From contig HF989717.1 in assembly GCA_000431315.1 (NCBI GenBank), positions 47,925 through 111,924 on the forward strand: 64,000 nt of DNA, in the 5' to 3' direction. Source of the stretch: Brachyspira sp. CAG:484. Lineage in GTDB: Bacteria; Cyanobacteriota; Vampirovibrionia; Gastranaerophilales; Gastranaerophilaceae. This document shows positions 1 through 64,000 of the stretch, piece after piece; the stretch's first letter is position 1, and each line of letters opens with the position of its first letter. The position numbers were made by a program, and so were the translations under genes. The notes under the pieces are model-generated. The model searched no databases. It was not told the origin of the DNA and worked only from the letters and a program-made list of their open reading frames with translations.

Positions 1-240
1 TCGCAATATGCAATTTTTCTGTTTGCTTCAACCCAATAACTGGCTTCCCTTGCTGAATAAAAAATCTGACCTGTTTCAATGCATCTGATTTTTCTTGGTT
101 TAGCCTGATATGAACGAAAAGGTGCTAAATATTTTTTTAAGGTATCAAATAAATGTCTGTTTATTTTATATGAACACTGGTTTGAATCATCCTCTCTTAA
201 AATAATTGAAAATTTTCCCTTTTTTCTTACATTTTTAGTC
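1..240 (-). CDS. hypothetical protein, 5' part only (continues beyond window start)
   Basis: Open frame on minus strand from ATG at ~240 running off the window (MTKNVRKKGKFSIILREDD...); no recognisable motif. Confidence 0.25.
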
Positions 241-516
241 ATCTTGTCTTGCAGCATAAAACCTTCCTTTCCTGCTTGTGTCATACATTTTAACCATTTT
301 GTAAGGCAAATTTTTTATGCCGAAAAAACTAGCCATTCAGGGAATTGTATTTCAAATTTTAAACTGTTACATTACATTTTAGAAAATAACTTTAAAACTC
401 TAAAACTCAATTAGGAAGGCAATTCTTGAGATTTTTAGGTTTTATGTTATACAAAATGGTTAAATTGTAAGGCAAATAAAATGTAATGCAATGAACCTAA
501 TAGAGAGGGTTTTGCA

Positions 517-1059
517 CTATAAAATAAAGTTGGAGTAACTGTAGTCAATCTGGTCTTGTTCGATACCTATGTATCTTAAAGTTATCTGCGGACTTGAGTG
601 ATTGAATATTTTTTGCAGGATAACCACGTCTTTAAATTGTTGGTAGTGGTGGTAGCCAAAAGTCTTTCGCATTGAATGCGTACCGATTCTTTCTTGAAGT
701 CCGGCTTTTTTGCACGCATCACGAATCAAGTAATATGCAGTTACTCTGTCAAGCCGATGCCGCCAGTGAGACAAAAACAATGGTTCAGCGTTTCGCCTGC
801 CTTTTACAAAATCCTCAATCATAGGTTTTAAACGGTCATTAATCGGAAATTTTTTAAACTTCCCTGTTTTCTTTTCAACAATTTGAATATGAGTTTTATT
901 TCTTACATCGCCGACATTTAATGACAGCAAATCAGAAATTCTCAAGCCACAGTTTGTACCGAGTACAAAAAGCATTAAATCTCTCGGACTCTGTTTGGCT
1001 AAGACTTTTTCAACTTTTTTGATATCAGATTTGTTTCTGATGGGTTCTACTGTAGTCAT
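517..1059 (-). CDS. short tyrosine recombinase (phage integrase family, catalytic domain only, 180 aa)
   Basis: C-terminal catalytic residues HSMRKTFG...LRYIG (R..H..R..Y pattern); size resembles FimB/Xer-like minimal recombinases. Confidence 0.6.
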   Translation of the reverse strand: MTTVEPIRNKSDIKKVEKVLAKQSPRDLMLFVLGTNCGLRISDLLSLNVGDVRNKTHIQIVEKKTGKFKKFPINDRLKPMIEDFVKGRRNAEPLFLSHWRHRLDRVTAYYLIRDACKKAGLQERIGTHSMRKTFGYHHYQQFKDVVILQKIFNHSSPQITLRYIGIEQDQIDYSYSNFIL

Positions 1060-1098
1060 TCTCTCTCCTTTCTTTTGACCTACAAACTATTCAGGGGA

Positions 1099-1545
1099 TT
1101 AGCTCCCTAAAAAATTTTCGGTCACACTAAGGATTTCTTCAAAATCTTCAGGGGTGAGTTGCAGGTATGGACGTGCAGGAATTTCAACAGATTTATTCCG
1201 CCCTGCCTGTCCTCCGATTTGGTGTATTGCAGCGTATTCAAGGTTTGAACCTATAACCGCCGAATCATTATCATAATAAGTATTAACAGAAGATGCGAGC
1301 TGACCTGATACCTGCAAAATCATGCCGGGCCACTGGTTATTTTTAGTTCGCTGTTTAATTGTTGAATCTTTTAGGTTTTCCCATTTCGGACGACCTTCTT
1401 CTTTAAAATTTTCTTCTGTTGAATATGCGAAAATCCCTGCGATGTTTTTCATTAACGGCCACAGGTTTTCGTTTCTTTGAGCTAAATCAAGGAGTCTTGA
1501 TTCAACTTCTTTGTTATCAATTTTTATTTCAATAGGGTCAGACAT
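1099..1545 (-). CDS. phage virion morphogenesis protein (Mu gpG-like)
   Basis: AAIHQIGGQAGRNKSVEIPARPYL motif typical of Mu G / virion morphogenesis family; position downstream of F-like gene. Confidence 0.55.
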   Translation of the reverse strand: MSDPIEIKIDNKEVESRLLDLAQRNENLWPLMKNIAGIFAYSTEENFKEEGRPKWENLKDSTIKQRTKNNQWPGMILQVSGQLASSVNTYYDNDSAVIGSNLEYAAIHQIGGQAGRNKSVEIPARPYLQLTPEDFEEILSVTENFLGS

Positions 1546-2350
1546 TCTTAAATAATTCTTTTATAGGATAATTCGCAATCAGAAGTTCTTTATATACCTT
1601 GTTCGCCCTGCTAGTACCCTCACGATTGTTAATTCCGTTCTGTCTTTCAACTTCAATCATCTCAAAGCCTTTATATAATTCCCTAACTTTTGGAGAATCG
1701 TCATACGAGAGCAGAAAACGTCCTTTGATGTTACCTAAAACATCTCTTAAACGTTCGTGGTCAAAGTCTGCTGTAGAAGTTACTTCATAACCGCAGCCTG
1801 AAGTGTACGGCGGATCGCAATAGAAAAATGCACCTTCAAAATCGTATTGTTTAATCAATTTTTCAAAGTCACGATTCTCAATCATAACTTTATCAAGGCG
1901 TTTGTGGATTGCATCAATTTTTTCTAAAACATTGCGTTGAGATTTCGATGCACCGCCTGAAGATTTTTTTACAGTTCCGAAAGTATCACCACGACCTCCA
2001 AATGAACGGGTGATTAAAAACAGAAATTGTGCGGCTTTTTGGATATCGGTAATAAAAGTTCCGTTCAAAAATTGGAAGAACATCTCACGAGAGCCTAAAA
2101 GATACTGCAATTCTTCTTTTAAGGCATTAGGGTGGTATTTTACAATCCTGAAAAGATTAACCAATCTTCCGTCAAGGTCGTTGTATATCTCTAAATCAGC
2201 CCAACGGTCTTTATAAAACAAAACCCAACCGGCACCGCCGAATGGTTCAATGTATGATTGAATATCCGTAGGAATTAACGGTGCAATACGTTTGCGGAGT
2301 AATCTTTTTCCGCCAACCCAGTTTAATAAACTTTTTTTATCAACTGTCAT
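1538..2350 (-). CDS. dam: DNA adenine methyltransferase (Dam-like, N6-A)
   Basis: N-terminal LNWVGGKRLL, SAM-binding FGGAGWV, catalytic DPPY motif (FFYCDPPYTS). Confidence 0.75.
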   Translation of the reverse strand: MTVDKKSLLNWVGGKRLLRKRIAPLIPTDIQSYIEPFGGAGWVLFYKDRWADLEIYNDLDGRLVNLFRIVKYHPNALKEELQYLLGSREMFFQFLNGTFITDIQKAAQFLFLITRSFGGRGDTFGTVKKSSGGASKSQRNVLEKIDAIHKRLDKVMIENRDFEKLIKQYDFEGAFFYCDPPYTSGCGYEVTSTADFDHERLRDVLGNIKGRFLLSYDDSPKVRELYKGFEMIEVERQNGINNREGTSRANKVYKELLIANYPIKELFKNV

Positions 2351-2383
2351 TCAAAACTCCTTTAATTATTGTTTAATTGGTGT

Positions 2384-3145
2384 TCAAATATCATTCAAAC
2401 CTGAAGCCGGATTATGAGACCATCCGACATCAGGTGCAATCTTTTTACCTGTAAGAGGGTCTGTATAAACAGTAACGGACTTATACTCACCAGATTTTTT
2501 AGAAACTAATCTCATCTCTTGAGACAAAGTACCTGTGGAATTACCCGGCTTTGTATCTTTCTTTTTGAGGTTATAATTCGAAAGAGCATTAACCCTGCAA
2601 CGGCATCTCCAACCGTTCGGAGGGTAAAAACTTGTCCAAAAAGGATCATCATATCTGTAAATTAATCCATGCAGTTGTGCGTGTTCGGGTCTTGTTCTGT
2701 TATCAAGGACAGCAACGTATTCCCAATACGGTCTATTGTCCACATTATCCATCTGAGTTTTATACCGTCCTGTCATATATGAAGTCTGCATATTAACGGC
2801 ATAGATGGTTTTTAATCTATACATTGAGCCAAGCTGAACTTTTTCTGCGTTGCCTTGAGTATCAACAACAATTTGCTCGCCCCACCAGCCTTTCTTTTGC
2901 AGGATTGGTTTGAGTTCTTTTTGAAATTCTCTGAATGTTTTTCCCTCAGACAGTGCTTTATCCAAAGCAGAGCGAATATCTTTTAGAATATCCTCACGCA
3001 TAACTTTGGCAACAGTGAAAGTCTTTTTATGAGCATCTTCCCATAATTCGTACCAATCCCAAGTGAAAGTTTGACCTTTCCGCCTGAAATATTTTATTGC
3101 TGCAGTAGGAGCAAGTTTAAATAAACCTTTAAGTTCGACAGCCAT
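2384..3145 (-). CDS. phage head morphogenesis protein (Mu F / gp30-like)
   Basis: Conserved RPEHAQLHG...PPNGWRCRCRV motif of Phage_Mu_F family. Confidence 0.65.
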   Translation of the reverse strand: MAVELKGLFKLAPTAAIKYFRRKGQTFTWDWYELWEDAHKKTFTVAKVMREDILKDIRSALDKALSEGKTFREFQKELKPILQKKGWWGEQIVVDTQGNAEKVQLGSMYRLKTIYAVNMQTSYMTGRYKTQMDNVDNRPYWEYVAVLDNRTRPEHAQLHGLIYRYDDPFWTSFYPPNGWRCRCRVNALSNYNLKKKDTKPGNSTGTLSQEMRLVSKKSGEYKSVTVYTDPLTGKKIAPDVGWSHNPASGLNDI

Positions 3146-4095
3146 TAATACTTCACTCCTATAAAATCAAGAACTCTGCCGCATCCAAGTTGGTTTATGC
3201 AATAGTTATATTGTTTTGGATGTGATTCTTTCATTAATTCAAAGCGGTTCGGAGACTTTTCACTTTGAACTCCAAACATACAGAACATACAACCTGTGCG
3301 TTTGGCTTTGGTTGTATAATATTTGCCGGATTTATCCTGTTTAATTTCTCCGTACACAGAACAATATGGGACATCAAACTCAACCAAATATTTTAAAATA
3401 TCCTGTTCTGTCCAAAATCCTAGTGGGGTAGATGTGGGACGTTTAGCATCAAAAGAATTACAGCCTTTTCTAAGGTATTCGCTTTTTCTCAGATTACTCT
3501 CTGCTGCCATTGTTGCAATAATTGGATGCAAGCCAGTTTCTTTCTCGAACTTTTTTGCAGGCTTTTTCTTCATTACATCACAACACTGAGCAGAAATTTT
3601 AATGTCACTGTCACGTAAAAAATTCCATTTTGCTAGACAATAACGAGAACCGTATTTTTTGACATAATCACTGTTTGGATCAAATTTCTTAGCAGTATAG
3701 CCGTTTGGATTTTTGCGGTTTTCTTCAATAAATGTCGCAACTTCTTTACTTATTACAGGATATCCGTATTCCTCAATGACCTTGTGGAATGGGAGATCAG
3801 GTCTTAGGATTATTGTATTATCAATGGATTTTACAAAATTACGGACTTCAGGATATTCCAATCCTGTGTCTATAAAAACCGCAGGAATATCAGAATAAAG
3901 ACTTCTAACTAGATGTAAAAGAACGGTTGAATCTTTTCCACCGGAGAATGAGACATATACTTTACCATCAAAGTGTTCATAGAATTGTTTAATTCTATTC
4001 TTTGATAGTTCAATTTTTAAATGTAATGGTAAGCTCTGCCGCTGTTTAAGGAAGTTCCTTTTCAAAGCAGCTTCTTCAGGGATAATTTTATACAT
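3145..4095 (-). CDS. phosphoadenosine-phosphosulfate reductase-like PP-loop protein with C-terminal Cys cluster
   Basis: PP-loop VSFSGGKDSTVLLHL; C-terminal CMFCMFG...CINQLGCGR; start placed at internal Met (MYKIIPEE) with AGGAAG RBS, avoiding overlap with upstream methylase. Confidence 0.55.
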   Translation of the reverse strand: MYKIIPEEAALKRNFLKQRQSLPLHLKIELSKNRIKQFYEHFDGKVYVSFSGGKDSTVLLHLVRSLYSDIPAVFIDTGLEYPEVRNFVKSIDNTIILRPDLPFHKVIEEYGYPVISKEVATFIEENRKNPNGYTAKKFDPNSDYVKKYGSRYCLAKWNFLRDSDIKISAQCCDVMKKKPAKKFEKETGLHPIIATMAAESNLRKSEYLRKGCNSFDAKRPTSTPLGFWTEQDILKYLVEFDVPYCSVYGEIKQDKSGKYYTTKAKRTGCMFCMFGVQSEKSPNRFELMKESHPKQYNYCINQLGCGRVLDFIGVKY

Positions 4096-4102
4096 AATCT
4101 TC

Positions 4103-5062
4103 CTATTTGTTTTGTAAAATTCTCGTTTCGGCGAGTTTTGTATATTCCGGATTGAGTTCAATACCAATCCATTTACGGTTTAATCTGTTTGCAACAACAG
4201 CAGTCGTTCCGCTGCCTATAAACGGATCTAATACAATTCCATCTTCAGGGCAGCCGGCTTTGATTGGTATTTCTAAAAGTGCCGGAGGAAAAACCGCAAA
4301 GTGTGCTCCATGATATGCGTGAGTGGCAATACTCCAAACTGTTCGTGTATTTCTGCCTGATATTTCACCACTGAGCATTCGTTTTTGCAGACGTTCAAAA
4401 TTTGTTTTATTTAAACCCTGATAATTAGCACCTTTATTAATTCCGCATCCGCTTTTGCAGCGGTCATAAGTTGACTGTTTGATAGGCTCTAATTGTCTTT
4501 CAAAGTAATATTTTTTATTTTTGGAAAAGAAAAACAGGTATTCAAAATCTACTGTAAATCTGTCCTTTGCACTTGATGGAGTTGCATTAGGCTTTTGCCA
4601 GATGATTACATTGCGTACAGTCCAACCTCTGTTTGACATTTCAATAGCAAAACGGAACGGGATAAGAAGTAAACTTTTTGAATATTTCCCACGAGTATGG
4701 GCAACTTTTTGCAAATGTTCAACACTCTTTAAAAAAGAGGTCTCTCCTTTTGCTTTAACACCATAAGAGGAATTTAAAGAACAACCGCCATAAGTATCAC
4801 CAATATTTACCCAACAGGTGCCGTCATCTTTTAAAACACGTTTTACTTCATCAAAAATGTCACAGAGATGATTAATGTAGGCATTAAAATCAGGTTCTGT
4901 GCCGAGTTCTCCAAGCCAACCATCCTGCCATTTAACAGGATCAGTTTTATAATCACGCAGTCCCCAGTATGGCGGAGAAGTAATACACATATTTATGGAG
5001 GCATCGGGAAATGTTTTTAAGATTTCTAATGCGTTACCTATATGGATTTTATTCAAGTCCAT
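4103..5062 (-). CDS. DNA methyltransferase, N-4/N-6 family (beta class)
   Basis: Motif IV SPPY (CITSPPYWGLRDY) preceding C-terminal FIGSGTT SAM motif; start placed at MDLNKIHIGNALEIL with GGAGG RBS. Confidence 0.65.
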   Translation of the reverse strand: MDLNKIHIGNALEILKTFPDASINMCITSPPYWGLRDYKTDPVKWQDGWLGELGTEPDFNAYINHLCDIFDEVKRVLKDDGTCWVNIGDTYGGCSLNSSYGVKAKGETSFLKSVEHLQKVAHTRGKYSKSLLLIPFRFAIEMSNRGWTVRNVIIWQKPNATPSSAKDRFTVDFEYLFFFSKNKKYYFERQLEPIKQSTYDRCKSGCGINKGANYQGLNKTNFERLQKRMLSGEISGRNTRTVWSIATHAYHGAHFAVFPPALLEIPIKAGCPEDGIVLDPFIGSGTTAVVANRLNRKWIGIELNPEYTKLAETRILQNK

Positions 5063-6512
5063 CTGACCTCCCTTGCAGTTCACACAGGAAAAGTGCTTTT
5101 TGAAGAGATTGCTCAAACTTCTTTGAATGCAGGTTTTTATCCGTTAAAAGTTCGTAAGCCTCATCAAAGTCATCACAATCATCAAGCAATGAAATCAAAG
5201 GCGAAATTATCTGTTGAGACTGTTCATTTAATTTCTTTGTTGAAATAAACTCAAGCAGATTTTCTATCTGGTCTTGTCCGGGAACGGATGGCTCGTTTTC
5301 CTTGAATTCCTTAAACTGAGAATTTGTTGCAGGGATAACATCTTCCCTGATATCAAAATCCTCATCTTCAAGACCGTAGGCTTTAATAAAATATTCTTTA
5401 GTGAATTTAACACCGGTATCGGAGAGAATTTTGTCTCTCTGTGCAAGAGTCAAATCAACATCTTCCGGTGCATATAACTGAAATATCGGGACTTCTTCAT
5501 TAGAGAAATTAATTTCATAAATCCAACGAATAAGCTGGTTTATAACACTTTCAACGAGTTTTTTATCAGAATCAATAATATCCTGACGAACAGCCATGTG
5601 TGTATTTGCAGCAGCATAACTCCCTGTTGAACCGATTTCAGTCGTTAAAGTCTGTCCTAAGATTGCTTTTGAAATTTCAGAATTCATCTTGTCGATGAGT
5701 TTTTCATAAATCTCAGCAGATGAAGATTTATTTGCCTCTTGAATTTCAACAGACGAATCATCAGGAATAACAGCGATTGCATCTTGAACCATATCCTCTA
5801 ACATATCGGCGAGAGTCGTTGTTTCTTCTCTTGATGCTCCACGTGGGTGTTTGCCTATCAAATGCGGCATTCCGTATTTTTCCGTAAATACTACCCAAAA
5901 CTTGAGTCCGCCTTTTTTAAATGTTACAGACCAAAAGACACGAGATAATGTTCTCTCGCCGTAAGGATTGTTATAAGATGGATTATTCTGAGCAAGCAGG
6001 AACTTTTTATCAGGGACAATTTCGCCGTAGTAATTTTCTTTAGTTCTGAATTTTAAATTATTATCATCATCAAAACAAAACCATTCCGGCGGTTTTGCAA
6101 TAATTTTTTCAGGCAGAACGTGTCCTGATTTGGTTCTCTTCCAGATAATCTCTAAAGGCTGATAACCAAACTGCGTTGCATCAAGAATATCATTTATTAA
6201 TTTATGAATATCCAGTTTTTTAAGTAATTCTTCAATCGCCTCAGCATTTTTGTCTTTATCCAAACCACGATTGATTTCCCAATCAAGAGATAAAACACCT
6301 GCTTTTCTTGATTGAGTACAGGCAAAAACGTGAGGGTCACAAAGAAGTTCTTTGTAAATCCTAATATCTTTCCCCTGTTTTCTGAGAACAATATCAGGGT
6401 CGGGAAGAATGTTTGCCAGAGAATAAAAGTTTAATGCTCGTTTTCGGGTCGCAATTTCTTCTGACAAACTTTTTTTAGAGTTTGCTTTTTTGAGAATAGA
6501 ATCGTCTGTCAT
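5049..6512 (-). CDS. putative portal protein (Mu gp29 / DUF935-like)
   Basis: ~490 aa protein immediately upstream (in transcription order) of the F-like and G-like genes, as in Mu gp29-gp30-G; call rests on synteny and size, not a verified motif. Confidence 0.45.
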   Translation of the reverse strand: MTDDSILKKANSKKSLSEEIATRKRALNFYSLANILPDPDIVLRKQGKDIRIYKELLCDPHVFACTQSRKAGVLSLDWEINRGLDKDKNAEAIEELLKKLDIHKLINDILDATQFGYQPLEIIWKRTKSGHVLPEKIIAKPPEWFCFDDDNNLKFRTKENYYGEIVPDKKFLLAQNNPSYNNPYGERTLSRVFWSVTFKKGGLKFWVVFTEKYGMPHLIGKHPRGASREETTTLADMLEDMVQDAIAVIPDDSSVEIQEANKSSSAEIYEKLIDKMNSEISKAILGQTLTTEIGSTGSYAAANTHMAVRQDIIDSDKKLVESVINQLIRWIYEINFSNEEVPIFQLYAPEDVDLTLAQRDKILSDTGVKFTKEYFIKAYGLEDEDFDIREDVIPATNSQFKEFKENEPSVPGQDQIENLLEFISTKKLNEQSQQIISPLISLLDDCDDFDEAYELLTDKNLHSKKFEQSLQKALFLCELQGRSDGLE

Positions 6513-7033
6513 TAAGCCCCCGTATTCTTTTTGAATGTGGCGAGCATATCGACCATTCCGACCTTGTAGATGTTTTCAAGAACATCTATTTCAAAAATCT
6601 CGACTCCGTCAACGATTAATTTGGCATAGGTTACAGCCATAGTTGTTTCATATTCTGCATTTTCTTGCGGCTTAATGTTACCGAGCGGAAATTCTTTAAA
6701 AGTTCCGATTAAAAAAGCAGTAGCAGGAACTTCCTTAATTCTTCCCGTTCCGTTGTAGGTTTCAAGGTTTGCTCTAACCTGTATCATTGTTGCTAAAAAC
6801 GGATTAGAACATACTGCCATAACAGCAGGATAAAGTGCATTCCATTTTATTTTGCACTCCATTTTATCAATACCTGCGAAAAACTCAGCTGAACCAACCA
6901 TACCAAGAGCTTTATGCTCAGCCATCTTATGTTTTATCTGTGGCAGTTGAACTTCTTCTGCTCTTCCTAATAAGTTAACACCATTCATATAAACATTGGC
7001 GTTAGTTAATTTATTAATTTCTATTTTTGACAT
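6512..7033 (-). CDS. phage tail tube protein (P2 FII / Mu M-like)
   Basis: 173 aa, follows sheath gene; N-terminus NANVYMNGVNLLGRAEEVQLP resembles FII tube family. Confidence 0.5.
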   Translation of the reverse strand: MSKIEINKLTNANVYMNGVNLLGRAEEVQLPQIKHKMAEHKALGMVGSAEFFAGIDKMECKIKWNALYPAVMAVCSNPFLATMIQVRANLETYNGTGRIKEVPATAFLIGTFKEFPLGNIKPQENAEYETTMAVTYAKLIVDGVEIFEIDVLENIYKVGMVDMLATFKKNTGA

Positions 7034-7221
7034 ATAAACTCCCTAAGATTTTTTAAATAGACCGCAGTCCCTAATCTCCACGTCTGAATAGTGCATAATA
7101 ACGTATTCCTTGCTGATTGCTTGTATCAGCGGACATTTAAAGAGGTTTTTGCAGTTAAAACAAATATCTGCCTCATCCGTATGAACCTCTAAGGCTCCTC
7201 GTTTATTAACAATTGCGTACA

Positions 7222-8454
7222 TTAAGATGCTCCAAGTGATTTCAATAGTTCAATGTCAATGAATGACTCAAACGTAATTCTCTCAGCAGGAGTTGGAGGC
7301 ATAAACTCAATATCGAAAGTTAAATGTCCGTTTGCAATTTCTGTTGCAGGATTTTTATCTGCATTAAAAGAACATTTTCCATCAATCAATGCACCTCTTC
7401 CGATAAGTGTTCGAATAAATTGATTAACAGTTTCACAGATAGAATCAATTAAACCGTTATCAATTGGATAATCCATAAACTGAAGCATTGAATATTCAAC
7501 TGATTCATGAAGAATATCAGCAGTTCTTCTCACGCAAATAAAGTTTGTAGGATTTGTAGATGTTGGATAAGCAGCTGAACGGTTTCCCCAAGTTCTAAAA
7601 CCTGAACCGTAAGAATTAAATACCGTTACAACACCACATTCATTTAATGCGTTTACTTCGGAAGTTGGGTCATTAATCATAGATGTTAGTTGTCTTTCGA
7701 CTCCAACAATTCCTTGTATTTCTGTATTAGAAGGTGACCAGTGATAACCTTTCTCAACATCTTTCGCAGCAATAACTCCTGCTAATCTTTGAGAATAAGG
7801 TTGCAGTTTTATTGAATCGGATTCTGAATCATACACTTTTAAATGCGGATAACACAAAATCAAACGTTCTGAAGATGTATTAAAATTAATCGTGCCTTCT
7901 GGACCACGACCACTAATTACATCTTGAACAGTTGCTCCAACAGGTGCATCAACAATACCCATTGCTCGAATTTTATTGCAGAGAGTATTCATTTCAGTCA
8001 TAACTGCTGCATCTTCACAATAAACAGGAGCAATGATTGTTTTAGGATAATAGCCAAACAAAGAATAACAATCTTCAAAGGCTTTCATTCCGGTTCGTTT
8101 ACCGGTCTCTGCATCAATACCACCGTTTATATCACTAACGGCAACATCTTCAACAGATTCGTGTTTATCCGGGTCATAAACGTTTATAACAATCGCAATT
8201 CCAGCTCCTTGGTCAAATATTGCTTTTAAGGCTTGAGGGATTGTGTATCCAGCCTTATGGTTACCAAAATATTTAACAGCTTCGACTTCATTTAATATTA
8301 AAGTCGGTGCATTTATTGTTTTATATTCTTCTTGTACATCTTCAATCGGTGCAGTTCCGACAATTCCAACGACAGCGGTTTTTACTGTTGAAATTGTTCT
8401 TGCACCTGTTGTTACTTCAATGGTTTCAACACCATGTAAAAAACTTGCAGGCAT
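7222..8454 (-). CDS. phage tail sheath protein
   Basis: N-terminus FLHGVETIEVTTGARTISTVKTAVVGIVGTAP matches the conserved sheath N-terminal motif (P2 FI / Mu L). Confidence 0.6.
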   Translation of the reverse strand: MPASFLHGVETIEVTTGARTISTVKTAVVGIVGTAPIEDVQEEYKTINAPTLILNEVEAVKYFGNHKAGYTIPQALKAIFDQGAGIAIVINVYDPDKHESVEDVAVSDINGGIDAETGKRTGMKAFEDCYSLFGYYPKTIIAPVYCEDAAVMTEMNTLCNKIRAMGIVDAPVGATVQDVISGRGPEGTINFNTSSERLILCYPHLKVYDSESDSIKLQPYSQRLAGVIAAKDVEKGYHWSPSNTEIQGIVGVERQLTSMINDPTSEVNALNECGVVTVFNSYGSGFRTWGNRSAAYPTSTNPTNFICVRRTADILHESVEYSMLQFMDYPIDNGLIDSICETVNQFIRTLIGRGALIDGKCSFNADKNPATEIANGHLTFDIEFMPPTPAERITFESFIDIELLKSLGAS

Positions 8455-8473
8455 ATAAACTCCTTGGGGTAAA

Positions 8474-8920
8474 TTAAATTTCTAAATCTTGTATGTTTGT
8501 TGTGGTTAGTGTGAAATTAACTCCGTATTGCCATATACCGGCTTTTTCAGAGATGAAAAAATCTTTAGAGGGACTTAATTTTGAACAGCCGTCAGGTGCA
8601 AAACCTGTAAGAACGGCTTTAATTTTGTCAATATATTCGTATGCTCCCTCGTTTTTTCTGAGGTTTCGGGTTACAACAGTAATTGAAAATTCTTTTTTAT
8701 TTTCCTGAGATATAAACCCGAGTGCATCTGTTGAAGTGTAGTTACTTCCCTGATAATGCACAAGCAAAGCACCAATCGGATGAAGTAAAATAAATTCCGC
8801 AGGCTTATCGGGAAAACCTTGAACAAGAACTTCAGGGAACGTTGTTTTTAATTTTTCGATTATTGAATTTTCAATCTCTCTAATATTCAAGCATTCGATC
8901 CTTACTAAAAAGCCTGTCAA
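8474..8920 (-). CDS. hypothetical phage structural protein (head-tail joining or tail completion candidate)
   Basis: Position between gp36-like gene and sheath; no motif. Confidence 0.3.
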   Translation of the reverse strand: MTGFLVRIECLNIREIENSIIEKLKTTFPEVLVQGFPDKPAEFILLHPIGALLVHYQGSNYTSTDALGFISQENKKEFSITVVTRNLRKNEGAYEYIDKIKAVLTGFAPDGCSKLSPSKDFFISEKAGIWQYGVNFTLTTTNIQDLEI

Positions 8921-9398
8921 TTATTGACTTATTTGTTTTGTATTCTTCAACATTAAATCCTGCTGTTTCAAGGGAATCGTTTTCGCTTTGCAGGGATATA
9001 ACACCTTTTTGGATATCTTTGAGAGTTGAGATTGCGTTTTTGTAATTGTTTTCAATAACTTCCGGCATTTCATCTCTCATGCGTCTTGAATACAGACGGT
9101 GGATGCTTAAATCAATGGCAAGAATTCTGAGTAAAGGAAAGCGGCTCGCCGGCAGAGGCTGTAGGGGGCTGACGGAGTCAGAACCCGAAACGCCGTTTAA
9201 CGCCGGCGAACAAGAAGGGGCATCTAAGGGTAGAGTGTATCTGCCACGAAGATACCCATCGATGAGCGTAGAAGAATAAAGGATAGCCTCTTGGGCAACG
9301 ACACGATCGACAACTTCTTGCCCATCATCAGAAGTGAGCTGGATAAGAGTAGGGGTAGAGGTTTGTGTTTCGATATCTTCGATCGTGCAATAATCCAT
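8880..9398 (-). CDS. phage head-tail connector protein (Mu gp36 / DUF1320-like) carrying an in-frame GC-rich insertion
   Basis: DGYLRGRYTLPL...LRILAIDLSIHRLY resembles DUF1320; ~31 aa Ser/Pro-rich segment (DAPSCSPALNGVSGSDSVSPLQPLPASRFPL) is encoded by a GC-rich element. Confidence 0.5.
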   Translation of the reverse strand: MDYCTIEDIETQTSTPTLIQLTSDDGQEVVDRVVAQEAILYSSTLIDGYLRGRYTLPLDAPSCSPALNGVSGSDSVSPLQPLPASRFPLLRILAIDLSIHRLYSRRMRDEMPEVIENNYKNAISTLKDIQKGVISLQSENDSLETAGFNVEEYKTNKSIIDRLFSKDRMLEY

Positions 9399-9399
9399 A

Positions 9400-9741
9400 T
9401 TAACAGCCTTTCAAAATTCTTATTTCCTGACCTGCGGTTCCGGCATCAAGAGCATAGCCGTTTGCTATAGCTGAATCGGCAACCTTAACTGCTTTTCCTT
9501 CTGCATCAGATGCAACGGCATCTCCAACTGCGATTGTGCCTGCTGCTTCAACAAGCAGAATTCCTAAAACCGCAACAGGTGCATATTCACCTTTAGCTGT
9601 TGAAACATCTGAAACACCAAGAGCTTTAGCACCTGCGGCACAATAATTGCCGTCAAATCCGATAAATCTGTGCTGTTCCAAATCCGCAGCAGCAAGTGCA
9701 GAATCAATTAACAGAGGTTTGTAAGTTTTATTTGTTGTCAT
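9400..9741 (-). CDS. DUF2190-like capsid decoration/cement protein
   Basis: Gly/Ala-rich ~114 aa (GILLVEAAGTIAVGDAVASDAEGKAV); start placed at internal Met with AAGGAGG RBS. Confidence 0.4.
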   Translation of the reverse strand: MTTNKTYKPLLIDSALAAADLEQHRFIGFDGNYCAAGAKALGVSDVSTAKGEYAPVAVLGILLVEAAGTIAVGDAVASDAEGKAVKVADSAIANGYALDAGTAGQEIRILKGC

Positions 9742-10102
9742 CAGAACCTCCTTTTTCATCTTCTTTTGATTCTTCTTCAACAGTTATGGTTTCAGACTCA
9801 GTTTCGGTTTTTGTTTCTGCTTTTGTCTGATTTTTAGCAGAGGTTTTATTTTCAGACTTCTTGTTCCCTGTTGATGCAGTTTTAGAAGTCTGAGTTTGTG
9901 CTTTAGATTTTGCAGGGGCTGACTGATTCGGCAGAAGTTCCACAAAATCTTCAAGACGTTTTGCTTGAGTGTCATCAAGTTCAATGGTTGAACCTTCTTT
10001 ATACACTGTGCCGTTGTGCATAATTGAGGTATGCTTAACTTTGTACTTCAGTAGTGTCATTCGTACCTCCATTATCTTTTTTAGGGTCGTAATTCGGGTC
10101 AT
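9728..10102 (-). CDS. hypothetical phage protein with Lys/Thr/Glu-rich tail
   Basis: ORF downstream of capsid gene; low-complexity C-terminus. Confidence 0.3.
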   Translation of the reverse strand: MTRITTLKKIMEVRMTLLKYKVKHTSIMHNGTVYKEGSTIELDDTQAKRLEDFVELLPNQSAPAKSKAQTQTSKTASTGNKKSENKTSAKNQTKAETKTETESETITVEEESKEDEKGGSDDNK

Positions 10103-11015
10103 TTACCCCTGAAATTAAGTATCCGGCTTCAGCACCGACTAAAAACGGTGTATAAATATCGGTAGCCCTGATATACTTAACTTTGTTGCCCTCTTTTTGA
10201 TATTCATCAATTTGCAGGGCATCTTTTTTGCGGACAGTGTATCCGTAAGAGGGGTCGTATTCCGTTCTTGAATTACCAAGATTCGGGACGTAAGCAAGGA
10301 CAATGTTGTCCTGCCAAATTCTGACAAAATTTCCGTCTTTATCCGCAAAGATTGATTTTCCGATGAGAATGTTTTCAATCTCAAAAATTTCTTTTAATAA
10401 ATTAATTGTTACTAATTTATTGAGATTGTCGGAAATTAAACCTTTAAGCTGAGGGTGTTTTTTGAGGGTTTTCCAAGCTGCTTGCCCTATAATCATAGTG
10501 TTCGGGTCTTGAGCAATTTTAGAAGAGACTGCATCTTTGGCATCATCGATTACCCCTTGAGGGTCAGAGGATGACCAGTTAAAGCACGAGGTGCCGGATA
10601 GAGCAATTTTATTTCCTGTCGGATACTTTGTCGGATCTTGTGCTAAATCCGCACACTGTTTTTCAAGTTTCAACTTCAAACCTTCCGTTACAACATTAGT
10701 TGCGTGAAGTTGTAATTTGACTTTTTCTGCTTCCTGTTCTTCACGATAATCAATCGGGTAAGATAGGTCGTGTTCAGTGAGGGTAGTTGTATGTTTTTTG
10801 AAACCTTGCGGCGATATGACATTTGAATTCGCTCTTATTGCACGTTCGGTATCGTAGAGATTGAACGCTTCCTTGTTGAATTCAAATATGTCGATTTTTT
10901 CTTTCTCAGAAGTAATTTCAGGGAACAGATGCTGAGCCACAAAGGCATTATTACTGTAACCACGAGCGACTTCTGAGAGATACGCATTTATGCGTAATTC
11001 TTCAAGTCTTCCCAT
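10035..11015 (-). CDS. major capsid protein (Mu gpT-like)
   Basis: ~320 aa, follows protease/scaffold gene, precedes decoration and connector genes; synteny-based. Confidence 0.5.
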   Translation of the reverse strand: MGRLEELRINAYLSEVARGYSNNAFVAQHLFPEITSEKEKIDIFEFNKEAFNLYDTERAIRANSNVISPQGFKKHTTTLTEHDLSYPIDYREEQEAEKVKLQLHATNVVTEGLKLKLEKQCADLAQDPTKYPTGNKIALSGTSCFNWSSSDPQGVIDDAKDAVSSKIAQDPNTMIIGQAAWKTLKKHPQLKGLISDNLNKLVTINLLKEIFEIENILIGKSIFADKDGNFVRIWQDNIVLAYVPNLGNSRTEYDPSYGYTVRKKDALQIDEYQKEGNKVKYIRATDIYTPFLVGAEAGYLISGVNDPNYDPKKDNGGTNDTTEVQS

Positions 11016-11047
11016 TTAAACTCCTTTTATATCAATGTTTCGGGGTA

Positions 11048-12070
11048 TTACTTATTTAATTTGAGCAGTGCATCTTTAAATGAGATGTTTTCTTTTGTTG
11101 CAAGAGCCTTAGCCTCTTTGAATACCTCAAGGCTTTCCTCATCTGCGTTTGCAAATTTTTCCACATCTTCATTTGTTTGGTCGGTTTGCTTTTCCTTAGT
11201 GGCAAACTCACCGTATTTTATTTGATTCGGCAAGGACTCAATAAAAGATTTGAAGTCGAGAACGACTGTTGAATCCTCGCCGAATTTTTTGACATTATCT
11301 AACTCCTGAAGAACGGATAAGACAATATTTTTGTTTGCAGGGACTAACGTTCCTTTTTCAATTTGTTTGTCGATGAATTCTTCAAATTCTTTTTTCTTCA
11401 AAGAAGTTTTAATGTCATTCAATTCTTTTTCGATTTCTTCCTTACCCTGAGCTTTTTCTTTAAAAGTTGCGACTTCATCGGATAAGGCAGAAATTTTTTC
11501 TTTTAAGGATTTGATTGTTTCAAGTTTTTTGTTTGATTCCTTGAATGTTGCAAGCTGATTTTCAAGCTCTGCAACCTGATTTTTCAAATCTTCAATTTCC
11601 TGTTCGGAAAATTGTTCCGGCTCATCTTCAGCATTGAATTCAAAAGTATCAGCTTCTGATTCCATAAATTTGATAGGTTCCAAACCTTTAACCTGCGGAA
11701 TTGCAGCTCCGAGGAATGAAACGGCTTTAAGGTATGCACCTTTGCCTTCAAGATTTCTGTATAATTCAACAGAAACTTTTTTGTATTTGCCGTCATTAAC
11801 GTCTTTTTCAAACTCTTCCGGCACTTCTTTAAAACTCACTTTGAGTTTATCGCCATCGGCTTTTACGGTATCAACCCAGCCGTAAGCGGGTCCTGATTGC
11901 TGATGATCGATTGTAATCGGGGCTTCGCAAAATTGCGGATCATAGTTTTTTGCAATCTGTGCGATTTCTTTTTTTGTAAACTTTCCTTGGGGGTAAGTTC
12001 CGGCTTTAAAAACTTCGTAAAATTTCATTTTTTCTAACCTTCTTTGTATATCTTTGTAGGATTTCCCCAT
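11048..12070 (-). CDS. prohead protease/scaffold protein (Mu gpI-like)
   Basis: N-terminal domain plus long C-terminal coiled coil (ELENQLATFKESNKKLETIKSLKEK...) typical of scaffold; first gene of the head block. Confidence 0.45.
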   Translation of the reverse strand: MGKSYKDIQRRLEKMKFYEVFKAGTYPQGKFTKKEIAQIAKNYDPQFCEAPITIDHQQSGPAYGWVDTVKADGDKLKVSFKEVPEEFEKDVNDGKYKKVSVELYRNLEGKGAYLKAVSFLGAAIPQVKGLEPIKFMESEADTFEFNAEDEPEQFSEQEIEDLKNQVAELENQLATFKESNKKLETIKSLKEKISALSDEVATFKEKAQGKEEIEKELNDIKTSLKKKEFEEFIDKQIEKGTLVPANKNIVLSVLQELDNVKKFGEDSTVVLDFKSFIESLPNQIKYGEFATKEKQTDQTNEDVEKFANADEESLEVFKEAKALATKENISFKDALLKLNK

Positions 12071-12286
12071 TTTTTAGTTGGGGCTTATATCTCCAAATTA
12101 AACTTTTTGCACCTCAAAAGGTGTCCTTTTAAAAAACTGTATATTCGGAGTATAAACGTTGTGGCTTAACGGTTTCAAAGGCATAATGACAGCAATTTTT
12201 ACATGTAAAAGTTCACTAAAAAATTCAATGTACTAAACACCTTGAAAAACTCTCCTTATAAGATTTAGACTGCAATATATGAATTA

Positions 12287-12317
12287 AAAAAAAAAGGACA
12301 CCTGTCCTTTTCTTTCG
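12287..12317. terminator. bidirectional rho-independent terminator between divergent gene blocks
   Basis: A10-AGGACAcctGTCCT-TTTCTTTC hairpin flanked by A-run and T-run. Confidence 0.5.
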
Positions 12318-12347
12318 TTTCATCCTGTTAATAAATAGAGGAGTATT

Positions 12348-12593
12348 ATGGATTTTATTACTCAAATTTCCCCGTTAATAGAAAACATTGGTTTTCCTGC
12401 ACTGGTGTTTGCCATCTGGTATATTTACCACCAATCACAGGTAAAAGCATTTGAAACAATTATTCAGGACAACTTTGAAATCTTAAAAGACCTGTTGGAA
12501 ACAAATCAATACCACGCAGCACTTCTTTCAAGAATCGAAAGTAAAATCGACAACAACCTCTGGTGTCCGATTTTAAAAAAGGAGGTTCATTAG
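12348..12593 (+). CDS. small membrane protein (holin candidate)
   Basis: 81 aa, one hydrophobic segment GFPALVFAIWYIY; first gene of plus-strand block with AGAGGAG RBS. Confidence 0.3.
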   Translation: MDFITQISPLIENIGFPALVFAIWYIYHQSQVKAFETIIQDNFEILKDLLETNQYHAALLSRIESKIDNNLWCPILKKEVH

Positions 12594-12839
12594 ATGAATC
12601 CTGAAAGATTGCAATTAAAAGGAATGCTTGCCGAAAGCAAAAAAAACTTCCGTACTTTAGATACGGAAGCTTCAGGACTTGTTATATTAATTCGTGCTCT
12701 TTTAAATCCATACGAGGATATTAAAAATCTTGATATGGATAAAGTATTTGTTTCTGTAAAAAGACTCAAAGAAATAACGGAAGAAATGCAAACTCTCAAC
12801 GAAAAAATAAAAAAATTGGAGTCTGAATTTGAACAGTAA
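12594..12839 (+). CDS. hypothetical coiled-coil protein
   Basis: ORF with RBS; no motif. Confidence 0.3.
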   Translation: MNPERLQLKGMLAESKKNFRTLDTEASGLVILIRALLNPYEDIKNLDMDKVFVSVKRLKEITEEMQTLNEKIKKLESEFEQ

Positions 12840-13263
12840 AAAACAAAGTTTATTATCCGAAGCAGAACGGCTTTTTATATATGAGTATTTACCTGCCGCT
12901 GTTATAGCACGCCGACTTAATCTAAACCGAAAAACAGTAAATACCTGGAGAGCCCAGTATGAATGGGATAAAAAGCGTGCGGCATTTTTAAAATCCAAAA
13001 TGTCATTTCATGAAGAATTATACGAATTTGCCAGAAAAATTATGCATGAAATTTCAGAAGAAATGGATGCCGGAGAAAAAGTAGATCCAGCAAGAATGAA
13101 TGCTTTGTGCAGATTTATCCCATTATTCACAACCTCCAAAAAGTATGAGGACACTATAAAGAAAAAAGAGAAAGAAAGCCCCAAAGGCTTAACCCCTGAA
13201 CTTATTTCTCAAATTGAAGAAGAAATTCTCGGAATAAAACAACCAGATGCCGACCAAGAATAA
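12829..13263 (+). CDS. putative terminase small subunit (HTH DNA-binding)
   Basis: Immediately upstream of and overlapping terminase large subunit; N-terminal HTH-like segment. Confidence 0.4.
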   Translation: MNSKKQSLLSEAERLFIYEYLPAAVIARRLNLNRKTVNTWRAQYEWDKKRAAFLKSKMSFHEELYEFARKIMHEISEEMDAGEKVDPARMNALCRFIPLFTTSKKYEDTIKKKEKESPKGLTPELISQIEEEILGIKQPDADQE

Positions 13264-14599
13264 AACCCCGTTTTTTCTGCCATATCAATTAAGATGGCTG
13301 AACGATAATTCAAAAGTAAAAATATGGGAGAAATCCCGAAGAATTGGTGCAACTTATGTTCAAAGCTATGAGGACGTAAGGGATTGCGTCAAACGCACTG
13401 TTCCTGCTGTGTGGTTTTCATCAGCCGATGAATCTGCCGCTCGTGAGTACATTGACTATTGCAAAATATGGGCGAATTTATTTAATGTTGCCGCAAAAGA
13501 CCTGGGCGAACAGGTCTTGGATAAAGAAAAAGATGTAAAAGCCTACGTTATAGCTTTTTCAAACGGCACAAAAATTCACGCATTATCTTCAAACCCTAAA
13601 GGTTTTCGTTCCAAGGGTGGAAAAGTTGTACTTGATGAATTCGCATTTCACAACAACCCTGCTGAACTTTGGAAAGCGGCACGACCTTGTATTACGTGGG
13701 GATATCCTTTAAGGATTCTTTCAACTCATAACGGTCAAAGCTGTCTTTATTACAGATTCTTGGATCAGGTTGAAAAAGGAAAATTAAACTGGTCGCATCA
13801 CAAAACCCCGATTCAGCTTGCAGTAGATGAAGGCTTGATAGATAAAATCTACGGCAGACCGACAACGCAAGCAGAACGTGAGGAGTGGCTGAATGAAGAG
13901 CGAAAAAACTGCTTTGACGATTACACGTGGTTACAAGAATATTGCTGTGTTGCGATTGATGAAGCGTGTGCATTTCTTCCCTATGATTTGATTTCGACTT
14001 GTGAGATGCCGGATGTTTTAAAATCCCTTGATGAGATAAAAGGCGATTTGTATGTCGGAATTGATATAGGGAGAAGAAAAGATTTAACCGTTATCTGGTG
14101 CTTGGAACGATTTGAAAATTCAAAATACACAAGAAAAGTTAAAGTCTTGGAAAAAACACCATTCCATATCCAGTACGAAATTATTTCAGAAATTCTGAGA
14201 CACCCGAAACTTCGCAGATGCTGTATTGATTCAACCGGTATTGGAATGCAGTTAGCAGAAACCGCTCAAAGAGATTTCGGAAAATACAGAGTTGAGGCTG
14301 TAATGTTCACGAATAAATCAAAAGAGGAGATGGCATTTAACCTGCGAACCAATTTTGAAGATAAGTCGGTGTTTATTCCCACAGACCACGATATTCGTGA
14401 AGATTTACACTCAATAAGAAGAGTTGCAACAAAAGCAGGAAATATCCGCTTTGATGCAGATACCGCAGAAGTCAACGGACACGCTGACAGGTTTTGGGCA
14501 TTAGCACTGGCGCTAATTGCCTGCTATGTGCCGTATTCGCCTGTAGAAATTGAAACAAGGAGAAGATATGAAACATTAAAGATGACTCAAAATTTTTAG
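13247..14599 (+). CDS. terminase large subunit
   Basis: 450 aa with ATPase motifs (VLDEFAFH Walker B-like) and C-terminal nuclease-like acidic residues; position after small subunit. Confidence 0.6.
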   Translation: MPTKNKTPFFLPYQLRWLNDNSKVKIWEKSRRIGATYVQSYEDVRDCVKRTVPAVWFSSADESAAREYIDYCKIWANLFNVAAKDLGEQVLDKEKDVKAYVIAFSNGTKIHALSSNPKGFRSKGGKVVLDEFAFHNNPAELWKAARPCITWGYPLRILSTHNGQSCLYYRFLDQVEKGKLNWSHHKTPIQLAVDEGLIDKIYGRPTTQAEREEWLNEERKNCFDDYTWLQEYCCVAIDEACAFLPYDLISTCEMPDVLKSLDEIKGDLYVGIDIGRRKDLTVIWCLERFENSKYTRKVKVLEKTPFHIQYEIISEILRHPKLRRCCIDSTGIGMQLAETAQRDFGKYRVEAVMFTNKSKEEMAFNLRTNFEDKSVFIPTDHDIREDLHSIRRVATKAGNIRFDADTAEVNGHADRFWALALALIACYVPYSPVEIETRRRYETLKMTQNF

Positions 14600-14741
14600 A
14601 ATCGATTTTAAGCCGTTTAAATTTACTCAGACGATAATTTATACCACCCCGAACCTAAAAATTTAATACAGACGTTTTTGAACACTTTTTGAACGGGGTC
14701 AGAAGATAATTTAAATACCAAAAATTTAGGAGACAAAAATT

Positions 14742-15071
14742 ATGCCAAAAGAATTAACATTACCATCCGGAAAAATTGCAATCATTGAAAAGGGCAAAGG
14801 CAAAGATTTATTGCAGGCTCAAATCAAGGCAAAGACTTCAGATGAAATTCCCTACGCTCTTATAGCTGAACTTGTTGAAATTGATGGGCAAAAGCTCGTC
14901 TATGAGGATATCCTTGAAATGGACTTAGAAGACGTTTTATCTCTTCAAGGTGAAATTTCGGGGAAGTTATCAGTGGGGAAAGCAAAAGAACTTCCGGAGA
15001 AACCGGAAGAAAAAACGGAGATAGTAACAGCTCTGACATCTGCTCTTACCTCCCCGACAGCCAAAGCATAA
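14742..15071 (+). CDS. tail assembly chaperone (P2 gpE-like)
   Basis: 109 aa directly upstream of tape measure; EDILEMDLEDVLSL resembles gpE family. Confidence 0.45.
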   Translation: MPKELTLPSGKIAIIEKGKGKDLLQAQIKAKTSDEIPYALIAELVEIDGQKLVYEDILEMDLEDVLSLQGEISGKLSVGKAKELPEKPEEKTEIVTALTSALTSPTAKA

Positions 15072-15198
15072 TACATTTATGCAAAACTACCGGGTGGCAG
15101 TATTCAGAAATATCCGAAATGCCAATCCCAACTTTAGCCTACTGGTGCAATCAGTCAATAAAATACACGAATAAACGTAACGAGGACTTTGAGGAACA

Positions 15199-17574
15199 AT
15201 GCTCGATACAATGATGAAAGTTTCATTAACTTTAGTCGCTTTCGACAAAATGTCGAGGGTTATTCGTGATGCTGTAAACAAATCCAATGATGAGTTTGAT
15301 AAACTTCAGCGAGAAATCAAAAACACCTCAGATTTGTTAGACAAACTCGGTCAGAATATGACAAAAGTCGGAGGTGCATTGACACTTGCAGGAGGTGGAC
15401 TTGCGTATAAACTTGGAATTACAGAGGCTATTCCTGAAGCATTCCAAATGGAACACAGATTAAGAGAACTCGGTAATGTTGGACAGTTATCCGCAAAACA
15501 GCTTGAGGATATGGATAAACGTCTTGCATCAATATCCCGTTATACAAACCAGATGCGGCCTGAAATCGCAGAAGGTTTGAATGTACTTGTTGCATCAGGT
15601 ATTGATCCGACAAAAGCCCTTGATTATATGAATGTTATCGGCAGAACCGCAACCGGTGAACAGGCAGCTATTGCAGATATTTCAAGAACGGCTTTTGCCG
15701 TAAGTGATAACTTAAAAGTTCCTATTGATGATTTGGGAAAATCAATGGATATTCTTGCAATGTCCGGCAAAGAGGGACGTTTTGAATTAAAGGATATGGC
15801 TGCGGCATTTCCGAGTTTAACAGCAGGTGCCGCTATGCTTGGAATGAAAGGGACGCCTGCCGTTGCATCTTTAGGTGCTGCCCTACAAGTTGCAATGAAA
15901 GGTGCCGGCGAGGCATCGGAAGCAGCAAATAACTTAGAAAACTTTATTCAAAAAGTCACATCTCCTCTTGCCGTAAAGAACTTTAAGGAAGTATTCGGAG
16001 TCAATCTCAAACAGGTTCTTTTAGATGCGGCCGCTCAAGGTCGTGATCCAATCTTAGAAGTAATCGAGATGATGAATGAACTCTCCGGCGGAGATGTATT
16101 TAAGGTCTCCGAAGTCTTTCAGGATAAACAGGTTTTGAATTTCATAAAACCTATGATGCAAAATCTTGATGAGTACAAAAGAATAAAAGCCTCTGCTCTT
16201 GGTGCAGAGGGTGTTGTTGATTCCGATTTTGAACACATGATGGAAACAACAAACGAGCAGTTCAAACTCTTAAAAATTAATATGAAAGAGCTTGTATTTC
16301 CTCATCTTCATAAGCCTATAGAGTTAATAAATAATCTCCTGACAAAAATAAATAATAATCCTTTACTTCAAAAAGGTTTGTTCGGGGCGATTATAGGAAC
16401 GATAGGGCTGGGAATTCTTTTAACTGTTCTCGGTACAGCAACAATAATCATCGGCAAATTTGTCGGAATGTATGGAACATTCCTCAAATATGCCAGAGAT
16501 TTAACACCTGTTTTAGTTCAAAACTCTCAAAAACTTATGCAATTTTTAGGGTTGAATTCTGCAACAAGCGGTGGTTTTATCGGAAATATTGCACAGCTTG
16601 ATAAAAATTTGCGTAACGGATTAATTAACGGGATAAAAACTCTGCCTGCAAATATTTCTAAATCATCCATTGCACTCAAAGATTGGACTGTCACATCAAT
16701 AAAAGCAATGCCGGCTAATTTTATAAACGGTTTAAAGGCGTTCAAAACAGGTTTTTTGAGTATTCCAAACCTGATTAAAAATGCAATAATCGCATTCAGA
16801 GCGTTTTCTGTTACTTTGCTTACATCTCCTCTCGGTTGGATTGCTCTTGCTATCGGAGTTGTCGCTCTTGTTATTTACAAATACTGGAAACCAATTTCAG
16901 GATTCTTTAAAGGTATGTGGCAAGGCTTAAAAGAAGGTTTACAGCCATTAATGCCGTTATTCCAAAGAATGGGAAAAGCACTCTCGCCTATTCTTGCACC
17001 TATAAAAGCCATTGTTGATTGGTTCAAAAAACTCATAAAACCTGTTGAAGATACAGGCGGAGCCGCTGAAAAAATGGGCGTTCGTTTTGGTAAAGCTATT
17101 GCTAATATAATAGTGAAGCTGGTTGAACTTGTCACAAAAGCATTTGAATTCGGAAGTAAAATCACGAGTATGCTTGCCGCAGGGATTATGTCAGGCATTG
17201 CGAAAGTAAAAGGCTGTATTTCTCAAGTTGCACAGGTTATAAGAGACCATCTGCCTCATTCCCCTGCAAAGACTGGGCCGCTTAAAGATTTGCACAAGGT
17301 AAAAATTGTGGAAACTATTGCATCAACATTAAAACCTCTGCCGTTAATGAATGCAATGAATAAGACCTTGGGTGTATTTTCAGGGGGCTTAAAAGCCAAC
17401 GTGAGAGGTCGCTCATCTGCACCGGCATCCATTGTTGTAACCTATAACCCTACAATCACAATTTCAGGTTCTGAATCAAAAGAAGAGTTTTTGAAGATGC
17501 TCAAAAAACACAAAGATGAAGTTGTGAACATTATTAAAAGGGAGTTTGAACGTAAGGAAAGGGTGGCTTATTAA
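15199..17574 (+). CDS. tail tape measure protein
   Basis: 791 aa, helical/Ala-Gly-rich, internal hydrophobic segments; TP901-type TMP core (GRTATGEQAAIADISRTAFA...). Confidence 0.75.
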   Translation: MLDTMMKVSLTLVAFDKMSRVIRDAVNKSNDEFDKLQREIKNTSDLLDKLGQNMTKVGGALTLAGGGLAYKLGITEAIPEAFQMEHRLRELGNVGQLSAKQLEDMDKRLASISRYTNQMRPEIAEGLNVLVASGIDPTKALDYMNVIGRTATGEQAAIADISRTAFAVSDNLKVPIDDLGKSMDILAMSGKEGRFELKDMAAAFPSLTAGAAMLGMKGTPAVASLGAALQVAMKGAGEASEAANNLENFIQKVTSPLAVKNFKEVFGVNLKQVLLDAAAQGRDPILEVIEMMNELSGGDVFKVSEVFQDKQVLNFIKPMMQNLDEYKRIKASALGAEGVVDSDFEHMMETTNEQFKLLKINMKELVFPHLHKPIELINNLLTKINNNPLLQKGLFGAIIGTIGLGILLTVLGTATIIIGKFVGMYGTFLKYARDLTPVLVQNSQKLMQFLGLNSATSGGFIGNIAQLDKNLRNGLINGIKTLPANISKSSIALKDWTVTSIKAMPANFINGLKAFKTGFLSIPNLIKNAIIAFRAFSVTLLTSPLGWIALAIGVVALVIYKYWKPISGFFKGMWQGLKEGLQPLMPLFQRMGKALSPILAPIKAIVDWFKKLIKPVEDTGGAAEKMGVRFGKAIANIIVKLVELVTKAFEFGSKITSMLAAGIMSGIAKVKGCISQVAQVIRDHLPHSPAKTGPLKDLHKVKIVETIASTLKPLPLMNAMNKTLGVFSGGLKANVRGRSSAPASIVVTYNPTITISGSESKEEFLKMLKKHKDEVVNIIKREFERKERVAY

Positions 17575-17576
17575 AT

Positions 17577-17996
17577 ATGTTCGCTCAACTTGGAGACATA
17601 AAATTTGAATTAATAACTTATTTCAACGGCTTAAATGAAACCGTATCCTACAATTACGCTCAGCACGACCGTATTGAAAATAAACCCATTCTGCAATTTT
17701 TAGGAAAAAATTTGCAAGAAGAAAATATAAAACTAAACTTCCATCGCAACTTCTGCGTGCCGGAAGATGAGATAAAAAATTTAAAAGATGTCGCAGATGC
17801 GGCAACCCCTTTGAAATTCATCAAAGGAAACGGTGAATATGTCGGTGTTTTCGTTATTGATGAAATCGGACAAACCACAGAACAAGCCTCACCGGAGGGA
17901 GATTTGATGTCGGTTCAGGTCGATGTCCGACTAAGAGAATACACCGGAAAAATTCCTGAAGATAAAAAAGAAAATAAAGGGTTCAAAAAGAAATGA
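17577..17996 (+). CDS. phage tail protein (P2 gpU-like)
   Basis: 139 aa after TMP; N-terminal LGDIKFEL... pattern of GpU family. Confidence 0.5.
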   Translation: MFAQLGDIKFELITYFNGLNETVSYNYAQHDRIENKPILQFLGKNLQEENIKLNFHRNFCVPEDEIKNLKDVADAATPLKFIKGNGEYVGVFVIDEIGQTTEQASPEGDLMSVQVDVRLREYTGKIPEDKKENKGFKKK

Positions 17997-18208
17997 CGGA
18001 ATATTACACCTATATCACTCGTGATGGCGACCGTTGGGATATGATTTCTCAGAAATATTACAGTAATCCGAATTTGTATGAGGAGATTATAAAAGCGAAC
18101 CCGGAAATCCCGATTGAACCTGTCTTGGATGCAGGAATAAAACTCAAAATACCAGTCCTTGAAGAATCAGAAACAATACAATTTGAACTACCCCCTTGGA
18201 AGAGATAA
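17993..18208 (+). CDS. phage tail protein X (LysM-like)
   Basis: 71 aa YTYITRDGDRWDMISQKYYSNPNLYEEIIKANPEI matches Phage_tail_X. Confidence 0.6.
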   Translation: MTEYYTYITRDGDRWDMISQKYYSNPNLYEEIIKANPEIPIEPVLDAGIKLKIPVLEESETIQFELPPWKR

Positions 18209-18277
18209 ACTTACCCCCATTTTGTACTTTGAAAATTAAATAATTACTGAATAGCTTATTTGTAGTATAATCTAGGC

Positions 18278-18973
18278 ATGATTAAAGAAGATGAATTGAA
18301 AAGATATGAGTCTACTTATAGTGCAGAAAGACTATCTTCTTTTGCTTATTCTGAATTTGATACTATTCAGGATGTTGTGACCAATTACAAGAACAACATA
18401 CAAATCTCACAGGCAATTTATCCTGAATTATGTACATTAGAAGTTATTTTAAGAAATTCTATTAACAATATTTTAAAAAAGTATATTTCTGAGACTTGGA
18501 TAGAAGATGAAATAAATAATAATGTGCTGCTTGATGCAAGTGAGTATAAAACATTGCTTAAAGCGTATAATGATACAAAAGATGAATGTATAACTGCCAC
18601 AAAAGTTTTTACAATAGGGAAAGTTGTTGCCAATCTTAATTTTGGATTTTGGACTAACTTATGTGTAAAAAAATATAATTCAAAAATCTGGAATAAACCA
18701 AAATGTTTTTATGGTGTATTTGTAAATTATCCCAATAAACACTCAATTAATTATATTGCTAAGAAACTATATACAATAAGAAGGTTCAGAAATCGGGTAT
18801 TTCATTATGAAAAAATATTTAAATATCCTAATAGAACTCTTAGTGTGTATAATGATATTCTTGAAATGCTTTCTTTTCTCACTGAGGATAAGTTAGAAAT
18901 ATTAAAACAGACATCTACGTTTTTAAATACATATAATTCATTAATGCAAAAAGCTGCTAACGAAAAAACCTAG
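18278..18973 (+). CDS. Abi-like abortive infection protein (Abi_2 / AbiD-AbiF family candidate)
   Basis: NFGFWTNL...IWNKP and IRRFRNRVFHYEKIF motifs resemble Abi_2 family; gene is much more AT-rich than neighbours and has its own flanking non-coding DNA. Confidence 0.5.
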   Translation: MIKEDELKRYESTYSAERLSSFAYSEFDTIQDVVTNYKNNIQISQAIYPELCTLEVILRNSINNILKKYISETWIEDEINNNVLLDASEYKTLLKAYNDTKDECITATKVFTIGKVVANLNFGFWTNLCVKKYNSKIWNKPKCFYGVFVNYPNKHSINYIAKKLYTIRRFRNRVFHYEKIFKYPNRTLSVYNDILEMLSFLTEDKLEILKQTSTFLNTYNSLMQKAANEKT

Positions 18974-19125
18974 GCTTCTATGCATAAATGCAGGGAGAAC
19001 TTCCTAGGTTGTACATTATTATTATTTACTATAATTCAGTTTTTGTCAAGTGTTCAGCCGATTTTTATTGCGAATTAATAAGTTTATTCAGTAATTATTT
19101 AATCCAATAATTGAAAGATTAAATA

Positions 19126-20094
19126 ATGCTTGTACCTATTTTTGAATTATTTTATGAAAAAAAGAATATAACAAAAGACGTTTCCCCGTATGTTACCTCT
19201 ATCGAATACACAGATGTTGAACATGGAGAGTCTGACGAGCTTCAGATAACATTTGAGGATTCTGAAAAACTCTGGCAGGGAGCTTGGATTCCAACAAAGG
19301 GCGATAGTTTGCGTGCATATATCGGTTACGAAGCGGAAAAACTATTGAATTGCGGAGTTTTTGAAATTGATGAACTGGAATACGATACTCCGCCGGATGT
19401 TATTACAGTAAAAGGTCTTGCCACCGGCATTAAAAAGCCTTTAAGACAAAAGAACTCTGTCGGATATGAAAATAAAACTCTGAAACAAATCGCAAAAGAA
19501 ATTGCCGATAAACATGGATATACATTAGTCGGAGAAGTTGCAGATATTCGTGTTGATAGAATTACTCAAAATAAAGAACGTGATTTGACATTCCTTACTA
19601 AACTTGCGGAGGAATACGGCTACATCTTCAAAATTGCTGAAAACAACCTTGTATTCTATGATGTGCAAAAACTCAAAGGTGCGAAATCAACACAGATATT
19701 TTATAAATCCGATTTGCTGCATATAAATCTCAGAGAAAAAACTTCTCAAAAATATAAAGCTGTTCAAGTTACTTATTTCAGCCCGAAAAAGAAAAAGGCA
19801 GTTAAAGCAACAGCAAGAAATGAAAATGTCAAAAAAGGTGATACTTTAAAAATTACCGTTCGTTGTTCAGATAGAAAGCAAGCTATTGCGAAAGCAAAAG
19901 CAGCATTAAACACTGCTGATGATAAAATTGAAGGCTCACTAGAATTTACAGGAAATCCGTATTTGATTGCCGGTTCAAACATTGAACTAAAGGGAGTCGG
20001 ACATTTTTCAGGTAAATACCACATTAAGCAAGCCAGACATGTAATCGATAGGGCAAGCGGTTATAAAACTTATTGTGAGGTTGAATCGTGTTAA
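19126..20094 (+). CDS. phage late control D-like tail protein (P2 gpD / Mu P)
   Basis: 322 aa, N-terminus LVPIFELFYEKKNITKDVSPYVTSIEYTD typical of gpD. Confidence 0.65.
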   Translation: MLVPIFELFYEKKNITKDVSPYVTSIEYTDVEHGESDELQITFEDSEKLWQGAWIPTKGDSLRAYIGYEAEKLLNCGVFEIDELEYDTPPDVITVKGLATGIKKPLRQKNSVGYENKTLKQIAKEIADKHGYTLVGEVADIRVDRITQNKERDLTFLTKLAEEYGYIFKIAENNLVFYDVQKLKGAKSTQIFYKSDLLHINLREKTSQKYKAVQVTYFSPKKKKAVKATARNENVKKGDTLKITVRCSDRKQAIAKAKAALNTADDKIEGSLEFTGNPYLIAGSNIELKGVGHFSGKYHIKQARHVIDRASGYKTYCEVESC

Positions 20095-20597
20095 GGTTTG
20101 GAATTGTATCACAAATTGATCCAATAAATGTTCAGGCTCGTGTAAGTTTTGAAGATGATGAGTCAACATCTTTTTGGCTTCCTGTTCTTCAAACAAAAAC
20201 ATTGAAAGACAAGTTTTACGCAATGCCGGATATCGGGGAGCAAGTCGCCTGCCTTATGGATGAAAATTCTGAGGATGGAGTAATTCTCGGAGCAATTTAT
20301 TCTACTGAAGATGTTTCAACCACGCAAAGTGAAAAACAATTATCTGTAAACCTTGAAGACGGCTCATATATAAATGCTGATAAAGAAAATCATACTCTCA
20401 TCGTTGCTTTTTCAAAAATGAAATTAATCGGGAACATAGAACACGAGGGAACTTTCACAAACACAGCAGGAATAAAATCAAATGCGGATATTACGGATAA
20501 AACCTCATCAATGCAAGCAATGAGAGATGTTTACAATTCACACACGCACACAGGAAACCAAGGAAAAGCAACTTCTGCACCTAATAAAACAATGTAA
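20088..20597 (+). CDS. baseplate assembly protein V (spike)
   Basis: GIVSQIDPINVQARV...DIGEQVACL matches gpV N-terminal OB-fold family. Confidence 0.6.
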   Translation: MLRFGIVSQIDPINVQARVSFEDDESTSFWLPVLQTKTLKDKFYAMPDIGEQVACLMDENSEDGVILGAIYSTEDVSTTQSEKQLSVNLEDGSYINADKENHTLIVAFSKMKLIGNIEHEGTFTNTAGIKSNADITDKTSSMQAMRDVYNSHTHTGNQGKATSAPNKTM

Positions 20598-20792
20598 TCA
20601 ATCATCAAGATGACGACAGAAGAGCCAATAAATAAGCCCAATAAAAGGGCAAACATACATTCCAACAGTAATTTGAGACTGAACCCTCCTAACCATCATT
20701 GGATTTGGACTTGTACTCAGTTGATAAAAAATTATTGAAGCAATAATCCCCAAAACAGTAAAAACAATTAACTTTATAGTCGATTTTTTCAT
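20598..20792 (-). CDS. small two-TM membrane protein (uncertain ORF)
   Basis: 64 aa ORF on opposite strand in the gpV-gpW gap; two hydrophobic segments. Confidence 0.2.
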   Translation of the reverse strand: MKKSTIKLIVFTVLGIIASIIFYQLSTSPNPMMVRRVQSQITVGMYVCPFIGLIYWLFCRHLDD

Positions 20793-20812
20793 AACAAAAT
20801 ACTACCACAAAT

Positions 20813-21184
20813 ATGACAAATTTAAATGAAATCACCTACATTGACTGGCAATTAAAGCTCAACACAATCGGCGGAGTTGCCGAGGGTGCTGAAGATATTA
20901 ACCAGTGCATCGCAATTATACTTCTAACTAAAAAAGGCTCTGTGCCTCATCGCCCGACATTTGGCTCGGATATATATAAATACATTGATTACCCCATAAA
21001 CGAAGCAACTCCAAATATTGTACGTGAGGCTACAGATGCAATCACTATGTGGGAAACCCGCATAAAAATAAATTCTATTGTGGTCGAAATAGAAGAATCC
21101 ACTTTAACCGTAAAAGTCGAATGGACTTTGAAAGATTCAAACGCTACAGGAACAGCCGAGGTTAAATATGACACAACTGCCTGA
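20813..21184 (+). CDS. baseplate wedge protein (GPW / gp25-like)
   Basis: LKLNTIGGVAEGAEDINQCIAIILLTKKGSVPHRPTFGSDI matches GPW_gp25. Confidence 0.7.
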   Translation: MTNLNEITYIDWQLKLNTIGGVAEGAEDINQCIAIILLTKKGSVPHRPTFGSDIYKYIDYPINEATPNIVREATDAITMWETRIKINSIVVEIEESTLTVKVEWTLKDSNATGTAEVKYDTTA

Positions 21185-22277
21185 ACCTAATTTTATTGAA
21201 CGTGATCCCGATGTTGTTACAAAAGAATGGATTGCCGCTTATGAAGAAAAAAGCGGCAAGGTACTTCAACCTGCACAAATTGAACGTTTAATGATTGATG
21301 TAGGAGCTTATCGTGAAACTGTTTTAAGAATGAAAATTCAGGAAACTGCGAAACAAAATCTTTTGAGTTATGCACCGTTAGAAGTTTTGGAACATATAGG
21401 CGAACCTTTTGGAGTAACCAAACTTCTTGCGAATTATTCCCATACAACCTTAAAATTTTCAGTTGACGAGGCATTGGATTTTGATTTTAAGATTGATGCA
21501 GGGTGTGAAGTTGAAACTAAAGACGGCTTATTCATATTCCAAACAACTGAAGCGGTTACGTTAAAAGCCGGAGAAACTTCAATTACAGCAGAGGCTATAT
21601 GTGAAACCCCGGGAAGTGCATCTAATAACTACACGATTGGCTCAATAAATAACCTTATAACTCCACTAAGTTACATCTCAACCGTTGAAAACATAACTAT
21701 TTCAAGCGGAGGAGTGGATGATGAAACTGCTGATAGTTTAAGAGAACGCATACGGCAATCTCCTGAACAATTTTCAAATGCGGGCAGTAAAGGGGCATAT
21801 CGTTTTCATACTTTATCTGCTCACCAATCAATAATAGACGTTGCAATAACTTCTCCAAGTCCGGGAATTGTGAATGTTTATCCTTTGACTAAGGACGGAA
21901 ATCCTACAGAAGAAATTTTACAAATTGTCAGAAATTACTTGAGTGATAGTAAAATCCGCCCTCTTACTGACTGTGTAAAAGTAATTTCTGCTGAGAATGT
22001 TGATTTTTCAATAAAGGCAAACATTATTCTATATATTGATGCGGATTCGGCTACTGTTAAAAATACTATTGATGCCAAAATGCGTGAGTATAAGGTCTCT
22101 TTATCTGAAAAATTAGGAAAAAATGTTGTTCAGACGCAGATCATATCTATATTAAACACCATTTACGGGGTATTCAAAGTTGAACTTGAAACTCCGAAAG
22201 ATATAGATATCAAGGAATATCAATGGGCAAATTTGATAAATTATGACATAACAATCGGAGGATATGCTGATGAGTAG
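21168..22277 (+). CDS. baseplate J-like protein
   Basis: 369 aa following gpW; Baseplate_J-like. Confidence 0.65.
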   Translation: MTQLPEPNFIERDPDVVTKEWIAAYEEKSGKVLQPAQIERLMIDVGAYRETVLRMKIQETAKQNLLSYAPLEVLEHIGEPFGVTKLLANYSHTTLKFSVDEALDFDFKIDAGCEVETKDGLFIFQTTEAVTLKAGETSITAEAICETPGSASNNYTIGSINNLITPLSYISTVENITISSGGVDDETADSLRERIRQSPEQFSNAGSKGAYRFHTLSAHQSIIDVAITSPSPGIVNVYPLTKDGNPTEEILQIVRNYLSDSKIRPLTDCVKVISAENVDFSIKANIILYIDADSATVKNTIDAKMREYKVSLSEKLGKNVVQTQIISILNTIYGVFKVELETPKDIDIKEYQWANLINYDITIGGYADE

Positions 22278-22914
22278 CGAATTTTGGCAAGAGTGGAGCG
22301 AAGCGGAACTCGCCCCTGTGAACAACCTGACGAAGCGGAGCAATTCAACAGAATTGCAAAGCGAAGTACAAAGGTTGAGAACCGCCAATAATTCAAGAAA
22401 TTTGGCACCGATTGATGATATTAATTTAAAGATTTTTGATGAAATTTGTGAAGAACGCTACGCAAAACTAAAACTGGATGTTTTAAATTTGACAAACATT
22501 GATACAATTCCGTCAGATGTTCTGCCTCATTTAGCAGAACAGTATCATATAACCGGCGATGAAGGATGGATTTTTTGTAAAACGGAAGCGGAAAAGCGTG
22601 CATTATTGAAGAATGCAATTCAATTACATAAATATCGTGGTACTAAATACGCAATTATAAGTGCACTTGAAGTTTTAGATTTGAGGGCAGATATTGCGGA
22701 GTGGTTTGAATATAACGGAGAACCATTTTTCTTTAAAGTTTTTGTAGATTTAGAAACAAGTTATGAGTCGGACTTGGAAACACGCATTGTAAACATAATC
22801 AATGCACATAAAAATGTTCGTTCATGGCTAGAAAAACTTACAATTTATCTCACACAAACAGCAGTTTTACCAATAGCAAGTTATATTTTGACAAGCGAGG
22901 AGGTTACAATATGA
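22264..22914 (+). CDS. phage tail protein I-like
   Basis: 216 aa following gpJ, overlapping start. Confidence 0.5.
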   Translation: MLMSSEFWQEWSEAELAPVNNLTKRSNSTELQSEVQRLRTANNSRNLAPIDDINLKIFDEICEERYAKLKLDVLNLTNIDTIPSDVLPHLAEQYHITGDEGWIFCKTEAEKRALLKNAIQLHKYRGTKYAIISALEVLDLRADIAEWFEYNGEPFFFKVFVDLETSYESDLETRIVNIINAHKNVRSWLEKLTIYLTQTAVLPIASYILTSEEVTI

Positions 22915-23603
22915 CTTCTTCTGTTGAGGAAATGAAGTTTAATTCAATAATTACAGATATAGGTTTTGAGAAGATAAATGCGGCTTTGATAGCCGGAACG
23001 AAATTAGACTTAAAATACATTGCTGTCGGTGATGCTTGCGGCGAATATTACGAAATGCGTCAGGATCAGACAGCATTGGTTAATGAGATTTATCGGGCAG
23101 AAACTCAGGAAGTTGACGGAGTTTCTGCAACGGCTCTAATACCGCATAATATTGGTGGATTTTATATCAGAGAAGTCGGTGTTTTTGATAGTTTAAATAA
23201 TTTAATTTTAATTGCAAGACAGCCATTAACTTATAAACCGCAGGAGGAACAGGGCGGAATTAAAGATATATGGATTAAGGTGAGATTAAAAGGGATAAAT
23301 CCCGATGCCATACAAATAAAAATTGATCCAAGCATCCAGTATGCTTCAGTAGAATTTGTAACAGATTTAATTAAAAATCATCAACACCCTGATTTAATGC
23401 CGATTTGGTTATATGACACAAACGGCAATGGAGTTGTTGATTCTTGTGAATTTGTTGATGGCGGACTATTTACGGACAAAGGAGAGATTGAAATTCCGCA
23501 GCCTCCTGTTCTTCCTGATTTGATAATGAACACAAGTATTTACGATAAAAACCAGAACGGTATTGTTGATGATGCTGAAAATATTGATGCAGGTGAATTT
23601 TAG
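22911..23603 (+). CDS. tail fiber protein, N-terminal (P2 gpH-like) domain with two EF-hand-like loops
   Basis: ITDIGFEKINAALIAG...IAVGDA...GGFYIREVGVFD matches gpH N-terminal domain; DTNGNGVVDSCE and DKNQNGIVDDAE are canonical 12-residue EF-hand loops; start at ATGA overlap with strong RBS. Confidence 0.55.
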   Translation: MTSSVEEMKFNSIITDIGFEKINAALIAGTKLDLKYIAVGDACGEYYEMRQDQTALVNEIYRAETQEVDGVSATALIPHNIGGFYIREVGVFDSLNNLILIARQPLTYKPQEEQGGIKDIWIKVRLKGINPDAIQIKIDPSIQYASVEFVTDLIKNHQHPDLMPIWLYDTNGNGVVDSCEFVDGGLFTDKGEIEIPQPPVLPDLIMNTSIYDKNQNGIVDDAENIDAGEF

Positions 23604-23623
23604 AAACAAAAGGAGATTTATTT

Positions 23624-24307
23624 ATGGGAACAATTCAGATTAAACGTGGACTTAAAGCAAATTTGCCGAGTGAAGCTCCGGCAGGTGCACTTTTATACAC
23701 AACAGATGAAAAGAAATTTTATATAGGCAACGGTGAAGGAAAAGCTCTAACGGCTTTTGATAACGCCCAACAGCTTGCGGAGTATCTTGCAACAAAATCA
23801 GATGTAGGTCATACACATACTTCAGCCAACGTAACGGATTTTGCAACAGCAGTGGATAACAGAATTGCATTACAAAGAGGACAGAATAACGGACTTGCAT
23901 CATTGGATGGTAACGGAAAAATTCCCACAACACAAATTCCTTCTGTATTTAAGGATGCTTATGTTGTAGATGATATTGCTGCACGTGATGCATTAGAAAA
24001 ATTTTCAGGTTTACATGCTCTTGTAATTGATGCAACGGCAGACGAAACCGTTGAAACTGGCGGGGCAGAATATGTTTGTGATGGTACACAGTGGATAAAA
24101 ATATCCGAATTAAAGGATTTGGATATGGTAATTGACTGGGAAAATATTCAGGGCAGACCTTTTGTTCCGCAAAATTTTACGGATTTGGCAGATTGTCCGG
24201 GGGAACTTACAGGAAATAAAGGAAAAATCCTTGTTGTAAATGAAGCTGAAGATGGGCTTGAATTTACAACAGTTTATATGGGAGATGTTGATGGAGGAAC
24301 ATTTTAA
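23624..24307 (+). CDS. tail fiber / receptor-binding protein (paralog A)
   Basis: N-terminal IQIKRGLKANLPSEAPAGALLYTTDEKKFYIGNG motif common to prophage tail fibers. Confidence 0.45.
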   Translation: MGTIQIKRGLKANLPSEAPAGALLYTTDEKKFYIGNGEGKALTAFDNAQQLAEYLATKSDVGHTHTSANVTDFATAVDNRIALQRGQNNGLASLDGNGKIPTTQIPSVFKDAYVVDDIAARDALEKFSGLHALVIDATADETVETGGAEYVCDGTQWIKISELKDLDMVIDWENIQGRPFVPQNFTDLADCPGELTGNKGKILVVNEAEDGLEFTTVYMGDVDGGTF

Positions 24308-24789
24308 TGCCGACTAATATACGAATTCGGCGTGGTAATAAAGCCGATTTACCCGCCTCTGCTCCCTCCGGTATGCCGCTTTGGTGTGAAGATACAAAAG
24401 AATTATTCATGGGGACTGGGACTTCTGTTGTTAATCCTACAACCGTAAATACTGATTTTGTAAAAAATATTGTATCACAAGTTTTAGGTCAGGGTGTTAG
24501 TTTGCAGGGAAACGGATATCTTAAAATTCCTGTTACCAGTGGTAAATCAGTTATTATTCAATGGGGATGTGCAACAGGTTTTGGCATGGGGACATCTAGA
24601 GATATTTACTTCCCTATTGCATTTCCTACAACCTGTGGAGCACTTGCAATAGCAGCCGGATATTATCAGGGAGCAGGTAATAAAGGTTCAACCGCTCAAG
24701 TTTACAGAGTTGCGGCTAACAGATTCCATATTACCAGTAGATTTGAACAGGGAAGTGCAAATATAGACTGGATTGCCATTGGTTGGTAA
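24307..24789 (+). CDS. tail fiber / receptor-binding protein (paralog B) with gp53-like C-terminal domain
   Basis: Same N-terminal motif (IRIRRGNKADLPASAPSGMPLW...); C-terminal IIQWGCATGFGMG...IAFPTTC pattern. Confidence 0.45.
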   Translation: MPTNIRIRRGNKADLPASAPSGMPLWCEDTKELFMGTGTSVVNPTTVNTDFVKNIVSQVLGQGVSLQGNGYLKIPVTSGKSVIIQWGCATGFGMGTSRDIYFPIAFPTTCGALAIAAGYYQGAGNKGSTAQVYRVAANRFHITSRFEQGSANIDWIAIGW

Positions 24790-24802
24790 TGAAAGGAGTT
24801 TT

Positions 24803-25240
24803 ATGAAATATTTCGGATTTAAAGAAAATGTAGGCTACGGGTTTTATGACGAAAATTTTGACGGAGCAATTCAACTATCCGATGAGGAATGGCAAACCCT
24901 TTTAACTGAACAATCAGCCGGAAAAGATATTGTAATGTTTGGCGGTGAAGTTTTTGCCTCTGAGCCAAATTTGTATTATTTAGACTCAAACGGAGTTTAC
25001 CAAAAATATTCAAGTGAAGAGTTACAGGAACTTGCAGAAATAAATCAGGTTGTAACAACAACTAATACCGCACTTAATTTTTTAAATGATACGGATTGGA
25101 AAGTAACACGACACAGGGATCAGCAGGCTCAAGGAATAGAAACATCATTGACGGAAGAAGAGTATCAACAGTTGCTTGTTGACCGTCAAAATGCAAGAGA
25201 TTCAGTAATAAGAGGAGAAAAATATGGCAACCTTGAATAA
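24803..25240 (+). CDS. tail fiber assembly chaperone-like protein
   Basis: C-terminal DTDWKVTRHRDQQAQGIETSLTEEEYQQLLVDRQNARDSV resembles Caudo_TAP family; start at MKYFGF with AAAGGAG RBS. Confidence 0.45.
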   Translation: MKYFGFKENVGYGFYDENFDGAIQLSDEEWQTLLTEQSAGKDIVMFGGEVFASEPNLYYLDSNGVYQKYSSEELQELAEINQVVTTTNTALNFLNDTDWKVTRHRDQQAQGIETSLTEEEYQQLLVDRQNARDSVIRGEKYGNLE

Positions 25241-25781
25241 AATTTGCCTGCACTGGACAGCAGGTTCTAATTATCCCTGTAAGGATGATTTGGCAGCATA
25301 CCATTATTGCGTGGATAAATACGGCAGAATTTATGCAGGAAAACATAAGCCTGAAGATAACCTGAACTGCTATGATGGTAATTATGCAATGCACTGCGGA
25401 GGCGGAAATACCGGCTGTATCGGTTTGTCTGTCTGCGGAATGGCTGGTTTTACGACAGATAAAAAACAGACAAAATATCCGCTTACTCAAAAACAGATTG
25501 AATCATTATGCTGCCTTGCAGGGTATTTATCTGTAAAATACGGAATTTTAATTACTGACAAACTGGTATTTACCCATTATGAGTTCGACCAAAGACGAGC
25601 CAAAAACAAACGTGAAGGCAAGATAGATATTACTTATCTTCACTACTTGCCGCATTTATCCCCGAATAGTGTCGGTAAATATCTCAGACAAAAAATATCC
25701 TGGTACAGAACCAAGATAAAAACCAACAAATACAAGTTTATTAAGAAAGGAGACTACTATGAGTTTATTCTCGTGGCTTAA
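25224..25781 (+). CDS. N-acetylmuramoyl-L-alanine amidase (Amidase_2 / PGRP-like endolysin)
   Basis: ICLHWTAGSNY...YHYCVDKYGRIY...MHCGGGNTGCIGLSVCG typical of amidase_2 zinc amidase. Confidence 0.65.
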   Translation: MATLNKICLHWTAGSNYPCKDDLAAYHYCVDKYGRIYAGKHKPEDNLNCYDGNYAMHCGGGNTGCIGLSVCGMAGFTTDKKQTKYPLTQKQIESLCCLAGYLSVKYGILITDKLVFTHYEFDQRRAKNKREGKIDITYLHYLPHLSPNSVGKYLRQKISWYRTKIKTNKYKFIKKGDYYEFILVA

Positions 25782-26049
25782 AGACTGGAAAGTCTTGAAT
25801 GAACTGTGGGATGCCATTGAACCTTTTGTAATTAATCTTGCGGAAAAGAATGTTCCCAAGTATATTACAAAACTCTATGAAAATCTCGCAAAAGTGACAC
25901 AGCCGGCTCTTGGCAGTTTGAAAAAACTGAAAGAAAAGATTAAAACTTCTCCGAATGCTCTGGACGATTATTGTTTTAATCAGGGTGTGAACGCTATTGA
26001 AACATTTGCCAATCACCTTTTGACCGTAGTTGCGGATTTGAGGAAATAA
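25759..26049 (+). CDS. hypothetical protein
   Basis: ORF only. Confidence 0.25.
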   Translation: MSLFSWLKDWKVLNELWDAIEPFVINLAEKNVPKYITKLYENLAKVTQPALGSLKKLKEKIKTSPNALDDYCFNQGVNAIETFANHLLTVVADLRK

Positions 26050-26053
26050 GCAG

Positions 26054-26296
26054 ATGTGGTTTTCTGCAATAATTAAATCTTTATGTGACTGTATCTCGCA
26101 AATTGCGAGGTACGGTCAGACAAAGATTGAAAATCAGGAGGCATCCTCAATTATTCAGGACAAGGAAGATTTGGAAAAAGCCGGCAATTATGCAGAGCAG
26201 ATTATTGAAATTGCTCAGAAGTATAAATCTTCAATGTCTAAAAAGGATCAGCGAAAACTGAAATCATTAATTAAAAAATTTAATAAGGTGGATTGA
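26054..26296 (+). CDS. hypothetical protein
   Basis: ORF only. Confidence 0.25.
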   Translation: MWFSAIIKSLCDCISQIARYGQTKIENQEASSIIQDKEDLEKAGNYAEQIIEIAQKYKSSMSKKDQRKLKSLIKKFNKVD

Positions 26297-26922
26297 ATAT
26301 GTCTTGGAGAGATTTATTAAACGTACAAAATGTTGAAAAAGGTTTCTTTGCTTCCTCCAATTCCTATGGCATACCCGATATTATTCCGGATGAGTTTGAT
26401 GTAAAAGAGCTCATCCCTTATCGGGTAGATTCCAACAGAAACGGAACGGCACACTTTTTCTTAGATGATTACAGGTTTGAGAGATGTTGGAAAAATGCCG
26501 ATTCTCAAATAGAAGAGTTGAAAAAATATGAAGGAGTTTTATCTCCGGATTTTTCAATGTACACAAATTACCCTGAAGCATTCCAAATTTGGCAGGTTTA
26601 CAGAAACCGCTGGTGTGCCGCTTACTGGCAAAGCAAAGGAATAAAAGTTATTCCAACAATCAGTTGGTCTGATGAAGCCAGTTATAAATATGCATTCTTG
26701 GGTATTCCTAAAAATTCTGTTGTTGCAATCGGTACAGTCGGAGTTGTTAATAACAAAAACGCAGAAAGACTCTTTATGCAGGGCTTTAAAGAAATGTTAA
26801 AACAACTTGAACCCAAGCGTATTTTGATTTACGGAAACAGACTGACCGAACTTGAGGGATACAAAAATCTTCAATGGTTCGAACCTTACACAAATAAATG
26901 GAATAAAAAGAAAGGCAGGTAA
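26293..26922 (+). CDS. DUF4417-like protein
   Basis: GTAHFFLDDYRFERCW motif resembles DUF4417. Confidence 0.4.
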   Translation: MNMSWRDLLNVQNVEKGFFASSNSYGIPDIIPDEFDVKELIPYRVDSNRNGTAHFFLDDYRFERCWKNADSQIEELKKYEGVLSPDFSMYTNYPEAFQIWQVYRNRWCAAYWQSKGIKVIPTISWSDEASYKYAFLGIPKNSVVAIGTVGVVNNKNAERLFMQGFKEMLKQLEPKRILIYGNRLTELEGYKNLQWFEPYTNKWNKKKGR

Positions 26923-26924
26923 AA

Positions 26925-27566
26925 ATGGGCGGTCGAGGATCCGGAGGAAGTAAAAATGGAGGCGGTGCTGCCTCAAGAAATATCGGAGAAGGTATAACAG
27001 ATAAAGACGAGCTTATTAGATTGTATAACAGCATTTCGGGAAATCCCGCTTATACAACTGAAGAAAGAGTACGAGCCATGGAGTCTATCAAAAAAAGAAT
27101 TGATGAACTTGATGCTAAAAAAGCCGCAGATTTAAAACAAAAACGTCTTGATGCTTTAGCCAAGGCTCGTGCTAAACGTGCGGAAAACCTCAAAAACGGT
27201 GTTAAAACAGAAAAGAAACCTCGTGCTAAAAAGGCAAAAATGTCTATGGACAGCACAGTTTCTAATTTGAAAGATGAATTAATAAATAAAGTTTCAACTG
27301 ATGGATACATTCGCCGAAGTGACTTTAGAGTTGAAGATTATGGAGATTTCATAAATGTTTCGGTTCGAAGTCTTGGCAAATGGAAAAATCCTTCTGATGC
27401 AAGAGATGAGGAAGATTATGATTGGCAAGTTCTGCATAAATCAAGTCGTTCTCAAATCGATAAAGTAGTTAAACGAATATCCAGACAATCCGGCAGAAAA
27501 CTTTCTTGGTCGCAAGAAGAGAAAAATTGGATTGGTGTAGATATTCCAAAAATGAAAGGAGATTAA
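26925..27566 (+). CDS. hypothetical protein with Gly-rich N-terminus (paralog 1)
   Basis: Starts MGGRGSGGSKNGGG, followed by basic helical region. Confidence 0.3.
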   Translation: MGGRGSGGSKNGGGAASRNIGEGITDKDELIRLYNSISGNPAYTTEERVRAMESIKKRIDELDAKKAADLKQKRLDALAKARAKRAENLKNGVKTEKKPRAKKAKMSMDSTVSNLKDELINKVSTDGYIRRSDFRVEDYGDFINVSVRSLGKWKNPSDARDEEDYDWQVLHKSSRSQIDKVVKRISRQSGRKLSWSQEEKNWIGVDIPKMKGD

Positions 27567-27569
27567 TAT

Positions 27570-27974
27570 ATGGGAGGACGTGGCTCAGGTGGAAGTCGTG
27601 GCGGTGGTGGAGGTAGTGCCAACACATCTTTAAAAAATCTATTAAATACATATGAGAATGATAATGACACATTTAGACAAAAATTTATGGATAAATACCA
27701 TGCAATGTCAGATGAAGAATTAAACAAAGCATACCGAACGACTCAAAATCAAATGAATCGTGCCAGAAGAAAATATGATTCCGAATTAGAAAAGTTTAAT
27801 TCAATTAGAAAAACATTTGCAGAAACACCCGAAAATGATAAGAATTTTCCTAAAATATCTGCTGAATTTGATAACCAAATAGCAATAGTCCAAAATGCAC
27901 GATTGCACTCTAATATGCGTTCACAAATTCACTATATTGCATTAAATGAGAAAAGAAATATTCGGAAGCAGTAA
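27570..27974 (+). CDS. hypothetical protein with Gly-rich N-terminus (paralog 2)
   Basis: Starts MGGRGSGGSRGGGGG; adjacent paralog of previous. Confidence 0.3.
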   Translation: MGGRGSGGSRGGGGGSANTSLKNLLNTYENDNDTFRQKFMDKYHAMSDEELNKAYRTTQNQMNRARRKYDSELEKFNSIRKTFAETPENDKNFPKISAEFDNQIAIVQNARLHSNMRSQIHYIALNEKRNIRKQ

Positions 27975-28068
27975 TTGTGTCTGAATGATACGGAATTGGG
28001 AGCAATGACTTCCAATTCTTTCTCTTCAGAGCGATGAATGTGGTTGTTAATAAATAAAGGAGGTCAAT
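27975..28068 (+). repeat. conserved intergenic element, copy 1 of 4 (stop-to-start)
   Basis: TTGTGTCTGAATGATACGG...AATGACTT...TTCAGAGCGATGAATGTG...AAGGAGG, then ATG. Confidence 0.7.
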
Positions 28069-28881
28069 ATGACAGAAACAATCACAGCAACTGAAGTTTT
28101 AAAAAGCAAACAAAACTTCTCAGATTACATTGAACAAAATGCAGATACGGTAATCAAAAATTTACTAAAAGATTATCCGCCTCGACCGTTACAAATTATT
28201 TATCCGCAACTTACACAAAGTTCAGAAGGATTAATTGAAATTGTAAATCAACTATATGGAAAACAAAAAACGTATATCTTCTGGTTTATTGTGAATGAAA
28301 AAGAAAACTTACAAGAAACCGCTTTAAAGTTAAATTTTTATTTTGATAAAAATTACTGCGGTATATTTATTATTAAAGCAGTTTTGAACGAGGATAAAAT
28401 AGAATTTGAACCCGTTTTGAAACCCGAACTCGTTGTTAAGCAAAAACGAGAAGTAAATACAAATACACCATCAAAACAGTTACAAAAGAAATATTGGGAC
28501 AAATATATTGAACTTTGTGATGCAAGCGAATACCCCGAAATGCAAATAAGCGAGGCTTTACCGAGACATTATCAATATATCTCAATAGGAAAAGCCGGCA
28601 TTCAAATTTTACAAACGATCAATACCGCTAAAAATTATGTTGCATCTGAGATTGCAATCAATAACAATAAGTCAATTTATGAATTTTTCTTTGACTTAAA
28701 AGATAAGATAGAGGAAGAAGTCGGAAAGTTGGAGTGGTATTGTAAAGAGAACAACAAGTCCGCAAAAATAAGAAAAGTCTTTGAAATTGACGTCAATAAT
28801 CCGGAAAACCACGAAAAAGCAATATTAGAACAAGTAAAAATGGGGGCAGAGTTGAAAGCCATCGTTTATAAATATCTATAA
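28069..28881 (+). CDS. hypothetical protein (possible DUF4268-like C-terminus)
   Basis: 270 aa ORF preceded by repeat element; followed by terminator. Confidence 0.3.
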   Translation: MTETITATEVLKSKQNFSDYIEQNADTVIKNLLKDYPPRPLQIIYPQLTQSSEGLIEIVNQLYGKQKTYIFWFIVNEKENLQETALKLNFYFDKNYCGIFIIKAVLNEDKIEFEPVLKPELVVKQKREVNTNTPSKQLQKKYWDKYIELCDASEYPEMQISEALPRHYQYISIGKAGIQILQTINTAKNYVASEIAINNNKSIYEFFFDLKDKIEEEVGKLEWYCKENNKSAKIRKVFEIDVNNPENHEKAILEQVKMGAELKAIVYKYL

Positions 28882-28883
28882 CT

Positions 28884-28910
28884 AAGGGGGAGATATTCTC
28901 CCCCTTTATA
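28884..28910 (+). terminator. rho-independent terminator
   Basis: AAGGGGGAGATATTCTCCCCCTTT hairpin plus T-run. Confidence 0.6.
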
Positions 28911-28964
28911 AATAACCCCAATCGGGTAATAGACACATGAATAATAAAGGAATAGGATTGAACT

Positions 28965-29219
28965 ATGGCACAAAAAATTATTGTAAAAAACAAAAGAACT
29001 CGTGAACTCTTGGAATTACCCCTGCCGGAATTTAAGGAAAAGTTTAAAGCCGAATTAAAAACGGCTCTTGATAATTTTGAAAAGCAAGAAAGCCGGAAAA
29101 ATTTTCTGCCACTTTATGTTAGACCAAACAATAATTTTGAATCCGATTTTTACTTCAGCTTACGTTGGAATTTCAATAATTTGCAAAACTCGAACTGGTA
29201 TATTGAACGCATCCTTTAA
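28965..29219 (+). CDS. hypothetical small protein
   Basis: 84 aa ORF; followed exactly by repeat copy 2. Confidence 0.3.
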   Translation: MAQKIIVKNKRTRELLELPLPEFKEKFKAELKTALDNFEKQESRKNFLPLYVRPNNNFESDFYFSLRWNFNNLQNSNWYIERIL

Positions 29220-29320
29220 TTAATGTGTCTGAATGATACGAAATGTCTGCAATGACTTCACTTTTGCCCTGCCAAGAGTGATGAATGTCAATGTAGAACA
29301 AAACATAAGGAGACAAAATT
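29220..29320 (+). repeat. conserved intergenic element, copy 2 of 4
   Basis: TAATTAATGTGTCTGAATGATACGAAAT...CAATGACTT...GAGTGATGAATGTCAATGTAGA...AAGGAGACAAAATT, then ATG. Confidence 0.7.
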
Positions 29321-29524
29321 ATGAACAGTAGACAACTGGAAAATTATTTTATTGACAAATTGTATGAGGATGAAGACATAAGTTATGTCGATACTTTTGA
29401 CAATTGTGGTCTTTTAACAAGAAATCAAGGGGTCGTTATCAAATTTAAAAATGGGGATGAGTTCCAAGTTACGATTGTAGAATCTCAATCTGGCAATGGC
29501 TTGGATGAGGAGGATGATTTTTAA
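29321..29524 (+). CDS. hypothetical small protein
   Basis: 67 aa ORF between repeat copies. Confidence 0.3.
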   Translation: MNSRQLENYFIDKLYEDEDISYVDTFDNCGLLTRNQGVVIKFKNGDEFQVTIVESQSGNGLDEEDDF

Positions 29525-29632
29525 ATCTATAAACATTGTGTCTGAATGATACGAAATGCACACAATGACTTGAGAAACGGACTATTCAGAGCGATTAATA
29601 TCAATGTAGACAAGCAAAGAAAGGATTAAATT
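29525..29632 (+). repeat. conserved intergenic element, copy 3 of 4
   Basis: ...TGTGTCTGAATGATACGAAATG...CAATGACTT...ATTCAGAGCGATTAATATCAATGTAGA... Confidence 0.7.
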
Positions 29633-29884
29633 ATGAAACAGACAACTTATAATATCAAATTTTCCGCAAGGGTAAATATTAGCGGAGATCTTCAAGTAAA
29701 AGCGGCAAGTGAAACCGAAGCACAAAAAATTGCAAGACTTATATTAAGACAAAATCTTAACAGTGAGGACTGCCTTATTGAAATAGGAGAAGACGATAAT
29801 AGCAATAACATTACAGTAAGAGAAATGACGCTGTTACCAAATATAACTGCTCTTGATATTCAAGATGCTATGCCACTTGATTAA
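29633..29884 (+). CDS. hypothetical small protein
   Basis: 83 aa ORF between repeat copies. Confidence 0.3.
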   Translation: MKQTTYNIKFSARVNISGDLQVKAASETEAQKIARLILRQNLNSEDCLIEIGEDDNSNNITVREMTLLPNITALDIQDAMPLD

Positions 29885-29981
29885 TGTGTCCGAATGATAC
29901 GAAACACCTGTAATGACTTGATGTATAGACTATTCAGAGTGATTAATGTCAATGTAGATAAGCAAAAGAAAGGACAAAATT
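29885..29981 (+). repeat. conserved intergenic element, copy 4 of 4
   Basis: TGTGTCCGAATGATACGAAAC...TAATGACTT...ATTCAGAGTGATTAATGTCAATGTAGA...AAGGACAAAATT, then ATG. Confidence 0.7.
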
Positions 29982-30497
29982 ATGGCAAAGAAAATTTTAA
30001 AAACGCAAAACAAAGAATGGGGGTTCTGGGGAACAACCGCACAACATTATACCAACAAAGAAACTCAACAGAGATGGAACGATGCTTTTGAAACCCTGCT
30101 TGAATTATCAGGAGCAAAACCCGAACAGGTTAGAGAATTATTAGATGCAAGAATCGGGAGACACTTCGCAGACCAGTGTTTTGGAGAAAAAGACGTTAAA
30201 CAAATTACAAAAGAATGTTATTTTAACTGGCTCGCAAAAGAATTATTTGATGATGCAAATTCTAAAAAGCCATTAGAAACAGAAAAGAATTCAGTTTTAT
30301 TCGGAACTAATGTTTATAACACCATTTATGACAGAGTCGATGTTGTATTATACACTTACAAAAATAAAAACAGAATCCACGAGGATTACGCTTTATGTAT
30401 AACTAAAGACCTTAAAAAATACAGAGTCGGAATGGATTACATTAAACCGATTGATGATATGGATGAGGAAGAATTATGCAAAGCCGGATTGGCTTAA
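29982..30497 (+). CDS. hypothetical protein
   Basis: 171 aa ORF after repeat copy 4; followed by terminator. Confidence 0.35.
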   Translation: MAKKILKTQNKEWGFWGTTAQHYTNKETQQRWNDAFETLLELSGAKPEQVRELLDARIGRHFADQCFGEKDVKQITKECYFNWLAKELFDDANSKKPLETEKNSVLFGTNVYNTIYDRVDVVLYTYKNKNRIHEDYALCITKDLKKYRVGMDYIKPIDDMDEEELCKAGLA

Positions 30498-30517
30498 TCA
30501 ATTAAAATTCAATAACT

Positions 30518-30545
30518 AACGCTATATTTTATAGCGTTTTACTTT
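30518..30545. terminator. rho-independent terminator between convergent gene blocks
   Basis: AACGCTATATTTTATAGCGTT hairpin plus T-run. Confidence 0.55.
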
Positions 30546-30816
30546 TCCCAACATATTCCAAATACCGATTATAACAATTATAAAATACATTTTCTTCATC
30601 AATAAAATTAGACGTCACAAGAGCTTCCCGCATTACATTTACCGGCATTGAATAATAATCACTCGGATAATTTCCCAGTCTTATGATAAGAGAGCCGGAT
30701 TCTGATATCGAATGTTTAACGCAAAAATAATAATCTCTGATTTCATCAGAACCTAAATATATGCAATCTTCGCAATCGTGTTGATATAAAGGTTTTTGTT
30801 TTTCTAATACCGGCAT
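30529..30816 (-). CDS. hypothetical Cys-containing protein
   Basis: 95 aa ORF, last gene of minus-strand early block. Confidence 0.3.
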   Translation of the reverse strand: MPVLEKQKPLYQHDCEDCIYLGSDEIRDYYFCVKHSISESGSLIIRLGNYPSDYYSMPVNVMREALVTSNFIDEENVFYNCYNRYLEYVGKSKTL

Positions 30817-30900
30817 GTTATCCCCTCATGTAAAATAAATTATACAAGAAAAACTCTAATGTTTAAACATTAGAGTAAAGAAGTGATGTTTAAAGATTCA

Positions 30901-31212
30901 CTATTTATCCGGCTTTGGCAAGTTGTGCTTTTTGTGGAGGTTCTTTTTTATAATTTTATAAATATATCTTTGAGATAAATCACATTCGATTGCGAGGCGG
31001 TTTACGGTATATTTTCTGCCGTCATACTGGCTCATGATATACTTTTCTTTTATTTCACGAAACGGATTTTTCGGAATACTTACTGTTAATCCCGGTGAGC
31101 AGAAAATAAGAGCCAAGGCGGATTTTATGCCGGCAGATTCTGCGATGAACTTTAAGTCATCGTTCGGCATATCTTCAGGTTTTATCAAGTCCATCCAAGG
31201 CTTGTAATCCAT
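30901..31212 (-). CDS. Mor-like transcriptional activator (Mu middle operon regulator family)
   Basis: C-terminal HTH NRLAIECDLSQRYIYKIIKK and central Gly-rich region as in Mor/C family; 103 aa. Confidence 0.5.
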   Translation of the reverse strand: MDYKPWMDLIKPEDMPNDDLKFIAESAGIKSALALIFCSPGLTVSIPKNPFREIKEKYIMSQYDGRKYTVNRLAIECDLSQRYIYKIIKKNLHKKHNLPKPDK

Positions 31213-31351
31213 AATCTCCTCTTATTTTGTGGTCTCATCAGTTAACGCATTACGTTAAGACGGTCAGCTTGGCGGATTGCCGGCAGAGGGTGCAAGCGTT
31301 AGCGATACCCGTTTAATGCCGGCAACCAAGAGTTAGTCGACCGTTTCGACC

Positions 31352-31630
31352 TTATTGTGCTAATGTTGTGGAGTAAGCATTTTCAATATCATTTCGAGAT
31401 TGTGTTAATGCGGTTAAAAGATTTTCATTAACATTTACTTCTCTAAGATATTGCGGCATTTTATCTATATCCTCAACGTATGGGAGCATATCTTTCGGGC
31501 TTTTAATATTTCTAATATCCATATCCATTGTTCGTATAACTACATCTGCAATATTAACTTTTGTCTGAGTAATTTTTTGTTGGATATCTACAATCCGTTG
31601 ATCCAAAACTGCTGTTGCTTTGTTTTCCAT
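31352..31630 (-). CDS. hypothetical protein
   Basis: 92 aa ORF with AAAGGAGACAAAA RBS. Confidence 0.3.
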   Translation of the reverse strand: MENKATAVLDQRIVDIQQKITQTKVNIADVVIRTMDMDIRNIKSPKDMLPYVEDIDKMPQYLREVNVNENLLTALTQSRNDIENAYSTTLAQ

Positions 31631-31729
31631 TTTTGTCTCCTTTACTTTTAATTGGTCTCATCAGTTAGAGCCTTACTCTAAGACGAGCCGCTTGATTTAT
31701 CAGCAGCTCGTTTCGACCTCGTGTAAACC

Positions 31730-32053
31730 TTAGTCGGGAAGCATTTTTGCGGGGGTAAGCATATCTTCTAAGTCTCGTTCGATCTTGGATAAGATGAAGA
31801 TTTGTCCTTCAAGAACCTTGCAATCAATTTCACGTTCTTTGGCACAACTCCAGTTATCTTTAACCAGATTTGCATCAGCAAATTTTAATTTTGCATCGTT
31901 CAAACGATCTTCAAGGTCAATTTTTTGATTCCTGATTAACCCCATCATTGCAGATTCTTTTGGATCATCAGAACTGTGAGAGACTTCTCCAAAAAATTGG
32001 TTTTTCATCATTGAACCCATTGAATCGGTTGTTTTTTCTGCTGTTAGCATCAT
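31730..32053 (-). CDS. hypothetical protein
   Basis: 107 aa ORF. Confidence 0.3.
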   Translation of the reverse strand: MMLTAEKTTDSMGSMMKNQFFGEVSHSSDDPKESAMMGLIRNQKIDLEDRLNDAKLKFADANLVKDNWSCAKEREIDCKVLEGQIFILSKIERDLEDMLTPAKMLPD

Positions 32054-32080
32054 TTTTTTCTCCTTTACTTTTCTCTTCTA

Positions 32081-32533
32081 CTACTCAAGTGTGGCCGCAC
32101 TTTTTTCTTTTAATTTCTTTTTTATTGCCGTTATTGCCTGAATAACTTTACAGGCTTTAGCTCTGGTCAAAAACATAATGTCATCGACCTTAAATTTTGA
32201 TTTTAAAAACTTTCGCAGGGATTTTTTCGCAAATTTATCATCATTGAAATAGCAGACATCTCTCCACAAACCCTCAATCATTCTGAGTTGTGCATCTGAT
32301 GCCATATTTTCTGTGCGATTCAAATCTGCATATTTTTTCGGCTGTTTAATCCATTTGTTTATAGCAACAGCTTTATCTTCAAGGATATCTACAAAAATTG
32401 ACGCTTCCGTAAATGTCAAATCCTTTGATGATGTAACATCAAAAGACATAAGCATTTCACGATATAAGTCGTCATCCATACCTATAACATTTTTTAATGC
32501 ATGAATTTTTCTAATCTGAAAAGTCGTAGCCAT
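32081..32533 (-). CDS. GemA-like protein (Mu gp16 / DUF1018)
   Basis: IRKIHALKNVIGMDDDLYREMLMSFDVTSSKDLTFTEASIFVDILE matches DUF1018 N-terminal region; located downstream of B-like gene as in Mu. Confidence 0.5.
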   Translation of the reverse strand: MATTFQIRKIHALKNVIGMDDDLYREMLMSFDVTSSKDLTFTEASIFVDILEDKAVAINKWIKQPKKYADLNRTENMASDAQLRMIEGLWRDVCYFNDDKFAKKSLRKFLKSKFKVDDIMFLTRAKACKVIQAITAIKKKLKEKSAATLE

Positions 32534-32687
32534 ACTTTATCCTCATATCCTCAAGCTGTAACTCACGTCCGTGCTTGATTCCGATTTGTACTCCCAAAAT
32601 AAAAATGGCTAAGGCGATAATAAAAATGTGTAACAATGTGTCGGGTCGGAATAACTTACCATTATTGTTTTTCATTACCGTTCCTCC

Positions 32688-33566
32688 TCAAGCCATTAAT
32701 AATTTGGAAGTTTGTTTAATCACAGCAGCATCGACCTCAGCCTTACCGTTGAATTTAGCAATGCTGATGCTGTGAGAAATTAAGTGTTCTAATCTTCTTG
32801 TGTTTCCATCCGAATACTGAAGATACGTTTCAGCAAGTTTTGTATTCTGACCGATAGACTCAAGAATTTTTATGACGTCTTGAATCAAAATTTTGTCTAT
32901 AATTTTTGTAAATTTAACTCTTGAATAAAGTTGGTCATACTGATTATTGTAGCCTTTCAGATTTTCAAGCAAAATTCCTCTGCCAACTAAAAGAATACCT
33001 ACACCTGCTTTATCATGGATCCGGCGGGTAATTTCTAAGGCTCTATATGGAAGATTTTCAGCCTCATCGATAATTAAAAGTCTGCCGGATTGGTTTAATT
33101 TTCTTACAACTTCATCCATCAAGTCATAAACCGAACCCTTACCGGAAAGTCCTAAACGTCTGTGGATTTCCTTGAGAAGTGATTTTGCGGTGTAACCTGA
33201 ATCGCTTTCAATAAGAAGGGAATCCATAAATTCTTTTATATATCTTTTTACGGCAACGGTTTTACCGAGTCCGGCTTTACCGACACAAACGCCGATTTTA
33301 CCCTGAGTATGACAAAGTCTGCCGATTTCAGTAATATATTTAACCGTTGAAATATCTACAAAAGGCAAGTCACTGTTGCCGGTACGTTCTCTTTCCCTTT
33401 GAATAAAATTATTCATTGCATCGGTGATTTTATCATTCTTACCGTTATAATTGCCGTTCAACCACATACTGATTGTAGATTTAGCCAGACCTGTTGCAGT
33501 AGAAACATAGGCAATACTGTAGTTTTTGGTTTCCATTAAATCTCGCAATTCAGTCCTAATATCCAT
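32688..33566 (-). CDS. DNA transposition ATPase (MuB-like, AAA+)
   Basis: N-terminal HTH, Walker A GKAGLGKT, Walker B LLIIDEAENL; immediately downstream of transposase. Confidence 0.65.
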   Translation of the reverse strand: MDIRTELRDLMETKNYSIAYVSTATGLAKSTISMWLNGNYNGKNDKITDAMNNFIQRERERTGNSDLPFVDISTVKYITEIGRLCHTQGKIGVCVGKAGLGKTVAVKRYIKEFMDSLLIESDSGYTAKSLLKEIHRRLGLSGKGSVYDLMDEVVRKLNQSGRLLIIDEAENLPYRALEITRRIHDKAGVGILLVGRGILLENLKGYNNQYDQLYSRVKFTKIIDKILIQDVIKILESIGQNTKLAETYLQYSDGNTRRLEHLISHSISIAKFNGKAEVDAAVIKQTSKLLMA

Positions 33567-35499
33567 TTGCTACTCCTTTTAATTCTTGTTCGAGGATTTT
33601 ATCCGTTTCATATAAATAGAGCGGCTTATCCTCCGGCTTAGTTTCGTCAATGAACATTGACAGATCATATTTTCCAAAAGATTCCATCTCTTTATTTTTA
33701 CGAATCGCTTTGTCCATATTAGTGTTGGCAATTCTTGAAACTTTCGGTTTTGCCTCTTTTTCTACGCTGGCATATGCCGCTTTATAATTTGCACATTTTT
33801 CTTCAATGCTAATTTCACGAGTTTGTTTAATATATGATTTTGCAATCTTCAAACTGCGTTTTTTAATAGACATTGCTTCTTTAAATGCCTCTTTTGAAAC
33901 TTCATCTGCATGTAATGCGGCAACAGCTTTGACAGCTGTCGCTTTGCCCACAAAGGCATTGTTATCGGCTCTAAATACCCACGCAATTTTGTAATTCTGA
34001 ATATCCCGGCGGAGATAGACTTTTAATCCTGTATGGGATATCATCCAATCAGCCCAGTAAGTAATACCTAATTGATTATCTTTAATACCATTTCTTCTAA
34101 TAGTGTAATCTTTAGAAGTTCTGGTGCAGAATAATTTCAAAGCATCACTGCTTACTGTAATTTTTTCTTTAAATTCCTGATTAAATAACTCATCAGGAGA
34201 TAAACCTTTAAGGTTCTTACCCTGCGAGGAACGTTTGTTGAGAACATTAATCACAAAATCATCAAAAACTTCCTTAAACTCATTAAACGGAATAATTTTA
34301 CCGGCTTTAATTTCTTTTGCTAATTTTTCAGGACGTTCAACAACATTTCCGCCTCTATAACCTACACAGTGTTTTGATAAAAGTTCTTTTATCTTTAAGA
34401 AATCTCTTTCTATAGGTTTTGTTTGTGCATTATATGGTAATGCAAAATTTGCCCTGATATTTAATTCAGAAAGCATACATGTTGTTTCAAATTGGTCTGC
34501 TTCAATTTTAAATTTACGACCGCCGGCAAAGTCTTTTGAACGATAATCTTTACCGTTATCAATAATCACATCTTTTGGCAGTCCGTATTGCTCGGCAGCA
34601 TAATAAAAAGATTGAAATATATGGTCAGAATTAGGATGCCCGCATTGCAGAATCCAACCGAGCCATTTCCCTGATTTATAATCTCGCCAAGCTGTAACCC
34701 AAGGAAATACAACGTTGCCGTCTTGAGTAAGACAGGCAACGTCAATTTGAGCGTGGTCTGAAACCCACACTTCACCGCAAATTACAGAAGAGTAATCTCT
34801 ATCAATGTAATTGCCGTATTTCCTATTCCAAGCGGATTCCCCATATCTCGCTAAATAAATACTTTGCTCAGGAATTTCACGCTCCAAACGTCTTTTAAAA
34901 GTTGCGTGACAAGGAAATTCATATCTACTAATTCCATATTCACGCATTGCATATCCTAGGGTTTGCTCCCAACAACTCCGCAGGGATGGCGCACCCTCAA
35001 CTAAATAAAGATTTTTAAAATATTCAAAATAACAATCTTCAATTATTGATCTGCCTGAATTATTACCATATTTTGATAGCAAACCATTTATTCCACTAGT
35101 AAAGTATCTATTTCTCATTCTAATTAAGGAAGAATAAGATGTTTGGTTATCAGGATTATTTTTATTCCAATTTTCGATGAACAGTTTTAAGGCTCTGCCT
35201 TTCAAACAAAGACTTTTTTTGATAACATCTATGTATCTGTCTGCCTGAATTCGTGACCATAAAGGGGCTTCAGAATATTTTTTATTATCAGATTCGTTGT
35301 CAACTTTTTTTGATATAGGTAAAGATGAATAACGAATAAAAATTTGTTTTATATTATCTTTTACTTCAATTTTATAAATAAAATCACCTTTGTAGCAGCG
35401 ATTTTTGATTGTCTTTTCTTTGACATTCAAAAGGTTACACGCTTCTTGAATTGAAATCCAAGTCGGAATATTTGATTTTACTTGCTTGATTTCATTCAT
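33556..35499 (-). CDS. Mu-type DDE transposase (MuA-like)
   Basis: N-terminal HTH; catalytic VWVSDHAQIDV (D), IIDNGKDYRS (D), PYNAQTKPIERDF (E) in rve-like core; 647 aa. Confidence 0.7.
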   Translation of the reverse strand: MNEIKQVKSNIPTWISIQEACNLLNVKEKTIKNRCYKGDFIYKIEVKDNIKQIFIRYSSLPISKKVDNESDNKKYSEAPLWSRIQADRYIDVIKKSLCLKGRALKLFIENWNKNNPDNQTSYSSLIRMRNRYFTSGINGLLSKYGNNSGRSIIEDCYFEYFKNLYLVEGAPSLRSCWEQTLGYAMREYGISRYEFPCHATFKRRLEREIPEQSIYLARYGESAWNRKYGNYIDRDYSSVICGEVWVSDHAQIDVACLTQDGNVVFPWVTAWRDYKSGKWLGWILQCGHPNSDHIFQSFYYAAEQYGLPKDVIIDNGKDYRSKDFAGGRKFKIEADQFETTCMLSELNIRANFALPYNAQTKPIERDFLKIKELLSKHCVGYRGGNVVERPEKLAKEIKAGKIIPFNEFKEVFDDFVINVLNKRSSQGKNLKGLSPDELFNQEFKEKITVSSDALKLFCTRTSKDYTIRRNGIKDNQLGITYWADWMISHTGLKVYLRRDIQNYKIAWVFRADNNAFVGKATAVKAVAALHADEVSKEAFKEAMSIKKRSLKIAKSYIKQTREISIEEKCANYKAAYASVEKEAKPKVSRIANTNMDKAIRKNKEMESFGKYDLSMFIDETKPEDKPLYLYETDKILEQELKGVANGY

Positions 35500-35716
35500 T
35501 AATTGTGTAATCCTTTACTTTTATTCCGAAAATCTTTTCAATAATGTAAATGTCAATTTCCGGACAACCTCTCTCCCCAGTCAAATAGCGGCTTACTACA
35601 CTTTTGGATATATGCAAATCCATCTGAATTTCTTTTGATTTAAGCTCCAAAAGAGAAAAAATTATTTTAGTTAAAACTAGTTTTTTGCAATAAACACAAT
35701 CTGACATATTTTTCAA
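35492..35716 (-). CDS. Ner-like small HTH DNA-binding regulator
   Basis: 74 aa with HTH (LHISKSVVSRYLTGERG), directly upstream of transposase as ner is in Mu. Confidence 0.4.
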   Translation of the reverse strand: MKNMSDCVYCKKLVLTKIIFSLLELKSKEIQMDLHISKSVVSRYLTGERGCPEIDIYIIEKIFGIKVKDYTINE

Positions 35717-35736
35717 TCCTCTCTTGATATAGTTAG

Positions 35737-35760
35737 TTGTCCTATATCAAGCTGTATAAG
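35737..35760. promoter_or_regulatory. palindromic operator-like site upstream of Ner-like/transposase operon
   Basis: CTTGATATAG ttagttgtc CTATATCAAG inverted repeat. Confidence 0.35.
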
Positions 35761-36053
35761 ATTTTTAAAATTTTTCTATAAGCCGACTGTCCAGTATTTT
35801 TGCACAGCAGAATAATGCCTAATAAGGCAATATGACTGGCTCTACCGGGAAATCTTTAACCTATAACTAAATTATATTTAAATTACTTTTATATGGAAGA
35901 GGTGGAAATTCAGCAGCGGGGAATATTCCCCGACTTTTAAAAGTAATAAACAGTAATAACAATAAAAGAAAAAATTAGAAAATTTTTAATATTTACTTTT
36001 AAAGCAGACAACAAAAAGGATAAGGACTATTTAAAAAATCGGGGAAAAGTTTA

Positions 36054-36743
36054 TTAAGAAATATTAAGCAAATTAACTTTTAAATCATAATACAGTTCTT
36101 CAAAACTCTTTTCATGTCTCCAAATATATTCAGCCAGTCGAAAATACATATATTTTTCATTAATATTGTGGCTTTCAATTCTTGAAAGATAGCAATACAT
36201 CCGTTTAAATTCCCGAACTTCTTCCTTGCTGTAATTCTTTTCAAGAGTGGCTCTAAGAAGTTTATCACTTATAAATACTTGATTGTTGTAAACATAGAAA
36301 TAAGCATATTTTTCATAAAATTTGCGATATCTTCCTATTTGTGGTTTTTCGAAAAACAGGCGGAATAGTTCTTTAATTTGTCTTTCGTATATTAATTTTC
36401 TAAATAAAAAATAATAATCACATATACATTTATCTTTGACGCTGATAAAATGTTGTAATTTTTGTGGTGAAATTTCCAAGCAAAAACCTTTTAAAATAAT
36501 TTCAATTTCCTCATCAGAACGGTATTGAAACATCAAATAAAGATTTTTATTTAGAATGTCACCCTTTATTTTTTTAGTATAAGCAGGAGTTATAATTCCA
36601 TTCTTTTCTTGAATCAGTCCTTCCTGCTCCAAACACAAAACAACAGTTTCAATAATAGGTTGTTCGGTTTCCATAAATTGTACAATATCTTCAAGCGTAC
36701 ATTTTTTCAATCTTTTGCACAGTTTTAATACTTGGTCTTTCAT
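36054..36743 (-). CDS. hypothetical protein with N-terminal winged-helix-like domain
   Basis: 229 aa; LEDIVQFMETEQPIIETVVLCLEQEGLIQEKNG looks wHTH-like; downstream of second ATPase. Confidence 0.3.
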   Translation of the reverse strand: MKDQVLKLCKRLKKCTLEDIVQFMETEQPIIETVVLCLEQEGLIQEKNGIITPAYTKKIKGDILNKNLYLMFQYRSDEEIEIILKGFCLEISPQKLQHFISVKDKCICDYYFLFRKLIYERQIKELFRLFFEKPQIGRYRKFYEKYAYFYVYNNQVFISDKLLRATLEKNYSKEEVREFKRMYCYLSRIESHNINEKYMYFRLAEYIWRHEKSFEELYYDLKVNLLNIS

Positions 36744-37422
36744 TCAATATTCCTTTCAAAGTATATTCATCAAGTTCATCAATTTTATTTGTTTCGGATA
36801 TTTTTTCAATTCTGTTAATCAGCTTAACTAGTTGTCTGAACTGGTTTGTCCTTGTTGACAAATATTCTATTGCATCTTCAGTAAAATTAAGACCCGTAAG
36901 TTCCGCTATAATTTCTTTTATATCAGAACTGTTAAATTGTTCAAATTTCAGTTTCTTAAAAAGCCTGTCTTCGAAATGTTTAAACCTTGCAATCTTTTTA
37001 TCCATAGACCCCATTCCTGATAATACAATAGGACAGCCTGTTAAATCCTGAATATCCCTCAATATTTCTATTACATTTTTACTGCCAATTAGGTAATCAA
37101 CTTCATCGACAATAATTATTTTCGATTGTTGTTTTAGTATTTTTACTATTAAATTAAAATTTTCCTGAGAAATATAAAAAGGTCTTTCCCCAAGTTCTTC
37201 AAGTATTTCCCTTAATAATCCACCTTGTGTCATTTCATTATTTGCTCTAACGTAAACCGCATCATTTCGTGTTGCCCACCAGATAATTGTATTTGTTTTT
37301 CCGAGTCCATGGTCGCCGTAAACTAATGCAAGTTTCGGAATATTCGGCGGAAGTTTCTGCAACTCGTCCATTAAAGCCACAAACCGCTTGACGTTTTTTG
37401 TTTTAATAAATGTTTTCTTCAT
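36691..37422 (-). CDS. transposition AAA+ ATPase (TniB/TnsC/MuB-like), second copy
   Basis: Walker A GDHGLGKT, Walker B IIIVDEVDYL; 243 aa, directly downstream of second transposase. Confidence 0.55.
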   Translation of the reverse strand: MKKTFIKTKNVKRFVALMDELQKLPPNIPKLALVYGDHGLGKTNTIIWWATRNDAVYVRANNEMTQGGLLREILEELGERPFYISQENFNLIVKILKQQSKIIIVDEVDYLIGSKNVIEILRDIQDLTGCPIVLSGMGSMDKKIARFKHFEDRLFKKLKFEQFNSSDIKEIIAELTGLNFTEDAIEYLSTRTNQFRQLVKLINRIEKISETNKIDELDEYTLKGILNERPSIKTVQKIEKMYA

Positions 37423-37425
37423 AGA

Positions 37426-39423
37426 TTAATCTCCATATAAGTTGTAATATTCATCGCTTTTTATATAATCCGCAAGCCACTTTCTATCCTGCGGATTTGT
37501 TGTTCCGTTTGTCATCAACCATTCATATTTTTCATAATTTGAATTAAACATCGGCACGTTCATCTGCTGTTCACGAGGTGTTTGCTTATGTTCACGTTTC
37601 GGCTTTGGTTGTTCTTCTATTTCCAAAACAGGTTCCGGTTCAATTTCTAAAACCTGAAGTTCATCTTTAGTAAATGTCTTTTTAATTTGTTTGATAAGTC
37701 TGCTTTTAATTTTCTGTTGCTTTTGGTACTGCTGCTTGTATTCCTCCATATCTTTAACTGTGCCAAGAATATTTGCCATCGGATGCACTTTTTGTACCCT
37801 GTGAGCCACGCATAAAAATTCACCTTTCATTGAATAAACATGAACCTTTGAAAGGTCAAATAAACTGTAACGGACATAAACCTTATCCCGAAGTCCAAGG
37901 ATAACATCACTCCTGTAATGCATTCCGAGAAACGTTATTCCATGTTTATTTATCGTCCTTGATTCAGTTTTCATCATTAAATAATCAAGTGCAGATTTAT
38001 TAATATCTTGTTTCCGAACAGAGTTTAATACCTCTTGAATGCTTCTTGAACGATCATTAGGACAGGCTTTTTGATTTCTGTATTCAAGCCAGGCATTGAT
38101 ATATTTAATAACATCTTGTACTGTGGGAATATTTCCTTTTGTTTGTTGATTATGAAGTCGCAAATGCAAATTTTCATTTCTATTCATCCACGCAGGACGG
38201 TTTTCAATTGAAGTACCGATATAACTTGGCATAAGTTTTTCAAATTCTTCCTGAAAATCTAAGAAAAATCTTTCTATAACTTTTGCACGTGCATTGTATG
38301 GTTTAGCAAAAACGGAGTGAATACCTAAATTGGCATACACTCCGTTAAAACACTCCTCATCAAAATCCACATTCTGAAAGTATTTAGATTTAAATGCTTT
38401 TCCGTTATCCTGATAAACTACTTTAGGAATTATTCCGAGATTTAAAATAGCGTTCCTTAAAGCACTTGCAATACATTGAGTATTTTCTGTCATCATAATT
38501 TCATATCCTACGAGTGCTGTTGATTTCCAATCTAAAAAGCCGACCAGAGTTGCTCTAGTCGGCTTTCCTGTGAACGGATTTATTACCTGGAAGTTGAGAA
38601 CATGTCCGTCTGCAATTAACACATCTCCCACTTCAATTTTAGAAATATCTCTTTCTATATACGGTTCAACCTTATCGTGATACACTTTTTCACCCTCTCG
38701 TCTTAACACCCACTCCGCATAATGATTTCTTCTGAAATGCTCCGCAAACCTTTTAAAAGTTATATTACTCGGCAGAGCTTCTTCATCATATCCTTTTTTA
38801 ATCAATACTTGTTTTGCAAGTCTGATTGCCGTATTATATCCGAATTTATTCTGATGAAGTAAAAGAGCAAGCAGAACTTTTTTCATATTGTCATCTAAAA
38901 TGCTGTTATACTCACCTTGCTTTGTTATTTTGTATTGGGGTATTAGGGATTCTGCGTTGCCTGTTTTCTTGTAGGTTTGTATGTATCTTCTCAAAGTTCC
39001 GATTGAAATACTTCCCAAAAATTCGTATGCTTTTGGTAAATACAACCCGGAATTATACAGGTCTAAAAATTCCGTATCAGCTTCTTTTATTGTCGGATAT
39101 TTATTTCTATGTTCCAGTGCGGCTTTAACAATATTCATTCTGTGATTTGCCGTCAATCTTGCTTTATCCGTTACAGTCGGCGGTTTGTAATTAAGGGGAA
39201 CTATAGCCGTTGATTTGGTTTCGCATTCCCGAAGTTTTTGTTGTAATTCAGGTTCTAAACTTGAAAACAATATTTCGTATGACATTCCGCCGTTAACTTT
39301 GATTTCTCTTGAAATATATTTGCTTTCAGGTTTGTTTATTTCCATTCGGATTGAGCGGGTACTCTTTAATCCCTTAGCCTGTGCGATTTCTTTAATAGTT
39401 ACATATTCATTCATGGTACACAC
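37426..39423 (-). CDS. Mu/Tn552-type DDE transposase, second copy
   Basis: N-terminal HTH; VLIADGHVLNF (D), VYQDNGKAFKS (D), PYNARAKVIERFF (E); 665 aa. Confidence 0.65.
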   Translation of the reverse strand: MCTMNEYVTIKEIAQAKGLKSTRSIRMEINKPESKYISREIKVNGGMSYEILFSSLEPELQQKLRECETKSTAIVPLNYKPPTVTDKARLTANHRMNIVKAALEHRNKYPTIKEADTEFLDLYNSGLYLPKAYEFLGSISIGTLRRYIQTYKKTGNAESLIPQYKITKQGEYNSILDDNMKKVLLALLLHQNKFGYNTAIRLAKQVLIKKGYDEEALPSNITFKRFAEHFRRNHYAEWVLRREGEKVYHDKVEPYIERDISKIEVGDVLIADGHVLNFQVINPFTGKPTRATLVGFLDWKSTALVGYEIMMTENTQCIASALRNAILNLGIIPKVVYQDNGKAFKSKYFQNVDFDEECFNGVYANLGIHSVFAKPYNARAKVIERFFLDFQEEFEKLMPSYIGTSIENRPAWMNRNENLHLRLHNQQTKGNIPTVQDVIKYINAWLEYRNQKACPNDRSRSIQEVLNSVRKQDINKSALDYLMMKTESRTINKHGITFLGMHYRSDVILGLRDKVYVRYSLFDLSKVHVYSMKGEFLCVAHRVQKVHPMANILGTVKDMEEYKQQYQKQQKIKSRLIKQIKKTFTKDELQVLEIEPEPVLEIEEQPKPKREHKQTPREQQMNVPMFNSNYEKYEWLMTNGTTNPQDRKWLADYIKSDEYYNLYGD

Positions 39424-39640
39424 ACCTTAACTCGGAAGATGAAGAATTGGAACACCACTTCCGAGTATTGGCAACAACTCTTAACATACTTACGCAATCA
39501 AAGATTGCTTGTATGTTAGAGTTTTGCATCCATCATTCTAAGGCTCGCTATACCTCGCCAAGAATGAATGTATGTCGGTTTTATATCAATTGAAAAATTT
39601 AGCAGAGCAGCAGAATTTTCAAAAACCTCAAACGACTCAC

Positions 39641-39857
39641 TTTGCCCAAAATAATCAGACCATTTGAACCAAGCCTTGATTACCCTAAAACACAAGCAGA
39701 GAGAGGTCTGAAAGCCTTTTGCCTGAAATAATCACACCATCTGCACCGAGTAGAAAAAGAGTAAAAAGAGTAATTACGGTTCACATGGTTTGATTATTTC
39801 CTACCCCTGAAATCCGCTACACAAGCCGATTGCCCGAAATAATCGCACCATCTGTCA
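39641..39857. repeat. three direct ~28 bp subterminal repeats (candidate transposase-binding sites) plus one inverted partial copy
   Basis: TTTGCCCAAAATAATCAGACCATTTG (39641), TTTGCCTGAAATAATCACACCATCTG (39716), ATTGCCCGAAATAATCGCACCATCTG (39829); inverted partial ATGGTTTGATTATTTCC at ~39785. Confidence 0.6.
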
Positions 39858-39995
39858 TACGCAAACCACTCACTTTATTACAGTAATCATCAGGTTCCAA
39901 ATCTATAGAAACACAGGTATGCCCCTTATTAAGCAGCTCCTCTTTCAATATTGAACCGAAAAAGCCTGCACCGCCTGTAATTAAGTACGTACCCA
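39816..39995 (-). pseudogene. truncated N-terminus of NAD-dependent epimerase/dehydratase (possibly ADP-heptose epimerase-like), disrupted by element end
   Basis: AGGAGG RBS plus MGTYLITGGAGFFGSILKEELLNKGHTCVSIDLEPDDY (Rossmann GxxGxxG) then reads into the terminal repeat and stops after 59 aa. Confidence 0.5.
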
Positions 39996-40027
39996 TTTTT
40001 AACTTCCTCCGTTACTATCCTCGAAAC

Positions 40028-40062
40028 CTGTATTATACCTAATAAAAAAGCCTCCGAAGAGG
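40028..40062 (-). terminator. rho-independent terminator downstream of tRNA-His
   Basis: Minus strand reads GCCTCTTCGGAGGC followed by TTTTTT. Confidence 0.55.
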
Positions 40063-40075
40063 CAAATTTAATAAA

Positions 40076-40152
40076 TGGGGCGGATAGTGGGATTCGAACC
40101 CACGTATATCGGAACCACAATCCGAGGTCTTAACCACTTGACGATATCCGCC
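40076..40152 (-). tRNA. tRNA-His (anticodon GTG)
   Basis: Minus-strand cloverleaf: G-1 plus acceptor GCGGATA/TATCCGC, anticodon stem TCGGA/TCCGA with loop TTGTGGT, T-loop GTGGGTTCGAATCCCAC, encoded CCA. Confidence 0.8.
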
Positions 40153-40297
40153 ATACGTTACTTTATTATACTACCATGTAAATTTTTTTTGTCCAGAACT
40201 TTTTGCTGTTTTTATTCTCTAAAGCTTTTACACAAAAAAATACAAAATATTATTATAATATTTTGTATTTTTTATTTATTTAACTTTATACTAAAAC

Positions 40298-41047
40298 TTA
40301 GCTAATTCTTTGGAACATATATCCTATTCCGCGGGCTGTAAGGATAAGCTCAGGATTTGCAGGATCAGCTTCAAGTTTAGAACGAAGTCTTGAAATATGA
40401 ACATCAACAACACGGGTATCAATTCTGTGATCTGGCGGATAAGCCCATACATGCTGAAGGATTTCGTTTCTTGAAAATGCCTGTCCTGAATTGTTTACTA
40501 GTAGTTCAAGCAAGCTGAATTCCATACCGGTTAAACGAATTCTTTCATTCTTTCTAAATACCTGACGGCGTGCGGTATCAATCTTAATGTTACCGGTAGT
40601 AATAACATTTTTGGTAACTTTTCCGGACGGAGTAACAGTTTCTCTGTTGTTAGTTCTTCTTAAAACCGCTTTAACACGTGCTTCCAATTCTTTTGGAGAG
40701 AACGGTTTTATAACGTAATCATCTGCACCAAGCTCCAATCCTGTAATTCTTTCTGAAACATCTCCAAGTGCTGTAAGAATAATAATAGGAACATCTGCAG
40801 TTCTTCTGATTTCTCTGGTTACACCATAGCCGTCCATTTTCGGCATCATTACATCTAATACTACTAAATCAGGATTATATTTATTAAAAGCATTAACAGC
40901 TTCTTCGCCATCTGCCGCTGTTACTACATCATAACCAGCCATTTTTAACCTTGTTTCCAAAATACGTCTAATACTTGCTTCGTCATCTGCGAGCAGAATT
41001 CTTTGACGGTCTTCTGTATCATTAGGCATTTCAACATTTTCTGTCAT
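40298..41047 (-). CDS. OmpR-family response regulator (cyanobacterial RpaB/Ycf27-like)
   Basis: Receiver domain LADDEASIRRILETRL...DLVVLDVMMPKMDGYGV...ILTALGDVSERITGLELGADDYVIKPFSPKELEAR plus winged-helix output. Confidence 0.8.
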   Translation of the reverse strand: MTENVEMPNDTEDRQRILLADDEASIRRILETRLKMAGYDVVTAADGEEAVNAFNKYNPDLVVLDVMMPKMDGYGVTREIRRTADVPIIILTALGDVSERITGLELGADDYVIKPFSPKELEARVKAVLRRTNNRETVTPSGKVTKNVITTGNIKIDTARRQVFRKNERIRLTGMEFSLLELLVNNSGQAFSRNEILQHVWAYPPDHRIDTRVVDVHISRLRSKLEADPANPELILTARGIGYMFQRIS

Positions 41048-41217
41048 AGTCTTTTCTTTTCCTTACGTTAATAATCTAACACCTATACTACCAATTAATA
41101 TAATTAAGATATAAATATTACAAAATATTTATTTTTTTTAATAATTATAACGTTATATTAACCTAATTTTACAAAAAATGCAAGCACTTTTTATAACTTT
41201 TTGGAATTTCCGCAAAA

Positions 41218-41907
41218 TTATTTGGTTAGATAAACGCTTGAACAGCTTAAGCCGTTACTGTCTGGTGTGCAATCACCATTCTTGTTGAAGTCTGCCATAA
41301 ACTCATATGCAAGAGGCTTAACTGCTTTATCCATTACATACAATACGTATATATCTTTCCCAAATGTATTTGGCTTTTTAAGTCCGTTTACATCTAAAGT
41401 AATCCAGCCGCATCGCTTATAATTAAATTGCCCTTCATCATCAAAGGTACAATTCGCACTATCTAAATAAAATAACAATACACTGCCGTTTGCAAGTACA
41501 ATTGTGGAAGAAGAAGCATTCAGATAACTGCTTGATGCTGGTGTACCGTTTAAGTGTTTTATTTGACTAAATTCCGGAAAGCAGCTTGTTTTCTTGTCAG
41601 TGTTGTACGGTTCTTCGCAGGTACGGATGCTTTTGAATTTTGTGGCAAATGTATCCCTAAAACAGGCATTTTTTGTATTTCCTAAACTTTCTTTCGCACA
41701 GTGTTCAATACTATAGGCGAAATTACCGTTTTCAGCTGCAAGTGCGCTATGTGCTTGTGAAAGTATTGAATAGTCTTCTTTTAGCTGTGCTATATAATGT
41801 TTCATATTTATTTTGCTGATTAAGGCAGGCAATGTCATTGCACAGACTATGCCTATTATTGCTAAAGTTATTAATACTTCTGCAAGTGTAAAAGCCTTTT
41901 TGTCCAT
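41218..41907 (-). CDS. type IV pilin-like protein (prepilin N-terminal methylation domain)
   Basis: MDKKAFTLAEVLITLAIIGIVCAMTLPAL class III signal / N-methylation motif. Confidence 0.6.
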   Translation of the reverse strand: MDKKAFTLAEVLITLAIIGIVCAMTLPALISKINMKHYIAQLKEDYSILSQAHSALAAENGNFAYSIEHCAKESLGNTKNACFRDTFATKFKSIRTCEEPYNTDKKTSCFPEFSQIKHLNGTPASSSYLNASSSTIVLANGSVLLFYLDSANCTFDDEGQFNYKRCGWITLDVNGLKKPNTFGKDIYVLYVMDKAVKPLAYEFMADFNKNGDCTPDSNGLSCSSVYLTK

Positions 41908-41973
41908 CTTCTTTCCTCCAAATGTGATGTATTACTTCATAGTATATCCATCATAATACAAGACAATATAAAT

Positions 41974-42195
41974 ATGCAAAAATATGAAGTAATGTATCAC
42001 AAAATAATTTCCGCAAATATCAAAAAACTCCGTAAAGAGGCGAAACTTTCGCAGGAAGAATTTGCAGAAATGGTGAATTGCTCCAGAGAATTCATAAGCA
42101 GGGTTGAAAACCTTAAAGAAAAAGTTAGCTTAAAAATGCTGCTTAAACTTTCAGAACTCTTTAAGGTTAGTCCGAAATATTTTTTTGACAAATGA
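41974..42195 (+). CDS. XRE-family HTH transcriptional regulator
   Basis: LRKEAKLSQEEFAEMVNCSREFISRVEN HTH. Confidence 0.5.
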   Translation: MQKYEVMYHKIISANIKKLRKEAKLSQEEFAEMVNCSREFISRVENLKEKVSLKMLLKLSELFKVSPKYFFDK

Positions 42196-42250
42196 GCAGC
42201 TAAACTGCGGGTAGTGCAGGTGTAAAGCTGCGATACCGGATTATCGAAAA

Positions 42251-42985
42251 TTAAAGTTTGCTGCTGACTATTTGTTTAAATTTTTCTAGATCCTCAAGGG
42301 TATCAATACCTACCGGCACAAAGTCAACTACTGATGTTTTTATTTTCATGCCGTTTTCGAGAGCTCTTAGCTGCTCAAGGCTTTCTGTTTTTTCCAAAGG
42401 TGTTTGCGGCAGTGAAGTCATTTTTAACAATGCCTCACGTTTATAGCCGTAAATTCCCAGATGTCCGTAAAATGTTGCGACTCCGGTATTTCTCTCATAA
42501 GGAATTTTCGAACGGGAAAAATACATTGCAAAACCGTTATTATCAATTACACATTTTACCAGGTTCGGATTATTAATTTCTTCTTCTGTTTTCAAAACCC
42601 TAATCAGGGTAGATATATCAGCTTTTTCATCTTCCTGAACATTTCTTGCTACAGCATCAATGCTATCCGGTTTTATGAGAGGCTCATCGCCCTGAAGGTT
42701 TACAATGTAGGATATTTCAGGATGTCTTTCTACGACTTCTCTTATTCTGTCGGAGCCGCATTTATGGTCGACAGATGTCATCTCTACTTTTCCGCCAAAT
42801 GCTTTTACCGCGTTGAAAATTCTTTCATCATCGGTTGCAACAATAATCATATCGGCAAGTTTTGAGGCTTGCGCTTTTTCATAAACCCATTGAATAATAG
42901 GTTTGCCGTTAACTTCAATAAGCGGTTTCCCTTCCAGTCTGGATGAGCCGTAACGTGCAGGTATAATTATTGCTGTTTTTCCCAT
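42251..42985 (-). CDS. kdsB: 3-deoxy-manno-octulosonate cytidylyltransferase
   Basis: N-terminal AIIIPARYGSSRLEGKPL and overall KdsB architecture, 244 aa. Confidence 0.8.
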   Translation of the reverse strand: MGKTAIIIPARYGSSRLEGKPLIEVNGKPIIQWVYEKAQASKLADMIIVATDDERIFNAVKAFGGKVEMTSVDHKCGSDRIREVVERHPEISYIVNLQGDEPLIKPDSIDAVARNVQEDEKADISTLIRVLKTEEEINNPNLVKCVIDNNGFAMYFSRSKIPYERNTGVATFYGHLGIYGYKREALLKMTSLPQTPLEKTESLEQLRALENGMKIKTSVVDFVPVGIDTLEDLEKFKQIVSSKL

Positions 42986-43091
42986 TTTTTCTCCTTGTAT
43001 GTTATTAATGTTATAAAGGTTATAACAAATTTTGCCTCGAAGTGATAGTTTTAGCCTGGCAGACCAGTGACTTGGAAATTAAATATTATTT

Positions 43092-43982
43092 TTATTTTTT
43101 TACAACTAGTGCAACCCACTGATTCTGGTGCATCTCTTCTACTAGTTCAAGGTTATGCTTTTTTATTGCATCAAGTACAACAGATTTCTTTTCATCTAAA
43201 ATTCCGGATAAAACCATATAAGCTTCATCTTTCATTATTGCCTTTAAATCTCCCATAATTTCAGCTAAGACATTATGTAAAATATTTGCCAGAACAAAAT
43301 CAAATTGTCTGTTTATTTTATCTGCTGTATTAAGCTCAAATACACATTCAACATTGTTTTTTAAAGCATTTTCTTTGGCTACATCAATAACGGTTTCATC
43401 GTTGTCACAGCCGTAAGCATACTTTGCACCTGATTTTTTCGCGCATATAGCAAGAATTCCAGACCCCATACCAATGTCTGCTATATCAGCATTGTCCGGC
43501 ATATACTTTTCAATTGCTTTCATACAAAGCTGTGTTGTAGAGTGCGTTCCTGTACCAAAAGCACAGCCCGGTTCAAGTTTTATTATAACTTCATCTCTGC
43601 GCTGCGGCGCATATTCAATCCAGTCCGGAACAACCGTAATTCTGTCAGAAACATGGGTTACATCCCATTTTTCTTTCCATTTTTTAGACCAGTCTTCATT
43701 TTCCTTTTCCGCGTATGAAAATTCCCAGCTGCCAAGTTCCTCATCACTAAGTCCGCGTGATTTAAGAAGTTCGCGCTGTTCTTTTAGAATATGTTCAACA
43801 TCAGCTTTTTCTGTAAGAAAAACACGCAGTGTCCCTTCTGTTGTTGACATCATTTCAAGGTCTTTATACTCTTCTTCTGCAAGAACAACGCCTTCGCAAG
43901 GAAGATTTTCAAAGCAAATATCTGATACGATGTCCTCAATATCAGGGTTTATTTTTATTTGTAATTCATAATATGAGCTCAT
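43092..43982 (-). CDS. prmA: ribosomal protein L11 methyltransferase
   Basis: 296 aa, SAM motif DIGMGSGILAI, PrmA-like N-terminal domain. Confidence 0.7.
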   Translation of the reverse strand: MSSYYELQIKINPDIEDIVSDICFENLPCEGVVLAEEEYKDLEMMSTTEGTLRVFLTEKADVEHILKEQRELLKSRGLSDEELGSWEFSYAEKENEDWSKKWKEKWDVTHVSDRITVVPDWIEYAPQRRDEVIIKLEPGCAFGTGTHSTTQLCMKAIEKYMPDNADIADIGMGSGILAICAKKSGAKYAYGCDNDETVIDVAKENALKNNVECVFELNTADKINRQFDFVLANILHNVLAEIMGDLKAIMKDEAYMVLSGILDEKKSVVLDAIKKHNLELVEEMHQNQWVALVVKK

Positions 43983-43985
43983 AAG

Positions 43986-44939
43986 CTACTCCAGAAAAGC
44001 TCCCATTTTACGGAACTTATCGTATCTTTGTGATTTTAGTTCAGGAGCAGAGTATTTAGAAAGCTCTTCAATGCTTTCAAGAATAGTTTTTTTCATTTCG
44101 CTGCAAACAAGTTCATAATCATTGTGAGCTCCGCCGAGAGGTTCTTTGATTGCTCCGTCAATAATCCCGAATTTCATCAAATCCGGAGCAGTGATTTTTA
44201 AAGCTTCAGCTGCATCGCTTGCGCGGGAAGCATCACGCCATAATATAGATGCACAACCTTCAGGAGAGATTACTGTATAATATGCGTGTTCCAGCAGGAA
44301 AACCTTATTTGCTACCGCTAAACCGAGTGCACCGCCTGAACAGCCTTCTCCGGTAATAATAGCAATAACCGGAACATCGAGCTTAGCCATTTCTCTGAGG
44401 TTAACTGCAATTGCAATACCCTGTCCTGTCTGTTCTGCGCTAATACCAGGATAAGCCCCCGGAGTATCAATAAGGGTAACAATAGGCATTTTAAACTTGT
44501 TAGCATGTTTAAACAGCCTTAACGCTTTTCTGTAACCCTGCGGCTGAGGCATACCAAAATTGTATTCCAAATTTTCTTTAGTAGATTTACCTTTCATTGT
44601 TCCGACAATCATTACCGGTTTGCCGTCAATTTTTGCCAGACCGCCAATAATAGCTCTATCATCCATCCCTTCTCTGTCGCCATGGAGTTCAATAAAATCT
44701 GTGCAAATATTATTTACGTAATCAAGAAAGTTTGGTCTTTCAGGGTGGCGCGCTATCTGTAATTTTTGCGCAGGTTTAAGATTTTCATACAGGTCTTTTT
44801 TGTAATCTTCTGCCTGCTGTTCAAATGTTTCTATTTCTTTATTTAAATCCATGCCGGACTCCATGCTTATTTTTTTTAATTCTTCTATTTTTTCCTGAAT
44901 TTCCATAATCGGTTTTTCAAAATCCAATACTGTTGTCAT
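43986..44939 (-). CDS. accA: acetyl-CoA carboxylase carboxyltransferase alpha subunit
   Basis: 317 aa, LDFEKPI...KIEEL N-terminus, conserved CT-alpha core (PTPGAYPG, GEGGSGGALG). Confidence 0.85.
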   Translation of the reverse strand: MTTVLDFEKPIMEIQEKIEELKKISMESGMDLNKEIETFEQQAEDYKKDLYENLKPAQKLQIARHPERPNFLDYVNNICTDFIELHGDREGMDDRAIIGGLAKIDGKPVMIVGTMKGKSTKENLEYNFGMPQPQGYRKALRLFKHANKFKMPIVTLIDTPGAYPGISAEQTGQGIAIAVNLREMAKLDVPVIAIITGEGCSGGALGLAVANKVFLLEHAYYTVISPEGCASILWRDASRASDAAEALKITAPDLMKFGIIDGAIKEPLGGAHNDYELVCSEMKKTILESIEELSKYSAPELKSQRYDKFRKMGAFLE

Positions 44940-44969
44940 AGTACATCCTTTTTCTCATTAAACGTCTGA

Positions 44970-45833
44970 TTAACTGTGCATAGCCAAGATATTTCCGAGC
45001 GTTTTTCTCAAATCTTTGCGTTTAGAAACAACATCAACCTGCCCGTATTTCAGAAGGTATTCTGCTGTTTGGAAATCTGACGGTAATTTTTGTCTGATTG
45101 TCTGTTCGATAACTCTTCTTCCTGCAAACCCTACTCTTGCGCCCTGTTCTGCAACAATAATATCTCCGAGCATACCAAAGCTTGCTGTTACACCGCCAAA
45201 AGTCGGCTCAGTAATAAGATTAATATAAAGCAGTCCTTCATCGTCAAGTTTTGCACAGGCGCAGGAAGTCTTTGCCATTTGCATAAGGCTTAATGCGCTT
45301 TCCTGCATTCTTGCACCGCCGGAAGATGTGATTGCAAGAACAGGAAGCCTCAATTCGATTGCCTTTTCAATCAATCGGGTAACCTTTTCTCCTACAACAC
45401 TGCCCATTGAACCGCCCATAAAATCAAAATCCATTACTGCTGCGGCTACAGGATGCCCTTCTATTTTTGCAATCCCTGTTACAACTGCGTCATTAAGGTT
45501 AGTTTTTTTCTGTGCTTTTTCTATTCTGTCTTTGTAAGATTCTGTATCAACAAAGTCCAGAGGATCTGTAGGTTTAATTTCTGAAAACAATTCTTCAAAA
45601 GAGTTTTCATCAAACAATTGCTTAATTCTTTTTTTATTATTTATTCTGAAGTGGTAATCGCAAACTGGACATACCATATCATTATTAGCCAAATCTTCTT
45701 TTAAAAGCTGTGCATCACAGTGAACACATTTTACCCACAAATCAGGATTTTGTTCAACTTCCGCTCTAGCTTCCAGCGCCCTTCTTTGAATTTGGGCTTC
45801 TTTACGTTTTTCAAACCAATCTTGAATAGTCAT
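44970..45833 (-). CDS. accD: acetyl-CoA carboxylase carboxyltransferase beta subunit
   Basis: N-terminal zinc ribbon CVHCDAQL...CPVCDYH, CT-beta core. Confidence 0.85.
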   Translation of the reverse strand: MTIQDWFEKRKEAQIQRRALEARAEVEQNPDLWVKCVHCDAQLLKEDLANNDMVCPVCDYHFRINNKKRIKQLFDENSFEELFSEIKPTDPLDFVDTESYKDRIEKAQKKTNLNDAVVTGIAKIEGHPVAAAVMDFDFMGGSMGSVVGEKVTRLIEKAIELRLPVLAITSSGGARMQESALSLMQMAKTSCACAKLDDEGLLYINLITEPTFGGVTASFGMLGDIIVAEQGARVGFAGRRVIEQTIRQKLPSDFQTAEYLLKYGQVDVVSKRKDLRKTLGNILAMHS

Positions 45834-45914
45834 TTATTCTTATCCCTATCAATTTATTACGACTTAATTATACAATAAAAAACTTTAATGGCAACTTAGT
45901 TCACAATTGACACA

Positions 45915-46367
45915 TTAGCAGCTAATTTTGGATGCACGCTGCATTTCGCGGGTTTGGGTTTTTCTGGCAATATCTTCACGTTTATCGTGGAGTTTTTTAC
46001 CTTTTGCCAAGCCTATTTCAATTTTAGCTAATCCCTGTTTAAAGTAAACCTCCAACGGGACAATTGTGTAGCCTTCTTTTTTTACTTTTGTCTGCATTTT
46101 CAGGATTTCTTTTTTAGTTAAAAGAAGTTTTCTTGTCCGTTTCGGTTCGTGGTTATACCTGTTGCCGTTCTCGTAAGGCGAGATGTGGCAGTTGTATAGA
46201 AAAATTTCATTGTCATCAATTTTACAAAAGCTGTCTTTCAGATTAATTGCACCTGCTCGGATTGATTTTATTTCTGTTCCGCTCAGCACAATACCGGCTT
46301 CATATTTTTCAAAAATAATGAAGTCATGAAAGGCTTTTCTGTTTGTTGTGACAACTTTTCTATCCAT
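45915..46367 (-). CDS. smpB: SsrA-binding protein
   Basis: 150 aa, NRKAFHDF...GIVLSGTEIKSIR...LLLTKKEI SmpB signature. Confidence 0.85.
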   Translation of the reverse strand: MDRKVVTTNRKAFHDFIIFEKYEAGIVLSGTEIKSIRAGAINLKDSFCKIDDNEIFLYNCHISPYENGNRYNHEPKRTRKLLLTKKEILKMQTKVKKEGYTIVPLEVYFKQGLAKIEIGLAKGKKLHDKREDIARKTQTREMQRASKISC

Positions 46368-46393
46368 AATAAAATTTTAGCATAAACAAGTTT

Positions 46394-47152
46394 TTATTCA
46401 GCTCTGCATTTTAAAAGAATTTCTTTTAATTTCTCATTTATCATCTGTATTTTTTCAGGGAAATGGTATTCTTCAACGAACATTGACGGTATTTTTTCCT
46501 GGATTTTGTCTGAATGTATATCCTGTATTCTGTCCAGATACTTGGCGCCTTCTGCAAATGCGTGCATTTCGTCGGTAAGCCGGTAGCGGCAGTTTTGAAG
46601 GAAGTTAATCTGTTCTTCCGCTCTGAAATTGCTCAAAAAAGTGTTCAGAATTTCTTTTATTGTTTTAATATCAATTCCTTTATCTTTTGCGTAAAGTGTG
46701 TTTTTATAGAAATCTTCAGTAAGTTCTGTTAAGCCGGTTTCGTACATTTTTTTATTCCTTGCGGTATATTTAGGGTTAACTATATGCGAATTGAAATGGA
46801 ATGATTCGTGAAGGGCTGTTTCTATGCCATAAATCCCAAGCTGCTTACTGTATTTATTTAGCGGCAGGTAAATATTGAAACCGTTAATTTCTGACCTATT
46901 ACTGTTTAAGACAGCTTCTGTCATACCGCCATACCGGCTGTTGTAATCAAGCACTTTAACATTAATCTTAGTTGGCGTTGTTGATTGAAGTGTTTTTTCA
47001 AATACCTCTTTAGAAATTTCTTTTGTAGTGAATTCTTTTGAAAGTTTATCAAAAAAATCTGCATTTAATTTTGCTGCAAGCTTATAACGCTCTTGAACAG
47101 AGCCTTTGCATATATTTAGCGGTAATTTCGCAGTGCTGCTGATTTTTATCAT
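46394..47152 (-). CDS. hypothetical protein with HExxH motif (putative zinc metallopeptidase)
   Basis: ALHESFHF HExxH motif; otherwise unrecognised. Confidence 0.3.
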   Translation of the reverse strand: MIKISSTAKLPLNICKGSVQERYKLAAKLNADFFDKLSKEFTTKEISKEVFEKTLQSTTPTKINVKVLDYNSRYGGMTEAVLNSNRSEINGFNIYLPLNKYSKQLGIYGIETALHESFHFNSHIVNPKYTARNKKMYETGLTELTEDFYKNTLYAKDKGIDIKTIKEILNTFLSNFRAEEQINFLQNCRYRLTDEMHAFAEGAKYLDRIQDIHSDKIQEKIPSMFVEEYHFPEKIQMINEKLKEILLKCRAE

Positions 47153-47185
47153 ACCACTATAAAACAGCTGAATATTAAAAATTGC

Positions 47186-48145
47186 TTAATCATATAAATA
47201 ACATTTTACAAAATGAGTTTCACTTAATTTCGAGTTTTCCGGAGGGCTTATCGGACAGGGTTCAAAGCATTTAGGACATCTTGTATGGAACTTGCATCCC
47301 TTTGGAATATTGGAAGGTGATGGTAAATCCCCTTTTAGAATTTCACGGCTGCTTTCTTTCCCTGAAATTTGAGGTACTGCACTCAAAAGTGCTCTGGTAT
47401 ACGGATGACAAGGATTATCAAATATTTCTTTGGTTGTGCCTATTTCAACAATTTCACCAAGGTACATTACAGCAACTCTGTCTGCAAGATATTTTATAAC
47501 ACTCATATCGTGTGTGATTAGAACGAATGTTAAATTAAAATCGTCTTTTAGCTCTTTTAAAAGGTTAATTATCTGCGCCTGAATGCTTACGTCTAGTGCA
47601 CTTACCGGCTCATCTGCCAGAATAAATTCAGGGTTTAGGACAAGCGCCCTTGCTATTGCAATTCTCTGGCGCTGCCCGCCTGAAAATTCATGCGGATATA
47701 ATTCTAAACTTTCTTCGTTTAAACCTACTTTTTTAATTTTTTCTTTAATAATTGCCTCAATATCTTCATCTGACAAATCTGTGTTAATTTGTAAAGGTTC
47801 TTTCAGAGTGTCTATAATTTTCATTTTAGGATCAAGGCTTGAATACGGATTTTGGAAAACCATCTGGGCTTTTTTTCTGTAGGACTTTAATTCATTTTTA
47901 TCCATATTTAAGACATTTCTGCATTCAAAATTAATTTGTCCGGATTTTGCGGGCTCCAGACGGATAAGAGCTTTTGCCAGTGTAGATTTGCCGCAGCCTG
48001 ATTCTCCGGCAACAGCTAAAATTTCACCTTTTTTTATGTCTAGTGAAACCCCGTTCACAGCATGAACTATTTGCGTTCCGCCCAGTATACCTTTATTTGA
48101 TTTATATTCAACATATAAGTCTTTAATTTCGATTAAATTTTCCAT
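47186..48145 (-). CDS. oligopeptide/dipeptide ABC transporter ATP-binding protein (OppF/DppF-like)
   Basis: Walker A GESGCGKST, signature LSGGQRQR, Walker B ILADEP, C-terminal oligopeptide-type Cys-containing extension. Confidence 0.75.
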   Translation of the reverse strand: MENLIEIKDLYVEYKSNKGILGGTQIVHAVNGVSLDIKKGEILAVAGESGCGKSTLAKALIRLEPAKSGQINFECRNVLNMDKNELKSYRKKAQMVFQNPYSSLDPKMKIIDTLKEPLQINTDLSDEDIEAIIKEKIKKVGLNEESLELYPHEFSGGQRQRIAIARALVLNPEFILADEPVSALDVSIQAQIINLLKELKDDFNLTFVLITHDMSVIKYLADRVAVMYLGEIVEIGTTKEIFDNPCHPYTRALLSAVPQISGKESSREILKGDLPSPSNIPKGCKFHTRCPKCFEPCPISPPENSKLSETHFVKCYLYD

Positions 48146-48259
48146 ATAAAAGAAGTCTATATTATTTTCGTTTTAAATGCAATTGCTTAATTGTTTATAA
48201 GGTTGAAATTTTTTTAAAATCGTTTATAATGATAATGTACATAGGAAAAGGAGATTAAA

Positions 48260-49025
48260 ATGTTGAAAATCAATCATAGTCACTCTTTCGGGGGGGGGGG
48301 CAACTAATCTTAGCTCCTTAATTGGCATTACGCCGTTCAAAAAAGCAGGATTTACGTTAGCAGAAGTATTAATAACTCTTGGTATTATAGGGATTGTTGC
48401 GGCAATGACTCTGCCGGTAGTTGTCGGGGAATATCGTAAGAAACAGGTTGAGGTCAAATTAAAGCGTTTTTATAGTACATTCAGCAATGCTTTAATTCGT
48501 TCCGAAGCTGATAATGAGCAAATGCAGTTTTGGGAATGGCCACAAGATACATACAAAGATGAAGATGGAAATATTATACAAAATGGGACAATTTCTGATT
48601 ATGACTGGTTTATGAAATATATCAGACCATATTTTAATGTAAAAAAGGTTAATGAAAGTTTTCACCTTTATTGTGTGTGGTATGACGGTTTTGCAATAAA
48701 ATTTACTGATGGAAGCGGAGTTGCTTGTGGAATTTATGAAGGCAGTGGTGCTTCATTCCCATTTTTATGTATGTTTTTCCCTGAGGCTAAAAATATTGAT
48801 AATGTTCGTGGTGACAATACAAAATCAAGAAACTTAATATCTGGTAAGGATTATTTTATTTTTGAGATTTCAAACGGTATAAGTGGCAAGAAAGGTTTGC
48901 AAGCAATAGATAGTGATGAATGTACCGGTCAAAAAGGTACAAGGTATTTACCATCGCGAGGTTGTGTAAAAAAAATAATGGAAAATAATTGGGAAATTCC
49001 AGATGATTATCCTGTAAGATTTTAA
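48260..49025 (+). CDS. type IV pilin-like protein, frameshifted at an 11-G tract (candidate phase-variable gene)
   Basis: Strong RBS plus ATG at 48260; with 11 G (48290-48300) the frame stops after 15 codons; with 10 G it reads MLKINHSHSFGGGATNLSSLIGITPFKKAGFTLAEVLITLGIIGIVAAMTLP... through to 49025. Confidence 0.5.
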
Positions 49026-49413
49026 TCTGTTTATATTGAAATCAAATGCAAAATATATTATAATAAAAAAGCAGAGGAAACCATGATAGAAAAGCTATAA
49101 ATGTTTTCTCAAACAGGCTTCCGCTGAGCTCTCGCTTATACTAAGCAGACGCGATAAAATAAATAAGAAAAAATCAACATTAAAGAAAAAGAAATAATTA
49201 GCTGTAATTATTTTCGCAACGAAAGCTTAAACTGAGCGGAAGTAAGCTTGAGCAAAAATAAACAGATAACACAAAGCAGTAGCACCTTTTGATTAAAAAT
49301 AAAACTTTTTTCGGGCACGCTCTCGCCCTGCTCCCGCTATCGCCTCAAAAAGTTTTATATTTAATCAAAAAAAGTAAGAAAGAACAGATACAACTAAAAA
49401 AGGAGATTAAGTT

Positions 49414-50138
49414 ATGGAAAACACAGTAATGACAAGGTTTTTCGGGGGGGGGGCAGAGTACTGGGAATTATTGGTGTTGTTGCTGCTATGACTTTACCTG
49501 CATTACTTACAAAGTATAAGGATAAAGTTTTAATTTCTCAGGTGAAAAAGTCGTATTCAATGATAATGAATGCGATTAATTACTCAGCTTTTGAGATGAG
49601 CGGGAACTCAAAAAATATTGCATCTTTATTTGAAACAGGAAATGTTCAGGATGTTGCAAATATTATCTTTAAGAATATGAAGATTATTAAAACTTGTTTG
49701 CCAAATACTGTGGGGTGTACTGCAGATACAGTCAAATATCCTAAAGCTAAAAATGATGGCTACGGGAAAAGCAAAGCACTTAATATGAAACTCTATTACA
49801 GGATTGTCTTACAAGATGGGTCCAGTATTGCAATGATGAAATTTAATAATGAAGGCGGATGTCTTACCAGTTTTACAAATTATAAAACAGATTCAAATGG
49901 AAACTATTTATATGATAGTAGCGGTAATAAGATCCCTGTTGTTACTAAAGATTACCAGTGTGGTCAGTTGTTGATTGACGGAAACGGTATGAAAGGTCCT
50001 AATCAGCTCGGGGCGGATGTTTTCTTTTTCGTTATAACTCCGGACGGGCTTTATGGTTCTATTTCGGATATTAATTCAGTATTACTGGATGATATGCTTA
50101 AATATGTTGATTATACTGTTGGTAATGAAATGAATTAA
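49414..50138 (+). CDS. type IV pilin-like paralog, frameshifted at a 10-G tract (candidate phase-variable gene or pseudogene)
   Basis: Same RBS (AAAAGGAGATTAAGTTATG); 10 G at 49444-49453 puts ATG 49414 out of frame with the long ORF, one extra G gives MENTVMTRFFGGGGRVLGIIGVVAAMTLPALL...; lacks the FTLAE segment. Confidence 0.4.
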
Positions 50139-50251
50139 TCATAAAGAAAAACCACTTTAGGGATAAAGTGGTAGGGGAAATTTTGAAAATTAATAAGGAA
50201 ATAAAGGAAAAGGAATCAATAAAAAAATCTGTTTTACGAAAATCCTTTCGG

Positions 50252-51373
50252 TTATGAGAATATCTGGAAGGATTTTTCTACGTTTTTGTCGATTACGTTT
50301 TTAACTGAATCATATTCTGTTTGTAATGCGTTGTGTTCGGTGTCTAACTTTTTCAGTTCCATATCATATTTAGTATCTTGTTGTTCAATTTCTTCAAGTT
50401 TCATCTGATATTCACGTTCTACAATCGCAATTTCTCTTTCATCTTCTACTTCCTGGATAGAAGAATCTGCATCTATTGAAGTAGAAACAAATTTTTTCTC
50501 AGTTGCAGAGTAGTACTCAAGCTGCAAATCTCCTGAACGCAGCTGATCTTCAAACCAGGCATTGTCTTTAAGAGTTTTTGTTTCATCAGCTTCAACATAA
50601 TAACCGGAAGACTGCATCTTATTGAATATATTAGTCAGATATTTAATGAAGGTTTGATTTTCAGCTTTTGCTGCCGTATCAAGTTTGTTGGCAGAATCTG
50701 ATGTGCCGTAATAAGCTTCAGTCAATGCAACAGCATAATCATACAATTCACGCTGTTCCTGAGTTGTACCTTCATAGTTTAACGCTTTTGTTTCGCCTGT
50801 AGCTAAGTCTGTATAAGTTACATATCCGTCATAAGGTTCATCTGAGAATGATACATAACCAAAATCAAGACCATGTTCTTCATCACCGTAATGCAAGCCT
50901 ACAGATGTAAGGTATTGATCCCACGCATCGTGAATTTTTTGTTCTGTAAGTGCTTTATCTTCTTCACTTGCATCACTGTTTTGCGTAATATCAATATCCG
51001 CCTGTGAATATCCGTATGCAGCTAAAAATCCGTTTAAATACCCGTTGCTTGCTTCATATGCTTCTTTTTGTTTTTGAGTAACAAGAACTCTGCCTTTTTT
51101 ATCTGTTACAACATACTGCTGTCCTGCTGCAAGGGTATTATATCCTGTCATAAGGTTATAGGAAATATCTGTATAAACTTCTTCAGAGCCGTTAAAGCCT
51201 GTAAGAACTGTTAACTTGGTTGCCTTAAGAGCGTTAAGGTAATCTGTATTAACCTGTTCAGTCTGATCGGCAAGACGGATTTTAGAATATGAAATATCCT
51301 GACCGGAATTTTCATTGTCGGTCAACCTTGCGGTGATACTTAATAATCTAGCTTGTGAAGCCGCCATTCCCAT
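50252..51373 (-). CDS. hypothetical protein with C-terminal coiled coil
   Basis: 373 aa; N-terminus MGMAASQARLLSITARL, C-terminal heptad-rich region. Confidence 0.3.
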   Translation of the reverse strand: MGMAASQARLLSITARLTDNENSGQDISYSKIRLADQTEQVNTDYLNALKATKLTVLTGFNGSEEVYTDISYNLMTGYNTLAAGQQYVVTDKKGRVLVTQKQKEAYEASNGYLNGFLAAYGYSQADIDITQNSDASEEDKALTEQKIHDAWDQYLTSVGLHYGDEEHGLDFGYVSFSDEPYDGYVTYTDLATGETKALNYEGTTQEQRELYDYAVALTEAYYGTSDSANKLDTAAKAENQTFIKYLTNIFNKMQSSGYYVEADETKTLKDNAWFEDQLRSGDLQLEYYSATEKKFVSTSIDADSSIQEVEDEREIAIVEREYQMKLEEIEQQDTKYDMELKKLDTEHNALQTEYDSVKNVIDKNVEKSFQIFS

Positions 51374-51475
51374 TGGTTTACAGTAGTCCTTTCAATATTT
51401 CCGTTTACTTACACTTTGTATTACGGCTATATTGAAAGGAAACTTTAACTTTTTATTATGTTTGTTAAAAATTCG

Positions 51476-52213
51476 TTACAATAATTCGTTAAATTCCTGA
51501 ACTGAAATTGATTCAATTCCATCAACTTTTTGGAGTGTTTTATAAATATTCTGAATAGGTTTTTTCACATTTGTGTCTATTACAACAGAAATTTTTACAA
51601 TGTCATCATCCTGTTTATTTTGTTTTTTTGAAATTTCTCTAAGCTTTGGATATTTTTCTACAAGAAAGTCATATATTTCGTTGGATAAATTTTTCTGGCA
51701 TTTAAGTTCCAATTTTAATCGCTTAAGATTTTTTGTGCTGGTGACAAGCACATTTTTTTCAAACATTCTGATAGAAACAAGAACTATAATTGAAAGTATA
51801 GTTGAAATCAAAGCCAGTCCGAACATACCGGTTCCGCATGCCATACCAATGCTTGCTGCAATCCATAGAGTTGCCGCTGTAGTAATACCGAAAACAGTAG
51901 CGCCATGTCTTAATACTGTACCGCCGCCGATGAAACCGATACCGGTAACAACCTGTGCTGCAACACGTGAAGTATCTCTAATCCCTGTTGCATTTGCTAT
52001 AGAAACATTATCTCCATCAGCAAATGTCGGGAAACCATAGATTGAAAGTATTGTAAACACACAAGCGCCTACGCACACAAGTATATTAGTTCTTAAACCT
52101 GCATATTTATTGGTCATTTCACGTTCAAGACCAATAGAAAAACCAAGCAGTACTGCAATTAATACCCTTATAAATATTATAAACTGGGTGCTTTGTAATA
52201 TATTTTCCAGCAT
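51476..52213 (-). CDS. MgtC/SapB family membrane protein
   Basis: LLGFSIGLEREMTNKYAGLRTNILVCVGACVF motif plus C-terminal soluble domain. Confidence 0.7.
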   Translation of the reverse strand: MLENILQSTQFIIFIRVLIAVLLGFSIGLEREMTNKYAGLRTNILVCVGACVFTILSIYGFPTFADGDNVSIANATGIRDTSRVAAQVVTGIGFIGGGTVLRHGATVFGITTAATLWIAASIGMACGTGMFGLALISTILSIIVLVSIRMFEKNVLVTSTKNLKRLKLELKCQKNLSNEIYDFLVEKYPKLREISKKQNKQDDDIVKISVVIDTNVKKPIQNIYKTLQKVDGIESISVQEFNELL

Positions 52214-52217
52214 TCTG

Positions 52218-53285
52218 TTATCTCACTTTGCTTTTAGGATCCAACACATCTCTTATTGTATCACCAATCAGGTTAAAAGCCAGCACCGCAACAAAAATTA
52301 AAAATCCGGGAGTAAGAAGCCATGGTCTATAGATAATATTTGTATATTCCTGAGCCTCTTTAAGCATATTTCCCCAGCTTGCATCAGGCTGCTGAATTCC
52401 AAGTCCAAGAAAGCTCAAACCGGATTCTGAAAGAATATATGAAGGAACAGATAATGTCATTGCCACAATAACAAAGCTTGCTGTCTGCGGGAGTATATGT
52501 TTTATTATGATGCGCAGCCGCGATGCTCCAATTGATTTTGCAGCCTGAACAAATTCCTGATTCTTAATTGAAAGCACCATCCCTCTTACTACTCTTGCAA
52601 ACCCTGCCCATCCTATTAATGCAAGAATTATTACAATTAGCATAAATCTTTGTATACTGGTCATACCGGATGGAAGTATTGATGCAAGGATTATCAAAAG
52701 ATAGAAACTTGGAATTGACATAACAGCTTCTGCAAACCTCATCATCAAAGTATCAACAATTCCGCCGAAATAGCCTGCAATACCACCGTATAAAAGTCCT
52801 ATCGGGAACAAAACAAACAGGGCAAGAAATCCTATAGTCATAGAAATTCTTCCGCCGAAAAGCAGTCTTGAAAAAACATCACGCCCGTTAATATCTGTTC
52901 CCAGAAGAAATAATCTTCCGTCCGCATCTGTTGTAATCAGGTGCCGCTCCATTGGAATTATTCCTAAAAACTTGTAAGGCTGTCCTTTTGCAAAGAATTT
53001 CACATAATGCTTTTGGCTTCGGTCAAAGTCGTATGTGATACGTAAATTTTCTTCGTCAAAATTTCTTATATAATTATAGGTGTAAGGTTTTGACAACTTT
53101 TTATTTTCATCAATTATAAAAATTTTGGAAGGAGGAACGTATGCCATTGTCCTGTCCGAAAAATCTTTTGTATATGGTGCAAGAAAGTCTGCAAAGAATA
53201 ATGCAAGGTAAATAAGCCCCAGAAGAATAAGGGCAATTTTTGCAAATTTGTCTTTCATTAATTGTTTAAAAACTTCTTTAATCAT
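52218..53285 (-). CDS. oligopeptide ABC transporter permease (OppC-like)
   Basis: 355 aa, 6 TM, ABC permease EAA-like region, adjacent to OppB/OppA. Confidence 0.7.
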   Translation of the reverse strand: MIKEVFKQLMKDKFAKIALILLGLIYLALFFADFLAPYTKDFSDRTMAYVPPSKIFIIDENKKLSKPYTYNYIRNFDEENLRITYDFDRSQKHYVKFFAKGQPYKFLGIIPMERHLITTDADGRLFLLGTDINGRDVFSRLLFGGRISMTIGFLALFVLFPIGLLYGGIAGYFGGIVDTLMMRFAEAVMSIPSFYLLIILASILPSGMTSIQRFMLIVIILALIGWAGFARVVRGMVLSIKNQEFVQAAKSIGASRLRIIIKHILPQTASFVIVAMTLSVPSYILSESGLSFLGLGIQQPDASWGNMLKEAQEYTNIIYRPWLLTPGFLIFVAVLAFNLIGDTIRDVLDPKSKVR

Positions 53286-54253
53286 GCTTTCACCCTAATC
53301 CTTGGATCTGTAATAATAAGTAGAATATCCGCAATCAAATTACCAAGTATAAGCATAATTGCCCCCATCATTAAAGATGCCATTACAAGATTTATATCGG
53401 AACGCAAAACAGCTTCAAGAATTAACCTTCCAAGCCCCGGATACTGAAATACATATTCAGTAAGAGCAGCACCGCTCAACAGCCCTGCAAATTCAAAGCC
53501 CAGAAGCGTAATCATAGGATTTATAGCATTTCTGAGTGCATGCTTATAGATTACATCAAACTCACTCAAACCTTTGGCACGTGCAAATTTTACATAATCG
53601 CTGTCAAGGACATCAAGAAGGTTTGCCCTCATCTGTCTTTGCAGTCCTGCAAGAGAAATAGTAAACAATACTGTTACAGGCAGTATTAAATGACGGGTTA
53701 TATCCCATACCTGATGAGTAAAATTCATTTCTAAGAAGTTTGAGCTTGTAAGTCCGCCAATTGGAAACCATCCTGTTTTGACTGCAAAAATTAACAGAAG
53801 CACAGCAAAGAAAAATGACGGAATAGCCATTCCTACGCTGGTTAAGACAGTAAGAATTCTATCAAGAGGTGATTTCCACTTTAATGCTGCAAGGACACCA
53901 AGAGGTATTCCGGCAAGCCAAGTTAAAAAGATTACAATTGTTGTAAGAAGAAGAGTATTAGGTATTCTTTCTTTTAATTTTGTGCTTACTCTTTCTCCGT
54001 TTGAAGTAATCCCTAAATCCCCTTTAAGAAAAGACTTTGCCCATTTACCATACTGAACAATTATAGGTTTATCAAGCCCCAGCCGTTTTGTTTCTTTTTC
54101 CAGTGTTTCCTGTGAAACAGAAGGGTTAAGCCTCAGTTCGGCAAGCGGATCAACAGGACTTAAACGTATTATAAAGAAGCTTATTACTGATACTATTACC
54201 AGTAAAGGAATTGATTGCAATATTCTTTTTAATATATATATTAGTATCTGCAT
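53282..54253 (-). CDS. oligopeptide ABC transporter permease (OppB-like)
   Basis: 323 aa multi-TM permease; FARAKGLSEFDVIYKHALRNA EAA loop. Confidence 0.7.
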   Translation of the reverse strand: MQILIYILKRILQSIPLLVIVSVISFFIIRLSPVDPLAELRLNPSVSQETLEKETKRLGLDKPIIVQYGKWAKSFLKGDLGITSNGERVSTKLKERIPNTLLLTTIVIFLTWLAGIPLGVLAALKWKSPLDRILTVLTSVGMAIPSFFFAVLLLIFAVKTGWFPIGGLTSSNFLEMNFTHQVWDITRHLILPVTVLFTISLAGLQRQMRANLLDVLDSDYVKFARAKGLSEFDVIYKHALRNAINPMITLLGFEFAGLLSGAALTEYVFQYPGLGRLILEAVLRSDINLVMASLMMGAIMLILGNLIADILLIITDPRIRVKA

Positions 54254-54255
54254 AA

Positions 54256-56115
54256 CTAATCCTCATCGGGCTTTGCTGTGTCATTATCAATATAGATTTC
54301 TTCGATATTGTGTGTTATCCCGCCAAGAGAGGTAGGAAATATATTTTTAAATTTATTCCTCATCGCAGCAATTCTGATTGGTGAATAAATATACACAAAA
54401 GGTTTTTCATCATAAGCTATAGCCTGATATTCGTCGTAGAATTTTTTACGGGCTTCAAAATCTGTCGCCAGAGCACCTTTTATATAAAGATCATCAATTT
54501 GTTTTTCCCAAACATACCTGTCGTCTTTTGTGTAGTTTGCCGGACGCTGGTTAAACATATGAAGCGTTCCATTTGACATCCAGACATTTTTCCCGCCGTT
54601 TGGCTCAAGCGGCGACCCTGTAAGCCCCATTATTACCATATCCCAGTCAAGAGTATTCACAAGTTTGTTAACAAGTGAATTAAATTCAATCGGCTTGAAG
54701 TTAACTTTCATACCCAAATCTTCAAGGTCTTGTTTTACCATAACCCCTATGGCTTCACGCTCAGTGTTGCCGGCATTTGTATAAAGATCAAATTCAACGT
54801 GATTGCCGTATTTATCAAGGAGATGCCCTTTCTTATCCCAGCGGTAGCCGGATTTTTGCAGCATTTCTTTTGACTTGTTTAAATCTTTGTCGTAGGCTTT
54901 AAGATTTTTGTTCAGAAATATTGAGTTAAGGCTTTCTGCTGTATAAAGCGGTGCACCCAGTCCGTTTGCAATATTCAGCACCATATTTTTTCTATCTATT
55001 GCATAATCCACAGCCTGCCGGAAATTTTTATCCTGAAACCATCGTTGTTTCTTTAGTTCTACATTATATTTACCGTCATCATTTTTACGATTATTGAGAT
55101 TTACACTAAGAAACATTGTGCCGGTATCCGGTCCAAGATTATAAACTGTGAAATCCGAATGCTTTTCCTGTTCCTTAAATCTTGCAACGTTCGCCCCTTG
55201 AAGCCCGATAGTGTCAAGTTCTCCGCCTTCAAATTTTAAAACTTCATTATTAATATCCCCGACTATCAAATAAACGAGTTTATCCAAATAAGGCAGCTTT
55301 TCATCCCTGGTATTTATAACGTAGTAATCGGGATTGCGTTCAAATACTACACGCTGAGCCGGAACGTATTCTTTTAATTTAAATGCACCTGAAGTGACAA
55401 AATTTTTAGGATTTGTATTTGTGGATAAGAATGTTTCAAAGTAGCTTTTGCCTTTTTTAACCGCAGGCATGAAAATATGCTTCGGAGCAATCGGGCTGGA
55501 GAGCATCCTTATAAAAGGTGCAAACGGTTGAGGTGTCTTAAATTCAACCGTATAATCATCTATTTTTTTGACAGTAGGCAGTTTACCGTCGACAACAATA
55601 GAATCTCTGATTGAAGTATTTCCATAACCGTCAAAAATAATATTCTGCCAGGTAAAAACAACATCATCTGCGGTAATAGGTTTACCGTCCGACCATTTTA
55701 TGCCTTTTCTGAGATGAATTATGTAATCATTGCCGTTTACGGAGAAGTCTTTGGCAAGCTTAGGTATGGGCTGACCTGTTACAGGATGGGTAGTAAGCAG
55801 GCCGTCGTACATAATTTCAGACATAAGAGAAGATATATTATCTTTTGAGTTAAACGGGTTAAAAGTTTTAGGTCCCTCTCCGATAGTTGATGCAACCAGC
55901 GTTCCTCCAAATTTGCCGACCGGCGCCTGTGTTTGGAGATAGTCAACTCCGTTAATTGTTACTGTTTTTGCATCATCAGGATAGTTAATGGTTTCTTCTG
56001 TTTTTTGCTGTTCGTTTTTGGGGCGCTGTACTTCCGGCGAGTCAATGTTTACACAGGACTTCAGCAAGAAGGCAATTATGATTAAACTTAAGATAACATA
56101 ACCCGCTTTTTTCAT
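54256..56115 (-). CDS. ABC transporter substrate-binding protein, family 5 (OppA-like)
   Basis: 619 aa with N-terminal lipoprotein-like signal; SBP_bac_5 architecture. Confidence 0.7.
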   Translation of the reverse strand: MKKAGYVILSLIIIAFLLKSCVNIDSPEVQRPKNEQQKTEETINYPDDAKTVTINGVDYLQTQAPVGKFGGTLVASTIGEGPKTFNPFNSKDNISSLMSEIMYDGLLTTHPVTGQPIPKLAKDFSVNGNDYIIHLRKGIKWSDGKPITADDVVFTWQNIIFDGYGNTSIRDSIVVDGKLPTVKKIDDYTVEFKTPQPFAPFIRMLSSPIAPKHIFMPAVKKGKSYFETFLSTNTNPKNFVTSGAFKLKEYVPAQRVVFERNPDYYVINTRDEKLPYLDKLVYLIVGDINNEVLKFEGGELDTIGLQGANVARFKEQEKHSDFTVYNLGPDTGTMFLSVNLNNRKNDDGKYNVELKKQRWFQDKNFRQAVDYAIDRKNMVLNIANGLGAPLYTAESLNSIFLNKNLKAYDKDLNKSKEMLQKSGYRWDKKGHLLDKYGNHVEFDLYTNAGNTEREAIGVMVKQDLEDLGMKVNFKPIEFNSLVNKLVNTLDWDMVIMGLTGSPLEPNGGKNVWMSNGTLHMFNQRPANYTKDDRYVWEKQIDDLYIKGALATDFEARKKFYDEYQAIAYDEKPFVYIYSPIRIAAMRNKFKNIFPTSLGGITHNIEEIYIDNDTAKPDED

Positions 56116-56229
56116 AAGTTAAGTTTACCATAAAAAATCACTTTGTTTATAGCCGGTGTGGATAAAATGATTAAAAAAAAAATAATTTGTTGCAGTTCAT
56201 TTCTATTGAACATGGGTATTGTTCAAAGC

Positions 56230-56985
56230 TTATTTGCAGCTGTGTTTTCCATCCCAGCTTAAATCGCTGCAATGAAGGTAATCCATATTTTCGTTATACA
56301 AAACCCAGGCAGTGCAGCTTCTTCCTTGAGCATTAGAAACAATACCATTTTTATTTGTTATATCACAGTAATCTTCAAATGACCTGAGGGCGTGATTTTG
56401 ATGACCGTAAGGCATTATGCCTTTAGGCGAAATATAAAAGTTAAATTCGCTTACGCCCAGTTGAGCATCTTTTTCAGGCAAAAATACAAAAATATCTCCG
56501 CATTCTACAGCTTCATTTTTACAACCCTCATTCATCCAGCCAAAACTAATCATTGTTCCGTCTGCAAGATATAACGTGGAATTATTACTGCCAATTGTAG
56601 AACTTCCGTCGGTACTGTAATTTCTTCCATCCAGTGAAGTATATTTTCTAAATGTGTGCTTTTTGTTACTGGTATTTTTTATGTATTTAGCAAAAATTTC
56701 TCTGACAATAGCTGATGAATTTGAATAATCGTAAACAGGATTGCCTTCCTCATCTGTTTCACCGGTATCTGTTGTTGAAATTCCCCAGTTTTCGGGACTG
56801 CCATATTCATTTTTAGCAAGATTAAATGCCTGTGAAAGTACTGAGTAAACTTTTTTGACCTGTGTTACACGCTGTTTTTCCTTATATTTACCGACAAGTG
56901 CCGGTATTGTCAGCGCTGAAACTACTCCTATAATTCCCAGAGTAATTAAAACTTCAGCCAGAGTAAATCCTGTATATTTTTTCAT
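56230..56985 (-). CDS. type IV pilin-like protein
   Basis: MKKYTGFTLAEVLITLGIIGVVSALTIPAL prepilin motif. Confidence 0.6.
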   Translation of the reverse strand: MKKYTGFTLAEVLITLGIIGVVSALTIPALVGKYKEKQRVTQVKKVYSVLSQAFNLAKNEYGSPENWGISTTDTGETDEEGNPVYDYSNSSAIVREIFAKYIKNTSNKKHTFRKYTSLDGRNYSTDGSSTIGSNNSTLYLADGTMISFGWMNEGCKNEAVECGDIFVFLPEKDAQLGVSEFNFYISPKGIMPYGHQNHALRSFEDYCDITNKNGIVSNAQGRSCTAWVLYNENMDYLHCSDLSWDGKHSCK

Positions 56986-57124
56986 ATAAACCCTTTCTAA
57001 TATTACCTTTTATATACAAAGTATAAATTATATTTCGTATTTTGTCAATATAATATTATCTTATTGTTCCTGTAAAGATTACAAAATTAAATTTAATATT
57101 CTATTAAGTAAGCGTGCTGAACCG

Positions 57125-57475
57125 GTGCATATAAAAGAACCGCAGCACAAGATTAGAGGTATTATGAGTTTAAAAAAATCTTTTGCTCAAAATTTAAAAC
57201 AACTGAGAAAGCGAAAAGGTTTGACGCAGGAAGAACTTGCCGAACTTGTTGAAGTTGCGCCAAGACATATTTCATTTATAGAAACAGCCAGAAGTTTTCC
57301 GTCCTGTGATTTGCTTGAAAGAATTAGCAAAGTCCTGAATATTGAATATGCAGAACTATTTAACTTTGAAGAAGAAATCTCCCGTACAGATTTGATAAAA
57401 CGTATAACTCTCTCTCTTGAAAGGTTTGATGACGAAAAGTTAAAGTATATTTATAAAATGACAAATGAACTTTAA
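57125..57475 (+). CDS. XRE-family HTH transcriptional regulator
   Basis: LKQLRKRKGLTQEELAELVEVAPRHISFIE HTH. Confidence 0.5.
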   Translation: MHIKEPQHKIRGIMSLKKSFAQNLKQLRKRKGLTQEELAELVEVAPRHISFIETARSFPSCDLLERISKVLNIEYAELFNFEEEISRTDLIKRITLSLERFDDEKLKYIYKMTNEL

Positions 57476-57585
57476 AAATTTTTATTAATAATTGTATTTC
57501 TGTTTCCATCTGCATTTTACATTGAATAACTTTTGTTATAAAATAAAGTCACGAGTATAATAAATATTAAGAGGGAATTAAAGAA

Positions 57586-60066
57586 ATGCAAGTATCAATC
57601 AACTGGTTAAACGAATTCGTAGACTTATCAAACGTGGAAGATAAACAAATAGCCCATGAGCTTACTATGAGCGGGCTTGAAGTTGAAGCAATCGAAGAAG
57701 TTAAACCTCGATTTACCAATATAAAAACAGTTAAAATCGAAAAGATTGATAATCATCCGAACTCAGACCGCCTTCATCTTGTTACTGTAAACACAGGTTC
57801 CGGCGTAAAGACTGTTGTATGCGGCGCGCAGAATATCAAAGAAGGTCAAATCGTTCCGTATGCTTCTGTAGGAAGCCAGGTTCTTGACAGAAAAACCGGT
57901 GAAATGTTTACACTTACACCTGCTGTCATCCGCGGTGTGGAATCTCAGGGGATGCTTTGTTCTGCTGATGAACTAGGTGTTGCAGAACGCGGCTATCAGG
58001 AAGAGGACGGTATTTTAATCTTAAACAGAATATTCCCTGATGTTAAAATTGGTGAAAATGTAGAGGATGTTTTAGGTTTTGAGAAAGATACAATTATTGA
58101 TGTTGCACCTACTGCAAACAGAGGCGACCAGATGTCTGTAATAGGTGTAGCAAGAGAATTAAGCTCACTTTTTAATACACCTTTGAAATTCTCTCCTCTT
58201 GAAGCTGCAAGAGATTTTTCCACAGATAAATTTAAAGTTGAAATCATCGATAAGGATGTTTGTAAATATTATTCTGTGGGGATTTTGAAAGATATAAAAA
58301 TCAAGCCGTCACCGGACTGGATGCAGAAAAGACTTCTTGCATCCGGTATTCGTGCAATTAATAATGTAGTTGATATTACAAATTATGTTTTACTTGAATA
58401 CGGTACTCCGCTTCACGCGTTTGACCTTGATAAGCTTGACGGCTATCTTTGCGTAAGAAGGGCAAAAGAAGGCGAAAGCCTGGTTACTCTGGACGGAGTT
58501 GAACGTCAACTGACAAATGACAGTGTTTTGATTGCAACAAAAGATAAAGGGGTTTGTCTTGGCGGAGTATTTGGCGGTGAAAATTCAGAGATTGATGACA
58601 ATACAACTTCAATTGCACTGGAAGCTGCATACTTTACACCTGAAAGCAACAGAAAGTCTTCAAGAAGTGTAGGATACAGAAGTGAAGCCTGTGCAAGATT
58701 TGAACGCGGAATTGATATAGAAGCAGTTAAACCTGCACTTCTTCGTGCAATGCAGCTTCTGGTTGAACTCGCAGATGCCAGGGTTGAAGGAATTGTTGAG
58801 GACGGCAATAATAAGCTTGAGCCGCTTGAAATTACACTAAGATATGCCCAGATAAAAAGGATTTTAGGTTGTGAGATTGCGCCGGAAAAATGTGATTCAA
58901 TTCTTGAAAATCTCGGATTTAAAAAGCTTGGCGGAAATATTGCAGCAGCTAAGTTTCTGGTCCCGTCTTTCAGGGCTTATGATGTAACAAGAGAAATTGA
59001 TTTGATAGAAGAGATTGCTCGTATTAATGGTTATGACAAAGTAGCGCCTACATTACCGAGTAAAATGCAGACTCCGGTTATAACTCTTGAAGAACGTGTT
59101 ATCAAAAAAGTTCACGAGCTAATGCTCTCAGCCGGTTTGAATGAAATAGTTACTTCTTCATTAATCGGAAAATCTCTTCTTGATAAATTTATGATACCTT
59201 ATGATGACGCAAAAGCTGTTAAGGTTCTCAAACCTGTAAGCGAGGAGAGCACAATGCTCAGACAAACCCTTGCCGCAAACCTTCTTAACTGTATGAAGTC
59301 CAACTATGACAACGGTCAGAAAACTTTCTGGGCTTATGAAATAGGAAAAACTTATACAATTGAAAATGTTTCAGATGAAAAGAATACCGGAGTTAAAGAA
59401 ACCAGAGTTCTTGCCGGAATTTTAACAGGTGAGGTTGAAAATTCAAAATGGCAGGTTAAAACAGCGTCTGATTTCTTTACAGTGAAGGGTATTGTTGAGA
59501 GCCTGTTTAATGAATTAGGCGTTGAAAAAAGGATAAAACTTGTTTCTCTGGATAAATCTCCTCTTGCCAAAACACATGCAATTCTGCATCCATACAGAAG
59601 TGCAGCAATTAATGTTCTTGGCAAAAATATGACAACAATCGGTTACTTCGGACAGCTTCATCCTATTTTAAAAGATAAAATGAAACTAAATCAGGAAGCA
59701 TTTATATTTAAGATTGACCTTGATGCAGTAATTTCAATAATAAAAGAAACCGTTCCCAGATTTAAACATCTTCCGCAATTCCCTGAAGTAAAGCGTGATT
59801 TGGCGTTTGTGATTAATCAGGATGTTACATACGATGATATTCAGCGTGTAATAAAAGGCGGAGTTCAGCAGAATATATTTAAAGGCTGTGAAGTTTTTGA
59901 TGTTTATCAGGGCGACAATATCGAAAAAGGTTATAAGAGCCTTGCGTTCAGGATTTATATGCAGGACGAAAAGGCAACCCTTACTGATGATGTTATTGAA
60001 CGCCAGATGCAGTCTGTCAGAGAAAAACTTCAAAAAACTTATGCCGATATAACATTCAGGGAGTAA
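57586..60066 (+). CDS. pheT: phenylalanine--tRNA ligase beta subunit
   Basis: 826 aa with tRNA-binding, B3/B4, B5 and anticodon-binding FDX-ACB regions; N-terminus MQVSINWLNEFVDL is PheT-typical. Confidence 0.9.
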   Translation: MQVSINWLNEFVDLSNVEDKQIAHELTMSGLEVEAIEEVKPRFTNIKTVKIEKIDNHPNSDRLHLVTVNTGSGVKTVVCGAQNIKEGQIVPYASVGSQVLDRKTGEMFTLTPAVIRGVESQGMLCSADELGVAERGYQEEDGILILNRIFPDVKIGENVEDVLGFEKDTIIDVAPTANRGDQMSVIGVARELSSLFNTPLKFSPLEAARDFSTDKFKVEIIDKDVCKYYSVGILKDIKIKPSPDWMQKRLLASGIRAINNVVDITNYVLLEYGTPLHAFDLDKLDGYLCVRRAKEGESLVTLDGVERQLTNDSVLIATKDKGVCLGGVFGGENSEIDDNTTSIALEAAYFTPESNRKSSRSVGYRSEACARFERGIDIEAVKPALLRAMQLLVELADARVEGIVEDGNNKLEPLEITLRYAQIKRILGCEIAPEKCDSILENLGFKKLGGNIAAAKFLVPSFRAYDVTREIDLIEEIARINGYDKVAPTLPSKMQTPVITLEERVIKKVHELMLSAGLNEIVTSSLIGKSLLDKFMIPYDDAKAVKVLKPVSEESTMLRQTLAANLLNCMKSNYDNGQKTFWAYEIGKTYTIENVSDEKNTGVKETRVLAGILTGEVENSKWQVKTASDFFTVKGIVESLFNELGVEKRIKLVSLDKSPLAKTHAILHPYRSAAINVLGKNMTTIGYFGQLHPILKDKMKLNQEAFIFKIDLDAVISIIKETVPRFKHLPQFPEVKRDLAFVINQDVTYDDIQRVIKGGVQQNIFKGCEVFDVYQGDNIEKGYKSLAFRIYMQDEKATLTDDVIERQMQSVREKLQKTYADITFRE

Positions 60067-60071
60067 TAATT

Positions 60072-60716
60072 ATGAAAAAAATAATAATATCATTATTGTT
60101 ATTTTTTGCCCTTGCTTTAAATTGCGCGGCGGTTGATGTTATGCCGTCTTATGTAAGCCTTTCCAACACAAACACCCTGGGCGTGTATCAGGTTGGTAAT
60201 ACTATTGTGCTGCGCTCTGAGCCTGATGATAACGCTCCTATAACTAAAGTTATCAAATGGGATGACAGTAAGATTGAACCGGCTGAGCTGAAGTTTTCCG
60301 AAGTTTTTGTTGTTCTGATAAAATCGAAAGGTCTTGCCTTGATGGCAGTTACAGATGAAAATGAAGAGTGGGTTGAACTTCTGTATAACAACGAAACCGG
60401 AGAACGCGGCTGGATGAAAAAGGATGACCCGTTAAAATTTTCAACCTGGTATAACTTTTACAGTATGTACGGGCGAAAGTATGGGCTGTATATTTTGACA
60501 GGTTCGCCAAAAACAGCAAGGGAAATGCGCGGTTCAACCGATGATAATTCAAAGGTTATAGCAAATATAAATACTCCTGTAAAAATAAATTTGAACGTAA
60601 TCCGCGGCAACTGGATGCTTTTGAGTGTAATGGATATGGATGGTGTTCCGAAAACAGGCTACGTCCGCTGGAGAAGCGATGACGGGGTTAAATACCTTTT
60701 TCCGGCAATAAAATAA
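60072..60716 (+). CDS. secreted hypothetical protein
   Basis: Signal peptide MKKIIISLLLFFALALNCAA; no motif. Confidence 0.35.
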   Translation: MKKIIISLLLFFALALNCAAVDVMPSYVSLSNTNTLGVYQVGNTIVLRSEPDDNAPITKVIKWDDSKIEPAELKFSEVFVVLIKSKGLALMAVTDENEEWVELLYNNETGERGWMKKDDPLKFSTWYNFYSMYGRKYGLYILTGSPKTAREMRGSTDDNSKVIANINTPVKINLNVIRGNWMLLSVMDMDGVPKTGYVRWRSDDGVKYLFPAIK

Positions 60717-60725
60717 TGTGCTTCA

Positions 60726-60906
60726 TAGAGGCAAATGTGATATAATCTTGTAACCTGTAACTCCATACGCAAGACAACTGTAATCTGCTCAATCCAAAGC
60801 AAGTGAACTCGCTTACGCTCAGACAGCACTTGCATTTGTTATTATTTCGCAGAACATTGTCTGCTCATTACGTTGAGGTTACAAGATTATATCACATTTG
60901 CCTCTA
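60726..60906. repeat. 31 bp perfect inverted repeats flanking a 119 bp structured spacer
   Basis: TAGAGGCAAATGTGATATAATCTTGTAACCT (60726-60756) and its exact reverse complement (60876-60906). Confidence 0.8.
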
Positions 60907-61023
60907 GACTATAGAAATAAAGGTTTATTAATGTAACGTTTGTTAAAAACCTCTCGACAAAGCTTTTTGTTTGTTGTAACATTTGCTTACATGCAGAAAT
61001 ATAAATACTAAAGGAGAATTACT

Positions 61024-61518
61024 ATGCAGGTTATATTAAAAAAAGATGTTCAAAACCTCGGCGAAGCCGGTGATATGGTTAATGTAAAAGACGGTTATGC
61101 CAGAAACTTTCTTTTACCTCAAAACTTTGCAGAAATTGCAACTGAAGGCGCTGTTAAAAACCGCGAACAAAATTTAGCAAGAATTAAAGCTAAACAAGAA
61201 AAACTTCACAAAGAAGCTCTTGAAGTTGCTGAAAAAATTGAAAACTTTGCAGAATTGAAGTTAAGCGCTAAAGCAGGTGAATCAGGTAAACTGTTTGGTA
61301 CTATCACTACTAAAAAGTTAACTGAAGAATTACAGGCTCAAGCTGGTATTGAAGTTGACAGAAAGAACGTTTCTTTAAACGCTCCTATCAATAAAGTCGG
61401 CGAATACACTATGCTTATCAAATTAACTTCTAAAGTTAAAACAGAACTCAAAGTTACAGTTACAGCATCTGAAATCTTAAAAGAAGCTGTTGAAGAAGAA
61501 GTTTCTGAAGAAGCATAG
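61024..61518 (+). CDS. rplI: 50S ribosomal protein L9
   Basis: MQVILKKDVQNLGEAGDMVNVKDGYARNFLLPQNFAE N-terminal L9 signature. Confidence 0.85.
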   Translation: MQVILKKDVQNLGEAGDMVNVKDGYARNFLLPQNFAEIATEGAVKNREQNLARIKAKQEKLHKEALEVAEKIENFAELKLSAKAGESGKLFGTITTKKLTEELQAQAGIEVDRKNVSLNAPINKVGEYTMLIKLTSKVKTELKVTVTASEILKEAVEEEVSEEA

Positions 61519-61541
61519 TTTGTGAGTTGTAATTTGGAGGT

Positions 61542-62627
61542 TTGATGGGAGATTTATCAAAACTTAAGCTTGAATGTTTAGCGATAGGTTCCCTGCCTCA
61601 CAATAACTTAGAAGATGCAATGAATGTGGTAGAAAAATATTTTAATATTCCTTTCTGGCCGCAGCTCACTAAAATTAGTAAAAATGAAGACATGATTGTC
61701 CAGTTTCTGGAAAGCATGCCTTCATTTTTTATTGATAAAGAAAACGGCAAAGTCTTTCTGAATACTGAATATGATGAATTTTTTGAAGATCTGGAACAGT
61801 TCTTTATGGATTATGAGGAGATAACTGCTGATATAAATTCTCCTGCAATTGACAAGTATTCAATTTCAAAAGATTATTCATCCTCAATCCCGAAATTTTT
61901 GGAAATTATTAAAAACAAAAAGCCTGCTTATGCAAAAGGTCAAATTGTAGGTCCGTTTACTCTTGCAACCACACTTGTTGATAAAGACGGACGCTGTGCA
62001 ATTTATGATGAAACATTAAAAGAGATAATTATTAAAACACTTACGCTGAAGGCATTATGGCAGATTAAAGAAATTAAAAAAGCCTGTCCTGATACTATAC
62101 CGTTAATTTTTATTGATGAACCTTCAATATCCCAGCTTGGAACTTCTGCATATGTAACTGTTTCACAGGAAGAAGTTATTGAAATGTTTAAAGAAACTGC
62201 CGAAGCTATCCAAAATGCCGGAGCTCTCTGTGCAATCCATTGCTGTGGTAAATGCGACTGGTGTGTTCCAATTGAAAGCGGTATAAATATTATTAACCTG
62301 GATGCTTACAGTTTTGCCCGAAATCTTAGTGTTTTTAAAGACGATGTAGAAACTTTCCTTAAGCGTGGCGGAAAGATTGCCTGGGGTATAGTTCCAACTT
62401 TAGATAAGGAAGCTTTAGAAAAAGCTGATGAAAAAATTCTTGAAGAAAAATTCATTTCTGCAGTAAAATATTTGACCGAAAAGGGAATTGATGAGAAACT
62501 TGTTATAGATAATTCTATTATTACACCGTCCTGCGGTGCAGGCTCTTTGTCAGAGCCTCTGGCAGAAAAAGCCATGAGTTTAACAAAAAAATTGTCTGAT
62601 AGTTTAAAAGAGAGGTATAAAGTTTGA
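61542..62627 (+). CDS. uroporphyrinogen decarboxylase (URO-D) family protein (MtaA-like methyltransferase candidate)
   Basis: 361 aa TIM-barrel-like URO-D family features, Cys-rich IHCCGKCDWC; weak. Confidence 0.35.
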   Translation: MMGDLSKLKLECLAIGSLPHNNLEDAMNVVEKYFNIPFWPQLTKISKNEDMIVQFLESMPSFFIDKENGKVFLNTEYDEFFEDLEQFFMDYEEITADINSPAIDKYSISKDYSSSIPKFLEIIKNKKPAYAKGQIVGPFTLATTLVDKDGRCAIYDETLKEIIIKTLTLKALWQIKEIKKACPDTIPLIFIDEPSISQLGTSAYVTVSQEEVIEMFKETAEAIQNAGALCAIHCCGKCDWCVPIESGINIINLDAYSFARNLSVFKDDVETFLKRGGKIAWGIVPTLDKEALEKADEKILEEKFISAVKYLTEKGIDEKLVIDNSIITPSCGAGSLSEPLAEKAMSLTKKLSDSLKERYKV

Positions 62628-63382
62628 CCTGTAAATTAGCAATAACCGGTAAAAGCGGAAGCGGTAAAACTACAATTGTAAAGGCATTTTTGAAGATTTT
62701 TCAGGACCTTTTTCCGGATAAATCTATACTGTTATTTGATAATGATTTGGCAGGAGAACTCGGTCACAGCTTCGGGCTGGACATCCGTAATACAATTTAC
62801 GGTATCAGGAGCGGAAAACATGAATATAAAACCGGTATTCCTGAAAACATGTCTAAACAGGAATTTATTGAATGGGCTATGGAAGATATTCTTGTTCCGA
62901 TTAATGATAATGTAGATATTATTGTTTCGTGGTTTGTGGGATCAAAGGATTGCAGATGTCCTATTACAGGACAAATCAATGATGCTCTTCTAAAGCTTAT
63001 TGAAAGATATGATATTGTAATTTTTGATTGTGAATTTGACCTTAAATATCTTAACCAGTTAGTAGATACAGAAATTGATACAACAATTATTGTTGCTAAT
63101 CCATCAGAGGAAGCTGCTCATCTTGCCAAGCGAATTGAGGAATTTAGTTCTAAATATGCTGCCGGAAACCAGCTTGGTGTTGTGATTAACAGGGTTGAAA
63201 ACAGTGATATAACTTCCGTATATGAACTATTGAAAAAATATGAACTGGATGTTCTTGGAGTAATTCCTTTTGATAAAAGTCTGACAGAAAAAGAAAATTC
63301 TATTAGAAGAGATTCTCAAATAGTGGAAGATGCAATAAAACAGTTTTATTTCAGGCTTAATCTGCCTCAGGAGAAGGTGTAG
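62624..63382 (+). CDS. P-loop NTPase (CooC/MinD/ParA-like)
   Basis: N-terminal deviant Walker A ITGKSGSGKTT. Confidence 0.4.
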   Translation: MTCKLAITGKSGSGKTTIVKAFLKIFQDLFPDKSILLFDNDLAGELGHSFGLDIRNTIYGIRSGKHEYKTGIPENMSKQEFIEWAMEDILVPINDNVDIIVSWFVGSKDCRCPITGQINDALLKLIERYDIVIFDCEFDLKYLNQLVDTEIDTTIIVANPSEEAAHLAKRIEEFSSKYAAGNQLGVVINRVENSDITSVYELLKKYELDVLGVIPFDKSLTEKENSIRRDSQIVEDAIKQFYFRLNLPQEKV

Positions 63383-63390
63383 GTGCTGAT

Positions 63391-64000
63391 ATGGTTGAAA
63401 TTCTTGATGGTAAAAAGCTCAGGGATGAAATTCTAACCGAATTAAAGGTCAAAATTGATGCTTTTGATAAAAAGCCTTCACTTTGCGTTATTCTTGTCGG
63501 TGAAAATCCTGCAAGCAAAATCTACGTTAATAACAAGAAAAAAACTGCTGAAAAACTCGGGATTAATTCGCTTGTCCTGAATTATCCTCAAGACGTAACC
63601 GAGGATGTGCTTCTTGATAAGATTAAAGAATTAAATGCCGATGCAGGTGTGAACGCAATTCTTGTTCAGCTTCCTCTTCCATCACATATTAACAGCCGTA
63701 ATATTACAAATGCAATTGCTCCAATAAAAGATGTTGACGGCTTTACTCCTGAAAATTTTGGAAAACTTTTTGCCGGTCAGAAACCATATGTTTATCCTTG
63801 TACTCCAAAGGGGATATTACTGCTTTTAGATAAATATAATATTGAACTTGACGGTAAACACGTTGTCATAGTCGGACGTTCAAATATTGTCGGTAAACCT
63901 ATGGCTCAGATGATGCTTAACCGTAATGCAACAGTTACAGTTTGCCATAGCCATACAAAAAATCTCGCTGACATAACAAAAACTGCAGATGTGTTAATTT
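63391..64000 (+). CDS. folD: bifunctional methylenetetrahydrofolate dehydrogenase/cyclohydrolase, 3' end outside window
   Basis: ILDGKKLRDEIL...ILVGENPASKIYVNNKKK...AILVQLPLPSHIN...GVTPKG... classic FolD motifs. Confidence 0.8.
   Translation, partial: MVEILDGKKLRDEILTELKVKIDAFDKKPSLCVILVGENPASKIYVNNKKKTAEKLGINSLVLNYPQDVTEDVLLDKIKELNADAGVNAILVQLPLPSHINSRNITNAIAPIKDVDGFTPENFGKLFAGQKPYVYPCTPKGILLLLDKYNIELDGKHVVIVGRSNIVGKPMAQMMLNRNATVTVCHSHTKNLADITKTADVLI

Follow-up and report, generated by a model that had tools for sequence, protein, structure and literature searches.

A family of short GC-rich hairpin repeats in Gastranaerophilales and their Mu-like prophages, with copies found in frame within genes

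A conserved connector gene of a Mu-like prophage carries a GC-rich, palindromic segment in the middle of its reading frame, which raises the question of whether this segment belongs to the gene or is a small mobile element that entered it without breaking the frame; the initial annotation had proposed the latter, by analogy with the RPEs of Rickettsia. The window (the whole stretch of 64,000 nucleotides that was analysed) is a segment of a Gastranaerophilales chromosome containing a Mu-like prophage, a tRNA-His gene and host genes. The prophage encodes MuA (33556-35499), a MuB-like ATPase, GemA and Mor, and a second Mu-type transposase/TniB module lies at 36.7-39.4 kb. The 172-aa ORF in question matches PF07030 (Phage_Mu_Gp36) with an E value of 1.5e-26 and 93.4 bits, against a gathering cutoff of 24.7 in Pfam, and its neighbours constitute a Mu-like morphogenesis block (capsid, cement, gp37, sheath, tube, portal and Mu F genes). 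The GenBank phage collection contained no DNA match to this gene. The gene and the segment are as follows.

8880-9398, minus strand: Mu gp36/DUF1320-type gene for the head-tail connector (172 aa; empty alleles, 147 aa)
9141-9215, minus strand: hairpin element of 75 nt, in frame in the gp36-like gene (alignments of filled and empty DNA; covariance model, 83.5 bits)

The comparison of alleles with and without the segment (filled and empty) confirmed that it lies in frame in gp36 and corrected its size from the ~90 bp and ~31 aa first proposed to exactly 75 nt and 25 aa (SCSPALNGVSGSDSVSPLQPLPASR). The DNA of L001 and L003 is 99.3-99.8% identical to the window apart from a single clean 75-nt gap, the filled L007 and the empty L013 are 99.1% identical to each other, and the protein of an empty allele (P0008) is 100% identical to the gp36 protein of the window outside the insert. 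Only 9 of the 120 closest gp36 protein clusters listed carry the insert (169-173 aa), most of the others being 145-150 aa long and lacking it, which bears out the expectation that gp36 homologs generally do without the segment; all ten IMG/VR relatives (10/10) are likewise empty. The insertion point is located between a His and a Phe codon (CAT/TTT, the slash marking the junction), and the junction CAT/TCTTG...CCGC/TTT is fixed to within 1 nt of ambiguity by L023 and L025, in which the His codon is retained. No target-site duplication was found at the gp36 junction. Element variants of 69 nt (L023 and L024) also keep the frame.

Locally, GC content reaches 0.53-0.59 over the element (100-nt windows), compared with 0.26-0.40 in the downstream part of gp36 and the neighbouring gene, and is 0.63 for the element including its flanks; the two GCCGGC palindromes described in the initial annotation are indeed present, at 9148-9153 and 9202-9207. 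The hexamer GCCGGC occurs 13 times in the whole window, against 3.85 expected from shuffles, and only four of these occurrences lie within the two element copies of the window. The insert is presumably translated, in which case a Ser/Pro/Gly-rich loop of 25 aa would have been gained between two helices of a gp36 that still functions. The AF2 model of the filled protein is poor (mean pLDDT 56), and in this model the insert region (residues 57-86, pLDDT <50) is a coil between helices 32-50 and 88-106, a placement weakly consistent with a tolerated surface loop. One further gp36 allele, P0087 (150 aa), keeps the first half of the element peptide (PSCSPALNGV) and lacks the second half together with the following FPLLRI, the result either of a secondary deletion across the element or of faulty assembly.

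A related sequence had been noticed near 31280-31345, in what was taken to be an intergenic spacer, along with a sister spacer at 31653-31720 that lacks it. The likeness is real: the related sequence (31279-31323) lies inside a full unit at 31272-31331, the element has its highest-scoring local alignment in the window, other than with itself, at 31303-31331, and the similarity score was reached by 0 of 300 dinucleotide shuffles, which excludes a chance alignment. A covariance model built from 25 copies, both copies of the window among them, scored these two at 83.5 and 70 bits and its next match in the window at 17 bits. This third candidate (4202-4261) was rejected because it shows no indel relative to the related prophage L005. 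The absence of the element from the sister spacer was also correct, yet the description of the two sites as plain spacers has to be abandoned, since both are predicted type II hammerhead ribozymes on the minus strand and the second copy occupies the stem III loop of one of them.

31272-31331, minus strand: second element copy of 60 nt, short-tip subtype, in the stem III loop of HH1 (covariance model, 70 bits)
31231-31351, minus strand: predicted type II hammerhead HH1 (MFE fold with three-way junction; family covariation)
31654-31718, minus strand: predicted type II hammerhead HH2, the sister spacer without the element (MFE fold; family covariation)

Both predicted ribozymes show the same order on the minus strand, GGUC-GAAA-[stem III]-GUC/-[stem I hairpin]-CUGAUGA-GACC, and in both the hammerhead core (CUGANGA, GAAA, A15.1-U16.1 and H17, with three stems of which stem II is open) is complete; HH1 comprises the open stem II GGUC/GACC, the core GAAA, A15.1-U16.1, C17, the stem I hairpin and CUGAUGA. 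Among 11 hammerhead relatives from IMG/VR, 99.5% of cells are paired, and compensatory changes occur in ten pairs outside those fixed by the search pattern. The hammerhead models of Rfam gave no match at the gathering score, the only hit being a truncated Hammerhead_1 at 11 bits for HH2 (gathering score 34). In two empty orthologs that share stem I with HH1 (L079:2180-2244 and L082:3815-3879), the loop of stem III reads AACGGTGCA, whereas HH1 of the window has AAC[60 nt]CA there; the element is thus placed at the stem III tip and does no more than extend this stem. The HH1 junction is not clean, the GGTG of the loop being lost.

The surroundings of these ribozymes present several features of their own. 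The distance between HH1 and HH2 on the transcribed strand is 423 nt; the pair is located between Mor (30901-31212) and GemA (32081-32533) and brackets a 92-aa ORF (31352-31630), so that cleavage at both predicted hammerheads would free a discrete RNA of ~423 nt; many covarying relatives, which the Rfam models miss, occur in Mu-like phages of IMG/VR. Four copies of an intergenic motif of ~95 nt (27974-28068, 29222-29322, 29535-29634 and 29883-29983, all on the plus strand) lie directly upstream of small plus-strand genes and read TGTGTCTGAATGATACGAAA ... AATGACTT ... TTCAGAGCGATGAATGT ... AATGTAG; TCTGAA and TTCAGA in this motif can pair, Rfam gave no match, and either a 5'-UTR RNA or promoters of the Mor/C type could be its identity. 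The host part of the window also contains a 31-nt inverted repeat without mismatches, TAGAGGCAAATGTGATATAATCTTGTAACCT, whose arms (60726-60756 and 60876-60906) are 119 nt apart.

The two copies in the window are members of a dispersed family, as the expectation of further copies had implied. A search with the pattern GCCGGCRTTAAACGG-N(12-42)-CTCTGCCGGC matched 48 loci in species-representative genomes, 18 in metagenomes and two in viral sequences, compared with a chance expectation that we estimate at ~0.07 in 596 Gb. Nearly all taxonomically labelled loci are from Gastranaerophilales/Melainabacteria; Mu-like prophages also hold copies, and the covariance model detects more diverged copies beyond the pattern. 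The family belongs primarily to this host lineage and its Mu-like prophages. A single MAG contains at least 12 copies. Intergenic copies adjoin purD, purA, nusB, an SBP gene and a GGDEF gene, and copies abut head to tail or are nested in L060, L068 and L075, with an inverted doublet in L041 (5604-5684, plus strand; 5698-5784, minus strand). In three MAGs, many copies are located ~70 nt downstream of paralogous prepilin-like genes, an association suggesting that part of the copy number may stem from gene-family duplication rather than transposition. No family matching the element was detected by Rfam, either over the whole window at the gathering score or over the two element regions, the L075 array and 16 loci at E values up to 10 or the gathering score, and our literature search turned up no account of elements like these in Melainabacteria or their prophages.

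Two particular arrangements deserve a separate description. In three BRZ Gastranaerophilales MAGs (L029-L075; e.g. L075, 490-1010), the element lies inside a GC-rich repeat unit of ~250 nt that resembles nested copies, with an outer CTTG-GAT-TTGC...GCAA-ATC-CGC; this unit is antisense to the prepilin-like genes ~70 nt upstream and is sometimes tandemly duplicated. In L028 (1560-1720), the element is positioned at the junction of a Mu-type transposase gene and the next gene, where it is bracketed by an imperfect duplication of the start of that next gene (ATGAAACCGATTTTG / ATGAAACCTAAATTTG), as if the gene start had been regenerated after insertion.

The copies share a unit of the form (N)CTTG-NNN-GCCGGC-R-UUAAAC-GGS-[internal loop + variable hairpin]-SCC-UC-U-GCCGGC-NNN-CCGC, one strand of which folds into a three-tier hairpin. 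The sense (minus) strand of the gp36 element reads TCTTGTTC-GCCGGC-G-TTAAAC-GGC...GCC-TC-T-GCCGGC-GAG-CCGC, and its RNA fold has a free energy of -34.2 kcal/mol (z -3.4); its basal stem, P1, is formed by the following arms.

9201-9211, minus strand: 5' arm of P1, including GCCGGC at 9202-9207 (fold; covariation)
9144-9154, minus strand: 3' arm of P1, including GCCGGC at 9148-9153 (fold; covariation)

The search pattern itself accounts in part for how well GCCGGCRTTAAACGG and CTCTGCCGGC are conserved in the scanned copies; outside the pattern positions, all copies have in common CTT(G/A) at the 5' side and C(C)GC at the 3' side. All of them also have three covarying pairs that extend the GCCGGC stem, followed by an R-U closing pair and an asymmetric internal loop, UUAAAC / UC. 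The 3-bp P2 switches between GGG/CCC and GGC/GCC in concert, and beyond it are a second internal loop and a tip hairpin of unrelated sequence and length. Of the 13 P1/P2 pairs, four have undergone compensatory change, and pairing holds in 96% of cells, a level that 0 of 500 shuffles attained and no slid register approached. In L024, the palindrome itself has undergone a double compensatory change (GCCGAC...GTCGGC). Twelve different copies folded independently into the same three-tier hairpin (z -2.5 to -5.1), which, together with the compensatory changes, establishes the conserved hairpin anticipated in the initial annotation. At two P1 positions, 31 of 50 cells are wobble pairs (G-U/U-G), so that the CTTG strand yields the better structure, an indication of a single-stranded form, either RNA or one DNA strand.

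Several known structures were considered and set aside. Given the nearby hammerheads, twister, pistol and hatchet ribozymes and riboswitches were examined, and were rejected because nothing matched and because in-ORF copies occur antisense. With respect to attC sites, GTTAAAC fits GTTRRRY, but half of the copies have ATTAAAC and no paired R'' box is present; neither the size nor the architecture fits attC sites, DGR template/variable repeats, inteins or group I/II introns.

Within gp36, filled alleles are scattered among empty ones in a pattern that is patchy with respect to the gene tree, and the same site is filled in alleles that are only 78-87% identical. Between gp36 alleles, 41-45 of the 46 positions of the hairpin base are identical, including 14-15 of 16 third codon positions, compared with 51-73% identity at flanking third codon positions; the tip has diverged like neutral sites (e.g. 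12/23 identical) and still pairs as a hairpin. A conserved base combined with a free tip indicates that selection, or repeated replacement, acts on the nucleic acid and not on the peptide.

This recurrence at one site could reflect a single old insertion that was passed on by homologous or microhomology recombination and lost through replacement by empty alleles, rather than repeated site-specific insertion, an account that we regard as possible and hold only tentatively. It agrees with the location of all gp36 copies at exactly one nucleotide position, with flanks that encode a conserved D-A/T-H before and F-P-L-L after the junction and thereby offer ~10 nt of microhomology per side, and with the frequent presence of co-resident Mu-like prophages in these genomes; recombination between such co-resident phages may explain the common gp36 site. 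However, similarity of the flanks decays within ~0-12 nt of the junction and so reveals no conversion tract, the element retains 97-99% identity where the genes themselves have only 78-87%, and the family reaches unrelated sites by some other route.

These unrelated sites include other genes. About eight independent in-frame insertions were identified: in gp36, in a portal gene, at two sites in a methylase gene, at three sites in Mu-type transposase genes and in one unknown ORF. They occur in both orientations and in four reading frames (two sense and two antisense), the remaining two frames being closed, on our reading of the sequence, by the TAA within TTAAAC / GTTTAA. Every in-ORF copy is a stop-free multiple of three (75 and 69 nt in gp36; 60 and 75 nt, and 18-20 aa, in others). 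The seven or so further insertions support the earlier proposal of a mobile palindromic element that enters ORFs in frame as RPEs do.

The clearest examples come from the prophages L009 and L007, which are 97.7% identical and differ by two extra insertions in L009, namely an antisense copy that adds 60 nt to the portal gene and a sense copy that adds 75 nt near the start of the C5 methylase gene (junction ACT/.../TTT); another antisense copy is present in the 3' end of the methylase gene in both prophages. Copies therefore come and go between nearly identical phages. Neither of the two L009 insertions has a target-site duplication, and the portal junction is not clean, with AC in place of T. 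In Mu-type transposase genes, the copies fall in two regions: L040/L074 contain an antisense in-frame copy (+20 aa), and the copies of L063 (antisense, +18 aa) and L095 (sense) lie within a few residues of each other. L092 harbours an in-frame antisense copy in an unknown 562-aa ORF. No target motif is common to the sites (T/TTTC is seen twice, A/AAAG and C/CAAG once each), and the 5' flanks differ (CAT, ACT, TGA/TGG, AAC and TCT).

The 665-aa transposase of the window (rve and Mu-transpos_C) is empty at both regions, although the hairpin element is present in frame in homologs from elsewhere. With a TniB-like ATPase it makes up a module at 36691-39423 (minus strand). This module is located beside the prophage's own MuA and next to tRNA-His (40076-40151, minus strand), and may be a separate transposon or a prophage remnant.

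The distribution of copies over strands and contexts bears on an unlikely alternative, in which the hairpin acts in the first place as a functional RNA or as a module that binds protein (serving, for example, in RNase processing or mRNA stability, or as a terminator-like element or a binding site for host or phage proteins) that was recruited widely, with mobility being secondary. A strongly constrained base and internal loop (UUAAAC/UC) with a free tip would be as in structured RNAs, the G-U wobbles indicate a single functional strand, the element is in transcript sense at gp36, HH1 and the methylase 5' site, and T runs follow many intergenic copies. Against this, the element is antisense to the mRNA in the portal gene, at two transposase sites, in the methylase 3' end, in L092 and in the copies downstream of pilin-like genes, its presence or absence between phages 98-99.8% identical shows it to be dispensable there, no Rfam family corresponds to it, and its contexts have nothing in common.

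It is highly improbable that the 75 nt escape translation, either by removal as a mini-intron or by ribosome bypass as in T4 gene 60 or the mitochondrial byp elements of Magnusiomyces. A stable GC-rich hairpin within an AT-rich ORF would suit such an event, as would the derivation of the byp elements from GC-cluster mobile elements. However, stop-free multiples of three in four frames, as found for all in-ORF copies, are expected only if the element is read through, and neither a take-off/landing codon pair nor intron-like ends were seen. The notion that the segment is a lineage-specific low-complexity loop of gp36, resembling 31279-31323 by chance, can draw on its Ser/Pro/Gly-rich composition and predicted disorder but is refuted by the shuffle test (0/300), by ~70 further copies of like architecture and by covariation, since substitutions keep the nucleic-acid hairpin and not the peptide.

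We conclude that the gp36 segment belongs to a family of ~60-85-nt GC-rich hairpin repeats that had no name before and whose members populate the AT-rich genomes of gut Gastranaerophilales (Melainabacteria) as well as their Mu-like prophages. We assign a probability of roughly 0.8 to the explanation as a whole, that is, to an unnamed REP-like, non-autonomous hairpin family with in-frame copies, RPE-like behaviour and mobilisation in trans. A copy has inserted between the His and Phe codons of gp36 without target-site duplication, and its length (75 or 69 nt) and freedom from stop codons preserve the frame. On this explanation, insertions would be seen only at harmless places, such as in-frame surface loops, RNA hairpin tips and spacers. 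The element would be moved in trans as a folded single strand, in a manner similar to REP/RAYT or IS200/IS605 systems. Such mobilisation would explain the missing duplication, the strand-specific G-T/G-U wobbles, the conserved base with its flanking tetranucleotides, and also the apparently precise gain and loss. What counts against it is that the sites have no common target motif, that two junctions are unclean, that part of the pilin-associated copies may reflect gene duplication and that no HUH ORF was found: a phmmer search of 0.9 Mb of flanking DNA with approximate IS608/IS200 TnpA queries, of limited sensitivity, returned no Y1/HUH transposase-like ORF. Clustering of the ORFs at 49 loci for a linked transposase left nothing recurrent except prepilin-like proteins and the pair formed by a Mu-type transposase and its partner ATPase.

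A bolder proposal, which we consider conceivable although doubtful, is that the family represents an active single-hairpin element of a new mechanistic type, with no duplication, re-use of sites and precise excision, which Mu-like phages would carry from one Melainabacteria species to another and which would reshape essential proteins of the phages, and even ribozyme stems, on the way. The re-used sites would be the CAT/TTT junction of gp36 and the one Mu-type transposase loop entered in both orientations, and an enzyme so far unconnected with elements of this kind would recognise the base GCCGGC-R-UUAAAC-GGS / SCC-UC-U-GCCGGC together with CTTG and CCGC.

To our knowledge, the in-frame colonisation of genes by palindromic repeats has so far been treated as a peculiarity of Rickettsia. 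The family described here is new, and with it selfish DNA inside genes, in the Rickettsia style, also occurs in phages: the behaviour now extends to a distant lineage, to essential phage genes (connector, portal and transposase) and to the inside of a predicted ribozyme. The clean pairs of filled and empty alleles in near-identical genomes constitute a tractable natural experiment on the insertion tolerance of proteins and structured RNAs, and the element is a sequence marker that assigns uncultured Mu-like phages to hosts among the Gastranaerophilales. With the family, a nucleic-acid motif on which a mobilising enzyme would act is defined as well. Such insertions inflate and fragment protein families in metagenomic annotation.

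Among known systems, the RPEs are the closest in behaviour. They are ~100-150 bp long and occur in Rickettsia, and each family encodes a conserved peptide in one frame, whereas the unit described here measures 60-85 nt, occurs in Melainabacteria and their phages, is read in four frames and both orientations, and is under selection as a nucleic-acid hairpin, not as a peptide. RPEs are short palindromic repeats located in frame in a range of unrelated protein-coding genes, where they are apparently translated, and in non-coding DNA as well; they are tolerated because the added peptide is compatible with the protein fold (PMC10969869). In-frame insertion into unrelated genes is what we observe in gp36, the portal gene, the methylase, the transposases and the unknown ORF. 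Since the hosts here are Gastranaerophilales, the element is an analogue of the RPEs and not a member.

Classical MITEs have terminal inverted repeats and target-site duplications, are ~90% intergenic and are documented as common to viruses or phages and their hosts (PMC11602168). Our elements resemble them as small non-autonomous repeats present both in host chromosomes and in phages, and provide a similarly useful host-virus link; the classical definition nevertheless fails, because three fully resolved junctions lack a target-site duplication. The P1 arms are subterminal inverted repeats, and no parent IS was found among the neighbours. The GC clusters of yeast mitochondria, which are mobile, palindromic and also present in coding regions, offer a parallel as GC-rich palindromic clusters in an AT-rich genome; they belong to another domain of life and another sequence family. 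Miniature derivatives of IS200/IS605 (PATEs) would supply single-strand hairpin recognition, insertion without duplication and precise excision, which would explain both the clean gain and loss of copies and the strand asymmetry. However, such derivatives have one hairpin at the left end and another at the right, and they enter DNA 3' of an invariant sequence of four or five nucleotides, whereas our element has one hairpin and its 5' flanks differ from site to site.

REPs are 20-40 nt long, contain GTAG, lie outside genes by definition and occur together with a RAYT (TnpA_REP) gene. Our family resembles REPs and REPINs in part in its single GC-rich imperfect hairpin beside a conserved tetranucleotide, and further in the lack of terminal inverted repeats beyond the stem and of target duplication and in its many dispersed copies, some in tandem or inverted doublets. 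It differs in its longer hairpin (60-85 nt) of three tiers, in its motifs CTTG (5') and CCGC (3') in place of GTAG, in having about eight copies inside ORFs, and in that approximate queries detected no RAYT in the 0.9 Mb of flanking DNA examined. In architecture, the family is closest to the REPs, and in behaviour it matches the RPEs.

What the first reader, a model, noticed from the sequence alone, without database searches (positions are those of the whole stretch)
27975..29981. Array of small accessory genes each preceded by the same ~100 bp stop-to-start intergenic element (4 copies)
Four copies of a conserved element (TGTGTCTGAATGATACGAAAT-N-AATGACTT-N-ATTCAGAGCGATTAATGTCAATGTAGA-N-AAGGAnnnAAATT) fill exactly the space between the stop codon of one gene and the ATG of the next, ahead of the 270, 67, 83 and 171 aa ORFs. 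Each carries an internal CTGAAT/ATTCAG inverted motif and a conserved RBS context. Such cassette-like units, each with its own promoter/leader, are reminiscent of integron cassettes (but without attC cores or IntI) and of anti-defence gene islands in transposable phages. The small proteins are therefore candidates for counter-defence or regulatory functions, and the repeat itself may be a promoter/operator for a common regulator.
Basis: seen in the sequence. Interest (0 to 1): 0.65.

Follow-up and report, generated by a model that had tools for sequence, protein, structure and literature searches.

The report
Repeated portable promoter units in prophage
Four copies of a ~95-base element sit in front of small accessory genes of a Mu-like prophage of a gut Melainabacterium; they are most likely portable promoter-plus-regulator-site units that let such genes be switched on together and swapped between phages, much like the "PeSL" cassettes known from T4-like phages.

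Summary
Four co-oriented copies of a ~95-nt element (27974-28068, 29222-29320, 29535-29632, 29883-29981) each run from the stop codon of one ORF to the ATG of the next. There is no other copy in the 64 kb.

The host is a Candidatus Gastranaerophilales (Melainabacteria) genome carrying a Mu-like prophage. The same element occurs in over 200 distinct copies in related viral contigs and MAGs, in arrays of up to 7, ahead of at least 31 unrelated small-gene families.

Anatomy:
- a nearly invariant 20-nt block, TGTGTCYGAATGATACRAAA
- a -35-like GACTTGA box
- a GATKAAT box at rigid spacing (57/58 nt, or one helical turn more)
- an A-rich leader with a Shine-Dalgarno sequence

No conserved RNA pairing exists, and the CTGAAT/ATTCAG motif is not conserved. 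Some copies directly follow intrinsic terminators. Others lie in a divergent regulator/transposase intergenic region, or precede non-coding RNA-like genes. Cassette gains and losses between phages break inside the element.

Best reading (about 0.75): a portable promoter with an upstream regulator site, sometimes with a stem-loop, analogous to T4-type PeSL cassettes. It is not integron-like. The cargo is mostly of unknown function; one gene resembles a candidate defence gene. This is a new variant of a known kind, of moderate interest.

The parts
27974..28068 (+). Element copy 1. The 5' block is at 27976-27995. A hairpin, GGAATTGG...CCAATTCT, spans 27992-28019 and encloses the GACTTCC box. The GATGAAT box is at 28033-28039, followed by the SD AAGGAGG. 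It precedes the 270-aa ORF.
28069..28881 (+). Cargo 1: a 270-aa protein with a C-terminal DUF4268 domain. It is the first cassette of nearly all arrays (cluster C1, 47 loci).
   Evidence: Pfam DUF4268, E=1e-13. PHROG 27742, unknown function. PADLOC PDC-S11, E=1.5e-17. Clustering.
28886..28904 (+). GC-rich hairpin GGGGGAGATATTCTCCCCC followed by TTTAT. It looks like a terminator and closes the first cassette. The 84-aa ORF that follows has a different upstream region.
28965..29219 (+). 84-aa ORF without the element upstream (PHROG 34337, unknown function). Its stop codon abuts element copy 2.
29222..29320 (+). Element copy 2. The 5' block is at 29224-29243, the GACTTCA box at about 29255-29261, and the GATGAAT box at 29280-29286. 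A local hairpin pairs CACTTTTG with CAAGAGTG. It precedes the 67-aa ORF. Related phages diverge at 29258, inside this copy.
29321..29524 (+). Cargo: a 67-aa acidic protein with no family match. The whole unit 29259-29536 is absent from relatives L026 and L087.
29535..29632 (+). Element copy 3. The 5' block is at 29537-29556, TTGAGA at 29570-29575, and the GATTAAT box at 29593-29599. No stable hairpin is predicted (z = +2.1). It precedes the 83-aa ORF.
29633..29884 (+). Cargo: an 83-aa protein with no family match (cluster C5, 11 loci).
29883..29981 (+). Element copy 4. The 5' block is at 29885-29904, TTGATG at 29918-29923, and the GATTAAT box at 29941-29947. It precedes the 171-aa ORF.
29982..30497 (+). 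Cargo: a 171-aa protein (PHROG 8020, unknown function; cluster C2, 27 loci). It is the last cassette of the array.
30518..30538 (+). Terminator-like hairpin AACGCTATA...TATAGCGTT followed by a T run. It closes the array, which converges here with the early operon on the - strand.
30901..31212 (-). Mor-family activator gene, the last conserved early gene. It flanks the array in 28 related loci, 25 of them with main-type arrays. It is context only, not shown to act on the element.

Best explanation
Each element is most likely a portable transcription-initiation module that works at the DNA level.

**Proposed layout**, numbered from the first T of TGTGTC:
- Positions 1-20 are a nearly invariant block holding the imperfect dyad GTGTC-N5-GATAC. 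I read this as the binding site of a shared, still unidentified regulator, centred about 61 bp upstream of the predicted start.
- Positions 31-39 are a -35-like box, GACTTGA. Weaker variants are GACTTCC and GACTTTA.
- Positions 57-64 are a -10-like box, GATKAAT(G).
- Transcription would start near position 70, in CAATGTARA.
- A 20-30-nt A-rich leader with a Shine-Dalgarno sequence follows.

**Optional hairpin.** About 40% of copies also carry a stem-loop of variable sequence and register around the -35 box. It may attenuate read-through from the upstream cassette.

**Consequences for the phage.**
- Every accessory gene in the array gets its own start site under one common control.
- Because the module is repeated, homologous recombination between copies inserts, deletes and swaps cassettes between related phages.

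**Shown:**
- the repeats and their distribution
- the rigid, phased spacing
- the lack of conserved RNA structure
- the genomic contexts
- the recombination break points

**Inferred:**
- promoter activity
- the position of the start site
- the existence, identity and sign of the regulator
For: 1. **No upstream transcript in some copies.**
   - In about 12 loci the element lies in a divergent intergenic region. On one side is the start of an opposite-strand Cro/Ner-like HTH gene. On the other is a TnsB/MuA-like transposase gene whose ATG follows the GATKAAT box by only 6-9 nt, with no Shine-Dalgarno sequence.
   - 23 of 202 unique copies start directly after an intrinsic-terminator-like hairpin plus T run.
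2. **It also precedes genes that are not protein-coding.** The same block and boxes precede ncRNA-like genes, and in three loci they precede antisense sequence rather than an ORF.
3. **Spacing is rigid and phased.** The distance from block to GATKAAT box is 56-58 nt in 168 copies and 65-68 nt in 20 copies, with almost nothing between. That difference is one helical turn.
4. **No RNA structure is conserved.**
   - RNAalifold on 38 diverse copies predicts only an invariant 6-bp hairpin, with 0 compensatory pairs.
   - Mutual information shows no paired columns.
   - Only 39% of copies fold better than shuffles at z < -2, and the two strands score alike.
   - Changes within the block are not compensated.
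5. **The -35-like context recurs in a canonical promoter.** The divergent regulator gene has TTGATG-16-TAAAAT in the same 'GACTTGATG' context.
6. **Cassette indels break inside the element.** The break points between related phages fall at 27612|27972, at 29258, and at the 29259-29536 unit indel.
7. **The cargo is diverse.** At least 31 unrelated families follow the same module.
8. **A characterised precedent exists.** T4-type PeSLs have the same stop-codon-to-start-codon layout and stem-loops in variable positions, and their promoter and terminator activity has been shown experimentally (PMC2839356).
Against: - There are no transcript data, so promoter activity is not shown.
- The GATKAAT box is not a consensus sigma-70 -10 element. 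In the register that fits the spacing (ATTAAT) it lacks the -11 A. The strict consensus scan did not call these sites.
- Only about half of the copies have TTG in the -35-like box.
- The phage's own early and late promoter regions (35720-36050 and 12070-12340) lack the 20-nt block. No regulator can therefore be assigned.
- The block could form a small RNA hairpin containing a G-U pair. The commonest variant, C6 to U, would keep that pair.
- The neighbourhood is rich in ribozymes, so an RNA-level role is not excluded.
Confidence: 0.75

Rival explanations
1. The element is an intercistronic RNA element that acts on a polycistronic mRNA. It could be a processing site for a host or phage RNase, a new self-cleaving ribozyme, or an operator for a translational regulator. 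In each case it would uncouple the cistrons.
For: - It fills stop-to-SD gaps exactly as the two type II hammerhead ribozymes do in the early operon of the same phage (31231-31351 and 31654-31718, - strand).
- Self-cleaving ribozymes are known to cluster near Mu-like phage genes and near one another (PMC10085705).
- 115 of 153 copies abut the stop codon of a co-directional ORF.
- The 5' block can form a 6-bp hairpin with a G-U pair.
Against: - There are no compensatory base changes anywhere in 132 unique copies.
- Most copies do not fold better than shuffled sequence.
- No Rfam family matches, even at E <= 10.
- Copies occur directly after terminators and in a divergent promoter region, where no upstream transcript would carry them.
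- Spacing variants differ by about 10 bp, which is a property of the DNA helix.
Confidence: 0.1
2. The element is a site for a dedicated recombination system, an integron-attC-like or homing-type site. A phage protein, for example the always-first DUF4268 protein, would cut or recombine it to capture cassettes.
For: - Cassette boundaries coincide with the element, and indels of exactly one unit occur between relatives.
- A variable hairpin is flanked by conserved blocks in about 40% of copies.
- A DUF4268 gene is the constant first cassette.
Against: - No tyrosine or serine recombinase lies in or next to the array.
- There are no attC-type inverse-core and core sequences, and the conserved blocks are not inverted repeats of each other.
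- The hairpin is absent from most copies.
- Break points lie at different places within the element, as expected for homologous recombination.
- The element also occurs singly, as the upstream region of a transposase operon and of ncRNA-like genes.
Confidence: 0.05
3. The 5' block is a transposase (MuA/TnsB-type) binding site. The element would then be a solo transposon end or a MITE-like derivative scattered by transposition.
For: - The block begins with TG and contains ACGAAA. From my own memory, not checked with the tools, this resembles phage Mu end sites.
- It lies just upstream of a TnsB/MuA-like transposase gene in about 12 loci.
- It shares 12 of 18 aligned bases, after the shared leading TGT and one gap, with TGTTGTCTGCTTTAAAAGTAAAT near 36010 (- strand). 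I aligned these by eye. The position of the phage end there is unverified.
Against: - In those loci the block is internal, between divergent genes, not at a terminus.
- Copies are never in inverted pairs. They are always co-oriented with the downstream gene and always joined to the same -35/-10-like boxes and leader.
- The transposon end in the window uses a different repeat, ATGGTGYGATTATTTYRGGCAA.
Confidence: 0.05

Closest known systems
PeSL (promoter-early stem-loop) regulatory cassettes of T4-type phages (Arbiol et al. 2010, PMC2839356; Comeau et al. 2014, PMC4122927)
   Same: - Both are composite intergenic motifs running from the stop codon of one gene to the SD and start codon of the next.
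- Both are repeated many times in a hyperplastic region full of small ORFans.
- Both carry stem-loops at variable positions relative to the -35 and -10 boxes.
- In both, indels and replacements between close relatives break inside the motif, giving modular shuffling.
   Different: - The host phage here is a temperate Mu-like transposable phage of Melainabacteria, not a lytic T4-like myovirus.
- The upstream part is a 20-nt nearly invariant block with dyad character, not an AT-rich stretch.
- The -10-like box is non-consensus.
- The stem-loop is present in only about 40% of copies and lacks the G/C tracts.
- The same module also heads a transposase operon and ncRNA-like genes in other mobile elements.
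- Promoter and terminator activity is untested here.
Morons of temperate phages (Hendrix and colleagues; cited from my own knowledge)
   Same: - Both are extra genes with their own promoter, placed at the end of a late operon.
- In both the cargo is not needed for phage growth and may be defence-related.
   Different: - Classical morons are single units, each with its own unrelated promoter and terminator.
- Here a single conserved promoter module is reused for every unit, and most units in the window have no terminator between them.
Anti-CRISPR (acr-aca) loci of Pseudomonas Mu-like phages (cited from my own knowledge)
   Same: - Both are variable accessory islands at a fixed position in Mu-like phages.
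- Both have a strong promoter carrying a repeat that serves as the site of a repressor.
   Different: - acr loci have one promoter per operon and an HTH aca gene inside the locus.
- Here there is one promoter-like module per gene, and no HTH gene was found in the array.
- None of the cargo matches a known anti-defence family.
Integron gene cassettes (attC/IntI)
   Same: Both are arrays of promoter-proximal small genes separated by a repeated element with conserved ends and a variable, partly palindromic middle.
   Different: - There is no integrase and there are no attC cores.
- The element lies upstream of each gene and carries that gene's expression signals. Integron cassettes are usually promoterless.
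- Exchange is compatible with homologous recombination.

Membership tests
PeSL-type composite promoter/stem-loop cassette | An intergenic motif that spans from the upstream stop codon to the downstream SD and start codon, repeated in a hyperplastic region of ORFans. | tested here: met
   - All four window copies show this layout.
- 115 of 153 unique copies abut a co-directional stop codon.
- There are 31 cargo clusters, mostly of unknown function.
PeSL-type composite promoter/stem-loop cassette | Contains a sigma-70 consensus promoter (-35 and -10). | tested here: inconclusive
   - A -35-like TTGAnn lies 17-18 nt upstream of GATKAAT in about half of the copies.
- The -10-like box is non-consensus.
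- The strict scan does not call it.
- The genomic contexts argue for promoter function.
PeSL-type composite promoter/stem-loop cassette | A stable stem-loop at a variable position within the motif. | tested here: inconclusive
   - 39% of 132 copies fold at z < -2, at variable register around the -35 box.
- The remainder have no significant hairpin.
PeSL-type composite promoter/stem-loop cassette | Indels and replacements between close relatives have their break points in the motifs. | tested here: met
   Break points fall at 27972 and 29258, and relatives L026 and L087 differ by the unit indel 29259-29536.
PeSL-type composite promoter/stem-loop cassette | Experimentally shown promoter and terminator activity. 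| not testable with these tools
   Needs reporter fusions or transcription start site mapping.
Integron cassette array | attC sites with an inverse core RYYYAAC and a core GTTRRRY, and paired R/L boxes. | tested here: not met
   - Neither core is present at the element ends.
- The 5' and 3' blocks are not inverted repeats of each other.
Integron cassette array | An adjacent IntI tyrosine recombinase with attI and Pc. | tested here: not met
   Pfam scans of 20 ORFs between 25224 and 41047 found no recombinase. The rest of the window was not scanned.
Known structured RNA / self-cleaving ribozyme (Rfam 15) | A match to a covariance model, or conserved covarying helices. | tested here: not met
   - No Rfam hit at the gathering score, and none relevant at E <= 10.
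- There are 0 compensatory pairs.
acr-aca type anti-defence operon of Mu-like phages | An HTH repressor gene (aca) within the locus and known Acr families among the cargo. | tested here: not met
   No HTH or Acr family was found among the window cargo or the 15 cluster representatives scanned. Sequence searches could miss distant Acr proteins.
Mor/C-dependent middle or late promoter of Mu | An activator dyad centred near -43.5, overlapping a missing -35, and presence at the phage's other middle and late operons. | tested here: not met
   - The conserved block is centred near -61.
- The element is absent from the divergent late promoter region 12070-12340.
- Binding itself is not testable here.

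The most novel reading that the evidence does not exclude
The element may not be, or may not only be, a promoter. It could be a new class of intercistronic RNA device in ribozyme-rich Mu-like phages. On this reading the invariant 20-nt block and the GAGYGATKAATGU block form a catalytic or protein-recognised core. That core would cleave or process the polycistronic message at every cassette boundary. Its stems would be too short or too variable for covariation to show.
Probability: 0.07. Interest if true: 0.8.

Novelty: new variant of a known kind. Interest (0 to 1): 0.4.

Why it matters
- **Generality of the PeSL principle.** If the reading is right, the same evolutionary solution has arisen in two very different phage groups. 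That solution is one reusable promoter module that both expresses accessory genes and serves as the homology for shuffling them. It was described for lytic T4-like phages and appears here in temperate transposable phages of an uncultured, non-photosynthetic cyanobacterial lineage.
- **A handle on regulation.** The 20-nt invariant block is shared by phage accessory arrays, a transposase operon and ncRNA-like genes of other mobile elements in the same hosts. This points to a common regulator, and so to a first testable regulatory signal in Melainabacteria.
- **A practical marker.** The block can be used to harvest the accessory gene pool of these phages from metagenomes. That pool may include defence or counter-defence genes.

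Tried and rejected
- **Structured RNA or ribozyme.**
  - Rfam gave nothing relevant at the gathering score or at E <= 10.
  - RNAalifold, mutual information and pair counts showed no covariation.
  - Folding z-scores showed a hairpin in only a subset of copies, with both strands scoring alike.
- **Canonical sigma-70 promoter.** The strict consensus scan did not call the elements.
- **tRNA or tmRNA downstream of the 'group X' copies.** ARAGORN and Rfam found none.
- **Relatives among deposited phages.** Neither blastn nor tblastn against INPHARED gave a match.
- **Cargo function.**
  - Pfam, PHROGs, PADLOC and PDB sequence searches gave only DUF4268/PDC-S11 and DUF7698. Everything else was unknown families.
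  - I ran no further search on the cargo, because they would not decide what the element is.
- **A second Mor or Ner paralogue in the window as candidate regulator.** None was found.
- **Similarity of the element to the phage's own late divergent promoter region (12070-12340) or early region (35720-36050).** None was found.
- **Prophage ends by inverted 13-mers.** Nothing was found, so the ends remain undefined.
- **Host global-regulator boxes (LexA, Fur, CRP/NtcA, IHF).** I compared these from memory. None fits in register, and I make no claim.
Full report
**1. The observation**

Four co-oriented copies of an element about 95 nt long lie at 27974-28068, 29222-29320, 29535-29632 and 29883-29981 on the + strand. 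The 20-mer TGTGTCTGAATGATACGAAA matches 4 times with at most 1 mismatch, against 0.01 expected from shuffles. A profile built from the copies finds nothing else in the 64 kb.

Each copy begins at or just after the stop codon of the preceding ORF. Each ends at the ATG of the 270-, 67-, 83- or 171-aa ORF, with an AAGGAG-type ribosome-binding site. The 84-aa ORF at 28965-29219 is the exception. It follows a GC-rich hairpin (28886-28904) and has a different upstream region.

**2. Context**

The window carries a Mu-like prophage. Pfam finds these genes on the - strand:

| Gene | Coordinates |
|---|---|
| MuA-type transposase | 33556-35499 |
| MuB-like ATPase | 32688-33566 |
| GemA | 32081-32533 |
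| Mor-family activator | 30901-31212 |

The array is the distal end of the + strand tail/lysis operon. It lies after an amidase, a DUF4417 protein and two glycine-rich proteins. It converges on the early operon at a terminator-like hairpin, 30518-30538.

A genome-collection scan with the 5' block places the element overwhelmingly in Candidatus Gastranaerophilales / Melainabacteria MAGs and in contigs probably mis-binned from them. Locus L080 is 94-97% identical to the window. No deposited phage is similar.

**3. The family**

An exact-pattern scan of IMG/VR gave 15 loci, and the genome scan gave 120 stretches, which was its cap. nhmmer finds 232 copies in 111 of the 136 sources held, including the window. 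They form same-strand arrays of up to 7. There are 134 unique strong copies and 202 unique copies when weaker ones are included.

Consensus anatomy, numbered from the T of TGTGTC:

| Positions | Feature |
|---|---|
| 1-20 | TGTGTCYGAATGATACRAAA, about 2 bits per position except 7, 8, 17 and 18 |
| 21-27 | variable |
| 28-36 | AAATGACTT followed by GA, CC, TA or CA |
| 37-48 | variable |
| 49-56 | (ATT)CAGAG |
| 57-66 | YGATKAATGT |
| 70-73 | TGTA |
| beyond 73 | A-rich leader, SD, ATG |

**4. RNA or DNA?**

I looked hard for RNA structure, because the conserved-block and variable-block pattern resembles a ribozyme or riboswitch.
- Rfam gives nothing at the gathering score, and nothing relevant at E <= 10.
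- RNAalifold on 38 maximally diverse copies predicts only a 6-bp hairpin inside the invariant block, with a covariation term of -0.17 and no compensatory pair.
- Mutual information over 132 copies shows no paired columns.
- Variants of the block are not compensated. G2 to A and C16 to A break the putative pair, and there are no double changes.
- The central region folds better than shuffles (z < -2) in 39% of copies. The median z is -0.96, and the reverse complement scores alike.

So stem-loops exist in a subset of copies, at variable register around the GACTTGA box. They are not a conserved feature of the family.

**5. Evidence for a promoter**

*(a) Spacing.* The distance from block to GATKAAT box is 56-58 nt in 168 copies and 65-68 nt in 20 copies, with almost none between. 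A one-helical-turn step is a DNA-geometry constraint.

*(b) A divergent region.* In 'group Y' loci such as L030 the element lies between two divergent genes.
- On one side is the start of an opposite-strand 91-aa Cro/Ner-like HTH gene.
- On the other is a 682-aa TnsB/MuA-like transposase. Its ATG follows the box by 6-9 nt, with no SD.
- No co-directional transcript can enter from upstream, and a leaderless or near-leaderless message needs a start site inside the element.
- The regulator's own promoter reads TTGATG-16-TAAAAT in the same GACTTGATG context.

*(c) Terminators.* 23 of 202 copies begin directly after a terminator-like hairpin plus T run, for example GAGTTGGGGTATTAAATCTCAACTC-TTTTTTAA-TGTGTC.

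*(d) Non-coding targets.* 'Group X' copies precede an ncRNA-like unit with a covarying T-arm-like hairpin. Three main-type copies run into antisense sequence rather than an ORF.

These four observations together favour a transcription-initiation module. It would have a -35-like box at about 34-39, a -10-like box at about 57-63, and a start near position 70. The 20-nt block would be centred near -61, where a class-I-type activator or an upstream operator would sit.

There are caveats. The -10-like box is non-consensus, the strict scan does not call it, and there are no transcript data.

**6. Cassette dynamics**

Close relatives of the window diverge at element boundaries:
- L008 and L061 are about 95% identical to the window up to 29258, 34 nt into copy 2. 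They then carry a different gene.
- L026 and L087 lack exactly the unit 29259-29536, with one hybrid element in its place.
- Many relatives break at 27612|27972.

The array sits at a fixed position, between the glycine-rich proteins and mor, in dozens of loci.

Downstream ORFs fall into 31 clusters. The constant first gene is a DUF4268 protein that matches PADLOC candidate defence family PDC-S11. One family is DUF7698. The rest are unknown or ORFan.

**7. Comparison with known systems**

The closest analogue is the PeSL cassette of T4-type phages. It is a composite motif from stop codon to SD and start codon. It has a sigma-70-like promoter plus a stem-loop at variable position, is concentrated in hyperplastic regions, and mediates modular shuffling (PMC2839356, PMC4122927).

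The differences here are:
- a temperate Mu-like host phage
- an invariant 20-nt upstream block instead of an AT-rich stretch
- a non-consensus -10 box
- the stem-loop present in only a minority of copies
- use of the same module for a transposase operon and for ncRNA-like genes

The integron analogy fails on attC cores and on the integrase. Mor/C-type promoters differ in where the activator site lies, and the element is absent from the phage's late promoter region.

**8. Regulator**

The regulator is unknown. The Ner-like protein of the window phage (35492-35716) shares its HTH region with the divergent regulator of the group Y loci, at 30% identity and pairwise E = 4e-5. That makes this family a candidate, but the window phage's own early region lacks the block. 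A host factor is equally possible.

**9. Verdict**

This is a new variant of a known kind. Interest is moderate at 0.4. The residual novel reading, an RNA-level processing device in a ribozyme-rich phage, keeps about 7% probability.

Noticed in passing
window 31231-31351 (-) and 31654-31718 (-): Two type II hammerhead ribozyme candidates fill the stop-to-SD gaps upstream of the mor-like gene and of the 92-aa ORF. They read GGUC-GAAA-stem III-GUC|-stem I-CUGAUGA-GACC. The first has a large stem III insertion of about 70 nt. A strict pattern finds 36 such motifs in 26 sources against 0 in shuffles, with compensatory changes in all three stems. Rfam did not report them even at E <= 1.
   Followed up: partly
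window 36054-39870 (-), tRNA 40079-40151 (-): - A second transposition module lies directly upstream of the Mu-like ner/A/B genes, on the same strand. It comprises a TnsB-like transposase with rve and Mu-transpos_C domains (662 aa from its ATG at 39414), a TniB-like ATPase and a 229-aa protein.
- Three repeats of ATGGTGYGATTATTTYRGGCAA (about 39640-39860) interrupt an epimerase-like ORF downstream of a tRNA.
- The adjacency of the 229-aa gene to ner is conserved at about 70% identity in other loci. The two modules may therefore belong to one element with two transposase/ATPase pairs.
   Followed up: partly
loci L065, L094, L095, L096, L102, L126, L044, L075, L135, L074, L049 ('group X'): - Here the same 20-nt block and promoter-like boxes precede an ncRNA-like unit of about 100 nt.
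- The unit has a covarying 8-bp hairpin with a T-loop-like loop: GTCGAGAG-TTCCAAT-CTCTCGAC, or GTTAGGAG-TCCGAGT-CTTCTAAC.
- It is followed by repeats of GTATCAGGGATTTTGACATAAAGTATCGCAAGTTTGACAT...AGTCGGAAG.
- In L096 these units occur in tandem.
- ARAGORN and Rfam find nothing.
   Followed up: partly
loci L033, L019, L120 (downstream of the element): A GC-rich, structured-looking leader of about 95 nt (GCGTAAGCCGGTGCGAAGCACTACGATAGCGACGTAGGA...) is inserted between the GATKAAT box and the SD of the transposase gene. It was not analysed.
   Followed up: no
loci L070 (1670-), L088 (2651+), L079 (6045+): The element is followed not by an SD and ORF but by the antisense strand of the hammerhead stem III insertion region (GGATTGTCGGCAGAGGGTGCAAGCG...). 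This may be an antisense transcript against the early operon just upstream of mor.
   Followed up: no
window 26925-27566 and 27570-27974 (+): Two adjacent ORFs share a glycine-rich N-terminus (MGGRGSGGS...). Relatives keep the N-terminal part and diverge from 27612 to the start of element copy 1, so the C-terminal two thirds of the 134-aa protein is itself a swapped module.
   Followed up: no
window 28069-28881 (+): The constant first cassette protein has an unknown N-terminal domain plus DUF4268. It matches PADLOC phage-defence-candidate family PDC-S11 (E = 1.5e-17). The array may therefore carry prophage-encoded defence rather than, or as well as, counter-defence.
   Followed up: partly
window 12070-12830 and 12829-30497 versus 30529-35716: The genome order differs from that of Mu. 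The tail/lysis/accessory block (+ strand) converges on the early operon (- strand), and it diverges from the head genes (- strand, 517-12070) at a 270-nt region.
   Followed up: no
window 35723-35751: A perfect 10-bp inverted repeat, CTTGATATAG-N9-CTATATCAAG, lies immediately upstream of the SD of the Ner-like gene. On the - strand, a CTTCCA-17-TATAAT promoter-like site lies about 110 nt upstream of it.
   Followed up: no
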